DNA of 61,317 nt from an uncultured virus (IMG/VR IMGVR_UViG_3300024518_006364) (Duplodnaviria > Heunggongvirae > Uroviricota > Caudoviricetes), in IMG/VR virus record IMGVR_UViG_3300024518_006364. One strand, 5' to 3'. Both the position numbers and the translations under genes were made by a program. Positions 1 through 61,317 of this stretch are shown here, piece by piece. The notes below the pieces were generated by a model. It had not been told where the DNA came from and ran no database searches. It saw nothing but the letters and a program-made list of their open reading frames with translations. The first letter of the stretch is position 1. Every line of letters starts with the position of its first letter.

Positions 1-2
1 CT

Positions 3-812
3 TATGCCGAGTACGACAACGACGTGCGTTATATCGGCTGCTCGAACAACGACAACATGCAGCACTGGTGGGAGTGGAACGCGGCCAGTTCGGCGACCGG
101 TATCACTGATCAGACAGTGCGGATTGAGAACTGCGCATTCTACGGCGAGTACCAGGCGCACAAGAATGGGGCCGACGCTGGTGCGCTGGACGTCGAAGTC
201 CGCAACAGTCTGCTCGATTCCGATGATGGCGGTCTCGGTCTCTTCCTGTCGCGCGGCGGCGGGGCCAGTGGCTCGTGCAACGTGACCCTGTTCCCCGGCA
301 GTGGAGTCAAGCTGTCGCAACGGGTCCACGTCAACGCGAACCAGGTCAACGCGGGGTGCACGCGGACGGCCCTGAAGGGAGCGGTCCTCGACGATGCCGG
401 GGTCACGCCGGTCACGAACGCGGGCACGCTGATCGACGACAACGCCAAGAAGGTCGTGGTCGCCTCCGTGGACCTCAAGGACGGCGCGTCCGATTTCAGT
501 GCTCCCGTTCCCCACAGTGTCGATTTCAACTTCGTCCCGACGCGGGCCGTGGTCCGATGCCGCACCGCGACCGCTCTGGCGGGAGATACCTCGATCAGCA
601 TCGGCACGTCGGCGGGCGGCACGCAGATCCTCGCATCCACACCGCTCACTGGCCTGGATGCGGCGGACGAGACGTTCCTGCTCGACTCACTCGTCGCGGC
701 CATCTCCAAGATCGCGGGACAGGCCACGATCTACGTCAAGGTCACCTCGGTCGACACCGGCACGAGCGGTACCGCAGACGTCGAACTGCACGGCGATCAG
801 GTCGCGGCCTAA
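3..812 (+). CDS. C-terminal part of a putative virion structural (tail fibre/appendage-like) protein, 5'-truncated by window edge
   Basis: Frame open from base 3; Gly/Thr/Ser/Val-rich, beta-strand-like composition typical of phage structural proteins. Confidence 0.55.
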   Translation, partial: YAEYDNDVRYIGCSNNDNMQHWWEWNAASSATGITDQTVRIENCAFYGEYQAHKNGADAGALDVEVRNSLLDSDDGGLGLFLSRGGGASGSCNVTLFPGSGVKLSQRVHVNANQVNAGCTRTALKGAVLDDAGVTPVTNAGTLIDDNAKKVVVASVDLKDGASDFSAPVPHSVDFNFVPTRAVVRCRTATALAGDTSISIGTSAGGTQILASTPLTGLDAADETFLLDSLVAAISKIAGQATIYVKVTSVDTGTSGTADVELHGDQVAA

Positions 813-833
813 CGGCCAGGAAGGAACAGAACA

Positions 834-1025
834 ATGGACGGATACAACGACTGGGCCGACAAGGGCACAGCCCGCGCATATGCCAAGGCCAATGGCAAGG
901 GGATGTGGCGGACGGAAAAGGACAACGGAGACCGCGAGGTATTCGTCGGTGCTGCCAAGCCGACCCAGAACTCGGATGGCACCGACGTCGACAAGGTCGT
1001 GACGATGCTGCCGCCTCCGGCGTAG
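834..1025 (+). CDS. Small hypothetical protein
   Basis: 63-aa ORF, AGGAAGGA upstream, tight packing with neighbours. Confidence 0.6.
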   Translation: MDGYNDWADKGTARAYAKANGKGMWRTEKDNGDREVFVGAAKPTQNSDGTDVDKVVTMLPPPA

Positions 1026-1035
1026 CCGCGAGTAG

Positions 1036-1575
1036 ATGACCGAGGACGGCACCAAGGTCAACGGAGAGAAGCTCCGGCTCGAGCAGCGCAACACGAAGCT
1101 GAAAAACATCGCTCTCGTCATCGGTGCCACAGCCACCTTGGTCGCCGCGGGCACAAGCCTGTTCAGTTCCCTCGGGCTCGACAGTCTCATTGCTTCCAAG
1201 CACACTGCCCAGACCGAGACATCGAAGAATGCCTACGATGCGATGAAGACGTCCAACACCAAGTTGCGCGAAGCCCTGCGGCACGCGTTCGAGCGTATCC
1301 GTGCTCTGGAGAGCCAGGTCAGAGATCTCAAGCAGGACCACAAGATTACGTGGATGATGCGCATGGCGGCGGCGACGCACACCCCCGTGCCCCTGCCACC
1401 CCCCGAGCCAGAGGTTGCGCCTCCAGTGACGAGCGATGTCGAGGCTCTCCTGGGGGACGTGAAACCGGGGTGGACACTTTCGTCTCTTCTTGGTAAGCCC
1501 AAGGACGAAGGGCTCGAAATGCTGGAGGACGCCAAGCCTCTGGCCTGGGATCAGGTGCAACACCCGCAAGAGTAG
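1036..1575 (+). CDS. Membrane-anchored coiled-coil protein (possibly lysis-associated)
   Basis: N-terminal hydrophobic segment IALVIGATATLVAAG followed by heptad-rich region. Confidence 0.6.
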   Translation: MTEDGTKVNGEKLRLEQRNTKLKNIALVIGATATLVAAGTSLFSSLGLDSLIASKHTAQTETSKNAYDAMKTSNTKLREALRHAFERIRALESQVRDLKQDHKITWMMRMAAATHTPVPLPPPEPEVAPPVTSDVEALLGDVKPGWTLSSLLGKPKDEGLEMLEDAKPLAWDQVQHPQE

Positions 1576-1669
1576 TCTCCGTAAATCAGCTATCCTTTTC
1601 AGGTAGAAGATAGAGTAGTGCAGTGAAGACTCTGTCTTCGCCTTCATTTTTCCGAGAAAGGAGCGTCCA

Positions 1670-2044
1670 ATGTTCTTGTTCACAGATGAAGCCCTGACCA
1701 TCGGCGGTCAGGTTGTCATTGCCGCTTTCTTGGCAGCATTTGTCCTGCTACTTTGGAACTTCATGGTCGGGCAGTACCACGGGTGGCGTTTTGGTGTTGC
1801 TCTCCACCACCACGATGTCCGTTCTGCCGCGCATCATTTGCGGTGGTTCAACTTCGAGGCCCGTTGTGCCTACGCGGCAAAGCTCATCCAGAGACGCCCA
1901 GAGTTCGAGGCCACAATGTTCCGGGTGAGCTGCATGATCCACCTGATGGACGGAGGAAGCCGGGAGGCGTGGTTGCTAAGCATGCGCCCACACGTCCCCC
2001 CGTACGTTGTGGACAAGGCGCGGAGGGCCGTGAAGGGGAGCTAA
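1670..2044 (+). CDS. Hypothetical membrane protein
   Basis: AAGGAG RBS; N-terminal transmembrane segment. Confidence 0.6.
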   Translation: MFLFTDEALTIGGQVVIAAFLAAFVLLLWNFMVGQYHGWRFGVALHHHDVRSAAHHLRWFNFEARCAYAAKLIQRRPEFEATMFRVSCMIHLMDGGSREAWLLSMRPHVPPYVVDKARRAVKGS

Positions 2045-2090
2045 AAATCCCGCTTTACGCGGTAAAAGGTGGGGTCCCCAAGATACCCCC

Positions 2091-2118
2091 TTGACAGCCG
2101 TTGGCGGTCGTGCATACT
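2091..2118 (+). promoter_or_regulatory. Sigma70-like promoter for the RNA cluster
   Basis: TTGACA-16 nt-CATACT directly upstream of tRNA-fMet. Confidence 0.6.
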
Positions 2119-2130
2119 GGGGCGGTCTGG

Positions 2131-2206
2131 TGCAGGGTGGCGCAGTTGGCAGCGCGTTGGGCTCATAACCCGAAGGTCGAGGGTTCGAGTCCCTCTCCTG
2201 CTACCA
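2131..2206 (+). tRNA. tRNA-fMet (CAT), initiator type
   Basis: Cloverleaf, unpaired 1:72, three G-C pairs in anticodon stem, CTCATAA loop, encoded CCA. Confidence 0.93.
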
Positions 2207-2418
2207 AAGAAATGAGGTCGAGGAGCACATGGACGGACAACCAACACCAAGTGAGTCAGGAGACATTCCCGGCGATCAGACCGACGGGGACTATCCTTGG
2301 TTTCACGTGTCCTGCCCTCTGACAACAGAATACAAATCACAATTGCGGGACAGCCGTCTCTCGTAGTCCCGTTCCCATCTTTCTTCTACAGAAACAGAGC
2401 CGAGAGACGGACTTCTCT

Positions 2419-2489
2419 CCCCGGACTGGGGAACACATACAGGACAGGACAACCTTCGGGCTCTTGTCTCTGCCCCGGTCCGGGGGCCA
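2419..2489 (+). ncRNA. Rod-shaped RNA 1 ending GCCA
   Basis: 13-bp terminal helix 2419-2431/2473-2485, 5'-side bulge, cUUCGg hairpin, unpaired G-CCA. Confidence 0.65.
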
Positions 2490-2501
2490 TTCTTCTACAA
2501 T

Positions 2502-2581
2502 GCCCCGTATCAGCGACAACCATGGGCTCGGGTTCCGAGGGGCCCCGAGGTCTCCGAGTCGCGCGCTGGTAAGGGGCGCCA
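2502..2581 (+). ncRNA. Rod-shaped RNA 2 ending GCCA
   Basis: Terminal helix 2502-2515/2564-2577 (one mismatch), inner hairpin, G-CCA. Confidence 0.6.
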
Positions 2582-2594
2582 TTGAATGTTCTAT

Positions 2595-2664
2595 GCCCGG
2601 AGTGTGGGCTGATGCTGAATAAACCCTTCGGGGAATGCAGGCTGATCTCGCGCTCCGGGCACCA
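2595..2664 (+). ncRNA. Rod-shaped RNA 3 ending ACCA
   Basis: 14-bp helix 2595-2608/2647-2660, CCC-UUCG-GGG hairpin, A-CCA. Confidence 0.65.
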
Positions 2665-2665
2665 T

Positions 2666-2738
2666 CCCCGGGCCACGCGGCTTTGTAAGACAGACTCCCT
2701 GCTGGAGAGCAGGGGTGCCGCGTGCTCCCCGGGGGCCA
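2666..2738 (+). ncRNA. Rod-shaped RNA 4 ending GCCA
   Basis: Helices 2666-2672/2728-2734 and 2674-2681/2717-2724, 5' bulge, inner hairpin with GGAG loop, G-CCA. Confidence 0.65.
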
Positions 2739-2814
2739 TTAAAACCCCGGACAGCCTGTCCACATGTCATGGGACACGCTAGTGGGCTGTTCGTACTCTC
2801 CTTGCGGGGGTGAA

Positions 2815-3186
2815 ATGATGAAGACGAGTACGATGGCTGGTGGTCGAGTCTGTGTCTATGTTCCTGGCCATCCTGCGGCCAACGGCAGTGGTTACATCCT
2901 TCGATCGCGGTACGTCATGGAACAGAAACTGGGACGCAGGCTTCGATCTGACGAAGAGGTCCACCACAAGGATGAGAACCCCACCAACGACGAGGAGGAC
3001 AACCTGGAACTCCTGTCTAAGGCAGAGCACACCAGGCTTCACTGCAAGGACGGAAAGCGGCGCAGACTGGACTACGATCGTATTCGGGAGCTACGCCTAC
3101 AGGGGTTGGGATACAAGAGGATCAGCAATGCCACAGGGTATCCTCGAAGTTCGGTAAGGTCGGCCATCGCAACCATGAATCTGTAA
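2815..3186 (+). CDS. HNH homing endonuclease with C-terminal HTH
   Basis: YVMEQKLGRRLRSDEEVHHKDENPTNDEEDNLELL...HTRLH HNH motif; C-terminal LGYKRIS..TGYPRSSVR helix-turn-helix. Confidence 0.85.
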   Translation: MMKTSTMAGGRVCVYVPGHPAANGSGYILRSRYVMEQKLGRRLRSDEEVHHKDENPTNDEEDNLELLSKAEHTRLHCKDGKRRRLDYDRIRELRLQGLGYKRISNATGYPRSSVRSAIATMNL

Positions 3187-3187
3187 G

Positions 3188-3558
<371 letters not shown>

Positions 3559-3670
3559 AGAATGACCGCGAGTAGCGTAGCTCGCGTTGTTCGCAGCTGG
3601 CTGGGCACCCCTCCGGGGTGTCCGGTCTTTTTCCAATGTGTTCAGTTCCAAACCAAGCAAGGGGAGAAGA

Positions 3671-4021
3671 ATGGAAGACGAGACGACCGAGAAGACCGAA
3701 GGGGCATTCGTAGCCTCGCTGAAGCGCAACAACCGGCAGATCAAGGACGACAGGGCCGAGGCGATTGCCGAGGATGCGCAGATGCGCTATCGCCGGACGG
3801 TCGAGGATCTGGACATGGAGATCCGGCGCATGAGGCGCCAGCGGGAGAACATGCTGGACATGTCCCCCGACAACACCCTGAGCCTGATGGTGGCGAACGA
3901 CTTCGATTCCGCCGAGTTCGTGACCAGAGACATCAAGCTGGGCATCGCCATCCGCGAGGCCGAGATCCGGCTGGAGATCGCCCAGAAGCAGTACGATCGT
4001 CTCTTCACGGGAGGTGAGTGA
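3671..4021 (+). CDS. Helical/coiled-coil hypothetical protein, first gene of the vWA-PurA operon
   Basis: GGGGAG RBS; stop overlaps next start (TGATG). Confidence 0.75.
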   Translation: MEDETTEKTEGAFVASLKRNNRQIKDDRAEAIAEDAQMRYRRTVEDLDMEIRRMRRQRENMLDMSPDNTLSLMVANDFDSAEFVTRDIKLGIAIREAEIRLEIAQKQYDRLFTGGE

Positions 4022-4914
4022 TGGGACACAGCAGCTATTCCTCCCACACCCGCTCGGCGAGGGCAGAGACAAAGGGCTACCACACCAAGCCTGCGGAGCA
4101 GATCTTCGAGAGCAGCATGAACAACGCGATGAGCCCGCACGGTGTCACGCTGCGCGAGGCACGCGACTCCGAGGCGCACCCCTGTTCGATCCCGATCTTC
4201 CTCGGGCTGGACACGACCGGGTCGATGGGACCGATCCCGCTCTTCCTGGTCAGGAACGGGCTGCCGCACATGGTGGAAACGATCATCAAGGCCGGGATCC
4301 CAGACCCGCAGGTGCTGTTCACGGGGATCGGCGATCACGAGTGCGACCGCGCCCCGCTCCAGATCGGTCAGTACGAGTCCGGCGACGAGGAGCTCGACCA
4401 CTGGCTGACCACGCTGTGGCTCGAGGGCAACGGCGGCGGCAACTACGGTGAGAGCTACCTCCTGGCGTGGTTCTTCGCCGCCCTCTACACCGCCCATGAC
4501 CACTTCGAGAAGCGCGGGAAGAAGGGGCTGCTGTTCACCATCGGCGACGAGCCCACCCTGAAGGAGCTTCCCGCGCGTGCCCAGAAAGCCCTCATGGGCG
4601 ACGGTCAGTACTCGGACATCACGAGTGCGGAGCTGCTCGACAAGGCCCGCGAGACGTACGAGGTGTTCCACCTGCACATGCTCCAGGGCAGCAAGGGGCT
4701 GCGGCCGGAGGTCCAGGACGGCTGGAAGCAGCTGCTGGGAGACGACCACGTCATCATGGTGCAGGACAAGGCGGACGTCGCGCAGATCATCGCCGATACG
4801 GTGCTGAAGGTGGTGAACGCCCAGAACAGCGGCACCACGCAGGCGCCCGGCCCGCAGGACGTTCAGCAGAAGGACGACGATGGCGATGGGGGCGACGGCC
4901 CCATGATGCTGTGA
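4021..4914 (+). CDS. von Willebrand factor A (vWA) domain protein
   Basis: MIDAS-like LGLDTTGSMG, IGD, EGNGGGNYGESY and FTIGDE motifs. Confidence 0.8.
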   Translation: MGHSSYSSHTRSARAETKGYHTKPAEQIFESSMNNAMSPHGVTLREARDSEAHPCSIPIFLGLDTTGSMGPIPLFLVRNGLPHMVETIIKAGIPDPQVLFTGIGDHECDRAPLQIGQYESGDEELDHWLTTLWLEGNGGGNYGESYLLAWFFAALYTAHDHFEKRGKKGLLFTIGDEPTLKELPARAQKALMGDGQYSDITSAELLDKARETYEVFHLHMLQGSKGLRPEVQDGWKQLLGDDHVIMVQDKADVAQIIADTVLKVVNAQNSGTTQAPGPQDVQQKDDDGDGGDGPMML

Positions 4915-6044
4915 ACGCGCACGCCGTAATTGGCATGGGTTTCGGTGACGAGGGCAAAGGACTCGTCACCGATTACCTGTGCTCCCTCGCACCAGACGAC
5001 ACAGAAGTAGTCCGCTTCTCTGGCGGACACCAGTGCGGACACAAGGTCGTCAGGGGTGCCAAGGAGCACATCTGCTCCAACTTCGGGTCGGGCACACTGC
5101 TCGGGTGTCCGACGCACTGGTCGAAGCACTGCACGTTCGAGCCTGTCGGCTTCATGAGAGAGCGTGCGTTGCTGATGAGCAAAGGTATCGAGCCCGTCAT
5201 CAGCGTGGACCCGGACTGCCCGGTCACGACGCCCTACGACATCCTGGCGAACATCCACGCTCCCGAGATGGAGCACGGTACAACCGGGACGGGCTTCTTC
5301 AGGACCAAGAAGCGGCACTACCAGGACGGGCTGAAGCTGACGGTCGGAGACCTGCACAACGAGGCGATGAGCGACGTGAACCGAAAGCTGGATGAGATCC
5401 GGGCCTACCACGGAATGCCGAAGGACTTCTCGGTTGAGGAGCCGTTCCACTTTGCGTGGAGGAGCCTCGGAGAGTGCGTCCTCCTGGCCATGCGGCCCGA
5501 ACGTGAGCGTCGCGTGTTCGAGGGAAGCCAGGGGCTGATGCTCGACGAGAACATCGGCACCATGCCGCACTGCACCCCGTCGGATGTGACGCCGAGGAAT
5601 GCACTGGAGATGGCCATCATCGACGAGGTGTGGCTGGTCTCCAGGGTGTACCAGACGCGGCATGGCAACGGGCCGATGACCAACGAGGACCGCCCGGTGG
5701 TTCTCAAGAACACCGACCACGAGACGAACAAGCATGACGAGTTCCAAGGTGAGTTCAGGACAACCGTGCTGGACCTCGACCAGCTGATGCACGCCAAGAC
5801 CAAGGGCATCGATGCCGTGGTCCCCGAAGGGACACGTGTCAACCTGGTGATGACCTGTGCCGACCAGGTCGAGAGGTACGAGTTCACCGAGAACAGGGTG
5901 CCCTTCTCGTTTCGTGACGTGGACCCCTTCGTACGCGCCGTCGGCAAAGCTCTCGGAGTGAACGGAAGCCTCTACGTGAACACGAGCCCTCGCTCTTCCA
6001 CGATCAGACAAGTAACGATTGGTGGCCAAGCGACGGCTGTCTAG
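4911..6044 (+). CDS. purA: Adenylosuccinate synthetase-like protein
   Basis: GMGFGDEGKG, GGHQCGH, FEGSQG, TRHGNGP motifs; GTG start overlapping upstream stop. Confidence 0.85.
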   Translation: MNAHAVIGMGFGDEGKGLVTDYLCSLAPDDTEVVRFSGGHQCGHKVVRGAKEHICSNFGSGTLLGCPTHWSKHCTFEPVGFMRERALLMSKGIEPVISVDPDCPVTTPYDILANIHAPEMEHGTTGTGFFRTKKRHYQDGLKLTVGDLHNEAMSDVNRKLDEIRAYHGMPKDFSVEEPFHFAWRSLGECVLLAMRPERERRVFEGSQGLMLDENIGTMPHCTPSDVTPRNALEMAIIDEVWLVSRVYQTRHGNGPMTNEDRPVVLKNTDHETNKHDEFQGEFRTTVLDLDQLMHAKTKGIDAVVPEGTRVNLVMTCADQVERYEFTENRVPFSFRDVDPFVRAVGKALGVNGSLYVNTSPRSSTIRQVTIGGQATAV

Positions 6045-6200
6045 GCTGCGCGCGACGCGGCTGACAAATTGAGCCTGTCGAAGAAGTTCGCTGTAGGGGT
6101 AGAGTCCTACGGTCACCTGCTTTCGCCCCTCCTCCCAGACCCGATAACCACTTGAACCGTCGAACGTACCGGTGGTTTCTGGGAGGGGGACTTATACAAT

Positions 6201-6295
6201 GGCAGTGCTTGCTCTGGAAATAAACTGAGGAGCGGGGTCTTTCGGGATCCTGGCTGTAGTAGCCTGCGGAGGTGCGAATCCTCCCACTGCCACCA
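6201..6295 (+). ncRNA. tRNA-like RNA without a canonical anticodon arm
   Basis: GGCAGTG/CACTGCC-ACCA acceptor and GGAGG-TGCGAAT-CCTCC T arm; middle replaced by other hairpins including a UUCG loop. Confidence 0.65.
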
Positions 6296-6372
6296 GTTTG
6301 GAGTGTCTGGAAAGCGATGTCAGCTCCCGCGGTCTCCCCCCCACCGCGGGCCCGGGCACTCCATTTTTCTGT

Positions 6373-6506
6373 GACTGCGCGAGGATAAGGCTTCATCAAG
6401 TCCACCTGGAATCTCGGGTTCGAGTCCCGGTCATGCCGCCACTGTGGCGTGATAGTCTAGCGGCTAGGACGCCAGGAGTATGTGCCTTGACCGCTTCATC
6501 GCAGTC
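6373..6506 (+). ncRNA. yrlA: Y RNA 1, YrlA type (permuted tRNA domain)
   Basis: Terminal stem GACTGCG/CGCAGTC with unpaired C; internal order T arm, loop-closed acceptor stem, D arm. Confidence 0.85.
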
Positions 6507-6521
6507 TCCTTTGGTTAAATT

Positions 6522-6584
6522 TGGTCACGCGAAGCGAAGGGTTCATCGGCTAAAATGACTCCCCTTTGCGCTCCATCGTGGCCA
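6522..6584 (+). ncRNA. Y RNA-like 2, minimal (terminal stem module only)
   Basis: TGGTCACG/CGTGGCCA and GCGAAGGG/CCCTTTGC helices; TTCATC and CATCG motifs. Confidence 0.72.
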
Positions 6585-6592
6585 TTCAATTT

Positions 6593-6655
6593 GGATCGCG
6601 CGTAGCTAAGGTTTCATCTTCCACATGACACTCCTTGGCGTTTTCATCGCGGTCC
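6593..6655 (+). ncRNA. Y RNA-like 3, minimal
   Basis: GGATCGCG/CGCGGTCC and GCTAAGG/CCTTGGC helices; same motifs. Confidence 0.72.
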
Positions 6656-6664
6656 GATCCTCTC

Positions 6665-6733
6665 GCCGCGCGAGTTCAAGGTTTCATCTTCGCCCCTCGA
6701 AGAGCCCCCAAAACCTTGTTCGTCCATCGCGGC
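6665..6733 (+). ncRNA. Y RNA-like 4, minimal
   Basis: GCCGCG/CGCGGC and CAAGGTTT/AAACCTTG helices; same motifs. Confidence 0.7.
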
Positions 6734-6749
6734 TTCTTTGAATACGGTT

Positions 6750-6885
6750 TGTCCGCGCGAGGTAAAGGTTTCATCACGGAGCTGGAGGTCGCAGGTTTGA
6801 GTCCTGCCCCCGCGACCACTAATGCGGGGTAGCTTAGTTGATAGAGCGCCAGCTTAGAAACTCCTTCACCGTTACATCGCGGACA
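6750..6885 (+). ncRNA. yrlA: Y RNA 5, YrlA type (permuted tRNA domain)
   Basis: TGTCCGCG/CGCGGACA stem; GCTGG/CCAGC, T arm GCAGG-TTTGAGT-CCTGC, loop-closed acceptor CCCCGCG/TGCGGGG, D arm. Confidence 0.85.
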
Positions 6886-6889
6886 TTTT

Positions 6890-7086
6890 TTCGAGAGTTC
6901 GATGGACCCTGTGAGTGAATGTTTGCACCTCGGACAACCCGGGATCAGCCGACGGCCAAAGCCCCCGGGTAATCGCCGCCCTCCAACACTGTTCCACTGG
7001 AGACGCCCTCCCAGGAGGATGTCGAGGTAAAGGTGGCATGTTGGATCAAGGGCTGTATAGCTCCCAGGGCCCATCGAACTTTCGAA
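6890..7086 (+). ncRNA. Candidate ~195-nt multibranched structured RNA
   Basis: Long closing stem TTCGAGAGTTCGATGG..CCCTG / CAGGG..CCATCGAACTTTCGAA; inner ACCTCG/CGAGGT enclosing three hairpins. Confidence 0.55.
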
Positions 7087-7089
7087 CTT

Positions 7090-7164
7090 GGTGCATTAGT
7101 GTAGCGGCCAGCACGCTGGACTGTCTATCCGGTATCACGGGTTCGAGTCCCGTATGCACCGCCA
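7090..7164 (+). tRNA. tRNA-Asp (GTC)
   Basis: Cloverleaf, CTGTCTA loop, GCCA. Confidence 0.92.
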
Positions 7165-7170
7165 CTCTTC

Positions 7171-7244
7171 GGGTCGATACGATAATGGTAGTCACACAGA
7201 TTCCAACTCTGTGGGTCAGGGTTCGAGTCCTTGTCGGCCCGCCA
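7171..7244 (+). tRNA. tRNA-Trp (CCA)
   Basis: Cloverleaf with weak D stem, TTCCAAC loop, GCCA. Confidence 0.8.
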
Positions 7245-7245
7245 C

Positions 7246-7320
7246 AGGTCGTTCGTCCAGCGGATAGGACGCGGGGCCCCGGACCCCGTAACGGGGGTTC
7301 GAATCCTCTACGGCCCGCCA
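7246..7320 (+). tRNA. tRNA-Arg (CCG)
   Basis: Cloverleaf, CCCCGGA loop, GCCA. Confidence 0.88.
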
Positions 7321-7321
7321 C

Positions 7322-7396
7322 GGACCGTTCGTCTAATGGACAGGACGCTGGACTACGGATCCGGTAATGGGGGTTCGAGTCCCTCACGGTCTGCCA
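7322..7396 (+). tRNA. tRNA-Arg (ACG)
   Basis: Cloverleaf, CTACGGA loop, GCCA. Confidence 0.92.
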
Positions 7397-7406
7397 GGTT
7401 TTCAAT

Positions 7407-7540
7407 GAACGCGTCGTCTAAGTATCGGAGGTCCGGCTGGCGCAACCGGAGCGGGCATTCTGGAACCTACCTCTGAATGGAAGGACACGTAAGGCCCTAC
7501 AGCCGCGCGGATGCAGAGTCGAGCCCTGCCGCGTTCACCT
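7407..7540 (+). ncRNA. tRNA-derived RNA with large structured D-loop insertion
   Basis: GAACGCG/CGCGTTC acceptor; D stem GTCT/GGAC split by ~55 nt; degenerate T and anticodon arms; ends ACCT. Confidence 0.55.
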
Positions 7541-7558
7541 CATTTTTTTGGAGAGTGC

Positions 7559-7849
7559 ATGGAGATTCCCGAGACATTGATCGAAAAGGTGCGTGCCTGG
7601 TTAGGAGATGAAGGGCAAAAGCATTTCCAAGCCTACCAGGACGAGTTCGGTACCGTATCGCCTGTGTACTCGATTCCCCGCAACAAGGGACCGCGTTCGG
7701 GAGGCTTCCCCCACCCGGTTCACTTCCGTGAGGGGATGCAGGTTCGGAACTTCCTGCGCAAGTGCGAGGAGTGCGTCAAATGGGATGACCACGAGCTCGA
7801 TGACAACTGGGCTGACGTGGTCACTAAAGCAATCGCTGTCGGGGTGTAG
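7559..7849 (+). CDS. Hypothetical protein within the tRNA cluster
   Basis: GGAGAG RBS; 96 aa; stop lies inside tRNA-Pro. Confidence 0.75.
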   Translation: MEIPETLIEKVRAWLGDEGQKHFQAYQDEFGTVSPVYSIPRNKGPRSGGFPHPVHFREGMQVRNFLRKCEECVKWDDHELDDNWADVVTKAIAVGV

Positions 7850-7917
7850 CTCAGCATGCGTAGAGCACTCGGTTCGGGACCGAGAGGCCGCTGGTTCGAA
7901 TCCAGTTACCCCGACCA
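7840..7917 (+). tRNA. tRNA-Pro (CGG)
   Basis: Cloverleaf, TTCGGGA loop, ACCA. Confidence 0.92.
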
Positions 7918-7927
7918 CCTTCCGTGC

Positions 7928-8002
7928 GGAGGTATGGCCAAGTTGGTAAGGCTCGGGCCTTTGGAGCCCGGATCCCAGGTTCGAGCCCTGGTGCCTCTGC
8001 CA
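7928..8002 (+). tRNA. tRNA-Gln (TTG)
   Basis: Cloverleaf, CTTTGGA loop, GCCA. Confidence 0.9.
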
Positions 8003-8113
8003 AGACTTTCAATTGTTGACTGGTTGGAAGTCTTTTGTAAGGTCATAGAGGAAGTAGCCAAGTGCCTGCCTCTTTGCTCCAACTGTCATAAGAAACTTCA
8101 TTACCGGACGTAG
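8003..8113 (+). pseudogene. C-terminal remnant of an HNH endonuclease
   Basis: EEVAKCLPLCSNCHKKLH motif with no plausible N-terminus between two tRNAs. Confidence 0.6.
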
Positions 8114-8179
8114 CTCAGATGGTAGAGCGTTAGCCTTCCAAGCTAATGGTCGCGAGTTCGATCCTCGTCGTCCGGTCCA
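8104..8179 (+). tRNA. tRNA-Gly (TCC)
   Basis: Cloverleaf, CTTCCAA loop, TCCA. Confidence 0.92.
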
Positions 8180-8214
8180 AATGCTACAATGTGAACAGAA
8201 ACAGGGGAGGGAAC

Positions 8215-8613
8215 ATGAACGTTTTTTTAGATGACCAGCTGGGTTGTCCGGAAGACCACCCCAACGGGAAGTGGCGCTCACGCCTGATCGGGGGGATCAA
8301 TGATGACCCGATGCTCGAGTGGGAAGTAGTCAGGACCGTCGAAGACTGCATCACGCTCTTGGAGCTCGGCGGCGTTGAGATTCTATCGCTGGACTACGAC
8401 CTCCAGTGGACAGACCAAGAGCATACGGGGAGAGATGTCCTGCGGTGGCTCTACAAGAAGGTCACCGAGGAGCTCAACACCGACGTCGTGCCCAAGAAGA
8501 TCCACATTCACTCGGGGCATCCCAAGGGGTCGTACAAGATGATGGTCGACGTAGGTACGATCGAGAGGCGCGTCCACGCCCTCAAGGTGCAACGTGAACG
8601 AGAGGGAGCGTAG
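8215..8613 (+). CDS. Cyclic-phosphate-processing receiver domain protein (cREC-like)
   Basis: VFLDD...WEVVRT...LSLDYDL...TGRDVLRWL...IHIHSGHP pattern; GGGAGG RBS. Confidence 0.75.
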   Translation: MNVFLDDQLGCPEDHPNGKWRSRLIGGINDDPMLEWEVVRTVEDCITLLELGGVEILSLDYDLQWTDQEHTGRDVLRWLYKKVTEELNTDVVPKKIHIHSGHPKGSYKMMVDVGTIERRVHALKVQREREGA

Positions 8614-8679
8614 CTGAGACGGCTCAAGCGCGGGCCTGCAAAGCCTGAGACGTCGGTTCGATTCCGTCCGCTCCCTCCA
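8604..8679 (+). tRNA. tRNA-Cys (GCA)
   Basis: Cloverleaf, CTGCAAA loop, U73-CCA. Confidence 0.9.
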
Positions 8680-8681
8680 GA

Positions 8682-8758
8682 GTGACCGTAGTTCAGCTGG
8701 CTGGAACGCCACGTTGCCAACGTGGAGGCCGCGGGTTCAAATCCCGCCGGTCACTCCA
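8682..8758 (+). tRNA. tRNA-Gly (GCC)
   Basis: Cloverleaf, TTGCCAA loop, TCCA. Confidence 0.92.
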
Positions 8759-8769
8759 ATTCACCACAA

Positions 8770-8844
8770 GCTGGTGTGGCTCAACGGCAGAGCAGCGCCT
8801 TCGTAACGCGCAGGTTGGGGGTTCGATTCCCTCCACCAGCTCCA
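8770..8844 (+). tRNA. tRNA-Thr (CGT)
   Basis: Cloverleaf, TTCGTAA loop, one C:C mismatch in anticodon stem, TCCA. Confidence 0.87.
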
Positions 8845-8851
8845 GATACGC

Positions 8852-8926
8852 AGAGGAGTAGTTCAGCGGTAGAACGGCTGGTTCTGAGCCAGTTGGTCGG
8901 GGGTTCGAAACCCTCCTCCTCTTCCA
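8852..8926 (+). tRNA. tRNA-Gln (CTG)
   Basis: Cloverleaf, TTCTGAG loop, U discriminator, CCA. Confidence 0.85.
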
Positions 8927-8929
8927 CAC

Positions 8930-9015
8930 GGATGGTTGGTCGAATGGCTTATGACGCTGGTCTTGAAAACCAGTGGGCTTTTGCCCTGGGGGTTCGAATC
9001 CCTCACCATCCGCCA
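8930..9015 (+). tRNA. tRNA-Ser (TGA)
   Basis: Long variable arm, CTTGAAA loop, GCCA. Confidence 0.92.
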
Positions 9016-9016
9016 C

Positions 9017-9102
9017 GGAAGGTGAACCTGACGTTGGGTTGGGGTCCGGTTGCTAGCCGTGACGTGCGTGAGCATGGGGATCGAGTCCTCCGCCTTCCGC
9101 CA
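9017..9102 (+). tRNA. tRNA-Ser (GCT), atypical D and T arms
   Basis: GGAAGGT/GCCTTCC acceptor, TTGCTAG loop, variable arm, GATCGAGT T loop, GCCA. Confidence 0.7.
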
Positions 9103-9111
9103 AATACATGT

Positions 9112-9188
9112 GGCTCCGTAGCTCAGTTCGGTAGAGCGGGCCCCTGATAAGGGTCAGGTCGTTGGTTCAATTCCAATCGGAGTCACCA
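9112..9188 (+). tRNA. tRNA-Ile (GAT)
   Basis: Cloverleaf, CTGATAA loop, ACCA. Confidence 0.93.
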
Positions 9189-9189
9189 T

Positions 9190-9265
9190 CCTGGAGTCGC
9201 CTAGTGGTCTAAGGCGCGGGGTTGTGGACCCCGTATCACTGGTTCAAATCCAGTCTTCAGGTCCA
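9190..9265 (+). tRNA. tRNA-His (GTG), lacking G-1 and C73
   Basis: Cloverleaf, TTGTGGA loop; -1 base T, discriminator T. Confidence 0.85.
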
Positions 9266-9266
9266 T

Positions 9267-9343
9267 GGCTGGGTAGCTCAGCTCGGTAGAGCGAGGGACT
9301 GAAAATCCCTGCGTCGGCGGTTCAAATCCGTTCCTAGCCACCA
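9267..9343 (+). tRNA. tRNA-Phe (GAA)
   Basis: Cloverleaf, CTGAAAA loop, ACCA. Confidence 0.93.
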
Positions 9344-9347
9344 CACG

Positions 9348-9443
9348 CCTGTACGGAGGAGCATCCCAGTTCCGCGCGGCTACGGGTTGCTCCTTGGTTT
9401 GGAGACGTCGTTGGCCGTCCGGCGTCACAGGACAAGACGGCCA
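9348..9443 (+). ncRNA. Candidate three-way-junction pseudoknot RNA
   Basis: P1 9348-9352/9427-9431, P2 9357-9363/9388-9394, P3 9404-9410/9420-9426, loop 9412-9419 pairs with 9436-9443. Confidence 0.55.
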
Positions 9444-9448
9444 CTCAT

Positions 9449-9539
9449 GGGTCGGTAAAACGTAGCGGCGAACGCCCCAGGCTGTAAACCTGGTCTCTAT
9501 CGAGTAACACCGTAGGTTCGAGTCCTACCCGGCCCACCA
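9449..9539 (+). tRNA. tRNA-Tyr (GTA)
   Basis: CTGTAAA loop, long variable arm, ACCA; unusual D arm. Confidence 0.85.
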
Positions 9540-9591
9540 TCGTAAATTGACCACTCGAAAGTGGTAGAAGATATTGTTCGAATGTTTGCTT

Positions 9592-9654
9592 TGGCTACGC
9601 GAAGTGAAGGGTTCATCTTGTAAATGACTCCCCTTTGCACAAACATCGTGGCCA
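9592..9654 (+). ncRNA. Y RNA-like 6, minimal (close paralog of 6522-6584)
   Basis: TGGCTACG/CGTGGCCA stem; GAAGGGTTCATC...ATGACTCCCCTTTGC shared with copy 2. Confidence 0.72.
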
Positions 9655-9661
9655 TCTTTTG

Positions 9662-9824
9662 TGGGATACGCGAGGCACTAGCATTCATCAATGAGGACGG
9701 CCGCAGAGCGGTACAGGGGCGCGCGGGAGCCTGTCAACGAGAATCCCAAGGGCGAGGCACCACCGGAACGGTCCCGACCTGATCAGACGTAAACTGGTCT
9801 AGCTAGGCCATACATCGTATCTCA
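9662..9824 (+). ncRNA. Y RNA-like 7 with non-tRNA ~110-nt internal domain
   Basis: TGGGATACG/CGTATCTCA stem, CTAGC/GCTAG second helix, TTCATC and CATCG motifs; directly upstream of Ro60. Confidence 0.72.
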
Positions 9825-9830
9825 GTTCCT

Positions 9831-9872
9831 GGGGCCCCGTAGCGCAATGAGGCGTTGCGGGGCCTCCTTTTT
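9831..9872 (+). terminator. Rho-independent terminator after the RNA cluster
   Basis: GGCCCCGTAGCGC/GCGTTGCGGGGCC hairpin followed by T run. Confidence 0.6.
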
Positions 9873-9907
9873 CTCATCGTCCAACGACCCACTGAAGGGA
9901 GGGCATC

Positions 9908-11611
9908 ATGGACGCGAAGAAGCGAGGAGTTCTCCAGGGCGTGCAGAGCGCGACCCATCAGCAGAAGCGGCAGTCCCGAGCGGGGCAGCTCTTCGGCTCG
10001 ACCCCCACCCCCGACACGAAGAACGCGGACAGGTTCCCCGCGTTCTCTCACGGGCTCCGGCGTGAGCTGGCCAAGATGGCGCTCACGGGGCTCGTGCAGA
10101 ACCGGTACTACTCAACGGCCAAGGAGCAGGCTGCTGAGATGGTACACCTGTGCGTCCAGGGCGCGAAGGAACACCCCGAGTTCGCGCTCCGCTGCGCGGT
10201 TGCCGCTCGCAACCAGAACATGAAGCTGAGCCCGGTCATGCTTCTGGCCGCGGTCGAGGCCTACTCCCCGGACACCGCGAAGCGGTACGACGAGGCCATC
10301 CTCAAGGTGCTCGGCACCTTCCACGCCAGAGGCCTGCTCGAGTTCGCCGAGATCTTTCGGAACAAGGTCTTCGGCAAGGGCCTGGGGTCGCGACAGCAGC
10401 GTCTCCTGCGCACGGTGATCGAGCGCACTTCGGACGCCCGGTTCGAGGAGTGGACGCTCAAGTACCGTGACACGGTGCGCATCCTTGGCATGCTGGTGCA
10501 CGCACAGGCCGACCGGCCCGCGTGGAACTACTGCATGAAGGGAACGGGCAAGGGTGCGCCCGTGACTCCGAAGCAGGTCGCAGCCAAGGCCCTCCAGAGC
10601 ATCACGAACCCGCGCCAGTTCGCCGAGAAGCTGGTCGAGTCCGGCGTGCCCTGGGACGCTGTGAAGGCGTTCGTGCCCAAGGATCCGGTGGCCTGGGCGG
10701 CGATCATGATGAATTCAGGACCCATGGCGGTCCTGTTGAATTCCCGGTCGTACGCCGAGCATCGGGTGTTCGAGGCCCGTGAGGCCCGCGACTGGTACCG
10801 CGACTGGGCGCTCAACAAGATCCCGACTTCGCGGATGTTGCCCATCGACGTGATCAAGGCCTACGAGCACGTCGGGAACGCGGACGTCCAGGCCTACCTG
10901 ATGGACGGACTGGCGGAGCAGCTGAAGGCCATCGCCAACGGCCCGAAGCTCCCGCTCAAGACGGCCATCCTGATGGACATCTCGAGATCGATGAAGGGCA
11001 AGGAGATCCGGCAGCAGGGCGTGATGGCGGCGACGCTGTCCCTGAAGACCGATCCGGTCTTCGTCGCGGCGTTTAACCGGGGGCTCTTCGTCGATGGCTC
11101 TTCCACCAACTGGGGGAAGGACCGTGGCCCGGCAGTGGACATGTGGCCCGGATACGGTCCTGACCGTGGACGTTGTCCGCGCGTGCAGGGCCGAACGGAT
11201 TTCTCGGAGCTGCTCCGAGACCTGGTCGAGATGCAGCCGACGGGAGGGACCGACACCGGGATCGGTATCCGGTATCTGCACCAGAACCGGATCGAGACCG
11301 ACCTGATCCTGTTGCTGACCGACGAGCAGCAGAACTACAGCGGCGGCCCCACCGATCGTCACACCTTGGCGTACCACGACTTCAAGGCCTACCGGGAGTC
11401 CGATGCGGGACGCAACGCCCATCTGTCAGTGATCAACGTGGCCGGGGAGAAGTGGCACAACTTCCCCGATCCGGATCGTGACCCGAACATCTCGGTGTTC
11501 TGCTCGATCCACCCCTCCGTGCTCCAGCTCGCCGAGAGCCTCACAGGCGACCCGGTCGCCGGGATCGAGGCCATCTCGCTCGACGTCGAAGTCGTAGAGC
11601 GCGCGGGCTAA
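9908..11611 (+). CDS. rsr: Ro60/Rsr (TROVE + vWA) RNA-binding protein
   Basis: Helical TROVE-like region (LTG..NRYYST, FAL..A..AR...MK, SRMLPID...AY) plus vWA MIDAS DISRSM, GGTD, LLTDEQ; adjacent Y RNAs. Confidence 0.85.
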   Translation: MDAKKRGVLQGVQSATHQQKRQSRAGQLFGSTPTPDTKNADRFPAFSHGLRRELAKMALTGLVQNRYYSTAKEQAAEMVHLCVQGAKEHPEFALRCAVAARNQNMKLSPVMLLAAVEAYSPDTAKRYDEAILKVLGTFHARGLLEFAEIFRNKVFGKGLGSRQQRLLRTVIERTSDARFEEWTLKYRDTVRILGMLVHAQADRPAWNYCMKGTGKGAPVTPKQVAAKALQSITNPRQFAEKLVESGVPWDAVKAFVPKDPVAWAAIMMNSGPMAVLLNSRSYAEHRVFEAREARDWYRDWALNKIPTSRMLPIDVIKAYEHVGNADVQAYLMDGLAEQLKAIANGPKLPLKTAILMDISRSMKGKEIRQQGVMAATLSLKTDPVFVAAFNRGLFVDGSSTNWGKDRGPAVDMWPGYGPDRGRCPRVQGRTDFSELLRDLVEMQPTGGTDTGIGIRYLHQNRIETDLILLLTDEQQNYSGGPTDRHTLAYHDFKAYRESDAGRNAHLSVINVAGEKWHNFPDPDRDPNISVFCSIHPSVLQLAESLTGDPVAGIEAISLDVEVVERAG

Positions 11612-11621
11612 CCTGCCTTCC

Positions 11622-11658
11622 ACCCCCCTGACCGTTCTGGCCAGGGGGGTTTCTTTTT
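11622..11658 (+). terminator. Rho-independent terminator
   Basis: ACCCCCCTG/CAGGGGGGT plus TTCTTTTT. Confidence 0.75.
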
Positions 11659-11685
11659 GCCTCCAGCGATGCGTGCCGGTAGAAT
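11657..11685 (+). promoter_or_regulatory. Sigma70-like promoter
   Basis: TTGCCT-17 nt-TAGAAT. Confidence 0.5.
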
Positions 11686-11701
11686 CGTGAGCGGAGGAGA
11701 C

Positions 11702-12160
11702 ATGCTCAACTTCAGGAAGGTCGGACAGCAGGGTCCCATCGCCAACCTCGGGAAACCTGCGCAGGCGAGACCCGCAACAGCGATCCAGTCTCCGGGGGCG
11801 GCAAAGACTCCGCTGAAGCCCGCAACCACAGGTCCTGCCCCGGCAGCACCGGCCCCCGCTGCGGGGGGCAGCGGTAGCTTTGCTGGGGTGCAGCCGATGA
11901 ACCCCGTTACCCCCACGGCGCCCAATCCATCTCAGACGGTTCAACAGAAGGTGATGGCAAACCGGGCGATGGCCAGCAGTGGCCGTCCGTATCAGCCTCC
12001 GGTTGGGGTAGCCGGTCGCTTGGGACAGACGGGAGGAGCACCCCCCGCGACCGCCCAGTCCGCAGCGGGGATGAATGCAGGAGGCATTGAGCAGACACCC
12101 GCACGGGCGAACATCCCAGCCTCGAACGAAACGGCCGCCCCCGCGAAGAGAGGCGCATGA
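11702..12160 (+). CDS. Low-complexity Pro/Ala-rich protein with N-terminal MLNFRKVG tag (putative head cargo)
   Basis: GGAGGAG RBS; tag shared with other ORFs. Confidence 0.7.
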   Translation: MLNFRKVGQQGPIANLGKPAQARPATAIQSPGAAKTPLKPATTGPAPAAPAPAAGGSGSFAGVQPMNPVTPTAPNPSQTVQQKVMANRAMASSGRPYQPPVGVAGRLGQTGGAPPATAQSAAGMNAGGIEQTPARANIPASNETAAPAKRGA

Positions 12161-12615
12161 GCTTGGACTTCACCAAGGTCGGAGCCCCTCTGCGAAACGC
12201 CGGGCCGCTGTCCAAGGCGCGCGCCAAGAAGCCGCGGAAGAACCTGAAGAAAGAACCGCCCGAGAAGGGCGACACCAAGATGCACATGTTGTCGCAGCGC
12301 ATCCAGGGGCGCCACAACTTCAACAAGGTGGCCGCCCCCATTCCGATGCTCATGCGCGCAGGAAAGTGGCTCACGGGATTGGTCAAACACACCCGGAACC
12401 CGGCGGGCAAGACTCTCCGTGAGGGCTTCTTCTCCTCCCCCGGGCGAGCATTCCTGGGAACGCAGGCATCTCGTGCGGCGCCCATGTCGTCAAGGATGCG
12501 GAAGGGGATCGGGCTGACCACCGCCCCGGTCTCGATAGGCATCTCCTCGATGTTCTACCCCTGGTTCAAACCTTCGTCGCGCACCAACCTGATGCAACCG
12601 ATGCCCCAGTTCTAA
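12157..12615 (+). CDS. Basic protein with MSLDFTKVG tag (putative head cargo)
   Basis: ATGA overlap with upstream gene; internal FNKVA. Confidence 0.7.
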   Translation: MSLDFTKVGAPLRNAGPLSKARAKKPRKNLKKEPPEKGDTKMHMLSQRIQGRHNFNKVAAPIPMLMRAGKWLTGLVKHTRNPAGKTLREGFFSSPGRAFLGTQASRAAPMSSRMRKGIGLTTAPVSIGISSMFYPWFKPSSRTNLMQPMPQF

Positions 12616-12655
12616 ACAACGCTTCCTCCCTGGTAAAAGAGCCGGAGGAGGTGCT

Positions 12656-13069
12656 ATGTCGTTTTCCAGTTACATCCGTGACTACTTCAGAACCATGCGA
12701 GAAGAGGTGACAGAGGAAGAACTAGACGAGTACGTAGAAGAAGGTCGAGTCCGTGACATGGGAATCGTAGAAGGTTGCCAGATGTACGTGGTGACCAACA
12801 GAGCCTTGAGGCGGCGGTGGTTTGGCAGGGTGCGCACGTGGGCCGTAGCGTTCCAGATCGATGACTGCATTCTTTTTCGAGACTTCAACTCCTACCGGAA
12901 CGCGGGTATCCGAGCACATGAAGCCCATCACATTCGACAGAGGAATCGGTACGGAGATTTCTGGTTCCCGGTTCTATACGGATTAGGGCAGGTAGGTTGC
13001 TACTACCTCAACCCAATGGAAGTCACAGCCAACATTGCGGGATGGAGGGCGAAGAGGTCTACTCGGTGA
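12656..13069 (+). CDS. Zincin-like metallopeptidase (HExxH)
   Basis: RAHEAHHIRQ...YYLNPMEVTA; GGAGGAGG RBS. Confidence 0.65.
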   Translation: MSFSSYIRDYFRTMREEVTEEELDEYVEEGRVRDMGIVEGCQMYVVTNRALRRRWFGRVRTWAVAFQIDDCILFRDFNSYRNAGIRAHEAHHIRQRNRYGDFWFPVLYGLGQVGCYYLNPMEVTANIAGWRAKRSTR

Positions 13070-14684
13070 ATCCCGGAACTCCGAGACCTTCGAGTCCCTT
13101 TTCGTACCAGGCCTTTTCGCGCCCGGCGCCAAGGAGCTTTGCCAGCCCGTAGGCACTGATGCCCCCGAGACCTGCAAGACCGGCTTTGAGAGGAAGGGTG
13201 CGGGACAGGGCGCCGCGGAGGGACCCCGGATAGGTTCGAGGCCGGTTCACGCCAAAGAGTCCCCGGAAGAGTCCGGTCCGAAGGTGCGGGAACTTTTTCA
13301 GAGCCAGATCCTCGGCCGCCTCACGGCTCAGGCCGGAGGCCACGTTCTTCCTTCCCAGATACTTGAGGAGCTGTTCGTGGCCTTTTTGTGCTGCCAGGTA
13401 GGCACCGATGCCTCCTGCCGTCTCGACGGGATGTTCTTTCAGGCCATAGTAGGCAGCTCCCCCTGCGCCCAGCGCCCCGGCGGCCTGGAGGGGCAACGTG
13501 CGACGAAGCCATTTTTTCTGGATGGCTTGTTCAGTTGCACTCGGAGCCAACTTTCCTCCGGGCTCGAGGCGTTCGGAGAGTTGCATCAGGACATTTGAAG
13601 TTGAGGGGAATGCTTTCTCGGACAGCCCGGAGATGTGTCCCCATCCACGTCGAGGGAGATCTCTCTCAAGCATCCGTTTGTGCATGCTCTCAGCAGTGTC
13701 TAGTAGTTCGGGCCCCGCCAGAGCACCTGCGCCGACGGCGCCAAGAAGTGCTGGATCCTCTGTCCCTGCGTAGAGACCTCCCGCAAGTCCGGCACCGAGA
13801 GCCCCGCGCAGGCCCAGGCCCGATAGACGCAGCCCCCGTTGGGAGAAGAAAGGGCTTCCTCCGATGCGCGCAGCAACAGGTTCGAAATGTTGGGAGCGTA
13901 GGTAGTCAGGGGAACCGAGGTACTTGGCGGGCTTGCCCTTAACGACTTCCTTGATTCCCGCTCGCTCCATGGCTTGGCCCGGCAACGTGGAGCACACTTC
14001 TCCCTTGCAGATCTGGTTGCCAAAAATCTTGACGTCCCCTGCCGCCCCCTCGATCTTGGGAACGAACAGTTCCGAAAGTCCCGACAGAATCTTGCTGTGG
14101 CCCTTGCCGTAGGGGAGCGTTGACTTCTCGATGATATCTTCGGTCAGACGTTTGACCCCGGCTTTGCCGCCCATCGCTGCGCGGGCTTCAGCTGTGGGAC
14201 GAAGAAGGACCAGGTCACGATACTTGTCGGTGCCGAGGAGCTCTTTCAGATTTGGGAGGTATCCTTCTTGGCGTACCATGCGGGCAAGACGTGCCGGGTC
14301 GGACGGGCGTCCTTTTTCTCCGCGACGAAGGTGGGGCCAGGTTTTTCCGAGATACCCGGCATCCACGAATTTCCCACCACCAACTGCGGAGATCCCGTGG
14401 AACAAGTCGGAGCCGTAGACCGGTGCCTGGAGCGCCTTGTAGAGCGGCAGTCCCTTGGAAGCGGAGAGGAGAACGTCTCCCGTGCGGGCTCTCCGCGACA
14501 GGTCCTTGATCGACATTCGCGGGATGTTGCGATTGAAAAACGGGTCTTTGGTGATGCGTTCTCTTCCTGCGAGGCCAAGGAAGGGGGACCCGGCGAGACC
14601 GGCCATGGCGGCGTTACGAGCAAGATTGCTTTCGTCTTCTTGCCACGGCAGCGTCTGGCCGACCTTTTCGAACTGCAACGTCAC
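13059..14684 (-). CDS. Permuted papain-like (YiiX/YaeF-type) domain plus glycine-zipper C-terminus; MTLQFEKVG tag
   Basis: GDVLL...FHGI...LLRP...LPY...VCSTL...AG order (His before Cys); GxxxG-rich tail. Confidence 0.6.
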   Translation of the reverse strand: MTLQFEKVGQTLPWQEDESNLARNAAMAGLAGSPFLGLAGRERITKDPFFNRNIPRMSIKDLSRRARTGDVLLSASKGLPLYKALQAPVYGSDLFHGISAVGGGKFVDAGYLGKTWPHLRRGEKGRPSDPARLARMVRQEGYLPNLKELLGTDKYRDLVLLRPTAEARAAMGGKAGVKRLTEDIIEKSTLPYGKGHSKILSGLSELFVPKIEGAAGDVKIFGNQICKGEVCSTLPGQAMERAGIKEVVKGKPAKYLGSPDYLRSQHFEPVAARIGGSPFFSQRGLRLSGLGLRGALGAGLAGGLYAGTEDPALLGAVGAGALAGPELLDTAESMHKRMLERDLPRRGWGHISGLSEKAFPSTSNVLMQLSERLEPGGKLAPSATEQAIQKKWLRRTLPLQAAGALGAGGAAYYGLKEHPVETAGGIGAYLAAQKGHEQLLKYLGRKNVASGLSREAAEDLALKKFPHLRTGLFRGLFGVNRPRTYPGSLRGALSRTLPLKAGLAGLGGISAYGLAKLLGAGREKAWYEKGLEGLGVPGFTE

Positions 14685-14754
14685 GCACGCCTCCGCAGGG
14701 ATATTCTACGAGGCGCCCAGAGCCCGGTCAATTACTGCGTAAAACTGGTATAAG

Positions 14755-15310
14755 GTTTTGTCGTGATGCGCGTTTCTTTCTTCGTCTGGTGGGTTCACCG
14801 TCGGTGCGGGGAGCGAGGGGATCGACGCAAACTCCTGTGTCTCCGGGACGCCAGGCAGCGGTCTTTCCAACCGTTTGCGTGGTCCCCGGTAAGCAGGTCG
14901 GGATGGAGGAAACCCGTGAGCGCTTGCGCTGTCTGTGCCGGGAAGCCGGTACTCAAGGGATGGGCACCCATGGCACCCTGCGCCCCCTGGATCCGGAAAA
15001 TCGAGGCATCTTCCCGCTCGGTTGACTGGGGACAGGACTTGGGCTGGCTCTGCCAGTACTGTTGAAGAGCAGACAACCTCCACTCACACCGCATTGCTCC
15101 AGACGCGGGAGTCGGTGTGCGAATGACAGGGTCACGAAAACTCTCCACACGGTGGGCTGGTTAACACTGGACTCGTGCGTGGAAGCGGGAGGGGAAACGG
15201 TTGGGGTGGCACCTGGCACGTCCACTTGATTGGTTTCCTGTCACGACGCGTTGGACTTGATGCCCCTACTAAGAGGGGAAGGGTTCGGGGGAAACTGTGA
15301 TGACAACCCC
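14755..15310 (+). ncRNA. Candidate large structured ncRNA
   Basis: No credible ORF; several mutually compatible long-range helices downstream of TGGTATAAG. Confidence 0.5.
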
Positions 15311-15490
15311 GGCAAGACCCAGAGAAAAAATCCTCACACGAGGTAGGAAAGGATTCGAGGGAAGAGGGAGACGTGGTGAGCTGCACTCCACGGCCCCGAG
15401 CCCGGCCCCGGGCGAAGGACTGTATCTAGTCCTTTCCTTTTGCCTAGAGAGATTCCGGCTGTTATTCTTGGCTCTCAGGAGGGCAATGAT

Positions 15491-15631
15491 ATGCTCGATT
15501 TCACGAAAGTCGGGAAGTGCAAAGGCCCCCCGCACGCCAAGCCGCAAAAGACGAAGAAGCCGGAGAAGCCGGAGAAGATCAAACCTCCAAAGCCGCTCAA
15601 GCAGAAGAAGCAGCTCCAGCAGACCGATTGA
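15491..15631 (+). CDS. Lys/Pro-rich micro-protein with MLDFTKVG tag
   Basis: AGGAGGG RBS; tag near-identical to that of 12157 ORF. Confidence 0.6.
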   Translation: MLDFTKVGKCKGPPHAKPQKTKKPEKPEKIKPPKPLKQKKQLQQTD

Positions 15632-15679
15632 GATCACTTGGGTGTATAATAGAGGTGACATGTTGTTGGAGGCGCCCAG

Positions 15680-16168
15680 ATGGGTCAGAACACGGACAAG
15701 GTGCCCCTTTATGACGTTCTCATGGATCAAATCAAGCAGATCCGTGCTGACGTTAAAGATATCGAGAAAAAAGCTGAATCTCGTGTAAAGGAGGGAGACT
15801 GCCGTGGCCATCGCAAAGACGTCTTCCAAAAAATTCGAGATACCCGTGAATATATCGACAACATTGATGCGGCCCTGGGAGATAGGTTAGAGTCTGTCGA
15901 GGAGGCCCAGAAGGAGGCATCTGCTATGACAAGTGCGCAGGTAGAACTCGCAGTTGAGCAGGGCATCAAAAAGGCCAACGGCCATTCGTACTTTCCCAAG
16001 ACACTCCGTGAAACGTTGCAGTCGATTCTATTCGTGTGCCTGCTGCTGGGGATGGTGTACACAGTCTACGACCACTTTGCTTCAGATCGGGTCGAGCAGA
16101 AACAGCTAGAGAAGATTGTGGAGCGACTGAACCAGGCGGTTCCTGCGGTGCCCGCGCCCACACCATGA
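15680..16168 (+). CDS. Coiled-coil protein with C-terminal transmembrane segment
   Basis: GGAGG RBS; ILFVCLLLGMVY segment. Confidence 0.65.
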   Translation: MGQNTDKVPLYDVLMDQIKQIRADVKDIEKKAESRVKEGDCRGHRKDVFQKIRDTREYIDNIDAALGDRLESVEEAQKEASAMTSAQVELAVEQGIKKANGHSYFPKTLRETLQSILFVCLLLGMVYTVYDHFASDRVEQKQLEKIVERLNQAVPAVPAPTP

Positions 16169-16449
16169 AGACTGCCCAGGTCGCCGCTTCCTTCGCTGAA
16201 CGCCTCTACGCACTCGGGGGAAATGTTTCCCCCCTGCTTTTCTCCCGAATGAGCCCGGCCGCACGGCAGAAGTTCACTTCAGGCTTCCAGCAGTACATGG
16301 AGCAGAAACAGCAGGAGGCCGCCCAGGAGGCGTATCAGGAGAGTATGCACGCCCCCCAGACTGATGAGGAGCTCTTTGAGCGCCTGGTAGAGTTCGCACA
16401 GTCCAACCCGACCCCCGGTCTCGATCTCACCCAAATCGGGAGTCTTTGA
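16165..16449 (+). CDS. Hypothetical protein (starts MKTA, ends LDLTQIG)
   Basis: ATGA overlap with upstream gene. Confidence 0.6.
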   Translation: MKTAQVAASFAERLYALGGNVSPLLFSRMSPAARQKFTSGFQQYMEQKQQEAAQEAYQESMHAPQTDEELFERLVEFAQSNPTPGLDLTQIGSL

Positions 16450-16475
16450 CTCCGCCTCCTGCTCCTCCGTATAAT
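16446..16475 (+). promoter_or_regulatory. Sigma70-like promoter
   Basis: TTGACT-18 nt-TATAAT. Confidence 0.6.
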
Positions 16476-16498
16476 ACATCCGTATTTGGAGGTTTCTC

Positions 16499-16978
16499 AT
16501 GAGCGAGGATCTTCTCAAGACCGCATCCTTTCCGCTCCTCACCGCGGGGCTGACCAAGTGTGCTCAGATCAACCCTGCGATGGCCGCGAGCAAACTTCGG
16601 GGATTGGGTTCGGGCGTTGGGTCCTGGCTTGAGGGAGCAGGGAGCGTTCTCGGGGAGATCCCGGGAGGCATTCGTCGCTTCTTCTCGGCGGACCCGCGCA
16701 TTGCCGATCCCGGACGCTGGGCGGGCATCCAACGGCACATGGGACCTACGAGAGCCCAGGCGTTCTTGGAAGGGGCTCCGATCAAGGGTCTCCTGGCCAA
16801 GGGGCGTTGGTCTCCGGGCGCGCGGAAGGCCGCCAGAGGGATGGGGAGATGGGACGAGTTGCTGCGGCAGCAGCGCATGAATCGTGCCATCGGAACAGGT
16901 GTTGGCGCGGCGGGACTGTATGGCGGCTATAACATGCTGCGTCCGGATCCGACCATCATGGAGAGCCTGGGCTTCTGA
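16499..16978 (+). CDS. Gly-rich putative head cargo protein (LLKTA, LTKCA)
   Basis: GGAGG RBS; C-terminal glycine zipper. Confidence 0.65.
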   Translation: MSEDLLKTASFPLLTAGLTKCAQINPAMAASKLRGLGSGVGSWLEGAGSVLGEIPGGIRRFFSADPRIADPGRWAGIQRHMGPTRAQAFLEGAPIKGLLAKGRWSPGARKAARGMGRWDELLRQQRMNRAIGTGVGAAGLYGGYNMLRPDPTIMESLGF

Positions 16979-17730
16979 TGGCCCACGCCGAAGAGCGCCT
17001 CCAGGAGCGCGCGCCCTCCGTAAACACCAAAGCCTTGGACGCATTGCGAGCGCGTCTTTACGGCGTAAAGCTCCCCTCGGGGGCGGCACACCACGTTCCT
17101 CTTTTCAACGATGCCGGAGTGCTCAAGGGCTACGCAGTGGTGAAGTCTGTGGGGAAGAAAGGGATGCCGATCATCGCGTCGGTTCTTTCTCCCGAAATGT
17201 CCCCTCCTGGGCAGAAACTCGATTTGGAGAAGGCCGCACAAGCATGGGCTAAGGAGATCCCGGGGAGTCTTCTCGAGGGTCTCGGCATTCTGCGCAACAT
17301 CTTGCGAAAGAACCCGGAAGCGTTCAGCATGATGCGCTCCCAATTGCGGTCCCTCTCCCCCAAGGAGCTCATTCGACACTCAGGTCCAGCCGCGGTTCGT
17401 CCGGCGGTGCCTGGTGTGAAAATGGGAGCGCTCGACTTCCCTACGCTCGCTCCGTATGGCGTGGGGGGAGGCATTGCTGGCGGCGTCGGCGGTGCCGCCC
17501 TCGGAGCCGGAGCAGCAGGCCTGGTAGGGTTGCTGAAACGCGACCCGCGACTGGTGGCGGAGTTCTTCAAGAAGTGGGGACCGCGTGCGGCGATGGTGGG
17601 TGGGGGAGCCGGAGTACCTGCGGGGGCTGGCATCGGAGTGTACCGGGGGGCGAGAGCACAGAATCCCGTTGAAACCTGGTTCCTGGAGAACGCATTGCCG
17701 TGGGCTGCGGAGAACGTACCCCCCAGGTAA
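16978..17730 (+). CDS. Glycine-zipper protein (LEKAA, VKMG)
   Basis: TGATG overlap; GxxxG repeats. Confidence 0.65.
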   Translation: MAHAEERLQERAPSVNTKALDALRARLYGVKLPSGAAHHVPLFNDAGVLKGYAVVKSVGKKGMPIIASVLSPEMSPPGQKLDLEKAAQAWAKEIPGSLLEGLGILRNILRKNPEAFSMMRSQLRSLSPKELIRHSGPAAVRPAVPGVKMGALDFPTLAPYGVGGGIAGGVGGAALGAGAAGLVGLLKRDPRLVAEFFKKWGPRAAMVGGGAGVPAGAGIGVYRGARAQNPVETWFLENALPWAAENVPPR

Positions 17731-17829
17731 AAATCCGACCTCTCTTGGTATAAGAGAGTGAACTTCACCGCACTGCTTTGGACCTGTGGCGTAGGCTGCG
17801 GGTCTCTTCTTTTTTGAACGGAGGAAAAC

Positions 17830-18393
17830 GTGTTCTTCATCGACTGTGATGGTGTTCTTGGTGACTGGGTGGGCGCCATTCTTACACGCTGGAACGCAGA
17901 GAGGGGAACCAACTTCAGTGCCGAAGACATCACGGATTTCGACATGACGAAGGTGCTGGGGTCCGACGAGTGGCGCAAGATCTGGACTGACAAGGGCTTC
18001 TGGGCCAACATCAAGCCCTATCCCTGGGCACGAGCGCTCATCAAGGCCCTCCGTAACAGCGGCAGCCCGTGGGCTATTCTGACGTCGCTCCCACTGACGA
18101 AGCTCCACCCCAGCGCCGCGTATGAGCGAGCCTGGTGGGTCGAGAAGAACTTCGGAGCCAACCCAGACGACCATCTTATCATCTGCTCCCGGAAGCACTT
18201 TGTCGTGCATGCTCAGGGAGACATCCTGATCGACGACAAGCCCAAGACGATCTATGAGGTCCACGCGGCTGGTGGGGGTCCCATGACGTTCAAGCAGCCC
18301 TGGAACAAGGAGGTCGAGGAGCACGGTTTCGAGCGCTACACCCCGGAAGACCTGATCGAAATACTCACAGGAGAAAGAGGAGCGACTCTATGA
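17830..18393 (+). CDS. 5'(3')-deoxyribonucleotidase (HAD, NT5C-like)
   Basis: FIDCDGVL, FW..I.PYP, ILTS, ILIDDKP, PWN motifs. Confidence 0.85.
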   Translation: MFFIDCDGVLGDWVGAILTRWNAERGTNFSAEDITDFDMTKVLGSDEWRKIWTDKGFWANIKPYPWARALIKALRNSGSPWAILTSLPLTKLHPSAAYERAWWVEKNFGANPDDHLIICSRKHFVVHAQGDILIDDKPKTIYEVHAAGGGPMTFKQPWNKEVEEHGFERYTPEDLIEILTGERGATL

Positions 18394-18713
18394 CCGACAA
18401 GAAGAAGTCCGAGAAGACCGAGAAGACCGAGAAGAAGCCTGACAAGGTGGCTGAACTGTCCAAGAGCGTCGCAGCGACCAAGGGCAAGTTCCTGCGCCAC
18501 CTCCAGTCCAAGAGCCCCGACGTCACCAAGCTGTGCACCCTGATCGTGCAGCACGAGAATTTCATTGAGGAGTATCACGCGGAAGCCCTCAGTGAAAACG
18601 AGCGGATGCACAACGCAGTCAAGCGTCTCAAGGAGGTTGAGGACCAGAAGCAAGAGCTCCTGCGCGATCTCCAGGGTGACATCCCCGAGACCGGCGACCC
18701 CGTCGAAGATTAG
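18390..18713 (+). CDS. Hypothetical coiled-coil protein
   Basis: GAGGAG RBS, ATGA overlap. Confidence 0.7.
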   Translation: MTDKKKSEKTEKTEKKPDKVAELSKSVAATKGKFLRHLQSKSPDVTKLCTLIVQHENFIEEYHAEALSENERMHNAVKRLKEVEDQKQELLRDLQGDIPETGDPVED

Positions 18714-18766
18714 CCAACCCAGTGCCCCCCGGGCGATAATCGTTTCAACGTAACTATGCAACGGAG

Positions 18767-19351
18767 TTGCAGATGTCGTCGTTCAAACGAGCATGCGTTC
18801 GAGTACTGCTCTTCTTCACCTATGTCCTGGGGATATACTACATCTGGTCTCGAATAGGCCGCGTCCTGTTTGAAATCCACCACACGGGGGAAGCCGACCA
18901 GGAGTTCGAGGCGGAGAAGATTCAAGAGTTCCTGGATACGTGCACGTGGAGGAAGGACCCCTGGTGGCACTTGGGGGACATGATCAGCCGTCCGCGAAAG
19001 TTCGAGGTCACGAAACGGGGAGACTGTGATGAGTTTGCAGTTACCGCGTTGAGCAAGGGACGCCACGGGATCAAGTACAAAGGAAGGCACTATTTCCGAT
19101 TGGGCCTCCTGACCGTGAACTTCACCAAGAAGGGCACCTTTCTTTCGGGGCACAACGTGGCGTTGTTCAGAACTGACCTCCCCGATGGCAGCCGCAGCTA
19201 CATTCATTTGAGCAACTGGGGCATCTACGGTCCCTTTGCCGCCGCGGAAGAAGCGGCGAAGAGTGTCTGGGAGGGAGCACAGGCTGATCCCTGCGGATAC
19301 AGGGTCACAACGTCCAACTTGCGGCAACGGATTTTCCACAAGATCTGGTAA
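18767..19351 (+). CDS. Membrane-anchored transglutaminase-like cysteine protease
   Basis: RGDCDEFA and GHNVA motifs; N-terminal hydrophobic segment. Confidence 0.6.
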   Translation: MQMSSFKRACVRVLLFFTYVLGIYYIWSRIGRVLFEIHHTGEADQEFEAEKIQEFLDTCTWRKDPWWHLGDMISRPRKFEVTKRGDCDEFAVTALSKGRHGIKYKGRHYFRLGLLTVNFTKKGTFLSGHNVALFRTDLPDGSRSYIHLSNWGIYGPFAAAEEAAKSVWEGAQADPCGYRVTTSNLRQRIFHKIW

Positions 19352-19667
19352 AAGGAAACGGAATTCCCCATACGAGTCGCGCGAAGGGCTCACAATGTCG
19401 AAGGGGAGCGACAGAGTACGGAGCTTCGCGCGGCTTCCGGGGTCAGCTCCGTACTCATCTCCTTTCGGGTGGCCTGCCAGCCCCCGCCTGGGTGGCCTCT
19501 CCCCTGGGCTGGCATTTCAAAGAATTCGTCCATTTCGAGGTAGAAGAGCACGTAAATCAGCTGACGTGTGTGTCGGCAGAAACCCTCAGGCTCGGGAGAA
19601 GAGCTTGAACAGCTTACCTGGGGGTTTCCCCAGGAAACTCCCGAGAAAAGAAGGAGGGTTTTTACCC

Positions 19668-20354
19668 ATGGACGGAAAGAAGAAGACCGTTGCGGAGTGG
19701 GCCGTCGAGCTCACGAACGTGTTCGAGACAGGAATCAGCGAGGTCGATCTGCGTGCGCGTCGCGCGGAGAAGCTCGCGAAGGAGGCGATGACGGCGGCAG
19801 AGATCGCCGACGCCAAGTCGATGTTCGCGTTGGCTCTCGCGGCGGTCGGCGTCGCACTGGGCTCCATCGGCACGGCGCTGGCCAGCTGGCCGCTGCTCAA
19901 GCCGGGGAAGCGCCACGTGAAGCGGGCGGTGTCCGAGGTGATCTCGACGCTGTTCCCGGGCGAGGACTGGCGCGAGTACCTGGCCTACGGCGCCAAGGAC
20001 TTCGTCGAGGCTCTCCAGGAGGCCTTCGAGGACATCGAGGAGCCCGTGGTCACCGACCTCATCGAGTTCCTCGACGAGTACGTCGAAGACCTCGGGGATG
20101 ACTGGGGCTCCGAAGAGGTCCAGATGCTGGTCGGGCCACTCAAGCAGGCGCTCGAGTCCTTCGCAACGCTGGTGACGGTGGCGTCCGACGCGGCGTACGA
20201 GGACGGCGACGAGGACACCGACTACGAGTGCCCGCACTGCAAGGAGGACATCGTCTACGTCGAGGGCGCCGAGGTGTGCCCCTACTGCGGAGAGGAGATC
20301 GACTTCCAGCGGACCGTGGCCGAGGTCGAGACGGAAGAGGCCGCGGCGGCGTAG
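19668..20354 (+). CDS. Acidic protein with C-terminal zinc ribbon
   Basis: AGGAGG RBS; CPHC...CPYC. Confidence 0.7.
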   Translation: MDGKKKTVAEWAVELTNVFETGISEVDLRARRAEKLAKEAMTAAEIADAKSMFALALAAVGVALGSIGTALASWPLLKPGKRHVKRAVSEVISTLFPGEDWREYLAYGAKDFVEALQEAFEDIEEPVVTDLIEFLDEYVEDLGDDWGSEEVQMLVGPLKQALESFATLVTVASDAAYEDGDEDTDYECPHCKEDIVYVEGAEVCPYCGEEIDFQRTVAEVETEEAAAA

Positions 20355-20376
20355 CGCCCGGCCGGGAATGTGCAGC

Positions 20377-20428
20377 AGCGGCGTCGGGATCCCCCCCACC
20401 GGGGGCCTCGGCGCCGCTTTTCTTTTTT
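20377..20428 (+). terminator. Rho-independent terminator
   Basis: AGCGGCGTCGG/TCGGCGCCGCT hairpin plus T run. Confidence 0.65.
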
Positions 20429-20445
20429 GAAAAGGAGAGGAGAGT

Positions 20446-20895
20446 ATGTCAAGGAAGCCTCCCCTGCGGGGGTACATTTTGCGCGCGGCGAAAATCATCT
20501 TTCCGATAGGGAAAGCGCCCTACGTCCGTTTCCTCCATGCCGAACCAGAGAAGAACAAGAACAGGGTAATTCTGTATGCCTTTCACGATCCCCGCCTCGT
20601 CTGGCCCGGTTGGACATTCCACACGAACAAAGAAGCCCTGGTGGCGAACAGCTCTCGTTCCCGTCTTACGGTCTTCGTTGATAGTAACTATTGGAGGGCG
20701 TCAGGGATGCAGGATCTGGTCGCGTTGGAGATTGACCAGCGCGACAACCAGGCCGTCTGGGCTACGCCCGTGCATGCCGACCTGGAACTTCTTCGAAGGT
20801 ACTACATAGGATCTCTGGCAGCATTGCACGCAGGAGAAGCTCCGCTTCGGGTGAGGAGAAACTTCCTGGCAGCGTTACGTGAACAGCGGAGATGA
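20446..20895 (+). CDS. Hypothetical protein
   Basis: GAGGAG RBS; 149 aa. Confidence 0.6.
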   Translation: MSRKPPLRGYILRAAKIIFPIGKAPYVRFLHAEPEKNKNRVILYAFHDPRLVWPGWTFHTNKEALVANSSRSRLTVFVDSNYWRASGMQDLVALEIDQRDNQAVWATPVHADLELLRRYYIGSLAALHAGEAPLRVRRNFLAALREQRR

Positions 20896-21035
20896 GGACA
20901 GGCGGACGTATCCTGAAATGGGCTGCGTTCGCTAAAGTCCGCCAATGACAGCCATTTTTTTAGGCGACATTTCCCGCCTTGATTTCATTAGCATTTCTCC
21001 GGCATTATCACTGTCAAGAAAAAGGGAGAGGGTTC

Positions 21036-21467
21036 ATGGCCGTTTTTGGGGAGATGTCCATTCCAGAAATAGGAATTTCCGTCTCGGTCTTGATGTCCTC
21101 CAGCTCCTACGTGAACTACGAAGTCTTCCGCGACGAGGTCAAGAGCATTTTCAATGCCTTGGTCGACGACAACGGGATGACGGGTGAATTTTACCTGGAG
21201 AATTACTGGCCCGCTTCAGATCAACCAAAGTACTGGCCCGATGCGGCAACTGTTGCGACGCCTCCTTACATTCCTCCGATAGAGATTTCATTCTGGGAGC
21301 CGTTGTACAAGGGTGTCATGCACGCCCGCCGTTTCGATTTTCCCGACACAGAAACGTGTCCACTTTGCCTCGGCACAGGAGAGGAACGCTTCTCTCCTGG
21401 GATACAGTGCAGCAATTGCAACGGACGCAGGGTGCAGGTGAAACTTGGGCGCCGTGGGATTGCGTAG
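21036..21467 (+). CDS. Hypothetical protein with DnaJ-like Cys motif
   Basis: CPLCLGTG...CSNCNG; GGGAGAGG RBS. Confidence 0.6.
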   Translation: MAVFGEMSIPEIGISVSVLMSSSSYVNYEVFRDEVKSIFNALVDDNGMTGEFYLENYWPASDQPKYWPDAATVATPPYIPPIEISFWEPLYKGVMHARRFDFPDTETCPLCLGTGEERFSPGIQCSNCNGRRVQVKLGRRGIA

Positions 21468-21476
21468 GAGAGGCAC

Positions 21477-21830
21477 ATGCAGTTCAAAGCCTTCGTGGAC
21501 AAGACACCGGCACAACTCAATCCGCGGACGAGCGCTCCTCGGTGTTTCCTGGTAGCTCCCACCCCACGCGCGAAGAAGAGTGCCAGTTACGACAAGACTG
21601 TTTATCGCGTGGAGTTGGTGGCGCACACACTCATCAGCAGAGTTTTAGGGATCCGTAGGGAGAACGCGGAGGACACCTACGACAGCCCCGACCTCGATGG
21701 TCCTGCCCTCCTGCAACTTCTCCAGGAGGAACCCGAGGACGCCAAGCGAATGCTGGCCAATTACATGATGGCTCTCATGGGAGAGCACGGACTGGCGATC
21801 CTCCTCAAAGAGCGTTGCGAGGCGCTCTAA
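21477..21830 (+). CDS. Hypothetical protein
   Basis: AGGAGAGG RBS; TAATG overlap with next gene. Confidence 0.6.
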   Translation: MQFKAFVDKTPAQLNPRTSAPRCFLVAPTPRAKKSASYDKTVYRVELVAHTLISRVLGIRRENAEDTYDSPDLDGPALLQLLQEEPEDAKRMLANYMMALMGEHGLAILLKERCEAL

Positions 21831-22615
21831 TGCTTGTCGCACGTGACGACGCGGGGGCGGACGTCAAGCACGTCCAGGGACTCGTCCGGGATGTTGCCTA
21901 CAATGAACTCCAGGTCACGGGGCACTTCGGACTCGAGACTGAACTAGCTGTCCTGGCTTTCCAAGCGTGGAACGCTCTCCAGGTAGATGGTGTTGTTGGG
22001 GACGGGACTTACCATGCGCTCCAGTTTCCAAAGGTCAAGGGTTCTCCGGGAAAGCTAATTGACACCAAGTTGGGAGTGCCCTACTTCTCACAGCGTGACA
22101 ACAGGTACAACCCGGGAGGCACTTGCAATGTGACGTGTTTGGCAATGGCGCTTTCCTCGAAGGGGATTGCCCAACGCCGCCCGGAGATGCAGTTCGAGGA
22201 TGAACTCTATCTCTTCCTTCAGTCCCAGGTTGCGGATGCCGCTTTTCAAAAGGTGGCTCCTGCGCTCTACGGCAGGGTGAAACCGCAGCACGTTCACTCC
22301 ATGTTGGCCTGGTGTGCGCAGGAGTACGGTGCCAAGGAATCGCGCCCTGCGGGGCTGAGTCTCGAAGACATTGCAGAATCCGTTGCCGATGGCCCCATTC
22401 TCCTGAGTGGCCGTTTCACAGGTTCGGGACACATCGTCCTGGCGGTCGGATGCAGTGCAAACGGGGACATCCTCATCCACGACCCGTGGGGAGATTGGAA
22501 CCGCGGATACGGGAGTTATCGCAACGGAGAGTTCCGCGTCTACAGGGCCGACGCGCTCCAGGATGTACTCAAGCCCCCGGCCGGACACGAAAAGCATGTG
22601 ACCCTCATCCGTTAA
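21830..22615 (+). CDS. Peptidoglycan-binding plus peptidase C39-like protein (endolysin candidate)
   Basis: DVKHVQ..TGHFG.ETE.AV.AFQ...L.VDGVVG PG-binding motif; VPYFSQRDN, CNVTCLAM, GHIV, HDPWG. Confidence 0.8.
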   Translation: MLVARDDAGADVKHVQGLVRDVAYNELQVTGHFGLETELAVLAFQAWNALQVDGVVGDGTYHALQFPKVKGSPGKLIDTKLGVPYFSQRDNRYNPGGTCNVTCLAMALSSKGIAQRRPEMQFEDELYLFLQSQVADAAFQKVAPALYGRVKPQHVHSMLAWCAQEYGAKESRPAGLSLEDIAESVADGPILLSGRFTGSGHIVLAVGCSANGDILIHDPWGDWNRGYGSYRNGEFRVYRADALQDVLKPPAGHEKHVTLIR

Positions 22616-22647
22616 CTCGGTAGAATAGCCGGGAACGGAGGTACGAT

Positions 22648-23097
22648 ATGACACAGCTTCTCATGGTCGGCAGTTCGCCCATTACGATGCAGCAGCGGAT
22701 CAGTGCGGGCAACGACTTCGACGGGGATGTTCCCGGAGGAGGAAGTCCCCTGACTCCGACTCTTGAGCCTGGCTGGATCAAGTACGCAGCGGCTGATGAG
22801 GGAGGCAAGTTCCTCTTCGGGCAGGACAAGCCCCAGGTTCTTCGCATCCTTCAGCTCTGGATCAAGTTTGGGGGGCAGACTGCGTGGTCGCTGTCTGTCG
22901 TGAATGGGACAGACGAGGTCGTGGCATTTTCGGGCACAACGGAGACAGAGCTCTTCGTGTTCGGAGAACAAGCGGCCTTGATCATTCCTCCCGGATGGTT
23001 CCTGAAGCTCGTGACCTCAGGTGCGTCCACGGCGATGTTTGCGAATGTCACAGCGGTGGGGCACGGTGCGGATGAAGCGGCGGACGGACTGGTATAA
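22648..23097 (+). CDS. Hypothetical beta-rich (virion-like) protein
   Basis: GGAGG RBS; upstream TAGAAT. Confidence 0.6.
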   Translation: MTQLLMVGSSPITMQQRISAGNDFDGDVPGGGSPLTPTLEPGWIKYAAADEGGKFLFGQDKPQVLRILQLWIKFGGQTAWSLSVVNGTDEVVAFSGTTETELFVFGEQAALIIPPGWFLKLVTSGASTAMFANVTAVGHGADEAADGLV

Positions 23098-23189
23098 CCT
23101 GGGGCGTGGCGCTCCCTCGGCGCGCTTCGGGCGCGGAGGGCGTGTGCTCTCCCCGCCACGTCCTCCGCACTTTCTAAAGGGGAAGTCGA

Positions 23190-23414
23190 ATGCCTAGACT
23201 GACCGACTACGAGTGCAAGAACAAGAAGTGCCGGACCAAGTTCTTCGAAGCCATCAAGGGTGACACAGAAGACCGTTCGACCGAGCCCTGTCCGAAGTGC
23301 GGAAAGCACTGCAACAGGGTGCACAACCAGAGCGTCCAAACCCGGGTCGGCCTCAAGGCCAAAGCTGCCAACGTCAATTCGCGTTTCCAAGATGGTAGCT
23401 ACGGCTGCGGCTGA
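23190..23414 (+). CDS. FmdB-like zinc-ribbon protein
   Basis: MP...DYEC...C...FE...CPKCG. Confidence 0.7.
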   Translation: MPRLTDYECKNKKCRTKFFEAIKGDTEDRSTEPCPKCGKHCNRVHNQSVQTRVGLKAKAANVNSRFQDGSYGCG

Positions 23415-23446
23415 CCCTCCACCCGTATAAAACCAAGGAGCAAACC

Positions 23447-23851
23447 ATGAGCTACCAGATGGTAGATCCGCAGAAGTATGTGTTGCTAGCACGCTGGCAA
23501 TTCATTCTCTTACTGTTTGCGGTATTCGCCGTAGGCCTCCTCGCAGGCGGCGTTACGATTTTCAAGATCTACCGCAAACCAGCCATCCAGCAGATCAATG
23601 CGTGCCAGGAGAAACTCGATAAGGCCGAACGTCTGGCCAAGAATGCGCAGAAGATGGCCTACGGTGCGTTGAAGGACAACCTGTCAATCGTGAGCAGGGC
23701 TGATCATGTAGCACGCGAGACGATGTTCCATTCCGAACAGCTCTTTCGTCGCAGGCATTTGTCACGGAAGACCCGTTCCCTTTGGGCCGATGCTTTCTTT
23801 GCAGAGGCTCTGGAGCGTGGGATTGGTGGAGACCCCGAACTGGGAGACTGA
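23447..23851 (+). CDS. Membrane-anchored coiled-coil protein (spanin-like candidate)
   Basis: AAGGAG RBS; N-terminal TM then heptads; near endolysin candidate. Confidence 0.55.
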   Translation: MSYQMVDPQKYVLLARWQFILLLFAVFAVGLLAGGVTIFKIYRKPAIQQINACQEKLDKAERLAKNAQKMAYGALKDNLSIVSRADHVARETMFHSEQLFRRRHLSRKTRSLWADAFFAEALERGIGGDPELGD

Positions 23852-23875
23852 TTTACGAGGTAAAGGGGAGAGGGG

Positions 23876-24793
23876 TTACTGCGCGAAGACCTTGTACTTT
23901 TGGCCGACGGGTGCGGTGGCCTTCACGGCGGTCGCGTCGTGCGTTCCCTCGGCCACGTCGTCGTTGAGAGATGCCGTCGCGACGTACTTCACACCGGTCG
24001 GGGCGGTGATCTTCAGGTCGGTGTCGTCGTGGGCGCCCTGAGCCAGGTCCGGAGTGCCGAACTTGATCGCGATCACGTAGTACTTCCGGGCCGCGTCGGT
24101 CGTGGGGTACACGTTGGTGTCGTCGGCAGGCGTTGTCTCGACGAGATCGAACGCGTTGCCGTCACCCTCGGAGATCTGGAGGAACACCAGATCCGGGATG
24201 ACGCCGAGGCCATGCGCGATGGTCTGCTCGGATCCGGTGCCGGTCTGCTCGGGCGACTTGAAGACCGCGGTCGGGGGGATCTCGGACATCATCGCGGTGA
24301 CGTTGTCCGGGGTCGCGCCCAGCCCGTGGGCCACGTCCTGCTCGGTGCCGTCGCCGGTCTGCTCGGTTGAGACGAATGGGGGCGCCGTCTCCGTGGTCAC
24401 GATCAGGACCTTGTCCGGCACGCGGCCCAGCCCGTGGGCCACGTCCTGCTCGGTGCCGTCGCCGGTCTGCTCGGTCGACACAAAAGAGGCGCCCGAGACG
24501 AACTGCTCCGTCTCGAGGTACGCCTTCAGGGCGTCCAGGTCAGCGATGTTGACCTCGCCCGCGCCCGCGCCCGACTCGACCAGGGTGATCGCGCCCACCT
24601 CGAGCGTGATGTCGCCCTCGTCGCGGGCCGTCAGAAGGCCCTCCATGACGGTGTCGCCGTCGTCCAGTGTGAGCAGATCGTTGGCGTCGTAGTCGTAGAG
24701 ATCTCCGATCTCGTTGAACTCGACAGAATCGCCCCCCAATTTGGGGAGAAGCTGCTTCTGGTCCTTGGTCGAGGTTGCTCTCAGGTCTGCCAT
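23876..24793 (-). CDS. Virion structural protein with nested repeats
   Basis: Three SxEQTGxGxEQxxAHGLG modules followed by three xDxTxxxxT..KY modules. Confidence 0.75.
   Translation of the reverse strand: MADLRATSTKDQKQLLPKLGGDSVEFNEIGDLYDYDANDLLTLDDGDTVMEGLLTARDEGDITLEVGAITLVESGAGAGEVNIADLDALKAYLETEQFVSGASFVSTEQTGDGTEQDVAHGLGRVPDKVLIVTTETAPPFVSTEQTGDGTEQDVAHGLGATPDNVTAMMSEIPPTAVFKSPEQTGTGSEQTIAHGLGVIPDLVFLQISEGDGNAFDLVETTPADDTNVYPTTDAARKYYVIAIKFGTPDLAQGAHDDTDLKITAPTGVKYVATASLNDDVAEGTHDATAVKATAPVGQKYKVFAQ
24317..24475. repeat. 51-bp direct repeat (24317-24367 and 24425-24475)
   Basis: Identical GCCCAGCCCGTGGGCCACGTCCTGCTCGGTGCCGTCGCCGGTCTGCTCGGT. Confidence 0.9.
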
Positions 24794-24939
24794 TTTCTTT
24801 CCTCCTCCAGGAGAGGTTGTGTTCAAATCGTCTCCAGGTTACCCAAAAGGCTCTGGAGACGCTACTTTTTAGGTCCCTTTCTTTTTGATACCACAGACCA
24901 TACCGAGTATCATTAGGACGCTGATCCGAGGAGGACAGG

Positions 24940-25482
24940 ATGAATGAGCACGAGAAACGGGCCTACGTGTATGGCGGGGTGCGGGCGCTGAAGGAAGCGG
25001 GCATTCTCTTCAAGGACATGGACGGGCAGGTCAAGGTGGCCCAGGTCTTCGGAGGAGACCCCTACGACATGTACGGGTACGACCAGTACGGCGCTGGGGG
25101 CGGCTACGACGGGGGATACGGGGCAGACTACGGTGGCGGCGACATGGGAGGAGGCTACGCGGACCTTCTGAACGAGTACTACGCCCAGATGGCAGAGCAG
25201 GGAGAGCAGGGACCGCAGGGACCCCCGGCCTCTCCAGGACTCTCGGCGCCTGCCGGGGCCGGAATTGGCGCTGCTGGTGGGGGCGTCCTGGGAGCCGGAC
25301 TCGGCGGTCTGGGAGGCTACTACGGGAGCAAGGCGGTCAACGACCTCTTCGGAACCGATGTCGACCCCAACACTCTTGCCACCATTCTCGGGCTCATCGG
25401 AGCCGCGGGGGGAGCAGGAGCAGGAGGAGCTCTCGGAGCACAGCATCTTCAGGGACTCGGGGCGACACAGCCCCAAGGTTAG
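24940..25482 (+). CDS. Glycine-zipper protein (VKVA motif)
   Basis: GAGGAG RBS; Gly/Tyr-rich region then GxxxG repeats. Confidence 0.7.
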   Translation: MNEHEKRAYVYGGVRALKEAGILFKDMDGQVKVAQVFGGDPYDMYGYDQYGAGGGYDGGYGADYGGGDMGGGYADLLNEYYAQMAEQGEQGPQGPPASPGLSAPAGAGIGAAGGGVLGAGLGGLGGYYGSKAVNDLFGTDVDPNTLATILGLIGAAGGAGAGGALGAQHLQGLGATQPQG

Positions 25483-27875
25483 TCGTCCTCGCCGCACTTA
25501 GCGTCCACCGGACGCACCACTTCCAAAGCGTCATTGAAACCCCGGTTCCGGGTGGGGTCTCCGGCGGTCCCTCCGAACTCCGCGATATCGGGATCCGCGA
25601 TGACCTCGAGATCCAGATCCTTGGGCTTGATGATGGGGTTGCCCTTGAGCGCAGCGTCGAAGGACCAGGCTTCCTCGCTGTTGTCCCAGATTGATGCAGC
25701 AGCGTCCTCGATGTCTTGTGCAGCGTCACCTACGATTGCGGCCTGTGCGTTGAGGGCGTCGGAGTTGAGGGGGATCGAGAAGCCGAAGATGGCTGCAATG
25801 AGCTTGACGAAGGAGTCCATGGCGTCGCTGCCCGCGACGAACATCACGCTGCCCACCAAAGTGTTGTCGTAGAGCGGGGGTTGACGCAGGAGCTTCTTTC
25901 GATCGCTATCCGAGACGGTTACGAGGGACGCATCGTACCGGCTGTTCTTGGGGTCCAGGCGCGGGTCATCCCACGTCAGGCGTTGAAGCTGAAACTGGTC
26001 GTCGGGGTCGAATGGTGGAACTCGCATGGAGCCTTGGATTGCCCGACGAATGGTGTCGTTGCCTTGCAGGCCGTAGAAGTAGAAGCCGTTGGCACTCAGT
26101 TGCAACAGCGTGGCCAGCAATTTTGTGAACTTGATTACGATGGCGGCAATTTCTTCCGCGAATTCGATCCACTTTCTTGCCAGGGCTGCGATGTCCTCGA
26201 TGATTTTCTTCAGGCGCCCCGCCGCGGCGTCTACGAGGGCTTCCAGGTCATCGAGGAAACCATACAGGAAGCGAATCATGTCCACGAAGGCGGGGAACGC
26301 AAACTCCCCGAAGGAGACGTCCAGCCAGTCAGGGGGGTTTCCTGTGGTGATGATGCGCACGACCGTGGTTCCCATGGGGAGCGACGCGGGACCGGTGAGG
26401 GGCGAATACTCAACAGGCCCCTGAACAACAGGAGCGCCCACCTGAGTTGGATCCAGGACTCCTCGGCGATACTGAAAGCGCATGGCGTATTGAACTTGGT
26501 ACCCGTCTTCTGCGAGGTTGTCCTCGGGAACGGAGAATGGCGCGCTTTTGTCGGTGTAGCGCGTGGGGGAGAAGAGAGACATGAGGCTTGTTGTCACAGT
26601 GGGTTTGAGCTCCTCACTGTAGATGCACCCCAATTCTTCGTGGCTGGATTCATTCAGAGGGGCGTCAACGGGCCCGACCCCCGAGGTGTGTTCGCGGATG
26701 TCCCCGTTGTAAATGGGCAGCGCGTTGGGCCCTCGATAGCGGAAGATCTCGGCAGCAGTGATTTCGTACTTCAAGCGCGTCTCGGTGTTCGTGAAAATGC
26801 CCGAGTCGAGGATCTCCTTTGGCCACGCCCACTCCAGTTGAGTCCACGCATCTCCAGGGCGACTGGCGGGAATCTTGGTTGCCTTGAAATCTGAAGGAAC
26901 TGGCACAGTGCGCTCAACGCTGTTGAGAGGCGATGTGGAAGCCCAACCCAAGTCCGCGAAGGTCTTGATGATTTCAAGGAAAGTGGTGATGTCGGAGGCG
27001 CCCCATACCAGACAGAATCCAGCGACCGCAGCGTTCTCGGCGAACTGGGGACGCGCCGAGTCAGCCGCGTCATTCAGGGAACCGAGATAGATTTGCTTCA
27101 GCTTGGCGAGGCCCCCGCGTGTTGCTCCGGGCAGCATGACATCGAAGATGTTGAACTTCAGATTCTCGACGTCCTTGAAGTCCTGATACCAACGTTCCCA
27201 GGCATACGTCGCGCCGAAGTTCCAGAGCGCGTAATCACTTAGGGACGGATGCACGGATTCGCCGCCCGAAGGATCGGCAGCCTCAACAAGACGCGCCACC
27301 GTGGAAAGGGACGCTTCTTCCGACAGGAAGATGGTGCCCTCTTTCTCTTGCAGGTGTCGCGCGAAGACGCGGTCGCGGGCAATGAGCGTGTCCTTGAACG
27401 AATCGAACAAGCGCCGCTTCGAGGCCTCGATGGTTTCGTGGGGGGTTCCCGTACTCACCAAACGCTGCGCGGGGATGATTGGAACGTAGAAGATTTTGAG
27501 CGGTGTCGTCAGCGATGCGAATACGGTGTCGAGCAAAGTGCGCACTGCACCGATGATGGCTTTGAGTGCGGTCGCGATGATGTCGAGAAGTCCGAGCAGG
27601 AACTTCTCCAGTATATCGAGCAGAGTCTTCACCGCCGCTAGGAATGTCTGGATTGTTTCCAACAGAACCAGAACAGGCTTCAAAGCGTTAGCGAGCTCTT
27701 TCCCTCCGGGGAGGGCAGGAGTGACTCCAGCATCCAACCACTTGTAGTCGAATGCTTTGAGCGACTCCTCGAACTTCTCGAGGAAGTCTTCTGTGTTTTC
27801 CCCTGGGATCGCAGTGACGTTGTTCGCGTCTGTCTGTGCTGCAATGGCTTCGCGAAGAGAAGTCATGCCTACCAC
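25479..27875 (-). CDS. Putative baseplate/tail-associated protein
   Basis: 798-aa ORF downstream of spike gene; paired amphipathic helical segments. Confidence 0.55.
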   Translation of the reverse strand: MVGMTSLREAIAAQTDANNVTAIPGENTEDFLEKFEESLKAFDYKWLDAGVTPALPGGKELANALKPVLVLLETIQTFLAAVKTLLDILEKFLLGLLDIIATALKAIIGAVRTLLDTVFASLTTPLKIFYVPIIPAQRLVSTGTPHETIEASKRRLFDSFKDTLIARDRVFARHLQEKEGTIFLSEEASLSTVARLVEAADPSGGESVHPSLSDYALWNFGATYAWERWYQDFKDVENLKFNIFDVMLPGATRGGLAKLKQIYLGSLNDAADSARPQFAENAAVAGFCLVWGASDITTFLEIIKTFADLGWASTSPLNSVERTVPVPSDFKATKIPASRPGDAWTQLEWAWPKEILDSGIFTNTETRLKYEITAAEIFRYRGPNALPIYNGDIREHTSGVGPVDAPLNESSHEELGCIYSEELKPTVTTSLMSLFSPTRYTDKSAPFSVPEDNLAEDGYQVQYAMRFQYRRGVLDPTQVGAPVVQGPVEYSPLTGPASLPMGTTVVRIITTGNPPDWLDVSFGEFAFPAFVDMIRFLYGFLDDLEALVDAAAGRLKKIIEDIAALARKWIEFAEEIAAIVIKFTKLLATLLQLSANGFYFYGLQGNDTIRRAIQGSMRVPPFDPDDQFQLQRLTWDDPRLDPKNSRYDASLVTVSDSDRKKLLRQPPLYDNTLVGSVMFVAGSDAMDSFVKLIAAIFGFSIPLNSDALNAQAAIVGDAAQDIEDAAASIWDNSEEAWSFDAALKGNPIIKPKDLDLEVIADPDIAEFGGTAGDPTRNRGFNDALEVVRPVDAKCGEDD

Positions 27876-28291
27876 CTGCTCGAAAAACTGTCGCGCGCAC
27901 GCGCCCGAACCTCTTTTTTGATTCGAGGCGCAGCCCGGGGTTCTCGTGCCTTTCCCCCGGGGCGGATCTGCAAGTTCCGGGTATTAAAGGAATCTTTCCC
28001 CTTTTTCTCCTCGGCGGGTTGGCCAATTTCTCCCGTCCGGGCTCGCTCCAATGCGAGATCGTAGGCGCGCTGAATTCTCGCTTTTTCCCCGGGAGATTTG
28101 GCACTTGCCATTGCTTGTCCAACTTGGCTCTGGATCTGTCCGCTCTGGAGGAACGCGAGCATTCTTCCAGGGAGCTGGCCCGTGGCCATGTGCGCCTGAT
28201 GCTTGCAAAAGGCAGAGGAGATTTCCAGAAGAGAAAGCAGCCCATTCAATGCAGGGGCCTTGGTTACGGATTGCCAGCCTGAGATGATCAT
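27869..28291 (-). CDS. Hypothetical protein
   Basis: TGATG overlap with spike gene stop. Confidence 0.5.
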   Translation of the reverse strand: MIISGWQSVTKAPALNGLLSLLEISSAFCKHQAHMATGQLPGRMLAFLQSGQIQSQVGQAMASAKSPGEKARIQRAYDLALERARTGEIGQPAEEKKGKDSFNTRNLQIRPGGKAREPRAAPRIKKEVRARARDSFSSRW

Positions 28292-29877
28292 CAGCTTACC
28301 ATCACAGCAACGCCCGTGGTCTGGGACGTGAAAATCTTGGCAGGTTCTCCGACGAATGGTTGTGTCACTGCGAGAGCAGATGGTGATGCAATCGGGGGTA
28401 GCGTCGGAACAGGGGGACCTGGAATCAAGGGGCCCGCTGCCAACTGGTGCGTGTGGGACAGGTTGTAGATCATCATGTTGGTCATAAAGATGAGCCAGTC
28501 CTGGGCATCCCACCGCACGGGGGGGACGGGGATCTTGCTTCCCTTGGACATCAAGTAGATGCCAGGGACTGCGGCCATCGCGTTGGCGTTGGGGTCCGCA
28601 GGGGTTCCCTCAATCGTAGGAGGCAAACCGGCGGGAGCCATCGCAGGCTTGGAGATGACCTGGAAGCGCCCGGTGGTTTGGGACCCGACAATGAAAGACG
28701 CGCTGCCGCCTTTCACGTCGCACATGAAGCTCGGAAACGCAGATGCGTCGAGGCCCGTTCCGATGGTGATTTTCTGGGAGCCTCCGGACACGCTGACGTC
28801 GTGTGATACCGATTGAGGTGTGGGAACTCCGAGAGCATTTCCGCTGGCCGACTGGGAGAGCGTCCCTGCGGATAGCTCCATTCGGGTATTTCCACTGAGG
28901 GCCAGAGAGTCAGTGGACATCTTTTTTTCGCCCGACCACCGCTCTTCGCTGCTGTCGCCGAGCGTGGTCGCCTTGTCTCTGTGCAGCGTGAGGGAAGGGC
29001 CGTCGTGGCGTTTGACGGTGGGTCCGTGCACAGTCCGACGGTATTCCTTGGACTCCTGGGAGAGGAGAGAGGGGGCAGACGACATGTTGATCCCGCCGTC
29101 GGCACCGATGTGGATGAACCCCACCTCTTTTCCGCTGCCGTCTTTCACGGCCGCGCGGATGAGCCCCCCGGAAGCGCCGATGTCGATAGCGATCAGATGC
29201 TCTCCCTCCCCCGTGGCGTTCTTGGAAGGGTTCGCACGAAGGATGAGAGATGCCCCACCGTTGTCGTTTTCTTCAATGTAGATGCGCCCCCAGGCGGGGA
29301 TGATATGGCGGAACTTGTTCGAGACAATCTGTACCGCACCATCAAGGGCATTGGTGACAATCTCCGCTGTCTTGCTCCCCCGCAGCATCGTGACGCCGTT
29401 GGACAGTACGGCAACCATGTTGCCCATGAAGCCACGGATGACGCGATCCCCTTCCTGCATGTCGTAGGGGCGCGTGCCGCGGTGAGAGACGTCATTGTCC
29501 TCCGCAGAGGATTGGGTCGACATCCCGACATTCGTGATATTCTCTGCGTCCTCGATTTGGTACGCCGCGGGATTGGCGCTTCCAGACTCGATCGGGAGGA
29601 AGAAGGAGCGCCCGTTTTCCATCTCGAAGATTACGACGCGTGTGTCCACGTCGTAGACGCGGATGTCGCCTTCCCCCCGTGCTCCCCCGCTGTCCCCGTA
29701 AGGGATGACGTCGTAAATCGGGGCTTCGCTGTTGTCCTTCAGGATGTAAGTGTAGTTGGTGGGATCGACTTCCGCGATGACGGCCTCGCGCGCCGCAACG
29801 CCCCCGCCGAGAGGAGCACGGGCTTCGCCCTCTTCCGGCGGTGTGTCTTGTCCGTGAAGTTCCCAGGCACCGCTCAT
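28291..29877 (-). CDS. Baseplate central spike (gp5/GpV-like)
   Basis: N-terminal OB-fold-like region, beta-repeat middle, C-terminal HTH (His-x-His) tip; follows tube gene. Confidence 0.6.
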   Translation of the reverse strand: MSGAWELHGQDTPPEEGEARAPLGGGVAAREAVIAEVDPTNYTYILKDNSEAPIYDVIPYGDSGGARGEGDIRVYDVDTRVVIFEMENGRSFFLPIESGSANPAAYQIEDAENITNVGMSTQSSAEDNDVSHRGTRPYDMQEGDRVIRGFMGNMVAVLSNGVTMLRGSKTAEIVTNALDGAVQIVSNKFRHIIPAWGRIYIEENDNGGASLILRANPSKNATGEGEHLIAIDIGASGGLIRAAVKDGSGKEVGFIHIGADGGINMSSAPSLLSQESKEYRRTVHGPTVKRHDGPSLTLHRDKATTLGDSSEERWSGEKKMSTDSLALSGNTRMELSAGTLSQSASGNALGVPTPQSVSHDVSVSGGSQKITIGTGLDASAFPSFMCDVKGGSASFIVGSQTTGRFQVISKPAMAPAGLPPTIEGTPADPNANAMAAVPGIYLMSKGSKIPVPPVRWDAQDWLIFMTNMMIYNLSHTHQLAAGPLIPGPPVPTLPPIASPSALAVTQPFVGEPAKIFTSQTTGVAVMVS

Positions 29878-29945
29878 GGTTTACCCCGTAAAGCCCTGAT
29901 ACGGACTGGGAACAGCTTACCAGATGTAGAAGTAGGGGACCAGGG

Positions 29946-30743
29946 CTACGATACGGGCTCCGACGTGGCGTGGTCGAAGTTCGTGCCCAGACCGCCGATG
30001 ATGTCATCTCCGCGGACGTCAGGCGACTCGGAGTCGATGTAGGCCTGGAGGCCTGCGCGGGACTCTTCGTCCTCCCAGCCCGTGATGTTCTCGGGATCGT
30101 AGGGCTTGGGCCGGTCGAAGATGATGGCGCAGTTCTCGGCCACCACGTTCTGCCCGCTGGCGAAGGCCAGATTCCAGGTCTGAATCGTGCACCGTTCGAG
30201 ATACATGCCACCGATGGGCACGCCGATCTTCGTGCGGAACAGGACGCAGAGCCCGAACGGAAGGCCGAACAGCGGGGAGTCGAGATCGCACATGAACAGC
30301 GACTCGCTCTCGGGTGCCAGCGCAGGCTCGTCCATGTCGCGGAGGAACTGGATTCCTGCGTCCATGTCCGTGCCGGTGCCGCCGCCGCCCAAGAACGCGA
30401 TCACGTTCTCGTACAGCTTGTACAGCAGGTTCCCGCGGTTGAACAGGAGCTTGGCCAGAGTCACGGAGTTCTGGGCCTTGGCCTTGCTGTAGAACTGTCG
30501 GTTCGAGCCGAGCGCCAGCAACGGCGTCGTCGGAGATGCCGACGCGACGTTGAACATCTGGAGCATGCCGAGAACCGACAGGCCTTCGATGGTGTTGCCC
30601 TCGGGGATGTGCGGGGGACCTGCCAGTACCAGTGTGTCCTCCGGGTGCGCCGTCATCAACGGTGCTGCGTCCATGGCCCGCTCGATGTCGGACTTGAACG
30701 CCCGCCAGGAGGAGGCTGCACGAGTGATTCCAGGAGCTGCCAT
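29946..30743 (-). CDS. Tail tube protein
   Basis: Immediately downstream of sheath; LGSNR..Y, YLE.C.I, V.EN..I.FDR pattern. Confidence 0.7.
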   Translation of the reverse strand: MAAPGITRAASSWRAFKSDIERAMDAAPLMTAHPEDTLVLAGPPHIPEGNTIEGLSVLGMLQMFNVASASPTTPLLALGSNRQFYSKAKAQNSVTLAKLLFNRGNLLYKLYENVIAFLGGGGTGTDMDAGIQFLRDMDEPALAPESESLFMCDLDSPLFGLPFGLCVLFRTKIGVPIGGMYLERCTIQTWNLAFASGQNVVAENCAIIFDRPKPYDPENITGWEDEESRAGLQAYIDSESPDVRGDDIIGGLGTNFDHATSEPVS

Positions 30744-30755
30744 GAGGATTCCTCC

Positions 30756-33700
30756 TTACGAGGTGGTGGCCACGAGGTGCAGACCGATCCGGTTCATCGG
30801 GCGCGGATAGGTCACACTCATGTTGGCTTCGACACGGTCCTGCGTTCCGGCCAGGCGCCCGAGCGACGAGATCGACGCCGCGGTGATGGGGGCACCCAGG
30901 AACGGGAGACTCTGGGCCTTGAGGTTGGTGGTCACGCCGTTCAGGCCTGCACGGATGAGGCCGACGGTGTCTGCTACCAGGTTGTATTTGCCGAGGAGGG
31001 CGTCCAGCTTTGCCTTGTAGGCCAGGGCGACGAAGTCGAAGTTCTTCACCACCGAGAACTCCTCGAAGTCGAAGACGCCGCTCTGGTGAGTGGTCAGCTG
31101 ATGCACGCAGTAGGGCAGGCTCTCGGTCGTGTCCTGCTGGAACACCATCCACCCGGCATTGCTGATTTCCGTGATCTCGTCGTCGCTGAAGTAGTCGGGC
31201 GCCGAGTTGTAGAGGCGATCGACGGCGGCGATGCCGAGATTGGTGAAACCCTGCTGTGAGGGCAGTCCGGCGACCATGCCGCCCACGACGCCTGCGAGGT
31301 AGAAGCCCTCGTGCGTGCCGCTGGCCAGGGCTCCGAGTTCGACGGCATCCGGCCACACGAGGACGAGACGCTTGGAGTCGAATCCTGCCGAGTAGGCCTC
31401 CAGGTAGTCCACCTGTTCGGACTTGGAGAGCGCCCGGCGCACGCGGTAGCGCACGTTCACGCGCCCCACCTGGAAGTGGCCGCCTGCGGCCTGGCTGTAC
31501 TTTGAGGGAAGTTCGTTGAGGTCCCGTGAAATGCTGGTATCGACCAGCAGCCGGTTCTCGTTGATCACGGATTCGACGTAGAGCGTGACGAAGTCATCGT
31601 CATCGTCCCAGTCAGAGATGATGACATCGGTGGTTCCGAGGGGAACAACGATCTCGAGGCGGTCGCCTGCGGCGACTCCGTCGGACACGAAGGACGCATC
31701 GGCGTTCCGCAGCTCGACGAAGCGTTCGTCGGGCGTCTCAGCGGTGACCAGATTGCCGTAGATCGGAGCCGACGTGGTTCCGAGCCCGATGAAGGTGTCA
31801 GCCGTCCCGTCACCATCCGTGTCGCGCATGATGTAGTAGGCGACGTTCTTGTCCGCGATGGCTTCGGGGAATCCTGCGCCCGAGACGAGAACGATCTCGA
31901 ACTCCTTCGGGCTGTTGACCTTCAGGATTTCGTAGGTCCCGACGAGCGAGGAGGCGCTTCCGGAACCATCCTGCACGACGAACAGGAAATCTCCTGGTGC
32001 AGGCTGCTCGTTGGTGTCCAGGCGGTTCTGGTACTGGTTGTCCTGCTCGCCCCACACCGGAGTGCCGACCGAGTCGTACTCGACCGCCGTTTCGTGGAGT
32101 ACCGTGTTGAGCATGTCACCCCACTCTGCGACGTTCGTGTCGAGGGTGACGGCGTCCCAGGCGCGGGTCGAGGTGTTGAACTTCTCCAGCTCGAAGTACT
32201 TCAGGCCGGAAAGCTCGGTAGCGAGTCCGTAGATGACCGTATCGGCGTCTCCCGTGAGCCCGTCAACGAGGGCTGTGGGTGCTGGATCGTCCTTCTGGGT
32301 GGTCGCTGTGACCAGGGCGTCGCCGCTGCTGTCGGTGACAGAGTCGATTACCCAGTCACCGTTGTTGGTGGCTTCGCCGCCTGTGTAGCCCGAAAGGGTG
32401 ATGACCCATCCTTCAGCGCCTTCGAGGACGGCGAACTTGCTGGGAAGCGTGATGACGCTGGATGTGATGGAAGCGCCCGTGACCGCACCGCCCAGAATGT
32501 CCGTGGCCGACATTTTCGCATCGAGGTCCAGGCCACCGCCCGCCTTGATACGGTAGAGCCCGTCGTCGGCGGAGGCAGGCGTTCCCCTGAACTGACCATC
32601 GATGATGAACCATTTCTCGTCATCAGCCGTGGCTCCCAGAGGGAGATCGAAGCAGGCGAGGAATTCGGCGCCGCCCATGAGCGATGCGTTGGAGCCGTTG
32701 AGAACGCTGATCTCGTTGCCTGCTTCTCGGGTCTGCCCCTTCTTGAACAGGGCGAAGTTGCAGACACTTGAGCCAACGCCCCACGCGGGCTCGACGCCAT
32801 TGATTTTGTGGAGTGCGGCCTTGTCCGTGGCAGGCATTGAGTCGATGACATACAGCCCGACATCGGCGGGGTCTGCTGCTTGCGTGACCAGGACGAGGTC
32901 ACCTGCGGCTCCAGCGCCTGCCCCGGTGTCCAGTGCGCTGTGTTCCAGTGACATGGTGCTGTTGCCGCCCACGTCGTTCTCACACACCCCGCTCTCCCAG
33001 ATTGTGGGGCTGTCGTTGGTGCCGCCGTAGGCCTGGTAACGGAGCGATGTGGTGTCGTCGACCGAGTCATCCTTGAAGACCTGGATTTCGGTCGGCGCGG
33101 TGGCTTCCTGGTAGGTGCTGCCGCCTTGGTAGGATCCGCTGACCAGGGGCGTTGTTGAGATGGGGCGGTAGGCTGGGAGTTCCCAAGCCCCGATCACCAC
33201 CCTGAAACGGGAGAGCTCGGGATCGGCCATGGCCTCGACGTGGGCCTTCCACATCGCCAGGACGCTGGTGTCGATCGTGGCAGGCACGATAGCATAGATG
33301 TCCTTGCGTGAGCTGATCGTGTCTCGTGCGAGGAGATACGCGACACCCAGGTCCGGGGTGTCCTCCAGATCATCCCCGTTGACACCGAGGGCCTGGAGCG
33401 AGGTGTTGGTGTTGGACAGTGCCGCAGCGGTCAACAGGGCCAGCGGGTTGTCCGGATGGATCTCACCCAGCTTGGTCGTAATGTCCGTGGGGCTCTCGAT
33501 GGTCTGGACACTCAGGGTGGTGGCGTCCTTCTTGAGGTCGTGGTGCTCGATGTAGATCTCGGCGTTCACGATCACCCGAGAAAAGTTGTCGAACAGGGTC
33601 TGACGTCCGCCGTCGATGGTGACGTAGTTGTCCTGCGGGTCGTCGTAGGTCCAGTCCGCTGCGGGCAACGAGACATCGTCGAGTTTGTGCATGACGTGGT

Positions 33701-35294
33701 AGGGCATCGACACGCCTGTTCCGAGGGAAACGGCATAGGTGCCGGTGAGGATGTTCAACAGATTGTACGAGCGCACACCGATGGTTCCTGCCACCTTGGT
33801 CTGTACTCGGGCACGGACGATGAAGCCCGAGATGTCGTCCGTCGTGGGGGCATTGGTCAGCGTGCAGGAGAAGCCGTCGAGGGAGACCTCGGTGATCTTG
33901 TTTCCTGCGGTGGTATCTGTGAATTCTTCGACCGGGGACAGGTAGCTCCCCACCATCTCGTCGACGAAGACCGAGTCGTCGGGGAGAATGACAGGGGTGT
34001 CACAGATCTTGAATGCAACCGCAGCCGCGTTGACAGCGAAGCCTCCGCCCGTGTTGAGCTTGTAGGCCTGGTTCGTTCCGCCTCCGGCCTCGACGGCGAC
34101 GATCTCGAAGACTCCGGGGTTCTCCAGGCCGTCGTCGACGATGAAGTACTTGCCGATGTTGTCGGGGTCGGCCGCGTTGTCCACGGCGAGATCGACGGAA
34201 CGGGAGTTGAGAGCGTATCCCGAAATGGGAACTTCGGTCACGGGACCGTCCGCTTCGGCGGTCTGGGCCAGGAAGGTTGCCGTTTTCGCCCCCGCGTCGA
34301 GGGCGATGGCGGCGTTGGTGAAGACCTTGAACGGAAGGGTGACCTCGGCGGGGAAGTCCGCGCCTTCCAGCGTTGCCACCAGGTCTGTGTACTTGCGGAG
34401 GATGGGGTAGACCCCGTCGTAGCCTGCGCCGACTCCTGCGATCTCGACGTACCCGCCGCCGGATGCGACATCGTCGAATGGATCGCCTGCGCTCGCGGTG
34501 ATCATGTTGCGCACGGGGGTGACTGACGCTGTGGTGCCGGGGGTGCCTCCCGTGGTGAACGTGCCTCCGCCGTCTTTGTAGACGACGATGACGGAAGTCG
34601 CGGCGGTCTTGACGCGCGCGAGGCCGTTGTGGTCGGCCACGCCGCTGCCCGCTACCGTCACGAGTGCATCTGCGGCGTAGGTGTCGAAGTCGCCTGGAAC
34701 GCCGGTCAGCGTTAGCTCATCTGCCGTTGCGCTGGGAGTGAGTCCCGAAACAGGGTCCATGTCCCCTGGGCCAAAGTCGAGTTCGGTGCTGCCATCGAGC
34801 TGATCGGCTTCGATCTCCGTCCCGGTGTAGGCAGGGAAGAGCACTACTGTATCGCCCAAGGCGACGTCGGCCGTGATGAAGTCCGTGTCCGCGTTGGGGT
34901 CGGAGCCTTCCTGCCTCTTGGGAGGGTTGCTTGCCGGAACTGAGAAGGCAGTGCCATCGGCGGCGACGAGACCACCTGTCCCGTGGGCTAGCTCGGCATA
35001 CAGCTCATCGAAGACGATGTCGATGCTGTCGGGCGCACCGCGGTCGGTTGAGACACGTTGGGGAAGGTCCCCCTCGTATGCTGTCTCCCCCACCTGGGGT
35101 CCTGCCGGGCGCAGACCGAAGGCCTCGCAGTCGAGGTCGCCGTAGTCTGTCACCTGGATGTCGGCCTTGTCGGTGGCGTAGTCCCAGAGGGCGTAGCAGG
35201 GGCCCACCAGGAGGCAGTTGAGGTCGGGGAGATCGACGCTGACCGTTACCGCCTCGAACTCCTGATAGATCAGAACCAGCGGGCGTTGTGACAT
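30756..35294 (-). CDS. Tail sheath protein (1512 aa, large insertions)
   Basis: RP.V.IYQEF N-terminus, NPLAL, PSQQGFTN, HQLTT, EFSVVKNFDFV, P.PMN.I.LHL C-terminus. Confidence 0.85.
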   Translation of the reverse strand: MSQRPLVLIYQEFEAVTVSVDLPDLNCLLVGPCYALWDYATDKADIQVTDYGDLDCEAFGLRPAGPQVGETAYEGDLPQRVSTDRGAPDSIDIVFDELYAELAHGTGGLVAADGTAFSVPASNPPKRQEGSDPNADTDFITADVALGDTVVLFPAYTGTEIEADQLDGSTELDFGPGDMDPVSGLTPSATADELTLTGVPGDFDTYAADALVTVAGSGVADHNGLARVKTAATSVIVVYKDGGGTFTTGGTPGTTASVTPVRNMITASAGDPFDDVASGGGYVEIAGVGAGYDGVYPILRKYTDLVATLEGADFPAEVTLPFKVFTNAAIALDAGAKTATFLAQTAEADGPVTEVPISGYALNSRSVDLAVDNAADPDNIGKYFIVDDGLENPGVFEIVAVEAGGGTNQAYKLNTGGGFAVNAAAVAFKICDTPVILPDDSVFVDEMVGSYLSPVEEFTDTTAGNKITEVSLDGFSCTLTNAPTTDDISGFIVRARVQTKVAGTIGVRSYNLLNILTGTYAVSLGTGVSMPYHVMHKLDDVSLPAADWTYDDPQDNYVTIDGGRQTLFDNFSRVIVNAEIYIEHHDLKKDATTLSVQTIESPTDITTKLGEIHPDNPLALLTAAALSNTNTSLQALGVNGDDLEDTPDLGVAYLLARDTISSRKDIYAIVPATIDTSVLAMWKAHVEAMADPELSRFRVVIGAWELPAYRPISTTPLVSGSYQGGSTYQEATAPTEIQVFKDDSVDDTTSLRYQAYGGTNDSPTIWESGVCENDVGGNSTMSLEHSALDTGAGAGAAGDLVLVTQAADPADVGLYVIDSMPATDKAALHKINGVEPAWGVGSSVCNFALFKKGQTREAGNEISVLNGSNASLMGGAEFLACFDLPLGATADDEKWFIIDGQFRGTPASADDGLYRIKAGGGLDLDAKMSATDILGGAVTGASITSSVITLPSKFAVLEGAEGWVITLSGYTGGEATNNGDWVIDSVTDSSGDALVTATTQKDDPAPTALVDGLTGDADTVIYGLATELSGLKYFELEKFNTSTRAWDAVTLDTNVAEWGDMLNTVLHETAVEYDSVGTPVWGEQDNQYQNRLDTNEQPAPGDFLFVVQDGSGSASSLVGTYEILKVNSPKEFEIVLVSGAGFPEAIADKNVAYYIMRDTDGDGTADTFIGLGTTSAPIYGNLVTAETPDERFVELRNADASFVSDGVAAGDRLEIVVPLGTTDVIISDWDDDDDFVTLYVESVINENRLLVDTSISRDLNELPSKYSQAAGGHFQVGRVNVRYRVRRALSKSEQVDYLEAYSAGFDSKRLVLVWPDAVELGALASGTHEGFYLAGVVGGMVAGLPSQQGFTNLGIAAVDRLYNSAPDYFSDDEITEISNAGWMVFQQDTTESLPYCVHQLTTHQSGVFDFEEFSVVKNFDFVALAYKAKLDALLGKYNLVADTVGLIRAGLNGVTTNLKAQSLPFLGAPITAASISSLGRLAGTQDRVEANMSVTYPRPMNRIGLHLVATTS

Positions 35295-35362
35295 TTCTTC
35301 GTCCTCCTGAGTCGTCCGGTCTTATCTTAAACCGGGCGTCTGGAAGCGTCCATTTTTTCCTA

Positions 35363-36448
35363 CTAGTAGCCGTAAGGCTGCTGAAGATACCCTGCGTTCA
35401 AGAGCCATTGGTCCATTTGATTGTTCGCACGACGATCGGCTTCCCCCGCACCGTACATGTAGCCTCCGATACCAAGCCCTGCGCCGCCAGCCAGGTAGGG
35501 CCACATTCTGCGCCCGCCCTTGGCGGCCTCTGCGCCTGCTGCGCTAGCTTCGGCACCTCCTGCGGCGGCAGCGCCTGCCCCAGCCTCGCTCGCGACGATC
35601 CTCTCTGCCATGGCTTGGGTCTCGGGGTTGCGCGGGAAACCTTGGGCTACGAGATCATCGAGGGCGTCTGCCTGTCTGCGGACAAGCTCTTCAGCAGAGA
35701 ATGGTGCCCCCGCGGTCCCTGCGACTCCCTCGGCTGCGGCCCCTCCTGCTGCTGGCGGGGTTGCGGCTGCCGCGGGAGTGGCACGAGGAGCAGGAGGAGG
35801 AGGTGCCATTCCAGCCTGGAACTGTTCGGCACGTGCAGCGACCTGGGGACGAGTTCTCGCCAGAGGCCGCTTGATTCCCAGTTCTGACTGAACCGCACTG
35901 ACCGCCGGGCCGCCGCCTTCTCCAGCACGAGCGCCAAGAGTTTCGGCCTTCCGTGCGATCCCGCGTCCGGCGCGTCCGGGAAGGACCTGGGAAGCCAAGG
36001 GGCCCAGGACTTCGGGCTTCAGTGCGGCACGCGCGCCATAGGCGCTGCGCATGAGTTCGCCGCCCATTTCCTTCTTCACAGCACGGCGTCCGAGGCCGGG
36101 GAGACGGGAGCGATACATCACGCTGCCAGCCATCTCAGGGGAGACCCCGGCGGCGCCTGCTGCTTCGATTCCTTTGCGGGCTCCGCGGGCGGTGAACTCT
36201 CCCGTCGTCGGGATTCCCATGCGCCCCATTCGCTCGGCTGACTGGAAGCGCCCCAAGAAGTTCCCGAACCGTCCCGCGGTTTGCGTAGGTTTCATGGTGG
36301 CTTGTTGTGCCGCGCTGATGCCCCCCTTACCGAGCCATCGTCGGGCAGCGCCGAGTCCACGCCCCAGTGTTTCGGCGACGATGGCTTCCTTTTCAAAGGA
36401 GGGCGTGGGAATAGGGAAAGGGCCAACACCAAGTCTGAGTTCGGTCAT
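35363..36448 (-). CDS. Basic Gly/Ala/Arg-rich putative head cargo protein (FEKEA)
   Basis: ATGA overlap; C-terminal glycine zipper. Confidence 0.6.
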   Translation of the reverse strand: MTELRLGVGPFPIPTPSFEKEAIVAETLGRGLGAARRWLGKGGISAAQQATMKPTQTAGRFGNFLGRFQSAERMGRMGIPTTGEFTARGARKGIEAAGAAGVSPEMAGSVMYRSRLPGLGRRAVKKEMGGELMRSAYGARAALKPEVLGPLASQVLPGRAGRGIARKAETLGARAGEGGGPAVSAVQSELGIKRPLARTRPQVAARAEQFQAGMAPPPPAPRATPAAAATPPAAGGAAAEGVAGTAGAPFSAEELVRRQADALDDLVAQGFPRNPETQAMAERIVASEAGAGAAAAGGAEASAAGAEAAKGGRRMWPYLAGGAGLGIGGYMYGAGEADRRANNQMDQWLLNAGYLQQPYGY

Positions 36449-37161
36449 AGGTCGTCCCTCTCTCCCGGCACCAGGATCTGCTGTTCTCCGGCAGGGCCTG
36501 TCAGTGTGACGAGAACCTCTCGCAATTTTACGCCGCGGGGTAATCTGAACCAAATCTTTTCGAGTTCCAATTCAACGTCAACGGGGGTCTCCCAGCACTT
36601 ATCGTCGAGAGTGTAAGGAGATGTTGCTCCCATTGTTACTGCACTGACGTCGCGAATCCAGGCCGCGCGTTCCAAATCCTTGAAACCCTCCTGAAGGGCT
36701 GTGTAGGTAAGTTCGGCCAGGATCGCGCTCTCGAGTCTTTTCTGGCTGACTGATTTGATACGAAGGCGTACCCGGTCCCAGGTCATCATGATTTCGTTGC
36801 CGGTGCGAGGTCCGTGGACGACAGTAGGCCGGTGTCCCCCCTTCTTATCGTGTTGGGTGCGCATTCGGTCAACGTAGATGCCGGGGCGTCCTCCGCGCTT
36901 TTCCGAGTCCTCGTTGTAAGCCAACTCGATAACGATGCCAGTCGTGTTGAAGTCGTCCTGCCAGGCCCAAGGGAGACCGTTAACAGCATCGAATCGCTGG
37001 CGAAGGAAATGGGTAATTCCTGCCATCACAGCAATGCCACACTGGAACGGGATGATCGTAGTGGCGTGTTCGAGATGTTCCCGGTGGTCATCACCGAAGA
37101 TGTCGAGCAGAATTTCACTGGGCTGCGGAAGCCCGTCACGAATGTCGGACATCAGTGCCAC
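36445..37161 (-). CDS. Putative tail completion/neck protein
   Basis: Synteny between neck and sheath genes. Confidence 0.5.
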   Translation of the reverse strand: MALMSDIRDGLPQPSEILLDIFGDDHREHLEHATTIIPFQCGIAVMAGITHFLRQRFDAVNGLPWAWQDDFNTTGIVIELAYNEDSEKRGGRPGIYVDRMRTQHDKKGGHRPTVVHGPRTGNEIMMTWDRVRLRIKSVSQKRLESAILAELTYTALQEGFKDLERAAWIRDVSAVTMGATSPYTLDDKCWETPVDVELELEKIWFRLPRGVKLREVLVTLTGPAGEQQILVPGERDDL

Positions 37162-38057
37162 CCCACTTCGATGCGTGCCGAATAGGGGGCCTCGCGTTCC
37201 ACTTCGATGGTGTAGACAGCGTCGTCCCGGACGAGCTTGTTGGCAGGGGCGTACTGCTGTACGCGAACGCCTTTTACTTCTGTAGGGGTTACGATGCCGA
37301 GTTTGTAGCGCTCGTTGGTTTCGACGTCAACGATGATGTCGTTCTCTTCGAGGTATGGGAAGTCGAGGAACATGAAGCGATGGGTTTCTCGTTGCCCCTG
37401 GGCTTCGTTGTTCGTTTCCTGTACAGGCGCGGGCTTGCGCAGCCCAATGGCATAGAACGGATTGTAGTAACCGTCGACCCATCCGGTGCCATGACACACG
37501 GGGCAGTTCTGCAATGTTGCCTGTCGTGTCGCGGGGTCCCAACATTCGTCGTTCGTGCAGCGGGAGCCCATGTGACGACGTTTGAGGATCGCGAACTTCC
37601 GCCCCTCGGCGCGTTCCAGAAGAATCCAAAGGTCACGAAGGATCTTGCGTCGGACGAGAATCATTCGCTTGCGGTCGCGATGTAGCCCGTGGTCCTGAAA
37701 ACGAGTTGGGAGTGCCTCACGTTGCTCCAGAACATCTTGGGATACTTCGAAGAGGTCGATTGCCTGGGAGTTGGCTTCCTCTACCCCGTTGACCGCGCGC
37801 ACGTAGTAGTACCAGTTCCGGCTGAGTGCGCCGAAGTGTGCCTTGTCGGTGGCCGCGGAGAGGTCGTCGGTGAAGTAGAACTGGTTCTCCAGAGCGCCCG
37901 AGACGAGCTTCCACGGGCCCGCAGGAGACTCACTGCGATAGACGACCATCTGGAGCTCTGTGGCTCCAGGAGGGGTGTCCTGCGCATCGACCTCCCACTG
38001 GAGGAAGACCGAGTTACGATGCAGGGGCACCAGTCTGGTCAGCCGCACTGCGAGCAT
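37152..38057 (-). CDS. Putative neck/head-closure protein with Zn finger
   Basis: FN3-like N-terminus (YRSESPAGPW), RC..CWD...CPVCHGTGWVDGY. Confidence 0.6.
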   Translation of the reverse strand: MLAVRLTRLVPLHRNSVFLQWEVDAQDTPPGATELQMVVYRSESPAGPWKLVSGALENQFYFTDDLSAATDKAHFGALSRNWYYYVRAVNGVEEANSQAIDLFEVSQDVLEQREALPTRFQDHGLHRDRKRMILVRRKILRDLWILLERAEGRKFAILKRRHMGSRCTNDECWDPATRQATLQNCPVCHGTGWVDGYYNPFYAIGLRKPAPVQETNNEAQGQRETHRFMFLDFPYLEENDIIVDVETNERYKLGIVTPTEVKGVRVQQYAPANKLVRDDAVYTIEVEREAPYSARIEVGWH

Positions 38058-38295
38058 AGTTCAGCGCCTGTTGGAGAAGGTCCCCGATCACGGGACGCTC
38101 CAGGAGAGAGTTTTCCAGCTTGCCCTCGGTTGTGATCGTGAGGACCCGCTGGTTTGCCTCCAACGACATGCCGACGTCCGTGACCTCGAAGCCTGTCCGG
38201 TGCATCATGCCCGCGATCCCCGCAACGAGCATCACGCTCTTGGCCGAGTCGCTGACTGGCAGCTCTTTCTCGTCGTAGCGAATTTCGATGATCAT
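38014..38295 (-). CDS. Hypothetical protein
   Basis: Operon packing. Confidence 0.55.
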   Translation of the reverse strand: MIIEIRYDEKELPVSDSAKSVMLVAGIAGMMHRTGFEVTDVGMSLEANQRVLTITTEGKLENSLLERPVIGDLLQQALNYARSAADQTGAPAS

Positions 38296-38296
38296 C

Positions 38297-38851
38297 TCAT
38301 TCCCCTCGGTAGATCCGTTGCGCGGCCGGGATGAAGAAGCCACTGGAGGTGACTTTGGCGCGACCATCGTGTTCTCCCCACACTTGGCCGACGCCGATAG
38401 AGCTGTCAGTTCCGTCAGAGTTTACGCCGTAAATTTGATCCTGCTCCGCCATGGTGTCCGAATCGTCCGGAGGCGGCTGGGTTTCCGCGTTGTGTGAGGC
38501 GTTCCCAGGACCATCTCCGAACTGTTCAAAGAAGTCCTCGTAGTACTCGACGTCTGGGTCGTAATTGCCCAGCTTGGGCATACCGATGCGCTTCAAACTG
38601 AAGAGGTTCGGTTTGGATGCACTTTGGAGAGGCTTCCCGTAAGCCATCACACTCTTGGTGAGCGCACCAGCGTTTCCTTTAGCGTCTCCGCAGAGGGACT
38701 TTGCACAGAGATCTTCTTTTTTTATCGAGCTCTCCCCAAGGTTCTTTTTCAGTATGGCCAGATCACCATCGACGGAACCGCCGCCCCCGGAAAGAAAGGA
38801 GAGCTTGAGGAACCCATACAGCTTTCCCAGCCGCTTTCCATCACGCGACAT
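38297..38851 (-). CDS. Hypothetical virion-associated protein
   Basis: Operon packing; FLKLS motif. Confidence 0.55.
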   Translation of the reverse strand: MSRDGKRLGKLYGFLKLSFLSGGGGSVDGDLAILKKNLGESSIKKEDLCAKSLCGDAKGNAGALTKSVMAYGKPLQSASKPNLFSLKRIGMPKLGNYDPDVEYYEDFFEQFGDGPGNASHNAETQPPPDDSDTMAEQDQIYGVNSDGTDSSIGVGQVWGEHDGRAKVTSSGFFIPAAQRIYRGE

Positions 38852-39242
38852 CTTCGACCTCGCTTTGGGTGCGGACCAGGCGGTCCCCGATGTCGATCTC
38901 CAACTCCAACGAAATCCCTGCGGGGATTTCCAGGACGTAACGTGAAGGGAGGTTCCCGGGGCACGGGACTGGCACGGTGCTGAAAGGAGTCAAGTTGCGC
39001 ACGATTCCGATGACGATCTGTTCGTCGTCCAAGAACAGGATATCCAGAGGCAGCGGCGTGTCCTTCATCCACATCGCGCGCTTTTCGGTGCGAGGGAAGA
39101 TGAACAACATGGCATTGATGGGGGCCCACTTCTCGCGGCCCATCATTCCCTTCTGCAACCCGTTCGGGGTGTCACGAATCTCTGCGAGGAAGAGTTCGTC
39201 TTCGATATCTGTGTGGAGCGTGAGGTGTTCGTACTTGGGCAT
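38841..39242 (-). CDS. DUF192 family protein
   Basis: E..DTP....GMM.R, MLFIF, MWMKDT.LPLDILFLD, YVLEI.AG. Confidence 0.85.
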   Translation of the reverse strand: MPKYEHLTLHTDIEDELFLAEIRDTPNGLQKGMMGREKWAPINAMLFIFPRTEKRAMWMKDTPLPLDILFLDDEQIVIGIVRNLTPFSTVPVPCPGNLPSRYVLEIPAGISLELEIDIGDRLVRTQSEVEDVA

Positions 39243-39244
39243 CG

Positions 39245-39727
39245 CTATCTCCAGAATGAATAGGAGTAGCGGTATCCGCTGCCGAGGCTTCCGAAGCAGC
39301 CCTCGAGATTGTCCTGCGTCTTCCACCCACGAGAGACAGTCAGGAACTCGTTCCAGGCCTCCCCCCTGAGCTTGGCGAAGAGGGCTGCCTTGTCGTCGAG
39401 GCCGAGGGGGGTGATGTCTCCTGCTTGGTAGGTCAGCTGATTGCGGGCTTGTCGGTGAGCCTCGCCAAAGGTCAGGAGGCCTACGGCGCCCATTACCAGG
39501 ATGAAGCGGTTGGGGAAGCTCCCAACTGTGTGTGACGTCCTTGGAGGCATGGCGTTGAAACGATCGGTGGCGAGTCGCGCTGCGCGGGCGATCTCGGCCG
39601 GAGTGAACTGAACGTCATCGAGCAGGATATTGTACTCGGGCCAATCGAGGATCACGCCTCGGATGTCGTCCATCGTGATGTCGACGCCTGCGTTGTCCCC
39701 TGAGACTGGTGTTCCTACGACAGGCAT
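39245..39727 (-). CDS. Putative head-tail adaptor/neck protein
   Basis: D.PE.N.LLD..F, RNQL.Y..G, DDK pattern; synteny. Confidence 0.55.
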   Translation of the reverse strand: MPVVGTPVSGDNAGVDITMDDIRGVILDWPEYNILLDDVQFTPAEIARAARLATDRFNAMPPRTSHTVGSFPNRFILVMGAVGLLTFGEAHRQARNQLTYQAGDITPLGLDDKAALFAKLRGEAWNEFLTVSRGWKTQDNLEGCFGSLGSGYRYSYSFWR

Positions 39728-40293
39728 CAGACCACCACCGTCGCTTCATCCGGGCCGTAATATGAAGGCTTATGCAGGACAATTTTATACGTGTCCCCCG
39801 GGGGCACTCCTACTTGGTTGGTCCACCGTCCGGCGACATCTGTCTGTGTAATTCCGACGGGAACCGCCCCGGGGAGGCCGTAGTCGGAGGAGACCCAGAC
39901 AGAGACAACGGCGCCTTCGATGCCGTCCCCGTCAGGATCGACATATCGGAGATTGTCCGTGCCCCCAGTGTCTTCGTTAATTCCCACCTGGTTCTGAACA
40001 TCGATTTCGAGAGTGGTCCCATTTTGGACCGGAAGCGTCAGGGCCGTTGCGTAAGGGAACCCGTAGGTTGTGTCGAAGCACTCGACCAAGTATTCGCCGT
40101 CGTCGAAGCTCGTGAAATCAACGGTGACCGTGTAGGTTCCAGTGCTCTCAACGAGAGGAATTTCCGCATCGACGGGCGACGCTTTGAATGTGCCGTCCGA
40201 GTAGTCGTAGATGTAACCGTCGACGGTACGCGTGAGCGTCAGGAAGAGGCTCTTACCGGGGGTCTGGTTGAGGACGAAGTCGATGTCGGCCAT
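39727..40293 (-). CDS. Ig-like virion structural protein
   Basis: Beta-rich; GIEGA.V..TD..GRW carboxypeptidase-regulatory-like motif. Confidence 0.55.
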   Translation of the reverse strand: MADIDFVLNQTPGKSLFLTLTRTVDGYIYDYSDGTFKASPVDAEIPLVESTGTYTVTVDFTSFDDGEYLVECFDTTYGFPYATALTLPVQNGTTLEIDVQNQVGINEDTGGTDNLRYVDPDGDGIEGAVVSVWVSSDYGLPGAVPVGITQTDVAGRWTNQVGVPPGDTYKIVLHKPSYYGPDEATVVV

Positions 40294-40295
40294 GA

Positions 40296-40961
40296 CTATG
40301 CCCCGCGGACGATGAACGACAGGACATCCCCGATGTTGATGTCGTGGTGCGCCTTGATCTGGTTCGCGCTGAACTCTTCGTAGTCGACCGGGGACGCCCC
40401 GTCATCAGGGGTCCAGAGGACGCCGTTGAAGTACACTTCCAGGTAGAGGCCGTTGTCCGTGTCGTCGATTTTGTAGGTCAAGCTGTTAGGAAGCGTCAGG
40501 GACGTTTCTGCCGCCGTGAACGCGAGGGCCCGGTAAATCCCCTTTCGCGGGGACGTGTCGTTCCAGGCGCGTGTCGGGTGGCGTGTCTTGGCCAGCATCG
40601 TGCGGATGAAAGCCAGATCAGACCCCGTGCTGGGATTCTTGTGGTGCGCCCAGGTGAGCCCGCTTTCGGTGATAAATGTGACCCCGTTGAGCGTAACTTC
40701 CGTGGTGCCTACGACTGCCAGGATTTCGGCCACCACGTTGTTGCCGGGAAAACCTGAGTCCCAGGACACGATGTAGGTGCCCACGTGTTCGGGCAGGAAC
40801 GTGGCCGAAGCGGCGATGAGGTTGTCTGACCCCGTGGCGACCTCGCCGTCGATCCCCTGCTGAAGGCGGATTCCAACTTGCTCAGCGAACTGAACATTGT
40901 AGTCATCGGAGTAGTCCGGAGACTGTCCCACCTGGCTCTGAAGGAGCTTGTTGCCTTCCAT
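40296..40961 (-). CDS. Virion structural protein
   Basis: LEVYFNGV...DYEE motif; synteny. Confidence 0.55.
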   Translation of the reverse strand: MEGNKLLQSQVGQSPDYSDDYNVQFAEQVGIRLQQGIDGEVATGSDNLIAASATFLPEHVGTYIVSWDSGFPGNNVVAEILAVVGTTEVTLNGVTFITESGLTWAHHKNPSTGSDLAFIRTMLAKTRHPTRAWNDTSPRKGIYRALAFTAAETSLTLPNSLTYKIDDTDNGLYLEVYFNGVLWTPDDGASPVDYEEFSANQIKAHHDINIGDVLSFIVRGA

Positions 40962-41284
40962 CAGTTCAACACCTTCCGCACGAAGTCGCCAGTGAGGGTG
41001 TCGTCCGCGGTTTGCGGAGGATCGGTCAGGAACGTGATTTGGTCATACCCCGTTCCGGCGCCTCCGCTCTCCTGCACCGAGTAGTTCGTGCCAAACACGA
41101 GCTGCTGGCCATTGAGGTGCACACTGATGCTCATGTTGGCCGAGTGGTAGAACTTCTCGGAGCTGGGCACGGTGTAGATCCGGTTGGTTCCGTCCTTGTT
41201 CCCATCGAGCGGGATGTTCTGGCGAATGTCGTCAAGCTGGACCGATGCGGGCTCCAGCGTGGGATCAAGGACGATGGTTGGCAC
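40961..41284 (-). CDS. Virion structural protein
   Basis: G.KDGTN..YT, VHLNGQ..YS..ESGG.GTGYD. Confidence 0.6.
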   Translation of the reverse strand: MPTIVLDPTLEPASVQLDDIRQNIPLDGNKDGTNRIYTVPSSEKFYHSANMSISVHLNGQQLVFGTNYSVQESGGAGTGYDQITFLTDPPQTADDTLTGDFVRKVLN

Positions 41285-41287
41285 GGT

Positions 41288-41545
41288 CTACCCCTCCGGG
41301 AAGTGCTCATCCTGCCAGGCCTGGAGACGTGCTTGCAGCGCGCTCTTGTAGCCCTCTTGGGACAGGTTGCGCTCCTTGCACTGATCCTGGAGCCCCTCCT
41401 TGTTGAGGTTCTCCCAGCCGTCGGGAAGTGGATCCATCTCGACAGGGGTTTCCTCGACGGACGTTACCGTCGTGGCAGGAGGATCCGGAACAGTGGCAGG
41501 AGCCTGCGGAGGTCTGCGCTTACGGCGAGGCTGAGAGATCTTCAT
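41288..41545 (-). CDS. SAP-domain protein
   Basis: LNKEGLQDQCKERNLSQEGYKSALQARL. Confidence 0.65.
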   Translation of the reverse strand: MKISQPRRKRRPPQAPATVPDPPATTVTSVEETPVEMDPLPDGWENLNKEGLQDQCKERNLSQEGYKSALQARLQAWQDEHFPEG

Positions 41546-41547
41546 GG

Positions 41548-42201
41548 TTACTCGTCCTTCGGGGGGTGTTCGTCCTGCCAGCTCTGAAGGCGTTCCTTCA
41601 GGTCCGCCTTGTTGCCCTCGGGATCGATCTCGCGTTCGGTGCACAGGGCGACGAGATCATCCTTGTTGAACCTCTCCCACCCCTCGGGAAGAGGTTCTGC
41701 GGTCTCGGTCTTGTCGGCCACGGTCTCATCGCCGTCGCCCTGGTCGCCTTCGCCTGCGGCAGCTGCCGCATCGGCGGCCTGGGCATCGGTAACCTCCTGG
41801 GGAGGAGGTACCATTGAGACGCCCTTGCCCGAGTTATACGCCGGATTGTGGTCAGTGCTGGGGCCCGGAGACGCCGGAGGCACGACGCTGATGGCGTCCG
41901 CGGACTTCGTGATCGGGCTGTCGGCGGGGGCCGCGGCCTTGGTCTCCCCTGACAGTTCTTCGAGATCGTCGACGCCTGCGGGACGGGCAGCTTCTGTCTT
42001 GTCGATGGTCTTGACCGGCTCCCCGCCGTTCTCGACCACCTCGAAGCGCTGCTCTTCCTCGGGCTTTTTGTCCTCGTTGACGATGTCCGGGTGGTTGGCC
42101 AGGTAGTCCGGCAACGGCTTCCGTGCTTTCGGCAACAGCACTAGCTGTCCACCGCAGATTGCGAGTGCTGTTGCACCCTTGCTTACGATTTCCCTCGGCA
42201 T
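41548..42201 (-). CDS. Acidic protein with C-terminal SAP domain
   Basis: FNKDDLVALCTEREIDPEGNKADLKERL; AAGGAGG RBS. Confidence 0.7.
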   Translation of the reverse strand: MPREIVSKGATALAICGGQLVLLPKARKPLPDYLANHPDIVNEDKKPEEEQRFEVVENGGEPVKTIDKTEAARPAGVDDLEELSGETKAAAPADSPITKSADAISVVPPASPGPSTDHNPAYNSGKGVSMVPPPQEVTDAQAADAAAAAGEGDQGDGDETVADKTETAEPLPEGWERFNKDDLVALCTEREIDPEGNKADLKERLQSWQDEHPPKDE

Positions 42202-42266
42202 TGGAGTTCCTCCTTAGCGTGTTTCCACGTGTGGACACATTCTAGCAGGAGAAATACGAGAAAGAC

Positions 42267-42302
42267 AAAAGAAAGGGGAGGGGTTCCGAAGAACCCCAAC
42301 CC
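42267..42302 (-). terminator. Terminator downstream of major capsid gene
   Basis: GGGGTTC-TTCG-GAACCCC hairpin followed by TTTCTTTT on minus strand. Confidence 0.7.
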
Positions 42303-42332
42303 GAATGAGTTGTGAATGGAGGAGCAGGGATG

Positions 42333-43262
42333 CTAGGCGAAGCGTACGCGCCAGACACCCTCGGTGCCGCCGAATCCGACGCCCGGGGCCGCGTAGGCCC
42401 AGAACGTGAAGATGTCCGCCTCCTGCTTGATGAACAGGGTGGCGTCGGCCAGCAGGTAGTAGTGGCCGAGGAACGGCTGCGGTGAGTACGCGTGCACGTG
42501 GTCGTCGGGGAGGATGTCCGACTTCATGGTCGTCACGACCTTGATGCCGTACAGGTGGTCCTCCTTCTCCACGCCCTGGTCGTAGTGCCGCGTCAGGATG
42601 TCGAGTCCCCGGTTGTCCAGCTCGAGCGCCCGGTAGTACGTGGCCTTGGTCATCAGCATGCAGCCGATGGGCAGGCCGCGCTTGGCGGTCGCGCTGTGGT
42701 AGCCGACGATCGATGAGAACAGGACGCGGAAGGCGGCGGTCTTGAAACCGATGGCCGTGGCGTCGATGTCCTGCGCCGGGTTGGCTGCCCAGATCGCATT
42801 GACCGTCGACAGCCAATGCTTGTCTTCCTCGTCGGCCATGTCCTTGACGCAGTTGTCCGAGAGCATCTTCCGGATGTCGTTCTGGTAGGTCATGAGCTCG
42901 AACTTGCTCTTCTGGAAGTGCTCGGACTCGGTCTTGCCGAAGTAGATCCGGTACCGCTCGCCCTTGATCCACCGACGGTTGCCAGCGCCGCGGAACGGGA
43001 TGAAGGTTGCCGTGCTGTCCGGCTCCTTCTCCACGATCTTCGAAGGCTGGTCCGTCAGCTCGTCACGGTCGAGCTGCGTCTCGTCGATCTCGACCGGGGG
43101 CATGATCTCCCGGGCGAACGACTCCTGGCGCACCTTCATGCGCGTGAAGGCGCTGGCGACCTCCTGGGCCTCCTTGATGTGGCCCTGCTCCAGCTTCCGC
43201 ACGAAGCCCCGATTGAGCAGCTCCGCGGAAACCTGCGGTTCCTCGATTGCGTAGTTCGACAT
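42333..43262 (-). CDS. Major capsid protein (HK97 fold, inferred)
   Basis: 309 aa, strong C/G-ending codon bias, downstream terminator, R.ESFAR.I.PP / VEKEP pattern, position after protease and decoration genes. Confidence 0.7.
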   Translation of the reverse strand: MSNYAIEEPQVSAELLNRGFVRKLEQGHIKEAQEVASAFTRMKVRQESFAREIMPPVEIDETQLDRDELTDQPSKIVEKEPDSTATFIPFRGAGNRRWIKGERYRIYFGKTESEHFQKSKFELMTYQNDIRKMLSDNCVKDMADEEDKHWLSTVNAIWAANPAQDIDATAIGFKTAAFRVLFSSIVGYHSATAKRGLPIGCMLMTKATYYRALELDNRGLDILTRHYDQGVEKEDHLYGIKVVTTMKSDILPDDHVHAYSPQPFLGHYYLLADATLFIKQEADIFTFWAYAAPGVGFGGTEGVWRVRFA

Positions 43263-43310
43263 TTTCTCTCTCCTCTTCGAGAAGTTGGTTTCCTGCTGCG
43301 GCGCTATCCC

Positions 43311-43868
43311 TTACGGGACCTCGACGATCAGCGTGCCCTCGGCTGAGTCATGCTCGATGACCGAGCCGACCGGGTGCATGTCGGTCGAGGCTGCCACGTC
43401 TCCACCACCGCACGGGATGGCGACCTCGGTTCCCAGCATCGCGGTGAACTGGGCCTCGTCCGCGGTGACGGCGTCGCCGGGATTGTACGTCCCGGTCTTG
43501 AAGCCCTCGGTCTTGACGATGAAGCCCGTGCGCAGGCAGACCGCCTTGTTGCCGCCGGAGCCGACGCCCGAGGGGGTCATGTTGCCTTCGACCACCATCC
43601 AGATCGGGCGGGCGTCGAGAGCGGCGCCGGTCGTCTGGCTTTGCTTGAGGCCGGGCAGCACGTTGTAGGTCGGCCCGGTGTTGTCGGCGGCGACGCTGAT
43701 GTCACCGGTCTTCAGGACCTTGCCTGCCTCGGTGCCCTCGGGAGCCTGGGCAACGAGCATGCCCTCGTACAGCTCTTCGCCGCTTGCGACGTCGAAGGTC
43801 CGTTCGAGTGCGCCCTCGCGGAAGCCCCACTCCACATTGAACTTGCTGGTGAGCCAATTGTACGACAT
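43311..43868 (-). CDS. Putative head decoration protein
   Basis: Directly upstream of capsid gene; beta-rich, Y.PGD.VT motif. Confidence 0.55.
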   Translation of the reverse strand: MSYNWLTSKFNVEWGFREGALERTFDVASGEELYEGMLVAQAPEGTEAGKVLKTGDISVAADNTGPTYNVLPGLKQSQTTGAALDARPIWMVVEGNMTPSGVGSGGNKAVCLRTGFIVKTEGFKTGTYNPGDAVTADEAQFTAMLGTEVAIPCGGGDVAASTDMHPVGSVIEHDSAEGTLIVEVP

Positions 43869-43904
43869 TTTCTTCTCCTCCTAGTCGGGAAGATGGGTTT
43901 CTTT

Positions 43905-44318
43905 TCAGGTGCCGCTGCGGCAGAATTCCAAGAGCGCATTGCCAGCCTGCTCGACTTGCACCGCGATCTTCTCCCGCTCGACGGGCTTTGCTTCTTCGGG
44001 TTGTTCCTTCGCGGCGGCAACCTTCTCCTGTTCCGGAACGGCGGCGCCCAGGCTCGAGGATGCGTGTGCTGTCAGGCCTTCGGGTGCACCGCCTGCCAGT
44101 CCGTCGAGGAGCCCGGTCAGGTCTGCGTCTCCCGCGACCTTTTCCAGAACCTCGTCGGTGATCTCGGCATCGGGGTCGAGCAACGGCTCGATGCGTCCCC
44201 GCAGCGCGGCCAGCTTCTCATTCCTCTCGGCCGCATCCACCGTGGCAATCTTCGATGCCTGCTCGTCGATGATGTCGGCAGCGCTTTCCAGAGTCTCGGC
44301 CAGTTTGATCAGGTCCAT
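43905..44318 (-). CDS. KxA-rich internal head/scaffold protein
   Basis: IKLA, SKIA, EKLA, EKVA x2, EKIA. Confidence 0.65.
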   Translation of the reverse strand: MDLIKLAETLESAADIIDEQASKIATVDAAERNEKLAALRGRIEPLLDPDAEITDEVLEKVAGDADLTGLLDGLAGGAPEGLTAHASSSLGAAVPEQEKVAAAKEQPEEAKPVEREKIAVQVEQAGNALLEFCRSGT

Positions 44319-44324
44319 GTCACC

Positions 44325-44513
44325 CTACCCGTAGATCTGGTTGTTGAGTTGAACCATGGCCGTGGCGGCAACCAGAACCTGTGCTGCCTCGGCGCTTTTC
44401 TCGGTGCTGGCAACCTTCGTCACGGTGTTTGCTGCGGCCTTCTTGCGCAGCTCTGCCGCGAGCTTACGAAGCGGGTCGCCCGGCCTTGAGTGCGTTGTAG
44501 AAGTTCCTGACAT
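44325..44513 (-). CDS. Small KxA-rich protein (start uncertain)
   Basis: RKLA, TKVA, EKSA; overlaps upstream ORF by 50 nt. Confidence 0.5.
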   Translation of the reverse strand: MSGTSTTHSRPGDPLRKLAAELRKKAAANTVTKVASTEKSAEAAQVLVAATAMVQLNNQIYG

Positions 44514-44748
44514 GGCTCAACTTCACCGTTTCTTCCGGCTGCTCTGCGGCAACCTTTTCAGTATCGAGAGAAAATCCCTGCTCGTGCAGTTCCCTGCACT
44601 TCAGGGCGAGCTTCCGGAGTCCCTTGCCTGCCTCGGTCCCACCAGCCGCGGCCAGCTTTTCGGCCACGTTTTCTTCGTTGCACTCGGCGGCCACCTTCTC
44701 CAGGAGGTCGTCGACGAATTCGGTGATGGAGGCAGTGCGCTCACTCAT
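44464..44748 (-). CDS. Small KxA-rich protein
   Basis: EKVA x2, EKLA, RKLA, VKLS. Confidence 0.6.
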   Translation of the reverse strand: MSERTASITEFVDDLLEKVAAECNEENVAEKLAAAGGTEAGKGLRKLALKCRELHEQGFSLDTEKVAAEQPEETVKLSHVRNFYNALKAGRPAS

Positions 44749-44749
44749 C

Positions 44750-45337
44750 TCAGTACCCCTGACTGGGCAGCATGCCCAGGCTGGATGCCCCGCTGGTCAG
44801 GCCGCGAATGACTTTCGGGAGGAACAGACCGGCGGCAGCACCGCCGCCGAATGCCAGCAGCTTTTGCTTTCGCGCCTCGTCTGCTTCGCTTCCCTTCCCC
44901 ATGTAGTACGCAGTGGGGAGGCCGATGACACCCGCGCCGATGCCGAGAGGAAGAGGCCAGCGCGAGGGGGGCTTCCCTGCTCTCTCCAGTTGCTTTTTGA
45001 GCCCGGCCACCTGTCCCTCGAATGGGCGCAGGCGTTGGACTTCCCCTTCCGCAGCCGAAAGGAGCTCGTTGTACTTGCCCCTGGCCGCGCCGACGCCGGA
45101 TTCGAAACCGGCCCCGTGGATCCCTGGAAGTTGCTTGGCATAATGCTCGGGAGCGCCGAGGAGCTTTTGCAACCACCCGATGATTCCCTTTCGGGGTTGC
45201 AGAAGGGCCTCGGCACCCCGGGCAGCCGCAGCCTGTGCCGTCTTGATACGGTCAAAGGCGCCGGACGCAGAGATCTTCTCCACGGCGCTCGCATGAAGCG
45301 CGGGGTAGACCTCTCGTGCGTATGCCAGGGAGTCCAT
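44750..45337 (-). CDS. Glycine-zipper putative head cargo protein
   Basis: EKIS, IKTA; two hydrophobic Gly-rich segments. Confidence 0.6.
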   Translation of the reverse strand: MDSLAYAREVYPALHASAVEKISASGAFDRIKTAQAAAARGAEALLQPRKGIIGWLQKLLGAPEHYAKQLPGIHGAGFESGVGAARGKYNELLSAAEGEVQRLRPFEGQVAGLKKQLERAGKPPSRWPLPLGIGAGVIGLPTAYYMGKGSEADEARKQKLLAFGGGAAAGLFLPKVIRGLTSGASSLGMLPSQGY

Positions 45338-45344
45338 CAGTTCT

Positions 45345-45947
45345 TCAGCCCTGTGCCGCCGCCTGCTGCTGGATGTACCGGCCGACCTTCGCCATGTCGT
45401 TGTAGCCCTTCACGTACACGGCCTGGGAGACCTCGGCTTCCTTGTTGAGGATTCCGAGTCCGAGCTTGACGTCGCCGTACCCGCGCTGGGCCGCGGCCTT
45501 GATCAGCTCCGGGTTCTCGGCGGAGAACTTCTCGAAGTCGTGATCGGCGGCGGTCTTCTCGCCCTCGGGAGTCCCGGTCGCCGCGGCGGCCTGGTTCCAC
45601 TCCGCGAGTCGCGCCATCGCGCCATCCATCATGGCCGCTCCGAAGAGCTGTGCCTCCTTGATGGTGGCGGCGTTCTCGGCGCCCGCGAGATCGGCTGCCA
45701 TCTTGAGCAGCTCGGCACCCACGCCCGGTTCCTCTGCGGGAGCTGCGGGAGCTGCGGCGGCGAGTCCCGGGGCCGCGGCGGTCTTCTCGCCTTCGGCTCC
45801 GGCTCCGGCCACGGAAGACAGCACTCCGGTCACAGATTCCAGCAGGCGATCCTGGCTCACCTGGGGCTCTGTTGCGGCTGCGGTCTTCTCGGCGCCGTTC
45901 TCGGTTGCGCCCTGGAGAATTTCTTCGACGGTCAGTGGCTTGCTCAT
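45345..45947 (-). CDS. KxA-rich scaffold-like protein
   Basis: EKTAA x3, LKMA, IKEA, NKEA. Confidence 0.65.
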   Translation of the reverse strand: MSKPLTVEEILQGATENGAEKTAAATEPQVSQDRLLESVTGVLSSVAGAGAEGEKTAAAPGLAAAAPAAPAEEPGVGAELLKMAADLAGAENAATIKEAQLFGAAMMDGAMARLAEWNQAAAATGTPEGEKTAADHDFEKFSAENPELIKAAAQRGYGDVKLGLGILNKEAEVSQAVYVKGYNDMAKVGRYIQQQAAAQG

Positions 45948-45991
45948 GGCATTTCCTCTCGCCGTGTCAAGTTTGCTACACCATATTAGTT

Positions 45992-48136
45992 TCAACCCTC
46001 AGGAGAAACCAAGGAATTTTCTCGATAGGAATCTCCCAAGATTTCTCCCAAGTCCAAAGACAACTTGGCGAAGTCTACGGCCGGGCACTCGATGCCGTCA
46101 AAACTTTCCTCAAATGCGCCGCGTTTGATCAGCTTGGGGATAAGGATGACCTTGGGCAACTTCTTCTTGGCAGTGTGCCAGAGGTCCTTCAACCAACTGC
46201 TTTTTCCTGCGGGAGCGCCCGGTTTGGGCATGACCTTTTTGAGGAGATGGCGAATCCCGAGAGCACCTGCGGTACCGGTGATGAGCGGATGTTCGTAGGC
46301 CATCTGGCCCAGTCCGCTGCGCGCGCTTTCTGTCCAGGGAACCTGGAACCTTTCCCCACGCCGTTTGGCTTCCGCCAACGCCTGCTCCATCTGCCACCCA
46401 CGGAAGCGGTAATCGTCCGCCATGGCCAGCGTCATTCCTGCGCTGCCCAGGAGGGGAGCCAACGTTGAGAACGACCCTAGCCCGCTGACCTTGTAGAATG
46501 GCGTCGTGGCAGGAACGCTTTCGCCCTCGATGGTGCGGAAGGTAGGCGCGTGGTCTGTCGCAGCATTGAGAGCAAAAAGTCCACCGCCTGCGAGGGCAAG
46601 GGGAGAGAGCATCTTCCCCTGCACTCCAGCAGACTGAAGGATCTTGTAGGCGGCAGCGAGAAGCGCGCCTGACCCCGCCGTGCTGTACAGCTTGTTCTTC
46701 CCCTGGCGCAGACGCTCTTGTGTTGCGTGTCCTCGCTGTGTCTGGAACACGCCCCCCGTCTCCGGGTTTACCATGTGCAGCATTTCCAGCTGGGGTTCCA
46801 TGTTGCGATCGTCGGAGGGCATCAATCTGTTCTTGATGTACTCCATCGCCTGTGATCGTTTTTCGATCCAGGGCTCGATCATCGCTGCCAGTTTTGGATT
46901 GACGTTCTCCTCCACCGGGACGATGGGCGCCGTTTCAAGACAGGAATCGAAGATGTTCGGGTTCTCTGCCATCAGGTCGAAGACCTGGTCCTGATTGTCG
47001 ATGATGGAGGCGATGAGAGCTTCGGCCTCGGGAGGAACGTGCCCCATCATTTTATGGAACACGAGCTTCACGAACTCGGGGGTTGTCAGCACGATCCCAG
47101 CGTCCGTCAGCGTAGAAAGGACCTCGGGGAACGTGAACTTCTGTGCCATCCCCTCGATCGCGTCGTCCCCGATGGGGGGCATCCGGTCGAGAATGCTATG
47201 TGCTGGTCCCTTGGCAAACTGGCGAAGCTGGTTGGCTTCCTGCGCTGAAAGGGGCGCCCCCTCTTCCTGCGCGTCGATGGCTTCGCCCTGAACGATTTTG
47301 GTGATGTCACTGGCCTTGCGGAAAGCCGCGCGCTTGTGGCGGGCCAGCTCAACGTATTCGGCCAGCGCCCCCGATGAGCGGATCTCGTAGGGGCGGGAAG
47401 CACCAAAGGCCGCAACCTTCTTGATCATGTATCCGGTGCGATCAGCGGGACGCAGAACCCACGAGATGTCGAAGAAGCGTGGTGCAGGATTATAGACCTT
47501 CACCTTCTTGTCGGTGCCTGGCAGGATCTGGCCCAAGTAGTCTCTGGCGTGGGAGCAGTACTGTGCGCGCGAGGGTGCTTTGTTCTTACAGATCGAGCAC
47601 ACGTCGTGCTTGATCTTGCATCCCATCGAGACAGCGGGGTACTCACCATCAGCGATGCGTTCGACAACACGCCCTGCCTTGTCGTTATTCAGGCGCAGGA
47701 TGAGTTCGACCCGGTGCATCGGGTGGTTATAGAACGACTTGTTTACACGCCCGACCCTCTTCTCGGGGTCCTTGTTGACGTGGTGCATGAAGTTATTGGC
47801 GTCTTCGAACGAGCGGTAGTGCCGCAGCAATTCGTCGCCAGGCTCGGTGAATCCAGGGATCGGATTCTCGGCAAAGGCGTCGCCGTTTCGATTGTCGCCG
47901 TAGAACTCATCGGCGCTGACAGCAAGGACGAGGACGTAAGTCTTTCCGGGTTCGGACTTCAGGGTCTGGGCAAAGCGGAGAGCATCGGAAAGGGCGCTGG
48001 CTTCCTTGATGAGTTTTTGCTGCCCGAAGTAGGGGTCAAGAAGGAACGCGCGGGGCTCTCCTGTGCGCAGGTGCGCATCGTATTCAAGGATCTTACCAAC
48101 GTTTTGGAACGATGGCCGGAGGATCCTAGAGGACAT
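45992..48136 (-). CDS. Prohead (capsid maturation) protease with C-terminal extension
   Basis: N.NGD.F, F.HH.NKD, RVEL, VSMGC..D.CSIC.N.A..YC.H, FFDIS.V..PAD motifs (HK97/assemblin-type fold inferred). Confidence 0.7.
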   Translation of the reverse strand: MSSRILRPSFQNVGKILEYDAHLRTGEPRAFLLDPYFGQQKLIKEASALSDALRFAQTLKSEPGKTYVLVLAVSADEFYGDNRNGDAFAENPIPGFTEPGDELLRHYRSFEDANNFMHHVNKDPEKRVGRVNKSFYNHPMHRVELILRLNNDKAGRVVERIADGEYPAVSMGCKIKHDVCSICKNKAPSRAQYCSHARDYLGQILPGTDKKVKVYNPAPRFFDISWVLRPADRTGYMIKKVAAFGASRPYEIRSSGALAEYVELARHKRAAFRKASDITKIVQGEAIDAQEEGAPLSAQEANQLRQFAKGPAHSILDRMPPIGDDAIEGMAQKFTFPEVLSTLTDAGIVLTTPEFVKLVFHKMMGHVPPEAEALIASIIDNQDQVFDLMAENPNIFDSCLETAPIVPVEENVNPKLAAMIEPWIEKRSQAMEYIKNRLMPSDDRNMEPQLEMLHMVNPETGGVFQTQRGHATQERLRQGKNKLYSTAGSGALLAAAYKILQSAGVQGKMLSPLALAGGGLFALNAATDHAPTFRTIEGESVPATTPFYKVSGLGSFSTLAPLLGSAGMTLAMADDYRFRGWQMEQALAEAKRRGERFQVPWTESARSGLGQMAYEHPLITGTAGALGIRHLLKKVMPKPGAPAGKSSWLKDLWHTAKKKLPKVILIPKLIKRGAFEESFDGIECPAVDFAKLSLDLGEILGDSYRENSLVSPEG

Positions 48137-48587
48137 TGCGGAGAAGCTCCATCCCGTACTGGGCGTTGACAACGCCGAGAGCGGCGAGCTTCTCGCGATC
48201 CTCTTCGGTTTCGGCGTCGGCATGAGCAAGGGTGACATCGACGAGGAGTGTCCCTGCGAGCTTCGTCGCCAGGTCTTTCAGGATGTCGTCGCCGCCTTCG
48301 ACCTCGAGCTGTGCGATCTTTGTCCCCATGGTCGGACAGCGCGCAAAGAACGCCATCGTGGCAGCCTGGGCTTTACCGGGTAAATCCGGGATGGCACGGC
48401 AACGGTCTTCTGCGATCTTGTTGACGCTTCGGCAGAAGTAACCGAAGCCCTCCAGGTCGACCTTGGCCTGCTCGCTCCCAGCGTCAGCGTTCCCGAGGCA
48501 AGCAATCTTCTCCAGCGGGCGTGAGAGCGCACACGCTTTTGAGATCTTGTCGTAGAACGGGGGGACGTTTTGGATCAGGCCTCGCAT
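48126..48587 (-). CDS. KxA-rich hypothetical virion protein
   Basis: DKIS, EKIA, NKIA, TKIA; GGAGG RBS. Confidence 0.6.
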   Translation of the reverse strand: MRGLIQNVPPFYDKISKACALSRPLEKIACLGNADAGSEQAKVDLEGFGYFCRSVNKIAEDRCRAIPDLPGKAQAATMAFFARCPTMGTKIAQLEVEGGDDILKDLATKLAGTLLVDVTLAHADAETEEDREKLAALGVVNAQYGMELLRNVL

Positions 48588-48588
48588 G

Positions 48589-48975
48589 TCACCCTCCGAA
48601 GGTTGCCAGCGCAGCGAGGCCGTCGCGGATGGCCCGCTGGCGCCTGTGCATCTTGGCGATCTTGAAGCCCATGGTGAAGAACGCGTTCTTGGTGTCCATG
48701 TCACCGCAGATGGGAACGCCGTCCATGCGCGCACGGGTCGCGGCGATCTTGTGCAGGTTCCCGAGCTGGGTCAGGGACGGATGGGCTCTCTTGAAGAGCG
48801 GTGCCAGGTCAGGCATGGATGCCTCCTTCTTCTTGTCGGGAGGAGGACCGACCTCCTTGTTCCCGGCCTCGCGCGCTTGGCTCAAGGCAACAGCGACGAC
48901 TTGATCGCGAGAAGCATCCGGATGCTTCCCTTTATACTCTTCGTAGTTGGTCCCTACGTCTCTCCCGCCGGGCAT
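48589..48975 (-). CDS. Hypothetical virion protein
   Basis: QVVAVALSQAREAG module; KKEA, HKIA, FKIA. Confidence 0.6.
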   Translation of the reverse strand: MPGGRDVGTNYEEYKGKHPDASRDQVVAVALSQAREAGNKEVGPPPDKKKEASMPDLAPLFKRAHPSLTQLGNLHKIAATRARMDGVPICGDMDTKNAFFTMGFKIAKMHRRQRAIRDGLAALATFGG

Positions 48976-48976
48976 A

Positions 48977-49597
48977 TCAGATCCCTTTGGCCTCGAGAAC
49001 GTTCTTCTCGGCGCGGGCGAGGCCAGCGATCGTCCCGTAGTCAGGCCCCGACTGGCTCATGATGGCCTCGCGCAAGAACGAGCGCGCGGCATTCTGGTCC
49101 ATGGCCAGCGTCGGAGCGAACTTGGCCATCGTGTGGAAGTGCTGCATCAGGTCATCGGCCTCGGCGTTGGCGAGAACCGGGTCATCCTGCATCAGTCCCT
49201 TCAGAATGCCGGGACGCTGCATTGCAGCGATGCCCCCAGAGATACCCCCCGTTGCCTTTTGCATGATGTCAGCAGCGAGGCCCAGGAGAGAGTCAGCGCC
49301 GCCGCCTCCGATGCCCTTTGCCCCTGCCTCGGCCAGGATGTCGGGCAGCTTGATTCGCTCCTGCCAGGGCTGGGTTGCTTTCTGGAGACGGTAGCCGAGA
49401 GTCTCGATGGTCGGTTCGAGGACGTCTGACAGGAGCCCGATTCCGGCGAGGCCACCACCGATGCCCATGGCCTTGGGAACGGTGAGAGTTGTTCCCATCG
49501 CTTTAACGAGGGCCTTCATGGCTTCGATGGCGCCTTTCCCCGCCATGCCGCCTGCGGTCTTGGTGAACTCTTCGGCCGTCTTCAGTTGAATCGGCAT
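48977..49597 (-). CDS. Hypothetical virion protein (LKTA, TKTA)
   Basis: AAGGAG RBS; DPVL..A, FAPTLA.D.NA..SFLRE. Confidence 0.65.
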   Translation of the reverse strand: MPIQLKTAEEFTKTAGGMAGKGAIEAMKALVKAMGTTLTVPKAMGIGGGLAGIGLLSDVLEPTIETLGYRLQKATQPWQERIKLPDILAEAGAKGIGGGGADSLLGLAADIMQKATGGISGGIAAMQRPGILKGLMQDDPVLANAEADDLMQHFHTMAKFAPTLAMDQNAARSFLREAIMSQSGPDYGTIAGLARAEKNVLEAKGI

Positions 49598-49781
49598 GTC
49601 GTACTCCTTGGGGTATCCCCTGCGCGATCGGAAGTCAGGCGTTGCTTCCATTTTGTGCAAGGGAGTCTCACCCGTGAGTTCCTTCCGGAAGTGGTAAAGG
49701 GGGAGCCCTGCCCCCATGACCAGCAGAGGGTGATCCAGAAGGTAACGCAGAAGTCCTGCCGGACCCCCCGCTGTCTTCGTG

Positions 49782-50747
49782 CTATCGGGAGAGAGCGTCA
49801 GCGTAGGCCTCCACCTTCTTCTCAGCGGCGTTGATCACGCGGATGCGGTGCAGGCCCCCTGCGATCTTGATGAGGTCGGGGAGGGGAGCTTCGCTGGGGC
49901 TGTACGCCCGGGGCGTGCGCTGTGCCGCGATTTTCTCGGGGTCCCTGTCCATCTGGCGCAGCACCATGCTGAATGCCTGCTTGACGAGCGGACGTCCGTA
50001 GGCCTCGACGAGCATGCGGGTGCGCTCGAGGGAGGGAGCGCCGACGAGTCGGAGGTCCGTCGCCAGTTTCTCGATGTTCTCCTGCACCTCGAACGCCGTG
50101 GCGTACTTGCGCTCGCGGACAGCGTCGCGAATGCGCTCGCTGCGGATCAGGTTGTCACGGCGGACGCGCGGGTCCAGGGCAGCGACCTTCTCCGGGTTCT
50201 TCTCGCACTCGGTGCAGGACTTCCCCGTTTCCTCGCAGGTGCCGCTGGGGTGGGGGCACTCCGGGCATCCGCTGCATTCCTCGGCAGCCACCTTTTCGAT
50301 GGTGATCTTGATGTTGGCGCCGCCTTCAGGGACGCCTTCGCCGAGCATGTCGGGGAACTCTCCGTGAAGATCGGAAATGGGATCGTAGTCGGCGCCGTTC
50401 CCGCAGGAATCCTCGGAGAGGACGCACTGCTCACAGGAGCCACCACACTCGCTGCCGCCAGGAACTTCGGGACCAGCCTCTGTCTTGGCGATAGCGCTCT
50501 CCGGGTCGACCACTGGAAACTCCCCGAGGGGCTCGTTGCCCGCCTCTTTGTCCCTGTTGAAGAGTTCGAGGAACGCCATGTTGTTCATCGAGTGGACCAG
50601 ATTGCGAACCTGCTCCGGAAGCATGCCCTCGGCACTTGCATGCTTAACGACGAGGCCCTCCAGATCTTGGGAGGTGTCCGCGGCGTAGCTCTTGGCGAGC
50701 GACGTGGCCATTTTCTCGTAGTCGCGGGTGGTGAAGCGGCGCAACAT
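49782..50747 (-). CDS. KxA-rich virion protein with Cys-rich insert
   Basis: EKMA, VKHA, EKVA x2, EKLA, EKIA, IKIA. Confidence 0.65.
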   Translation of the reverse strand: MLRRFTTRDYEKMATSLAKSYAADTSQDLEGLVVKHASAEGMLPEQVRNLVHSMNNMAFLELFNRDKEAGNEPLGEFPVVDPESAIAKTEAGPEVPGGSECGGSCEQCVLSEDSCGNGADYDPISDLHGEFPDMLGEGVPEGGANIKITIEKVAAEECSGCPECPHPSGTCEETGKSCTECEKNPEKVAALDPRVRRDNLIRSERIRDAVRERKYATAFEVQENIEKLATDLRLVGAPSLERTRMLVEAYGRPLVKQAFSMVLRQMDRDPEKIAAQRTPRAYSPSEAPLPDLIKIAGGLHRIRVINAAEKKVEAYADALSR

Positions 50748-50751
50748 GGCT

Positions 50752-51537
50752 TCAGCCCTCCTCGTTGATGTTGTCGGTGGTTAGCCCTTCGGGCGAACTC
50801 AGATTCTCGGCACGGTCCGAGGGACCGGTCTTCAGAATCATGAGCAATGCGTCAACTGCGGTCACATCGTCACCCTTGCGCACGGCCTTCAACGTTCCTG
50901 CGGCCTTGGTCAAAAGAGTGTAGCACTCACGTGCGCTCCTGGCAGCATTTGAGTCGATGGGATTGAGGCGGTGCGCGAGCCCCCGAACGAACATGTCTGT
51001 GGATGCAACTTCGAGCATGGAAGCGATATCGGAGTCCTCGACACCGTCGGGGGAGAACTGCCACTTGACGTAAATCGGACCGAGAAAGAACGCCGCCTTC
51101 TTGAGGTCGTGTTCGAACGACAATTGTTTGTAGTCGGGCTTCTCGGGGTCCGATGCGGCCAGCGCCAGAGTCTCGATGTAGTCCAGCTTTTCCAGACGTG
51201 AAGGGAAAGCAGTGGCCATGTCGAAGAACAGATCACTGAAGGCGACCACGGCATCCAGAGGCAGTTCGAGAACCTTGGCGATTTCCTCGTGCGTGGCTCC
51301 ACTGAAAATGAATGCTTCCATCGGAATACGTTGGGCAGGACGATCATGCACGCGGACGGCGAGCCGGAGTGATTCGTTTTCGATTGATCCTTTGCGTCCT
51401 TGCGCGACGAGTTTCTTCGTCCAAGAAGACAGATCCTTTGGGACCTTCTTCTTGGGGGCCTCGATTAGCTCCCGCGCCCGCAGATAGCGGTGGTCCGGAC
51501 GCGGCGGAGCATCAGAGATCGTCCCTGAGTTGCTCAT
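50752..51537 (-). CDS. Hypothetical protein
   Basis: 261-aa ORF in operon. Confidence 0.6.
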   Translation of the reverse strand: MSNSGTISDAPPRPDHRYLRARELIEAPKKKVPKDLSSWTKKLVAQGRKGSIENESLRLAVRVHDRPAQRIPMEAFIFSGATHEEIAKVLELPLDAVVAFSDLFFDMATAFPSRLEKLDYIETLALAASDPEKPDYKQLSFEHDLKKAAFFLGPIYVKWQFSPDGVEDSDIASMLEVASTDMFVRGLAHRLNPIDSNAARSARECYTLLTKAAGTLKAVRKGDDVTAVDALLMILKTGPSDRAENLSSPEGLTTDNINEEG

Positions 51538-54073
51538 CCGGACTCCCGATCAGAGTTGCACGCTCGCTCAGAGTGCGAACGAGATCTCCTGTGTTCCTGA
51601 TCACTGTGCGCAGCTTCGTTTCCAGTTCAGCGAAACTGTCGTCGCCGATCTGATTCTTGATCTCCCCCTCGCGCGACTGGAGGGTCAGGAGTACGCGCGC
51701 GGCGTTGTCCATTGCCTTCTCCAGTGTGGGAAGGTAGTTGGCCACGCCGTCTGCGACCGTGTTGTTCTCAGCCAGGTCCGCGAGAATGGCAGCATCCAAG
51801 GACTGATCAGCCACCTGGCCCAAGGCCTCGGGCGTAACGTCGCCGGACATCATGGGCTCTATCCCCGGTGCGATGCCAGGGGGGAGGGGACTCGAGCCCG
51901 GCTCCATCGGCGTGCCCGGCTCCATTGGGGGGCCGCCCAGCTCGATGGGAGGTGTCACCACAGGAACCGGCGGCTCGGGCATCATGGGAGGCATTCCCAT
52001 ATCCAGCTCTTGCGCCCGCGCGCGCACCGCTTCGAGCGTTTCCATCTGGGTCTTGATGGACTGGTGTGCCTGGGCCAGTGCCGATGCCTGCCCGCGCAGT
52101 TGTTCGTTGGCCTCCTCGATCGCGATGTCCACGCCGGTCGGCGGCGGGGGTCCCATGGGCGGAGGCGGCGGAGCCATCAGTTCGGGCTCCATCATCTCTG
52201 CCTCGGAGGGCTGCTCCTCCGGGGGCATTTCCTCGGGAGGCATTCCGCCCATCGCAGGGTCCATGGGAGGCGCTCCGCCCATTGCAGGGTCCATCGGCGG
52301 AGGAGCCATCATCGACGGATCCATGGGGGGCGGACCCATCATGGCCTGTGCGATTTTCACGAGGGTCGCAGGCGCGGCGACATGGAGCGTGAATGGTGCG
52401 CTTGCATCCCGCGCGGTCTTGACGACGTCGATGGCATCGTCGCCGTGCAGGTTGCAGTCGTCGGTCAGGAAGTCCAGCGCGCCTCGCAGGTGGTAGCGGG
52501 TTCCGTCGATGACGACGTCGCTTTCCGACGCGGACTTGATCCGAATGGGCTTGGCGCCCTTTGCGCGGAACGCGTTTTCCATCACCTTGCAAAGATAGCG
52601 CACGTCGTAGATCAGCCGACTGCCGGGGATGCTCTCCTTGAGGGAGATCCAGGAGAAGTCATCCGGCAACACGCCGACATCAGAGTTGGTGGGAAGCACG
52701 GGCTGACGGATCACGCTGCGCGGGTCGAGGACCAGCGTGTTGATTCCAGCAAAGGTGTCCAGGTGGAAACGCTTGGTGCCATCTCCTCCCGAGGACGTTC
52801 TCTCGACAGTGCACGGGTCGAAAACATCGAAGTGATTCGAGTTGTGGCGGATGAATGTTCCCTTCCCGCTGGCGCTCTTGGCTCCCTTGCGTTTGGGGGA
52901 GTAGACGGCCTTGTACAGCGGACTCCCCGGCGCCAAGGCGTCGGGAGTGATCTTCACGCTGGCCAGAGGGCAGCCACGGGGCTTCATCACGTAGTCGCCG
53001 TTCTCGAAGATGATGAGAGCGTCGGTGGAGCGCGGCTCCAAGGCACGCCCCGCTTCCCGCTCGGCAGCACCGCGCTCCTGGTTCGGGCGCGGCTCACTCT
53101 TCTGCGACTTGTCGAACGGGATGCGCCCCGAGGACATTGCGCTCAGGGAGATCGGATTGCAGATGACGAGGCCGTGCCGCACGGTGCCGTCGGCCAGGAT
53201 GAAGCGGAAGAGGCCATCCGAGTTGGCGCTGGCGTAACGCTGCTCGGTGTCGAGGTTGACGGCCTTGTTCAGATCCTCCTTCGGGCGCAGGTCCTTGACC
53301 GTCGCGCCGTCGCGCACGGCCTTGCTGTAGGCATCTCCCGCGCCGTCACCGAATGATTCCTTGAAGGTCTGGACCGTGTCGTTGGCGAGGAGGATGGTCA
53401 GCTTCTCCCCCGTTGGCATCGTTTGCGCGTTCGCTTCCTTGGAGAGCTGGAGGGACTGGGCCAACACCTTGTTGGGATAGGTGTCCCAGGCTTTCTCGGT
53501 GAGCGCCGCGTCCTTTTCCATCATGGCGAGGAACCGCGTCTTCACCGAGTCGGGCATCTTGGCCATGATTCCAGGAAGTGCAACCTCGGCCCCCGAGTAG
53601 GAAGCGAAGGAGTAGCGCCCGGTCAGCGGAGGGAACATGACGTTGCGCAGATCGACATTCCGAATGAGGGTCTTCGGAGTCTGCATGGGCTCGCCCAGTT
53701 TTTGGGCCGAGTTGCTCTGGATCTGCGAGACCCAGTCTTCGGACAGAGGAACGAATCTGTCAGCGTCCTTGTAGTACACGAGCTCGATTGGCTTCAGGTT
53801 TCCGTCGGCCATGATCGCCGGGACGTAGACCTGTTGCCCTTCCACATCCAGGATGAGGGCCCCGACAGCGTTTCCCTCTTCCAGGTTGGAGGAGATGGTC
53901 TTGAAGGTGACCATGTGCTCCATGAGGGACGGATACTTGCTGCCGAACACCTGCATCGCCTGATCGGAGAACTGCTGCTCGAAGCTCAGCTCCGGGTCTG
54001 CGGGCCCCATCCCAGCACCACCATCCATGTAACCCATGGTCTTGGGGGACATGGGCTGTGCGCTCTTTCTCAT
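51512..54073 (-). CDS. Large putative internal head protein with Pro/Met-rich linker
   Basis: RKSA, EKDA, SKEA, IKSA, VKTA, VKIA; PPMDP repeats; AGGAGG RBS. Confidence 0.65.
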   Translation of the reverse strand: MRKSAQPMSPKTMGYMDGGAGMGPADPELSFEQQFSDQAMQVFGSKYPSLMEHMVTFKTISSNLEEGNAVGALILDVEGQQVYVPAIMADGNLKPIELVYYKDADRFVPLSEDWVSQIQSNSAQKLGEPMQTPKTLIRNVDLRNVMFPPLTGRYSFASYSGAEVALPGIMAKMPDSVKTRFLAMMEKDAALTEKAWDTYPNKVLAQSLQLSKEANAQTMPTGEKLTILLANDTVQTFKESFGDGAGDAYSKAVRDGATVKDLRPKEDLNKAVNLDTEQRYASANSDGLFRFILADGTVRHGLVICNPISLSAMSSGRIPFDKSQKSEPRPNQERGAAEREAGRALEPRSTDALIIFENGDYVMKPRGCPLASVKITPDALAPGSPLYKAVYSPKRKGAKSASGKGTFIRHNSNHFDVFDPCTVERTSSGGDGTKRFHLDTFAGINTLVLDPRSVIRQPVLPTNSDVGVLPDDFSWISLKESIPGSRLIYDVRYLCKVMENAFRAKGAKPIRIKSASESDVVIDGTRYHLRGALDFLTDDCNLHGDDAIDVVKTARDASAPFTLHVAAPATLVKIAQAMMGPPPMDPSMMAPPPMDPAMGGAPPMDPAMGGMPPEEMPPEEQPSEAEMMEPELMAPPPPPMGPPPPTGVDIAIEEANEQLRGQASALAQAHQSIKTQMETLEAVRARAQELDMGMPPMMPEPPVPVVTPPIELGGPPMEPGTPMEPGSSPLPPGIAPGIEPMMSGDVTPEALGQVADQSLDAAILADLAENNTVADGVANYLPTLEKAMDNAARVLLTLQSREGEIKNQIGDDSFAELETKLRTVIRNTGDLVRTLSERATLIGSPDEQLRDDL

Positions 54074-54082
54074 TGTCGCCTC

Positions 54083-54703
54083 CTAGATCAGGCGGGCCAT
54101 TTGGAAGCTGGCGAGCGGAAGCGCTGCGGATGCCAAGTGCGACAGGAACGCGGGCCCCAGCGTCTTGATGTCCTGCCACTTATTCTCGCTGCGCTTCAGT
54201 GCGTTCAACGTAGCTCCCAGTTCCTCGGTCAGCACAGGGGCATTCGCTGCGGCCGTAATACCTGTCATCAAGTTTAACACTTGGTTGCGTGATTTTGCAT
54301 CCTCCATTAAAAGCCTTACCGCGAGTGCCGCAGGGATGGCCAGGGAATTGGCCACATTGGCGATGCTGCGCGCGGCTCCGAGGAAGGTTTTGTAGTAGGA
54401 AGCGTCCTCCAGATTCTCAGCGTGCCCAAGCTCGTGCCCCAAGATTGCGCCCGAAGGTTCCCCCACAACGATTCCCCCGCGCCCGGAATCGTTGGTCATG
54501 TACATCCCGCGCCGAGGCGTGGGGCGCAAGGAGATGGGGAGCTTTGCAAGATCCGGGCGGGCCCGGAGAAACGCGCGAGCTACCTGGGCGAGTTCTTGTG
54601 CTTGTGGCGGCGTGGGCTTGATTGCCGCGCCGGACGAGACGACGTTGACGGGATCAACAAGAGCCCGAAGTGCTTGCAGAGAATCCTGGTTGATGCTTGC
54701 CAT
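54083..54703 (-). CDS. Zincin-like metallopeptidase (HExxH...E)
   Basis: ILGHELGH and LTEELGA; hydrophobic segments. Confidence 0.65.
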   Translation of the reverse strand: MASINQDSLQALRALVDPVNVVSSGAAIKPTPPQAQELAQVARAFLRARPDLAKLPISLRPTPRRGMYMTNDSGRGGIVVGEPSGAILGHELGHAENLEDASYYKTFLGAARSIANVANSLAIPAALAVRLLMEDAKSRNQVLNLMTGITAAANAPVLTEELGATLNALKRSENKWQDIKTLGPAFLSHLASAALPLASFQMARLI

Positions 54704-54708
54704 TCATC

Positions 54709-54915
54709 TCAGAGCTTTGGAACCCGCGATGGAACCACGGTCTTCTTCGGTTCCATAGCGGATTCCCGTTTCGTGGTCCCTTGTTCTGCTGTCATGCGTG
54801 CGATGCTTTCTTCCTGAAGTTGCTCTTCGGAAGGTTCGACACCAGCCGCCTGAAACTCGGCCAGCGCAGCGAGCTTGAAGATTCCTGCGAGCTTGTGCGC
54901 GCGTGTGAGGCCCAT
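54709..54915 (-). CDS. Small KxA protein
   Basis: HKLA, FKLA. Confidence 0.5.
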   Translation of the reverse strand: MGLTRAHKLAGIFKLAALAEFQAAGVEPSEEQLQEESIARMTAEQGTTKRESAMEPKKTVVPSRVPKL

Positions 54916-54918
54916 GGC

Positions 54919-56349
54919 CTACGAGGAGAGCGCGGCCATCATGCCGGTGAGACGGGCTGTGGCCTCCTTCTCTGCCTCTTCCTCTTCCTTCTTCTCGGCC
55001 TCTTCCGGATCGGATTCGGCGGCCTCGCCCTCGGCCTCGCGCTTGTCGCCCTGCATCTTGGCGAGGAACTGGGCCTTCTCCTCGTCGGTGGCGAGCTTCA
55101 TCAGATCCTGCACGGCCGCGACCTTCTCCGCGTCCGGCATCGAGGCAGGCATGAGGGGAACTGCGATGCGCGCCATCTTGTCGAAGGCGTCCTTGTACTC
55201 CTCGGCCGTCTTGCCCACGAAGCTGATGACCTGGCTGGCCTGCGGCGCCGTGTTCGGGGGCTGGTTCGGGTGAGGCGCTGCCGTGCCGACGTAGCCCGCG
55301 CCTTCGCCAAGGGCGGTCGCCGTCGTGCCGACGCCCGCTTCCCCCTGGTTGGCGTAGTTCTTCGGGCGCTCCTGCTCTTCCAGCGCGGCCTCGGGGGTCT
55401 GCTTGGCCGCGACCGCGAGGTCGATCGGGTTGGTCGGCTGGCCGTCGATCAGAGGTCCCTCGACCTTGGGATCGCCCATGCCGATGCCCGCGGTGGCCTG
55501 GGCACTCTTGACCGTCTTGATCATGTGGAGGGCGGTCTTGAGAGCGCCTTCCTTCTGCGCCGGGACATCCACCACCTCGGATGCCTGGGGCGCCGAGTTC
55601 GGGGGCTGGTCCGGGTGGGGAACCTGCACGCCGGTCATGCCTGCACCCATCCCGATGTTGGTCGGGGTCGTGCCGACGCCCGCCTCTCCCTCGTTGGCGT
55701 AGTTCTCGGGGCGCTGTCCCGCCTCGAGTCCTGCCTCCGGGGTCTGCTTGGCGGCAACGGCCAGCGTGTCCGCCTTGGTCGGCTTGCCGTCGATCAGGGG
55801 TCCCTCGACGCTGGGCTCGCCCATGCCGATGCCCTTGGCGGCCTGGGCGGTCTTGACCTCTTCGTGATACTGGGCCAGGGCGATGTTGACGTGCGCCAGC
55901 TTGGTTGGCCCGTGGGCTGCCAACTTCTGCATGTCTTCGGCGTTGGCTTTCTTCTCCGCCAGCATGACATGGGCCGAAGCCGCCTTGCCTGTGATGTTGG
56001 CGAGGGCCTCGGCCAGGGCCGCGACCTCCTCGGGCTCCATCGCGAGGCCTTCGCTCGGCGCGTCGGCGCCCATGGGGGGCATTCCGCCCTCGGCACCCGG
56101 AGGCATTCCGCCCTCGGCACCCGGAGGCATTCCGCCCTCGGCACCCGGAGGCATTCCGCCCCCACCGCCTCCGGCGAGAGCTGCGTCGGCCATGGCGGCT
56201 TGCATCAGCTCGTCCTGGCCTTCCTCCGGAATTGCATCCGCGGTCGCGTCCGCAATCGCGTTGGCATCTTCCTCCTGCGCGAACTTGAGGATTCCTGCAT
56301 CGGCGAGGCAGGCGGCGATCCCTCTCACGTACGCTCTCCGCATCGGCAT
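54919..56349 (-). CDS. Scaffold/polyprotein-like head protein with duplicated ~100-aa module
   Basis: More than 10 KxA motifs; two repeats starting VKTA and VKSA; GGMPPGAE tandem repeats. Confidence 0.7.
   Translation of the reverse strand: MPMRRAYVRGIAACLADAGILKFAQEEDANAIADATADAIPEEGQDELMQAAMADAALAGGGGGGMPPGAEGGMPPGAEGGMPPGAEGGMPPMGADAPSEGLAMEPEEVAALAEALANITGKAASAHVMLAEKKANAEDMQKLAAHGPTKLAHVNIALAQYHEEVKTAQAAKGIGMGEPSVEGPLIDGKPTKADTLAVAAKQTPEAGLEAGQRPENYANEGEAGVGTTPTNIGMGAGMTGVQVPHPDQPPNSAPQASEVVDVPAQKEGALKTALHMIKTVKSAQATAGIGMGDPKVEGPLIDGQPTNPIDLAVAAKQTPEAALEEQERPKNYANQGEAGVGTTATALGEGAGYVGTAAPHPNQPPNTAPQASQVISFVGKTAEEYKDAFDKMARIAVPLMPASMPDAEKVAAVQDLMKLATDEEKAQFLAKMQGDKREAEGEAAESDPEEAEKKEEEEAEKEATARLTGMMAALSS
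56078..56161. repeat. 24-bp tandem repeat, 3.5 copies (GGMPPGAE)
   Basis: Unit GGCATTCCGCCCTCGGCACCCGGA. Confidence 0.9.
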
Positions 56350-56438
56350 TTTCTTGTCCTCCCTGGTTGTCCAGGCTTGTTCTTAATCCTGGTTCACGAT
56401 ATTACAAAAGCCACCGTCAAGTGCCAAGTTTATTTTCC

Positions 56439-57236
56439 CTACTCGGGGACGGCCCCGAAACTCCTTCGGACGATTTCCCCAAGTCCTCCCATACGTGCGG
56501 GGGGCGTTGGACGCGGAGAACCAAGCTGGCGTTCAAGACTTCGCTGCTGCGGTGACTGCGGGTCGAACACGCCTCCTGCGGCCTCGCCGATGGATTCTCC
56601 TGCTGCTGTTCCAGGAATAAATCCGAGGGCACCGAGCGGGCCCGTCAGCGCCCACCCGAGAGAGCTCCCCAACTCACGTCCAATCTGTTGCCCGGTGGAA
56701 TAGCGAGGGTCGCCTCCGGTGGCCAAGGTGCTTCCGATGCCATAGGCAGGGAATCCGAGGATGAACGCTTTGGAAAGCATGTCACCAGGGGCTGCGCGTG
56801 CGAGGGCCCACGCGCGTTCAGGAGTGAGTCCTTGGTGCCTGATGTTCCGCGCGGCGCTCGCGACCTCGGGGGACCACGCCAACTCTCCACGGAGGAGGCC
56901 CCCTTTACCGAGTAAACCGCCTGTGTGGTAGCGCCCCTTGAGAGTTCGGAGTCCGTGATTGCCGACAAGAAGCGAACGCAACATGCCGGAGCCCTGTCCG
57001 GGGGGCGTGCGATAGTGCCCGAGAGACGCAGGGTCTGCGGTCTCGATCCACTTCATGAAGCGTCCTGGCTCCAGGGCACTGTAGTCGGCGGGCTTGCCCG
57101 CTGCCACAAGTCTTTTTCGGAGCGCGGCGAGGCCTTCCATCTCTGCGGACTGAGCGCCACGTACTCCTTTTCCAAGCAAGGCCGTGCGCAACCCACTGAG
57201 GATTTTGCCGGGGTTGACCGGAGGGAGAGGGGGCAT
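56439..57236 (-). CDS. Basic glycine-zipper protein
   Basis: TGATG overlap with RNAP gene; GxxxG repeats. Confidence 0.6.
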   Translation of the reverse strand: MPPLPPVNPGKILSGLRTALLGKGVRGAQSAEMEGLAALRKRLVAAGKPADYSALEPGRFMKWIETADPASLGHYRTPPGQGSGMLRSLLVGNHGLRTLKGRYHTGGLLGKGGLLRGELAWSPEVASAARNIRHQGLTPERAWALARAAPGDMLSKAFILGFPAYGIGSTLATGGDPRYSTGQQIGRELGSSLGWALTGPLGALGFIPGTAAGESIGEAAGGVFDPQSPQQRSLERQLGSPRPTPPARMGGLGEIVRRSFGAVPE

Positions 57237-59044
57237 CAGTATTTACCTCGCGCTGAAGGTAGCCCGAAACTTTGTCCATAGGCAAGAGCTGGGATGGGAT
57301 TGAACCCCCGAAGACGGGCTGTCCCGCCTGAGTGAACCCCTTCCAGAAGAGCCGTCTTGAGATAACGGTGTCCCATGCGTGACAGAACATCCGGATTGAG
57401 GAGCGGGTTACGCGAAAGCGGCTTCATCACGAACTCGAGGCGCGGGGCCTCTCCGGGAGGAAGCGTTTTCACCTTGGAAATTTTGGCCTCGCGCAGCGCG
57501 TCTTGCACGGACTTTGTGATGGGAGAGCCCGCGGTGAAGTGCAAGTAGTCATCCCCGAGTACGTGCCCCTTTGTCTCTTTAAGCGAACGTTCCTTGGAGG
57601 CCTCACGAAGACGCCCGCGAAGAGCAGAGTGTGCCACCATGTCACCTGCACGGAGGCCGGGGATGCTTCCCGGATCCCAGATCTGGGCGTAGTTCAGGTG
57701 CGTCTTGGCCAGGATTTCCAGGTGCCGTCTGTCGAGGTCATGCCCAGAGGACGAGTAAAGGTCGTCCAGCCGTTGGATGAGGTAGTCACGCCCCGCGCCA
57801 ATTCCCTTCAGGCGTGTAACGTCCTTGGGGTTGGGGATTCCGTCAGCGAGGGCGTCGCCCGCCTCCACGTGAAAACCAGGACGCACAAGAGGAGGAGCTT
57901 CGGGGGGCGTGTAGTACCGTTGTCCCGCGACGTGCATGTAGTGGCCGCCCTGTGGCGCCTTCTCGATTTTCTCGACCTTGCCTTCTTCCTCCGCGACGAC
58001 TGCCATGTTGGCCATCGAGGCAGGCACCTCGACAATTTGTCGCAATCGCTCGATGGTACGAAGCTCGCGTCCCTTGGTTGTGGACAGCTTCACTCCGTGT
58101 TTTGAGTCCAGGGCCATCTGAGTCAGCGGTTCGGAGAGGACCTGTCCCGCACGGACACCAACGTTGATCCCAATGTCGTGATTCTGCCCTACCTCGTTGA
58201 GCCCCATGCACCGTTGACAGATGCCATTTGGGAGCTCGCAGGTGGAAGGCGAGCGTACAACAACGAGCCCGCGAGTTCTGGCGAGTCGCTTGCCAACTTC
58301 AGCAGTGACAAGAGTGTTGTGCGGTAGGCCTGCTGCCGGTTTGGCAAGGTATCTGTCACGCAGTTCGGGGCTGTTTGAAGGAAGTGCGATCCCATTGGTT
58401 GTCCCACAATCCTCACTGGCGATGACTTGGTCCGCCATGTTGTTGATGAAGATCTTGCTCAAGTCTCCAGGCTCCGAGACGGACAGGTTGGCAGCCATCG
58501 CGTTGAGACGTGCTTCGGAATTTGCAAGCCACGCTTCGGCAGGGGACAGTCCCTCCGCGAAACTGTGGTGGATCAAGTAAGGGTACACCGTCTTGTCGTG
58601 CTTCATTGCCACAACGGGGGAGACTACGGTCTTGATGAGCTGGCTGGGGGAACCGCGGGCACCCGCCTCAACTTCGCGGGCCAGACTTCCAGGATGTGTC
58701 ATCGCCAGGTTCACGGCGCGCGACTGCGCGTCGGCGAGGACGGACAGCTTTTGAGGATACGTCCGTGCTGCATCTAGGCGCTTCTGCGCGCCCGCGAAGA
58801 GAGCTCGCTGTTTCACGTAGTTCGGAGTGATGTCGTCCAGTCCGGGGGAGAGGGGTTCCAGCGTGGCAACCTCATCTGCGACGGCCTTTAGCCCCTGCAT
58901 GTTGTGCACATAGGCAGTGGGGTCGTTCTTGGCCATGTCCAGAAAAGCAGAGCGCAGGCGGCGTTTGTTCAACGGGCCACGATCAAGACGCGTCCCCGGG
59001 GGGAGATATCCCTTGATCAGATGCTGCCCGAAGGAAAGGGTCAC
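57236..59044 (-). CDS. DNA-directed RNA polymerase beta' subunit, C-terminal part (split subunit)
   Basis: AGARGS, EGLSPAE, PGDLSK bridge helix, EDCGT, RSP.TC, ICQRC.G, NVGV.AGQ.LSEP.TQ..L..KH trigger loop. Confidence 0.9.
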   Translation of the reverse strand: MTLSFGQHLIKGYLPPGTRLDRGPLNKRRLRSAFLDMAKNDPTAYVHNMQGLKAVADEVATLEPLSPGLDDITPNYVKQRALFAGAQKRLDAARTYPQKLSVLADAQSRAVNLAMTHPGSLAREVEAGARGSPSQLIKTVVSPVVAMKHDKTVYPYLIHHSFAEGLSPAEAWLANSEARLNAMAANLSVSEPGDLSKIFINNMADQVIASEDCGTTNGIALPSNSPELRDRYLAKPAAGLPHNTLVTAEVGKRLARTRGLVVVRSPSTCELPNGICQRCMGLNEVGQNHDIGINVGVRAGQVLSEPLTQMALDSKHGVKLSTTKGRELRTIERLRQIVEVPASMANMAVVAEEEGKVEKIEKAPQGGHYMHVAGQRYYTPPEAPPLVRPGFHVEAGDALADGIPNPKDVTRLKGIGAGRDYLIQRLDDLYSSSGHDLDRRHLEILAKTHLNYAQIWDPGSIPGLRAGDMVAHSALRGRLREASKERSLKETKGHVLGDDYLHFTAGSPITKSVQDALREAKISKVKTLPPGEAPRLEFVMKPLSRNPLLNPDVLSRMGHRYLKTALLEGVHSGGTARLRGFNPIPALAYGQSFGLPSARGKY

Positions 59045-59286
59045 TTGATTCCCCAGTCGCCGGGGAGCCTCTCTGCCTGCCCAATGTTGAGCGGGATGGA
59101 ACGGTCAAACGTTAGCCCGTGCGGGTAGCCCGCAGGGGGACGCCCAACAAATCCAGAGGTGTTGTCGTACTTCATTCCTCCCCCGGGAAGTCCCACGCCC
59201 GTGTGCGCAAAGTCGCGCAGGGCTTCGAGGAAATCCTGGGGAGGCTCGCCGCCAGGCGCCCCAATCTTGGTGAGATCGATTGCCAT
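59041..59286 (-). CDS. Small protein with MAIDLTKIG tag
   Basis: Overlaps both neighbours; tag shared with 11702, 12157, 13059, 15491 ORFs. Confidence 0.6.
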   Translation of the reverse strand: MAIDLTKIGAPGGEPPQDFLEALRDFAHTGVGLPGGGMKYDNTSGFVGRPPAGYPHGLTFDRSIPLNIGQAERLPGDWGIK

Positions 59287-59711
59287 CAGACAGCCTTCTT
59301 GCTGGGCTCCCGTTTACCCCGGACCTCCTGCACCCAGTTCCACAGCTTGTCCAGGTAGTTCATCAACGGGCCGACCGCGAACACGAGGAGGGCCTCGTAC
59401 CACCGGATACCTGCGACCATCAATGCGCAGAGGCTGGAGACGGCACTGAGAAGAATGATGACGCCGGGTCCCCACTTCTTGAACCAGGGCTTCACTTTGG
59501 CGATTTTCTTCATCACGAAGATGGCCATCTGGATGAACAGCATGACGATGCCTGCCCACTGGCCGGTCTTGACGAAGTTCACCGCCGAGTCGGTCTGGGC
59601 GGCCAGGTCTGCGGACGAGGTGATCTCCGGGGGCTTGTTGGTGATGGTCTGGGCCGCGACCGTGAAGCCGAGGACCCATACGATGGTGAAGATGAAGAAT
59701 GCGATTCTCAT
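59286..59711 (-). CDS. Multi-pass membrane protein (holin-like candidate)
   Basis: GGAGG RBS; 3-4 hydrophobic segments, basic C-terminus. Confidence 0.6.
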   Translation of the reverse strand: MRIAFFIFTIVWVLGFTVAAQTITNKPPEITSSADLAAQTDSAVNFVKTGQWAGIVMLFIQMAIFVMKKIAKVKPWFKKWGPGVIILLSAVSSLCALMVAGIRWYEALLVFAVGPLMNYLDKLWNWVQEVRGKREPSKKAV

Positions 59712-59733
59712 GACAGTACCTCCGCGGAGTATT

Positions 59734-61020
59734 CTACGAGACCCTCGGCGGTTCGGCAATCTTCGGAGGCTTGATCTCCTCCACCTTGGGCACGTCGATC
59801 CCGCCTTCTCCTCCAAGCCCGGCTGCCGACATGCGCATCGGACGTCTTCCGTGCGTGCGTGCATCGAGCTTCTGGATGAACCATTGTTTCGGGTCTTTCC
59901 CCATCCGGCGCATGTTGAAGACCTTGTTCGAGCCGTTCATCACTTGGAAGATGATGCTGCTCAGATCTGCCTTGAGGATGTCAGCAGGTTTCGGGGCCTT
60001 GGTTTGTACTGTGCCTGCGCCGTAGCCTTCGGCAATTCGGCCCTGGAAGTTCTTGGCGTAGTCGGACGTGTGGTCAGGCTGCTGGACGGCCAGCAACTTT
60101 TCTCCAAGGCGTGACGGGAGCCGCGACTTCGGAATGGCCCAGGAGTGGGCGATGCCCGATTCTTCGTCAACGAGACGCATATCGTAGTGTGATCGTCCCT
60201 TGGACCTGTCCGTCTTGTGCTTCTGGATTGCCATGGAGAACGGGTCGCCCACGTCGTCGGGACGGATGGGTGTCGTGGTTCCCTTGTCGGGGAGGCCGGG
60301 GGCGAACTGCGCATCCTTGAGTCGAAGTTTTTCCGCGTACTCCAGAAGGCGCTTCCTCGTGACGAACTTTGCCACCTTGGCCATGCCCGGCTCAAACGCC
60401 CCGATGTCTCCCAGGTTGACCTTCATCGCCCTCAACCCCGTCGTAGCATTCAACGACCCGATGGCGCGGACAGAGCCCATGGGCTTCATTGCAACCATGT
60501 CGAGCCGGATGTCCTTGCCCTCCGGTTTCCGGAACGTCGTACCCTCGAGCCCCCGGAGAGCCCCCATCAGGGTAGCGCGCGCTCCGCGCGTGCGCATCAT
60601 TTTACCGATAGGGTGACGGACGTGGAATCCCCGCCCGCCGGAGAACGCAACGATCGTGTCCTCACTCGGGAAGCGGCTGTTGAGGACATCGACAACCGCT
60701 TGGGTCGCGCCCTTTACATCAGAAAACGAAGCATCAGGGCCCGGGTCAATGTCGACGACGAACTGCTCGGTGGTTTTCCCTGTGGTCGGGTGGAACTCGG
60801 CGTGGCGCCGCGAGGCCCAGTAGGAGATGTCCTGGGCATCGGGGATCTTGATGTACTTGCCACCGCGCTTCCGCTTGAAGATCTTGTCACCGTCCTCCTG
60901 CACTTGGACGACTGACACAGGACGTGAGCCGAACTGATTGAGCAGTTCGATCTGGACCTCGGGACGGGCGTAGTACTTCTCAACCTGGGAACGGGTGAGG
61001 CCTGGGAGGAGGTCAGCCAA
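59734..61020 (-). CDS. LigD-like primase-polymerase (AEP) fused to LigD 3'-phosphoesterase domain, no ligase
   Basis: VVDIDPG and FSGGRGFHV (AEP); IQKH...HYDMRL...HSWAIPK...DH..DY..F.G.I..GYGAGTV (phosphoesterase). Confidence 0.85.
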   Translation of the reverse strand: MADLLPGLTRSQVEKYYARPEVQIELLNQFGSRPVSVVQVQEDGDKIFKRKRGGKYIKIPDAQDISYWASRRHAEFHPTTGKTTEQFVVDIDPGPDASFSDVKGATQAVVDVLNSRFPSEDTIVAFSGGRGFHVRHPIGKMMRTRGARATLMGALRGLEGTTFRKPEGKDIRLDMVAMKPMGSVRAIGSLNATTGLRAMKVNLGDIGAFEPGMAKVAKFVTRKRLLEYAEKLRLKDAQFAPGLPDKGTTTPIRPDDVGDPFSMAIQKHKTDRSKGRSHYDMRLVDEESGIAHSWAIPKSRLPSRLGEKLLAVQQPDHTSDYAKNFQGRIAEGYGAGTVQTKAPKPADILKADLSSIIFQVMNGSNKVFNMRRMGKDPKQWFIQKLDARTHGRRPMRMSAAGLGGEGGIDVPKVEEIKPPKIAEPPRVS

Positions 61021-61317
61021 TCTTCACCGGGTCATCGAGCTTCAGCTTGCCCTGGTGGTATGCCTGCATTGCTTCCGCCTGGGTCTTGAACTTCTTCGCC
61101 TTGACGCCCTTTCGGGGACCATGTGAGGCGAGCCACGTTCCCAAGATAGCCTCTTGCTGGGGGAAGACCAGAAGGGCGTCACGCTGTTTGTCGGTGAACA
61201 GCATGTTGGGCAGTGTCAGCCTTTTGGCCTCGTCGTTGGCCGTCGGAGACGCAGGGACATGCAACTGAAGCGTGTCGCCATCGTAGTCGAGGTTCATCCC
61301 CTCCTCGATGTAAGGGT
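61013..61317 (-). CDS. RNA polymerase subunit carrying the catalytic DxDGD motif (3' end only)
   Basis: P....GMNLDYDGDT..LHVP, variant of NADFDGD; P.QEA.LG. Confidence 0.88.
   Translation of the reverse strand, partial: PYIEEGMNLDYDGDTLQLHVPASPTANDEAKRLTLPNMLFTDKQRDALLVFPQQEAILGTWLASHGPRKGVKAKKFKTQAEAMQAYHQGKLKLDDPVKIG

Follow-up and report, generated by a model that had tools for sequence, protein, structure and literature searches.

A 61,317-nt stretch of DNA (the window) from an uncultured marine giant phage, whose genome is ~200 kb, carries four consecutive tRNA-sized segments that can fold into long hairpins ending in CCA. What are these segments: genes for RNAs with work of their own, processing signals for their neighbours, or features of the DNA? 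We examined their anatomy, their conservation and their resemblance to known RNAs, and weighed the explanations that these leave.

Four hairpin units in an operon with tRNA-fMet and tmRNA

A first-pass annotation of the sequence placed the four units, which we call rods U1-U4, between tRNA-fMet and tmRNA. Its placement and coordinates are correct, and the units lie on the + strand; the same interval also holds a 45-codon ORF and an HNH gene. The operon runs in the order promoter, tRNA-fMet, small ORF, rods, HNH gene, tmRNA and terminator:

2091..2118, + strand: sigma-70-like promoter (TTGACA, 16 nt, CATACT; 10/12 matches), the sole such site in 1600-4200
2131..2206, + strand: tRNA-fMet (CAU), encoded ACCA, 61.6 bits
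2229..2366, + strand: conserved 45-codon ORF, 84% amino acid identity to the relative L010
2354..2410, + strand: 10-bp hairpin that overlaps the stop of the 45-codon ORF, just 5' of U1; sequence kept in L010
2419-2489, + strand: rod U1, 71 nt; perfect 13 bp terminal helix, then G and CCA; T at -1
2502-2581, + strand: rod U2, 80 nt; 5 bp, a G.A mismatch and 8 bp, then G and CCA; T at -1
2595-2664, + strand: rod U3, 70 nt; 14 bp helix, then A and CCA; T at -1; cUUCGg apex
2666-2738, + strand: rod U4, 73 nt; 7 + 8 bp across a bulge, two inner hairpins, then G and CCA; T at -1
2764..3186, + strand: HNH homing-endonuclease gene (HNH_3, 5e-8; phrog_20891, 3e-17)
3188..3558, + strand: tmRNA, tag ANDQTDEVIPLAA, G3:U70, encoded ACCA, 134.6 bits
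3599..3637, + strand: intrinsic terminator (13-bp stem, T run) that closes the operon

The small ORF differs from its L010 counterpart by four synonymous and one non-synonymous codons over its last 30 codons, and its 45-aa product gave no Pfam lead and only scores <=0.81 in an Atlas look-up. The hairpin over its stop codon is possibly a 3' end protector of the small mRNA.

Each unit pairs its 5' and 3' ends and continues into a discriminator base and CCA (4/4 in the window, 2/2 in L010); the purine-CCA end and preceding T reported at first pass are seen throughout. The terminal helices had been described as 13-15 bp long: this is right for their length but not for their continuity, as those of U2 and U4 are interrupted. 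U1 contains an 8-nt 5' bulge and a second arm with a cUUCGg cap, and U2 a 9-nt/3-nt internal loop; UUCG had been noted in two units, and these are U1 and U3. Folding energies and their z-scores against shuffles are -42.3 (z -4.9) for U1, -41.6 (z -2.2; 4/200 shuffles equally stable) for U2, -36.7 (z -4.2) for U3 and -46.2 (z -4.0) for U4, and the rod folds persist when 2400-2770 is folded in one piece (z -4.8). A T at -1 precedes 6/6 rods of the window and L010, against 10/37 of the tRNA and tmRNA genes there.

The four units have only words of 8-10 nt in common; U1 and U4 are identical in their last 10 nt. We accordingly rejected type III antitoxin-like RNA repeats, since the units are not near-identical. 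Intrinsic terminators were rejected as well: only a sub-hairpin of U1 was flagged, weakly, and its tail is a mixed TTCTTCT, the real terminator being the one at 3599-3627.

The layout is that of this phage's own tRNA genes. CCA is encoded in 18/18 tRNA and tmRNA genes of the window, several of which are separated by 1-nt spacers, as are U3 and U4, the latter starting 1 nt past the CCA of the former. The rod linkers are 1-13 nt long and AU-rich (G+C 3/12 and 3/13, in a window of 61% G+C). The idea of a cassette handled by the tRNA machinery thus stands as regards layout and RNase P determinants; the decoy and charging roles that the first-pass annotation attached to it are conjecture.

The array exceeds chance and folds as RNA

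We wrote a scanner that seeks units of 55-100 nt in which a terminal helix, 12 bp or longer and with no more than one defect, leads into RCCA. It returned 11 matches in the window, three of them within 250 nt; U4, with two defects, was missed. Dinucleotide shuffles of the window (n=60) gave a mean of 4.9 matches and a cluster of three in 0/60 cases. A further 80 kb of the same phage, with 0 tRNA genes, contained 9 scattered matches and no cluster, and 795 kb of other loci contained 64 in total.

Of the two strands, the + strand forms the better fold in 6/6 rods tested, with a large gap to the - strand for U3 (-36.7 vs -22.0 kcal/mol), L010-B (the L010 rod in the position of U3; -46.2 vs -27.9) and a rod in the locus L060 (-29.4 vs -19.7); U1 and U4 give stable folds on the reverse strand too (z -3.2 and -3.5). 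This bias argues for RNA rather than a DNA palindrome. Four DNA runs, among eight containing the stretch (all DNA), cover 2100-3600 with identical sequence, and hence offer no natural variants.

The expectation that tRNA scanners would overlook the units held: ARAGORN and Rfam gave no tRNA or tmRNA call over 2207-3187. In a cmscan of 2200-3200 against Rfam 15 at E<=10, no family, no tRNA-clan match, no T-arm remnant and no SRP family fell on the rods, the single match (2749-2849, E 8) lying outside them. The L010 rods likewise match no Rfam family, save for a 20-bit permuted-tmRNA match spanning 1665-2055. ORFs crossing the rods belong to no family, and none is retained in L010.

Two rods are kept in a relative

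L010 is the sole syntenic relative found: a metagenome scan with a neighbouring protein returned 80 loci, of which only this one was syntenic, and a genome scan showed that protein to belong to a common bacterial vWA-like family. L010 keeps the promoter hexamers, tRNA-fMet, small ORF and tmRNA, and has two rods; it is without U1, U4 and the HNH gene. U1 and U4 are therefore either dispensable or recent.

One L010 rod (1758-1836) is a copy of U2, identical at 73/80 positions (91%) and with the 9-nt loop unchanged. The differences are confined to the apical part and the mismatch, and the apical stem is not retained in the window copy. The interior of U2 (9-nt loop and second helix) is conserved like tRNA-fMet, whereas only 7/12 and 7/13 columns are identical in the flanking linkers. 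The other rod, L010-B, is identical to U3 at just 38/70 positions, yet 12/12 counted helix pairs are still paired, 4/12 having changed on both sides; when partner columns were slid as a control, 13-57% were paired. The conservation of helix and RCCA predicted for related phages is thus found in one relative, for two rods, in one of them through compensatory pair changes.

Searches elsewhere gave little. GenBank phages yielded only tRNA-fMet look-alikes, and scans of IMG/VR no copy of the rod region; one locus (L008) proved to be the same phage, covering only window positions 56227-61044, and another (L009) to be related, at 76%, in the RNA polymerase region alone. A tmRNA-pattern scan returned 7 loci with tmRNA, 0 of them with a convincing rod upstream. 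Two candidates were set aside, one (L215) that on reading appears to lie inside an ORF and one (L253) with a weak hairpin of -4.5 kcal/mol. The 40-kb tRNA region of Caulobacter phage CcrColossus has no rod beside its tRNAs. The rod in L060 (7069-7142) has no homolog in any locus examined.

The ends of U3 are those of real tRNAs

The first 7 and last 11 nt of U3 are those of bacterial tRNA-Phe and tRNA-Leu genes, and equal those of an E. coli tRNA-Phe gene. They were found in 31/301 sampled genomes, where by reading 45/46 places are tRNA-Phe or tRNA-Leu; ARAGORN confirmed a tRNA at 2/3 places checked. The ends of L010-B occur in 3/151 genomes, all in tRNA-Leu-like genes, and both rods carry A73. 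Neither of two permuted-stem controls, each compared with 101 genomes, matched a tRNA; the genomes sampled for these comparisons need not include the host. Ends of the U1 and U4 type matched no tRNA in 151 genomes, and those of the U2 type none in 101. G3:U70, the minihelix identity mark that the tmRNA carries here, is absent on sequence reading from 7/7 rods.

Relation to known RNAs

As described in PMC11143913, RNase P cuts hairpin models of the acceptor and T stems using contacts to RCCA and N-1. The features of such hairpin-type substrates (an end-closing helix of at least 12 bp and a 3' RCCA, together with a U at -1 where the models have their N-1 contact) are present in 4/4 units. The models are laboratory constructs of ~35 nt with a T loop, whereas the rods occur naturally as genes, are 70-80 nt long, and have bulges and a second arm but no T loop. 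A natural precedent is precursor 4.5S (SRP) RNA, a long hairpin whose paired ends RNase P recognises without a cloverleaf (PMC11143913); it differs from the rods in size and motifs, and no SRP family matches them.

In M. smegmatis, RNase P cleaves YrlA, which also acquires a CCA end (PMC4201824). Like the rods, tmRNA and YrlA are non-decoding RNAs that borrow parts of tRNA, and both kinds are present in the window; their tRNA-like domains, however, keep T and D arms, where the rods have nothing of a tRNA beyond the closed helix and CCA. Viral non-decoding RNAs processed with or like tRNAs include the stable non-tRNA RNAs of the T4 tRNA cluster and the tRNA-like RNAs of murine gammaherpesvirus 68, which have other structures and hosts than the rods.

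The rods also resemble short hairpins of other phages. Xanthomonas phage Xoo-sp2 and Variovorax phage VBv52 (L172 and L173) have a 36-nt ACCA hairpin at 660-695, 4 nt before tRNA-fMet; in Stenotrophomonas phage QDWS359 (L171) our script flagged no CCA-ended hairpin, and by reading the tail is changed. Hairpin and rods alike consist of a hairpin, one base and CCA beside tRNA genes, with no anticodon arm. The short form is half the size of a rod, has a single stem-loop and shows no sequence similarity to the rods, which measure 70-80 nt against 34-36 nt for short phage CCA-ended hairpins. The rods have the hairpin, base and CCA, stand head-to-tail with tRNA-type genes and, in one case, keep their helix by compensation: they are a long, tRNA-sized variant of the CCA-ended phage hairpins. 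Our literature search, in which coverage of subscription journals was poor, found nothing on natural phage CCA-tailed hairpins.

Proposed genes for mimics of the tRNA acceptor end

The explanation that we favour, with about an even chance of being right, is that each of the four units encodes an RNA that mimics the acceptor end of a tRNA but has no anticodon. These RNAs are predicted from their anatomy to be matured by RNase P and 3' trimming into stable working RNAs. The rods would copy only the part of a tRNA that is read by end-processing enzymes: a GC-rich helix of at least 12 bp, a purine, CCA and U-1. The host-type promoter would drive them together with tRNA-fMet, the small ORF and tmRNA; host RNase P would then cleave the 5' end of each rod, and the AU-rich linkers would be trimmed by RNase E-type cleavage and by 3' exonucleases back to CCA, to leave stable RNAs of 71, 80, 70 and 73 nt. 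These would probably act through the tRNA-like end together with the inner module particular to each unit. The most likely action, and the weakest step of the scheme, may be the occupation of proteins that read the acceptor helix and CCA end.

Such a decoy role would fit the neighbouring genes, which concern tRNA supply and RNA repair. Besides the operon, the neighbourhood contains 16 further tRNAs, a protein with a cREC cyclic-phosphate-processing domain and the following:

9908-11611: Ro60/TROVE-like gene, 7 kb downstream of the rods
6766-6866: YrlA-like match (35.2 bits, E 6.6e-5)

The company of initiator tRNA, tmRNA, a tRNA array, a cyclic-phosphate-processing protein and a Ro60/Y-RNA pair is suggestive of a region that deals with attack on, and repair of, the translation machinery. 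Against a decoy role, the rods would have to compete with the entire host tRNA pool. They may function as decoy or competitor, as cutting mark or as antisense RNA.

Alternative explanations

The rods could instead be pure punctuation, that is, RNase P cutting marks or end-protectors for the flanking tRNA-fMet, small mRNA, HNH mRNA and tmRNA, with no function of their own after release. Their place between mRNA and structured RNAs of one operon fits this explanation, as do the change in rod number and identity between relatives (4 vs 2) and the retention of helix but little sequence between U3 and L010-B. However, a single mark, or the RNase P site of the tmRNA itself, would be enough, and here two to four stand in tandem; lengths of 34-36 nt suffice elsewhere, and the rods have 70-80 nt with elaborate interiors; and the interior of U2 is conserved to the degree of tRNA-fMet when its linkers are not. 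Our view is that the rods do work of their own and are more than cutting sites, and we consider punctuation unlikely.

A second possibility is that RNase P-matured rods pair with phage or host mRNAs through their unpaired segments. The C4 RNAs of P1 and P7 and the CI RNA of P4 are antisense regulators of this sort: tRNA-sized RNAs that RNase P matures and whose terminal stem encloses single-stranded segments. The rods resemble P1 C4 in size, in their terminal helix and CCA and in their internal single-stranded segments, and the U2 loop is identical in L010. A kinship with C4 or CI, raised at first pass, found no echo in Rfam, where no family, any C4-type family in the library included, matched at E<=10; the rods are moreover four unrelated units inside a tRNA/tmRNA operon. 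Nor did the suggested pairing with phage targets emerge: over the 61 kb of the ~200 kb genome covered by exact-complement and duplex scans, nothing rose beyond the expected extremes. No other place in the window is complementary to the U2 loop, and the complement of the U1 bulge occurs once (0.29 expected). For five unpaired segments, the strongest duplexes stand 4-5 sd off the mean of ~12,000 windows, as is usual for extremes, and involve the + strand in places where the genes are on the - strand; the UUCG caps are structural and not pairing loops. A 14-nt stretch of U1 that recurs at 54657-54670 was judged to be chance, as its orientation there is that of the - strand gene itself. We regard an antisense role as quite improbable.

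Host synthetases reading the acceptor stems might alternatively charge the rods, making them aminoacylated minihelices that serve as amino-acid carriers or EF-Tu sponges. The RCCA end, the tRNA-type acceptor helix and the tRNA-Phe/Leu-type ends with A73 on U3 and L010-B would suit such a use, but 0/7 rods have the G3:U70 present in tmRNA, the rods lack D and T loops, and the ends of U1, U2 and U4 match no tRNA in the sampled genomes. PheRS requires the anticodon and LeuRS the tRNA elbow, which also counts against charging, and leaves it very unlikely.

Equally remote is the explanation that the rods are without function or act as DNA, whether as tRNA genes in decay, GC-rich hairpins arising by chance, terminators, or inverted repeats that serve the HNH endonuclease or recombination. 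Single hairpins are indeed common in this GC-rich genome, as the scanner matches in the window show, U1 was flagged as weakly terminator-like, and the HNH gene adjoins the rods. Yet no shuffle reproduced the cluster, the fold is strand-specific owing to G-U pairs, L010 shows compensatory changes, and RCCA and T-1 recur in every rod of the window and L010. Rfam reports no T-arm remnant at E<=10, no conserved ORF crosses the rods, and two of them are kept in L010, which has no HNH gene.

That the rods are Y-RNA-like partners of the phage Ro60/TROVE protein is the least probable of all: Y RNAs are stem-closed and able to mimic tRNA (PMC4201824) and a Ro60-like gene lies 7 kb away, but no YrlA or Y RNA match falls on the rods, whereas 6766-6866 does match, the GNCGAA motif given in PMC4201824 is not seen in them on sequence reading, and L010 (11.6 kb) has two rods with neither a Ro60-like gene nor a tRNA-free YrlA-like match.

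Implications

If the rods are made as predicted for acceptor-end mimics, the tRNA regions of phages contain RNA genes invisible to tRNA finders, Rfam and ORF callers, and RNase P matures a family of viral small RNAs besides tRNAs. If they are only cutting marks, they show how phages punctuate mixed transcripts of tRNA and mRNA. Since one rod has the acceptor end of an actual tRNA-Phe/Leu, it can be tested whether the rods take part in a conflict between phage and host over tRNA ends. Toxins that modify tRNA 3' ends have been described (10.1101/2024.07.05.602228 and PMC10435456). A bolder and rather improbable proposal is that phages carry a widespread, undescribed class of acceptor-end RNA genes, from 35-nt minihelices to 70-80-nt rods, some of which copy particular host tRNA stems (here of the tRNA-Leu/Phe type) and serve to decoy or inhibit host proteins, such as antiphage toxins modifying tRNA 3' ends, by which the acceptor stem and CCA end are checked.

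The HNH gene beside the rods has further in-frame ATGs at 2815 and 2818, and is flanked by a 12-nt direct repeat of the tmRNA 5' end (2806-2817 and 3188-3199).

Four predicted CCA-ended rod RNAs in a tRNA-fMet/tmRNA operon

The four units U1-U4 lie consecutively and head to tail, spanning 2419-2738 (+) of the window. When each unit is folded singly as RNA, the 5′ and 3′ ends pair in all four, which results in a rod shape; beyond the terminal helix come an unpaired G or A, then CCA. All four are preceded by T at position -1, and U1 and U3 carry a cUUCGg apex. The same folds are reproduced when 2400-2770 is folded as a single piece (z -4.8). The units, coordinates, helices, RCCA ends and preceding T described in the first-pass annotation are thus confirmed.

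Rod units of the window (MFE of the + strand, with that of the - strand in parentheses; z against 200 shuffles)
U1, 2419-2489 (+): terminal helix of 13 bp; MFE -42.3 (-34.3) kcal/mol; z -4.9
U2, 2502-2581 (+): helix of 5 bp, G.A mismatch and 8 bp; MFE -41.6 (-38.9) kcal/mol; z -2.2
U3, 2595-2664 (+): terminal helix of 14 bp; MFE -36.7 (-22.0) kcal/mol; z -4.2
U4, 2666-2738 (+): helix of 7 + 8 bp around a bulge; MFE -46.2 (-43.0) kcal/mol; z -4.0

The linkers between the units are 12, 13 and 1 nt long and AU-rich (G+C 3/12 and 3/13; window G+C ~61%). The same annotation had predicted that tRNA scanners would miss the units, and both ARAGORN and Rfam at its gathering score are silent over U1-U4; a permissive Rfam scan of 2200-3200 (E ≤ 10) also left them without a match. 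G3:U70 is absent from the rods.

The rods are part of a single transcription unit, placed, as had been noted, between tRNA-fMet and tmRNA:

2091-2118: sigma-70-like promoter
2131-2206: tRNA-fMet
2229-2366 (+): 45-codon ORF
between this ORF and the rods: hairpin
2419-2738 (+): rods U1-U4
between the rods and tmRNA: HNH endonuclease gene
3188-3558: tmRNA
3599-3627: strong terminator

The 45-aa product of the small ORF returned neither a family nor an Atlas lead. All 18 tRNA and tmRNA genes of the window encode their CCA, with spacers of 1 nt between several of them, as between U3 and U4; 16 additional tRNA genes lie near the rods. A 12-nt direct repeat, 2806-2817 and 3188-3199 (+), flanks the HNH gene; its second copy is the 5′ end of tmRNA, and the arrangement looks as if the gene had been inserted at the tmRNA start.

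The phage is a GC-rich giant phage known from metagenomes only, with a piece of a multisubunit RNA polymerase and only remote GenBank relatives. The stretch is present in 8 seawater runs, all of them DNA runs, with identical sequence in the 4 that were compared.

The rod cluster exceeds chance expectation

We scanned both strands for units of 55-100 nt with a terminal helix of at least 12 bp and at most one defect, followed by RCCA. The window gave 11 matches, 3 of them inside 250 nt at the rod locus; U4 was missed because of its two helix defects. As a control, 60 dinucleotide shuffles averaged 4.9 matches (sd 1.9), and none of them had three within 350 nt. Three matches in the window combined at least 13 bp with T at -1, compared with a shuffle mean of 0.5 and maximum of 2. 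The scanner returned 64 matches in total over 795 kb of other loci, and 9 dispersed ones, with no cluster and no tRNA gene, in a further 80 kb of the same phage.

A single syntenic relative preserves two rods

No copy of the region was found in IMG/VR scans or among GenBank phages. A metagenome scan used the product of the gene that comes after tmRNA (4018-4914, +), a vWA-like protein in which a D-x-T-G-S-M motif is invariant; its family comprises 2460 members at E ≤ 1e-10 and is frequent in the chromosomes of Chryseobacterium and Flavobacterium and in cluster-C-type mycobacteriophages. The scan returned 80 loci, one of which, the 11.6-kb L010, is syntenic (63% amino acid identity in the query protein). 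L010 shares the promoter hexamers, tRNA-fMet and the small ORF with the window. The ORF product is 84% identical, its C-terminal 27 residues being unchanged, and the last 30 codons show 4 synonymous changes and 1 non-synonymous one. Downstream, L010 has only two rods, both with T at -1 and RCCA, then 5 nt and tmRNA. Across the two loci T precedes 6/6 rods vs 10/37 tRNA and tmRNA genes (hypergeometric, ~1 in 800).

The first L010 rod (1758-1836) is the counterpart of U2, with 73 of 80 positions identical. Neither the 9-nt loop nor the second helix differs, G.G takes the place of the G.A mismatch, and the remaining differences are all apical; the flanking linkers keep 7/12 and 7/13 columns. The second, L010-B (1849-1917), occupies the position of U3 and shares 38 of 70 columns with it, chiefly the ends and the cUUCGg apex. 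Twelve pairs are countable in register: all 24 cells are paired, and 4 pairs have changed on both sides. Sliding the partners by 1-3 columns left 13-57% paired with no double change. By eye, pairs 10 and 11, shifted by an aligner gap, add two more double changes. The U3-slot helix thus shows compensatory changes of the kind sought by the covariation check that had been proposed; U1 and U4 are absent from this sole relative, as is the HNH gene. ORFs crossing the rods gave no family, and none is preserved in L010.

The U3 slot carries a tRNA-type acceptor end

U3 and an E. coli tRNA-Phe gene have the same first 7 and last 11 nt (T at -1, A73, CCA). Among 301 sampled genomes of one bacterial phylum, 31 contain this combination of ends, at 46 places in all; judged by anticodon-loop letters, these are 24 tRNA-Phe-like, 21 tRNA-Leu-like and 1 non-tRNA. 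ARAGORN, run on three of these places, called the two tRNA-like ones tRNA-Phe and tRNA-Leu. The L010-B ends were found in 3/151 genomes, all tRNA-Leu-like. Ends of the U1/U4 type (8/151 genomes) and U2 type (9/101 genomes) hit non-tRNA sequence only, and so did two controls with permuted U3 stem pairs (4/101 genomes each). The matches and controls together argue for a genuine tRNA-Leu/Phe-type acceptor end in the U3/L010-B slot. The slot may have descended from a tRNA gene of this type and kept its end, or the end may imitate a host tRNA; we treat this as a lead only, because the controls are few (n = 2) and the sampled genomes need not include the host. Such an end would be compatible with rods engaging proteins that inspect acceptor stems, and two reports (10.1101/2024.07.05.602228, PMC10435456) describe antiphage toxins that recognise the acceptor stem and modify the CCA end of tRNAs.

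CCA-ended hairpins in other phages

A lone rod of the same design (74 nt, 13 bp, T at -1, GCCA) lies at 7069-7142 (+) of L060, an unrelated AT-rich phage contig. It has 54% G+C within a 30% G+C context, directly follows the stop codon of a protein gene and ends 14 nt upstream of tRNA-Pro; no homolog was present among the fetched loci. Xanthomonas phage Xoo-sp2 and Variovorax phage VBv52 have a 36-nt ACCA-ended hairpin 4 nt upstream of tRNA-fMet; no hairpin of this kind was flagged in the Stenotrophomonas relative, where the tail, by reading, is altered. The rods, at 70-80 nt vs ~35-36 nt, are a long, tRNA-sized variant of the CCA-ended hairpins of phage tRNA regions. We found no paper on natural phage hairpins of this class in a literature search whose coverage left out most subscription journals.

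Processing and function

Bacterial RNase P cleaves hairpins that mimic the acceptor/T-stem stack, pairing with the 3′ RCCA, contacting N-1 and using a 12-bp stack as a ruler (PMC11143913). The rods have all of these features but no other part of a tRNA. The best-supported reading, already put forward in the first-pass annotation, is that they are processed by the tRNA machinery, which we consider likely. The host polymerase would transcribe the operon early, RNase P would cut at 2419, 2502, 2595 and 2666, the AU-rich linkers would be trimmed back to CCA, and stable RNAs of 70-80 nt would accumulate.

Our leading guess is that the rods are working tRNA-end mimics. They could instead be bare cutting marks, but one mark would do where 2-4 rods stand in tandem, ~35-nt hairpins are enough in other phages, and the U2 interior is conserved like tRNA-fMet while its linkers are not; this makes bare marks less likely. 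If the rods were DNA palindromes rather than + strand RNA, no strand gap in fold energy would be predicted, yet the + strand is more stable in all six rods tested (U1-U4; L010-B, -46.2 vs -27.9 kcal/mol; the L060 rod, -29.4 vs -19.7 kcal/mol), owing to G-U pairs.

The first-pass annotation suggested antisense guides among other roles; no complementary target for the rod interiors was found within the window. Fourteen nt from the apical part of U1 reappear at 54657-54670 (BLAST E 0.012), co-directional with the - strand gene 54083-54703 and 34 nt into its reading frame, probably by chance.

Putative RNA-repair genes and other features of the window

A 155-aa protein encoded within the tRNA array (8146-8613, +; 80% identical in L010) has a cREC_REC (cyclic-phosphate processing receiver) domain (E 1e-18), and 9908-11611 (+) encodes a divergent Ro60/TROVE-like protein (PDB 9kop/9l5y, E 2e-7; phrog_850). 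A jumbo phage review groups cRec and TROVE proteins with RNA-repair systems (PMC7824862). At 6766-6866 (+), a YrlA-like match with T-arm- and D-arm-like parts scores 35.2 bits (E 6.6e-5), under the Rfam threshold of 69 bits. Neither the Ro60-like protein nor the YrlA-like RNA was found in the 11.6 kb of L010. The rods are unlikely to be Y RNAs: they show no Y-RNA signature, and L010 has rods without a nearby Ro60-like gene.

Three copies of the 11-nt word AAGGTTTCATC lie at 6608, 6678 and 6765 (+), spaced by 70 and 87 nt; they may mark several Y-RNA-like units or be a phage promoter motif. Right behind tRNA-Ser, 9017-9102 (+) is a tRNA-like gene that neither ARAGORN nor Rfam called, with a 7-bp acceptor stem, G, CCA, odd arms and a 7-nt loop read as anticodon GCU (Ser).

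A PurZ-like gene at 4911-6044 (+) matches Pfam Adenylsucc_synt (1e-29) and phrog_1211, '2-aminooxy adenylosuccinate synthetase' (7e-45), and is retained in L010 with 70% amino acid identity; judging from this gene, the phage DNA may have adenine replaced by 2-aminoadenine. At 59734-61020 (-), a protein combines LigD primase-polymerase (E 2e-10) and 3′-phosphoesterase (E 6e-10) domains.
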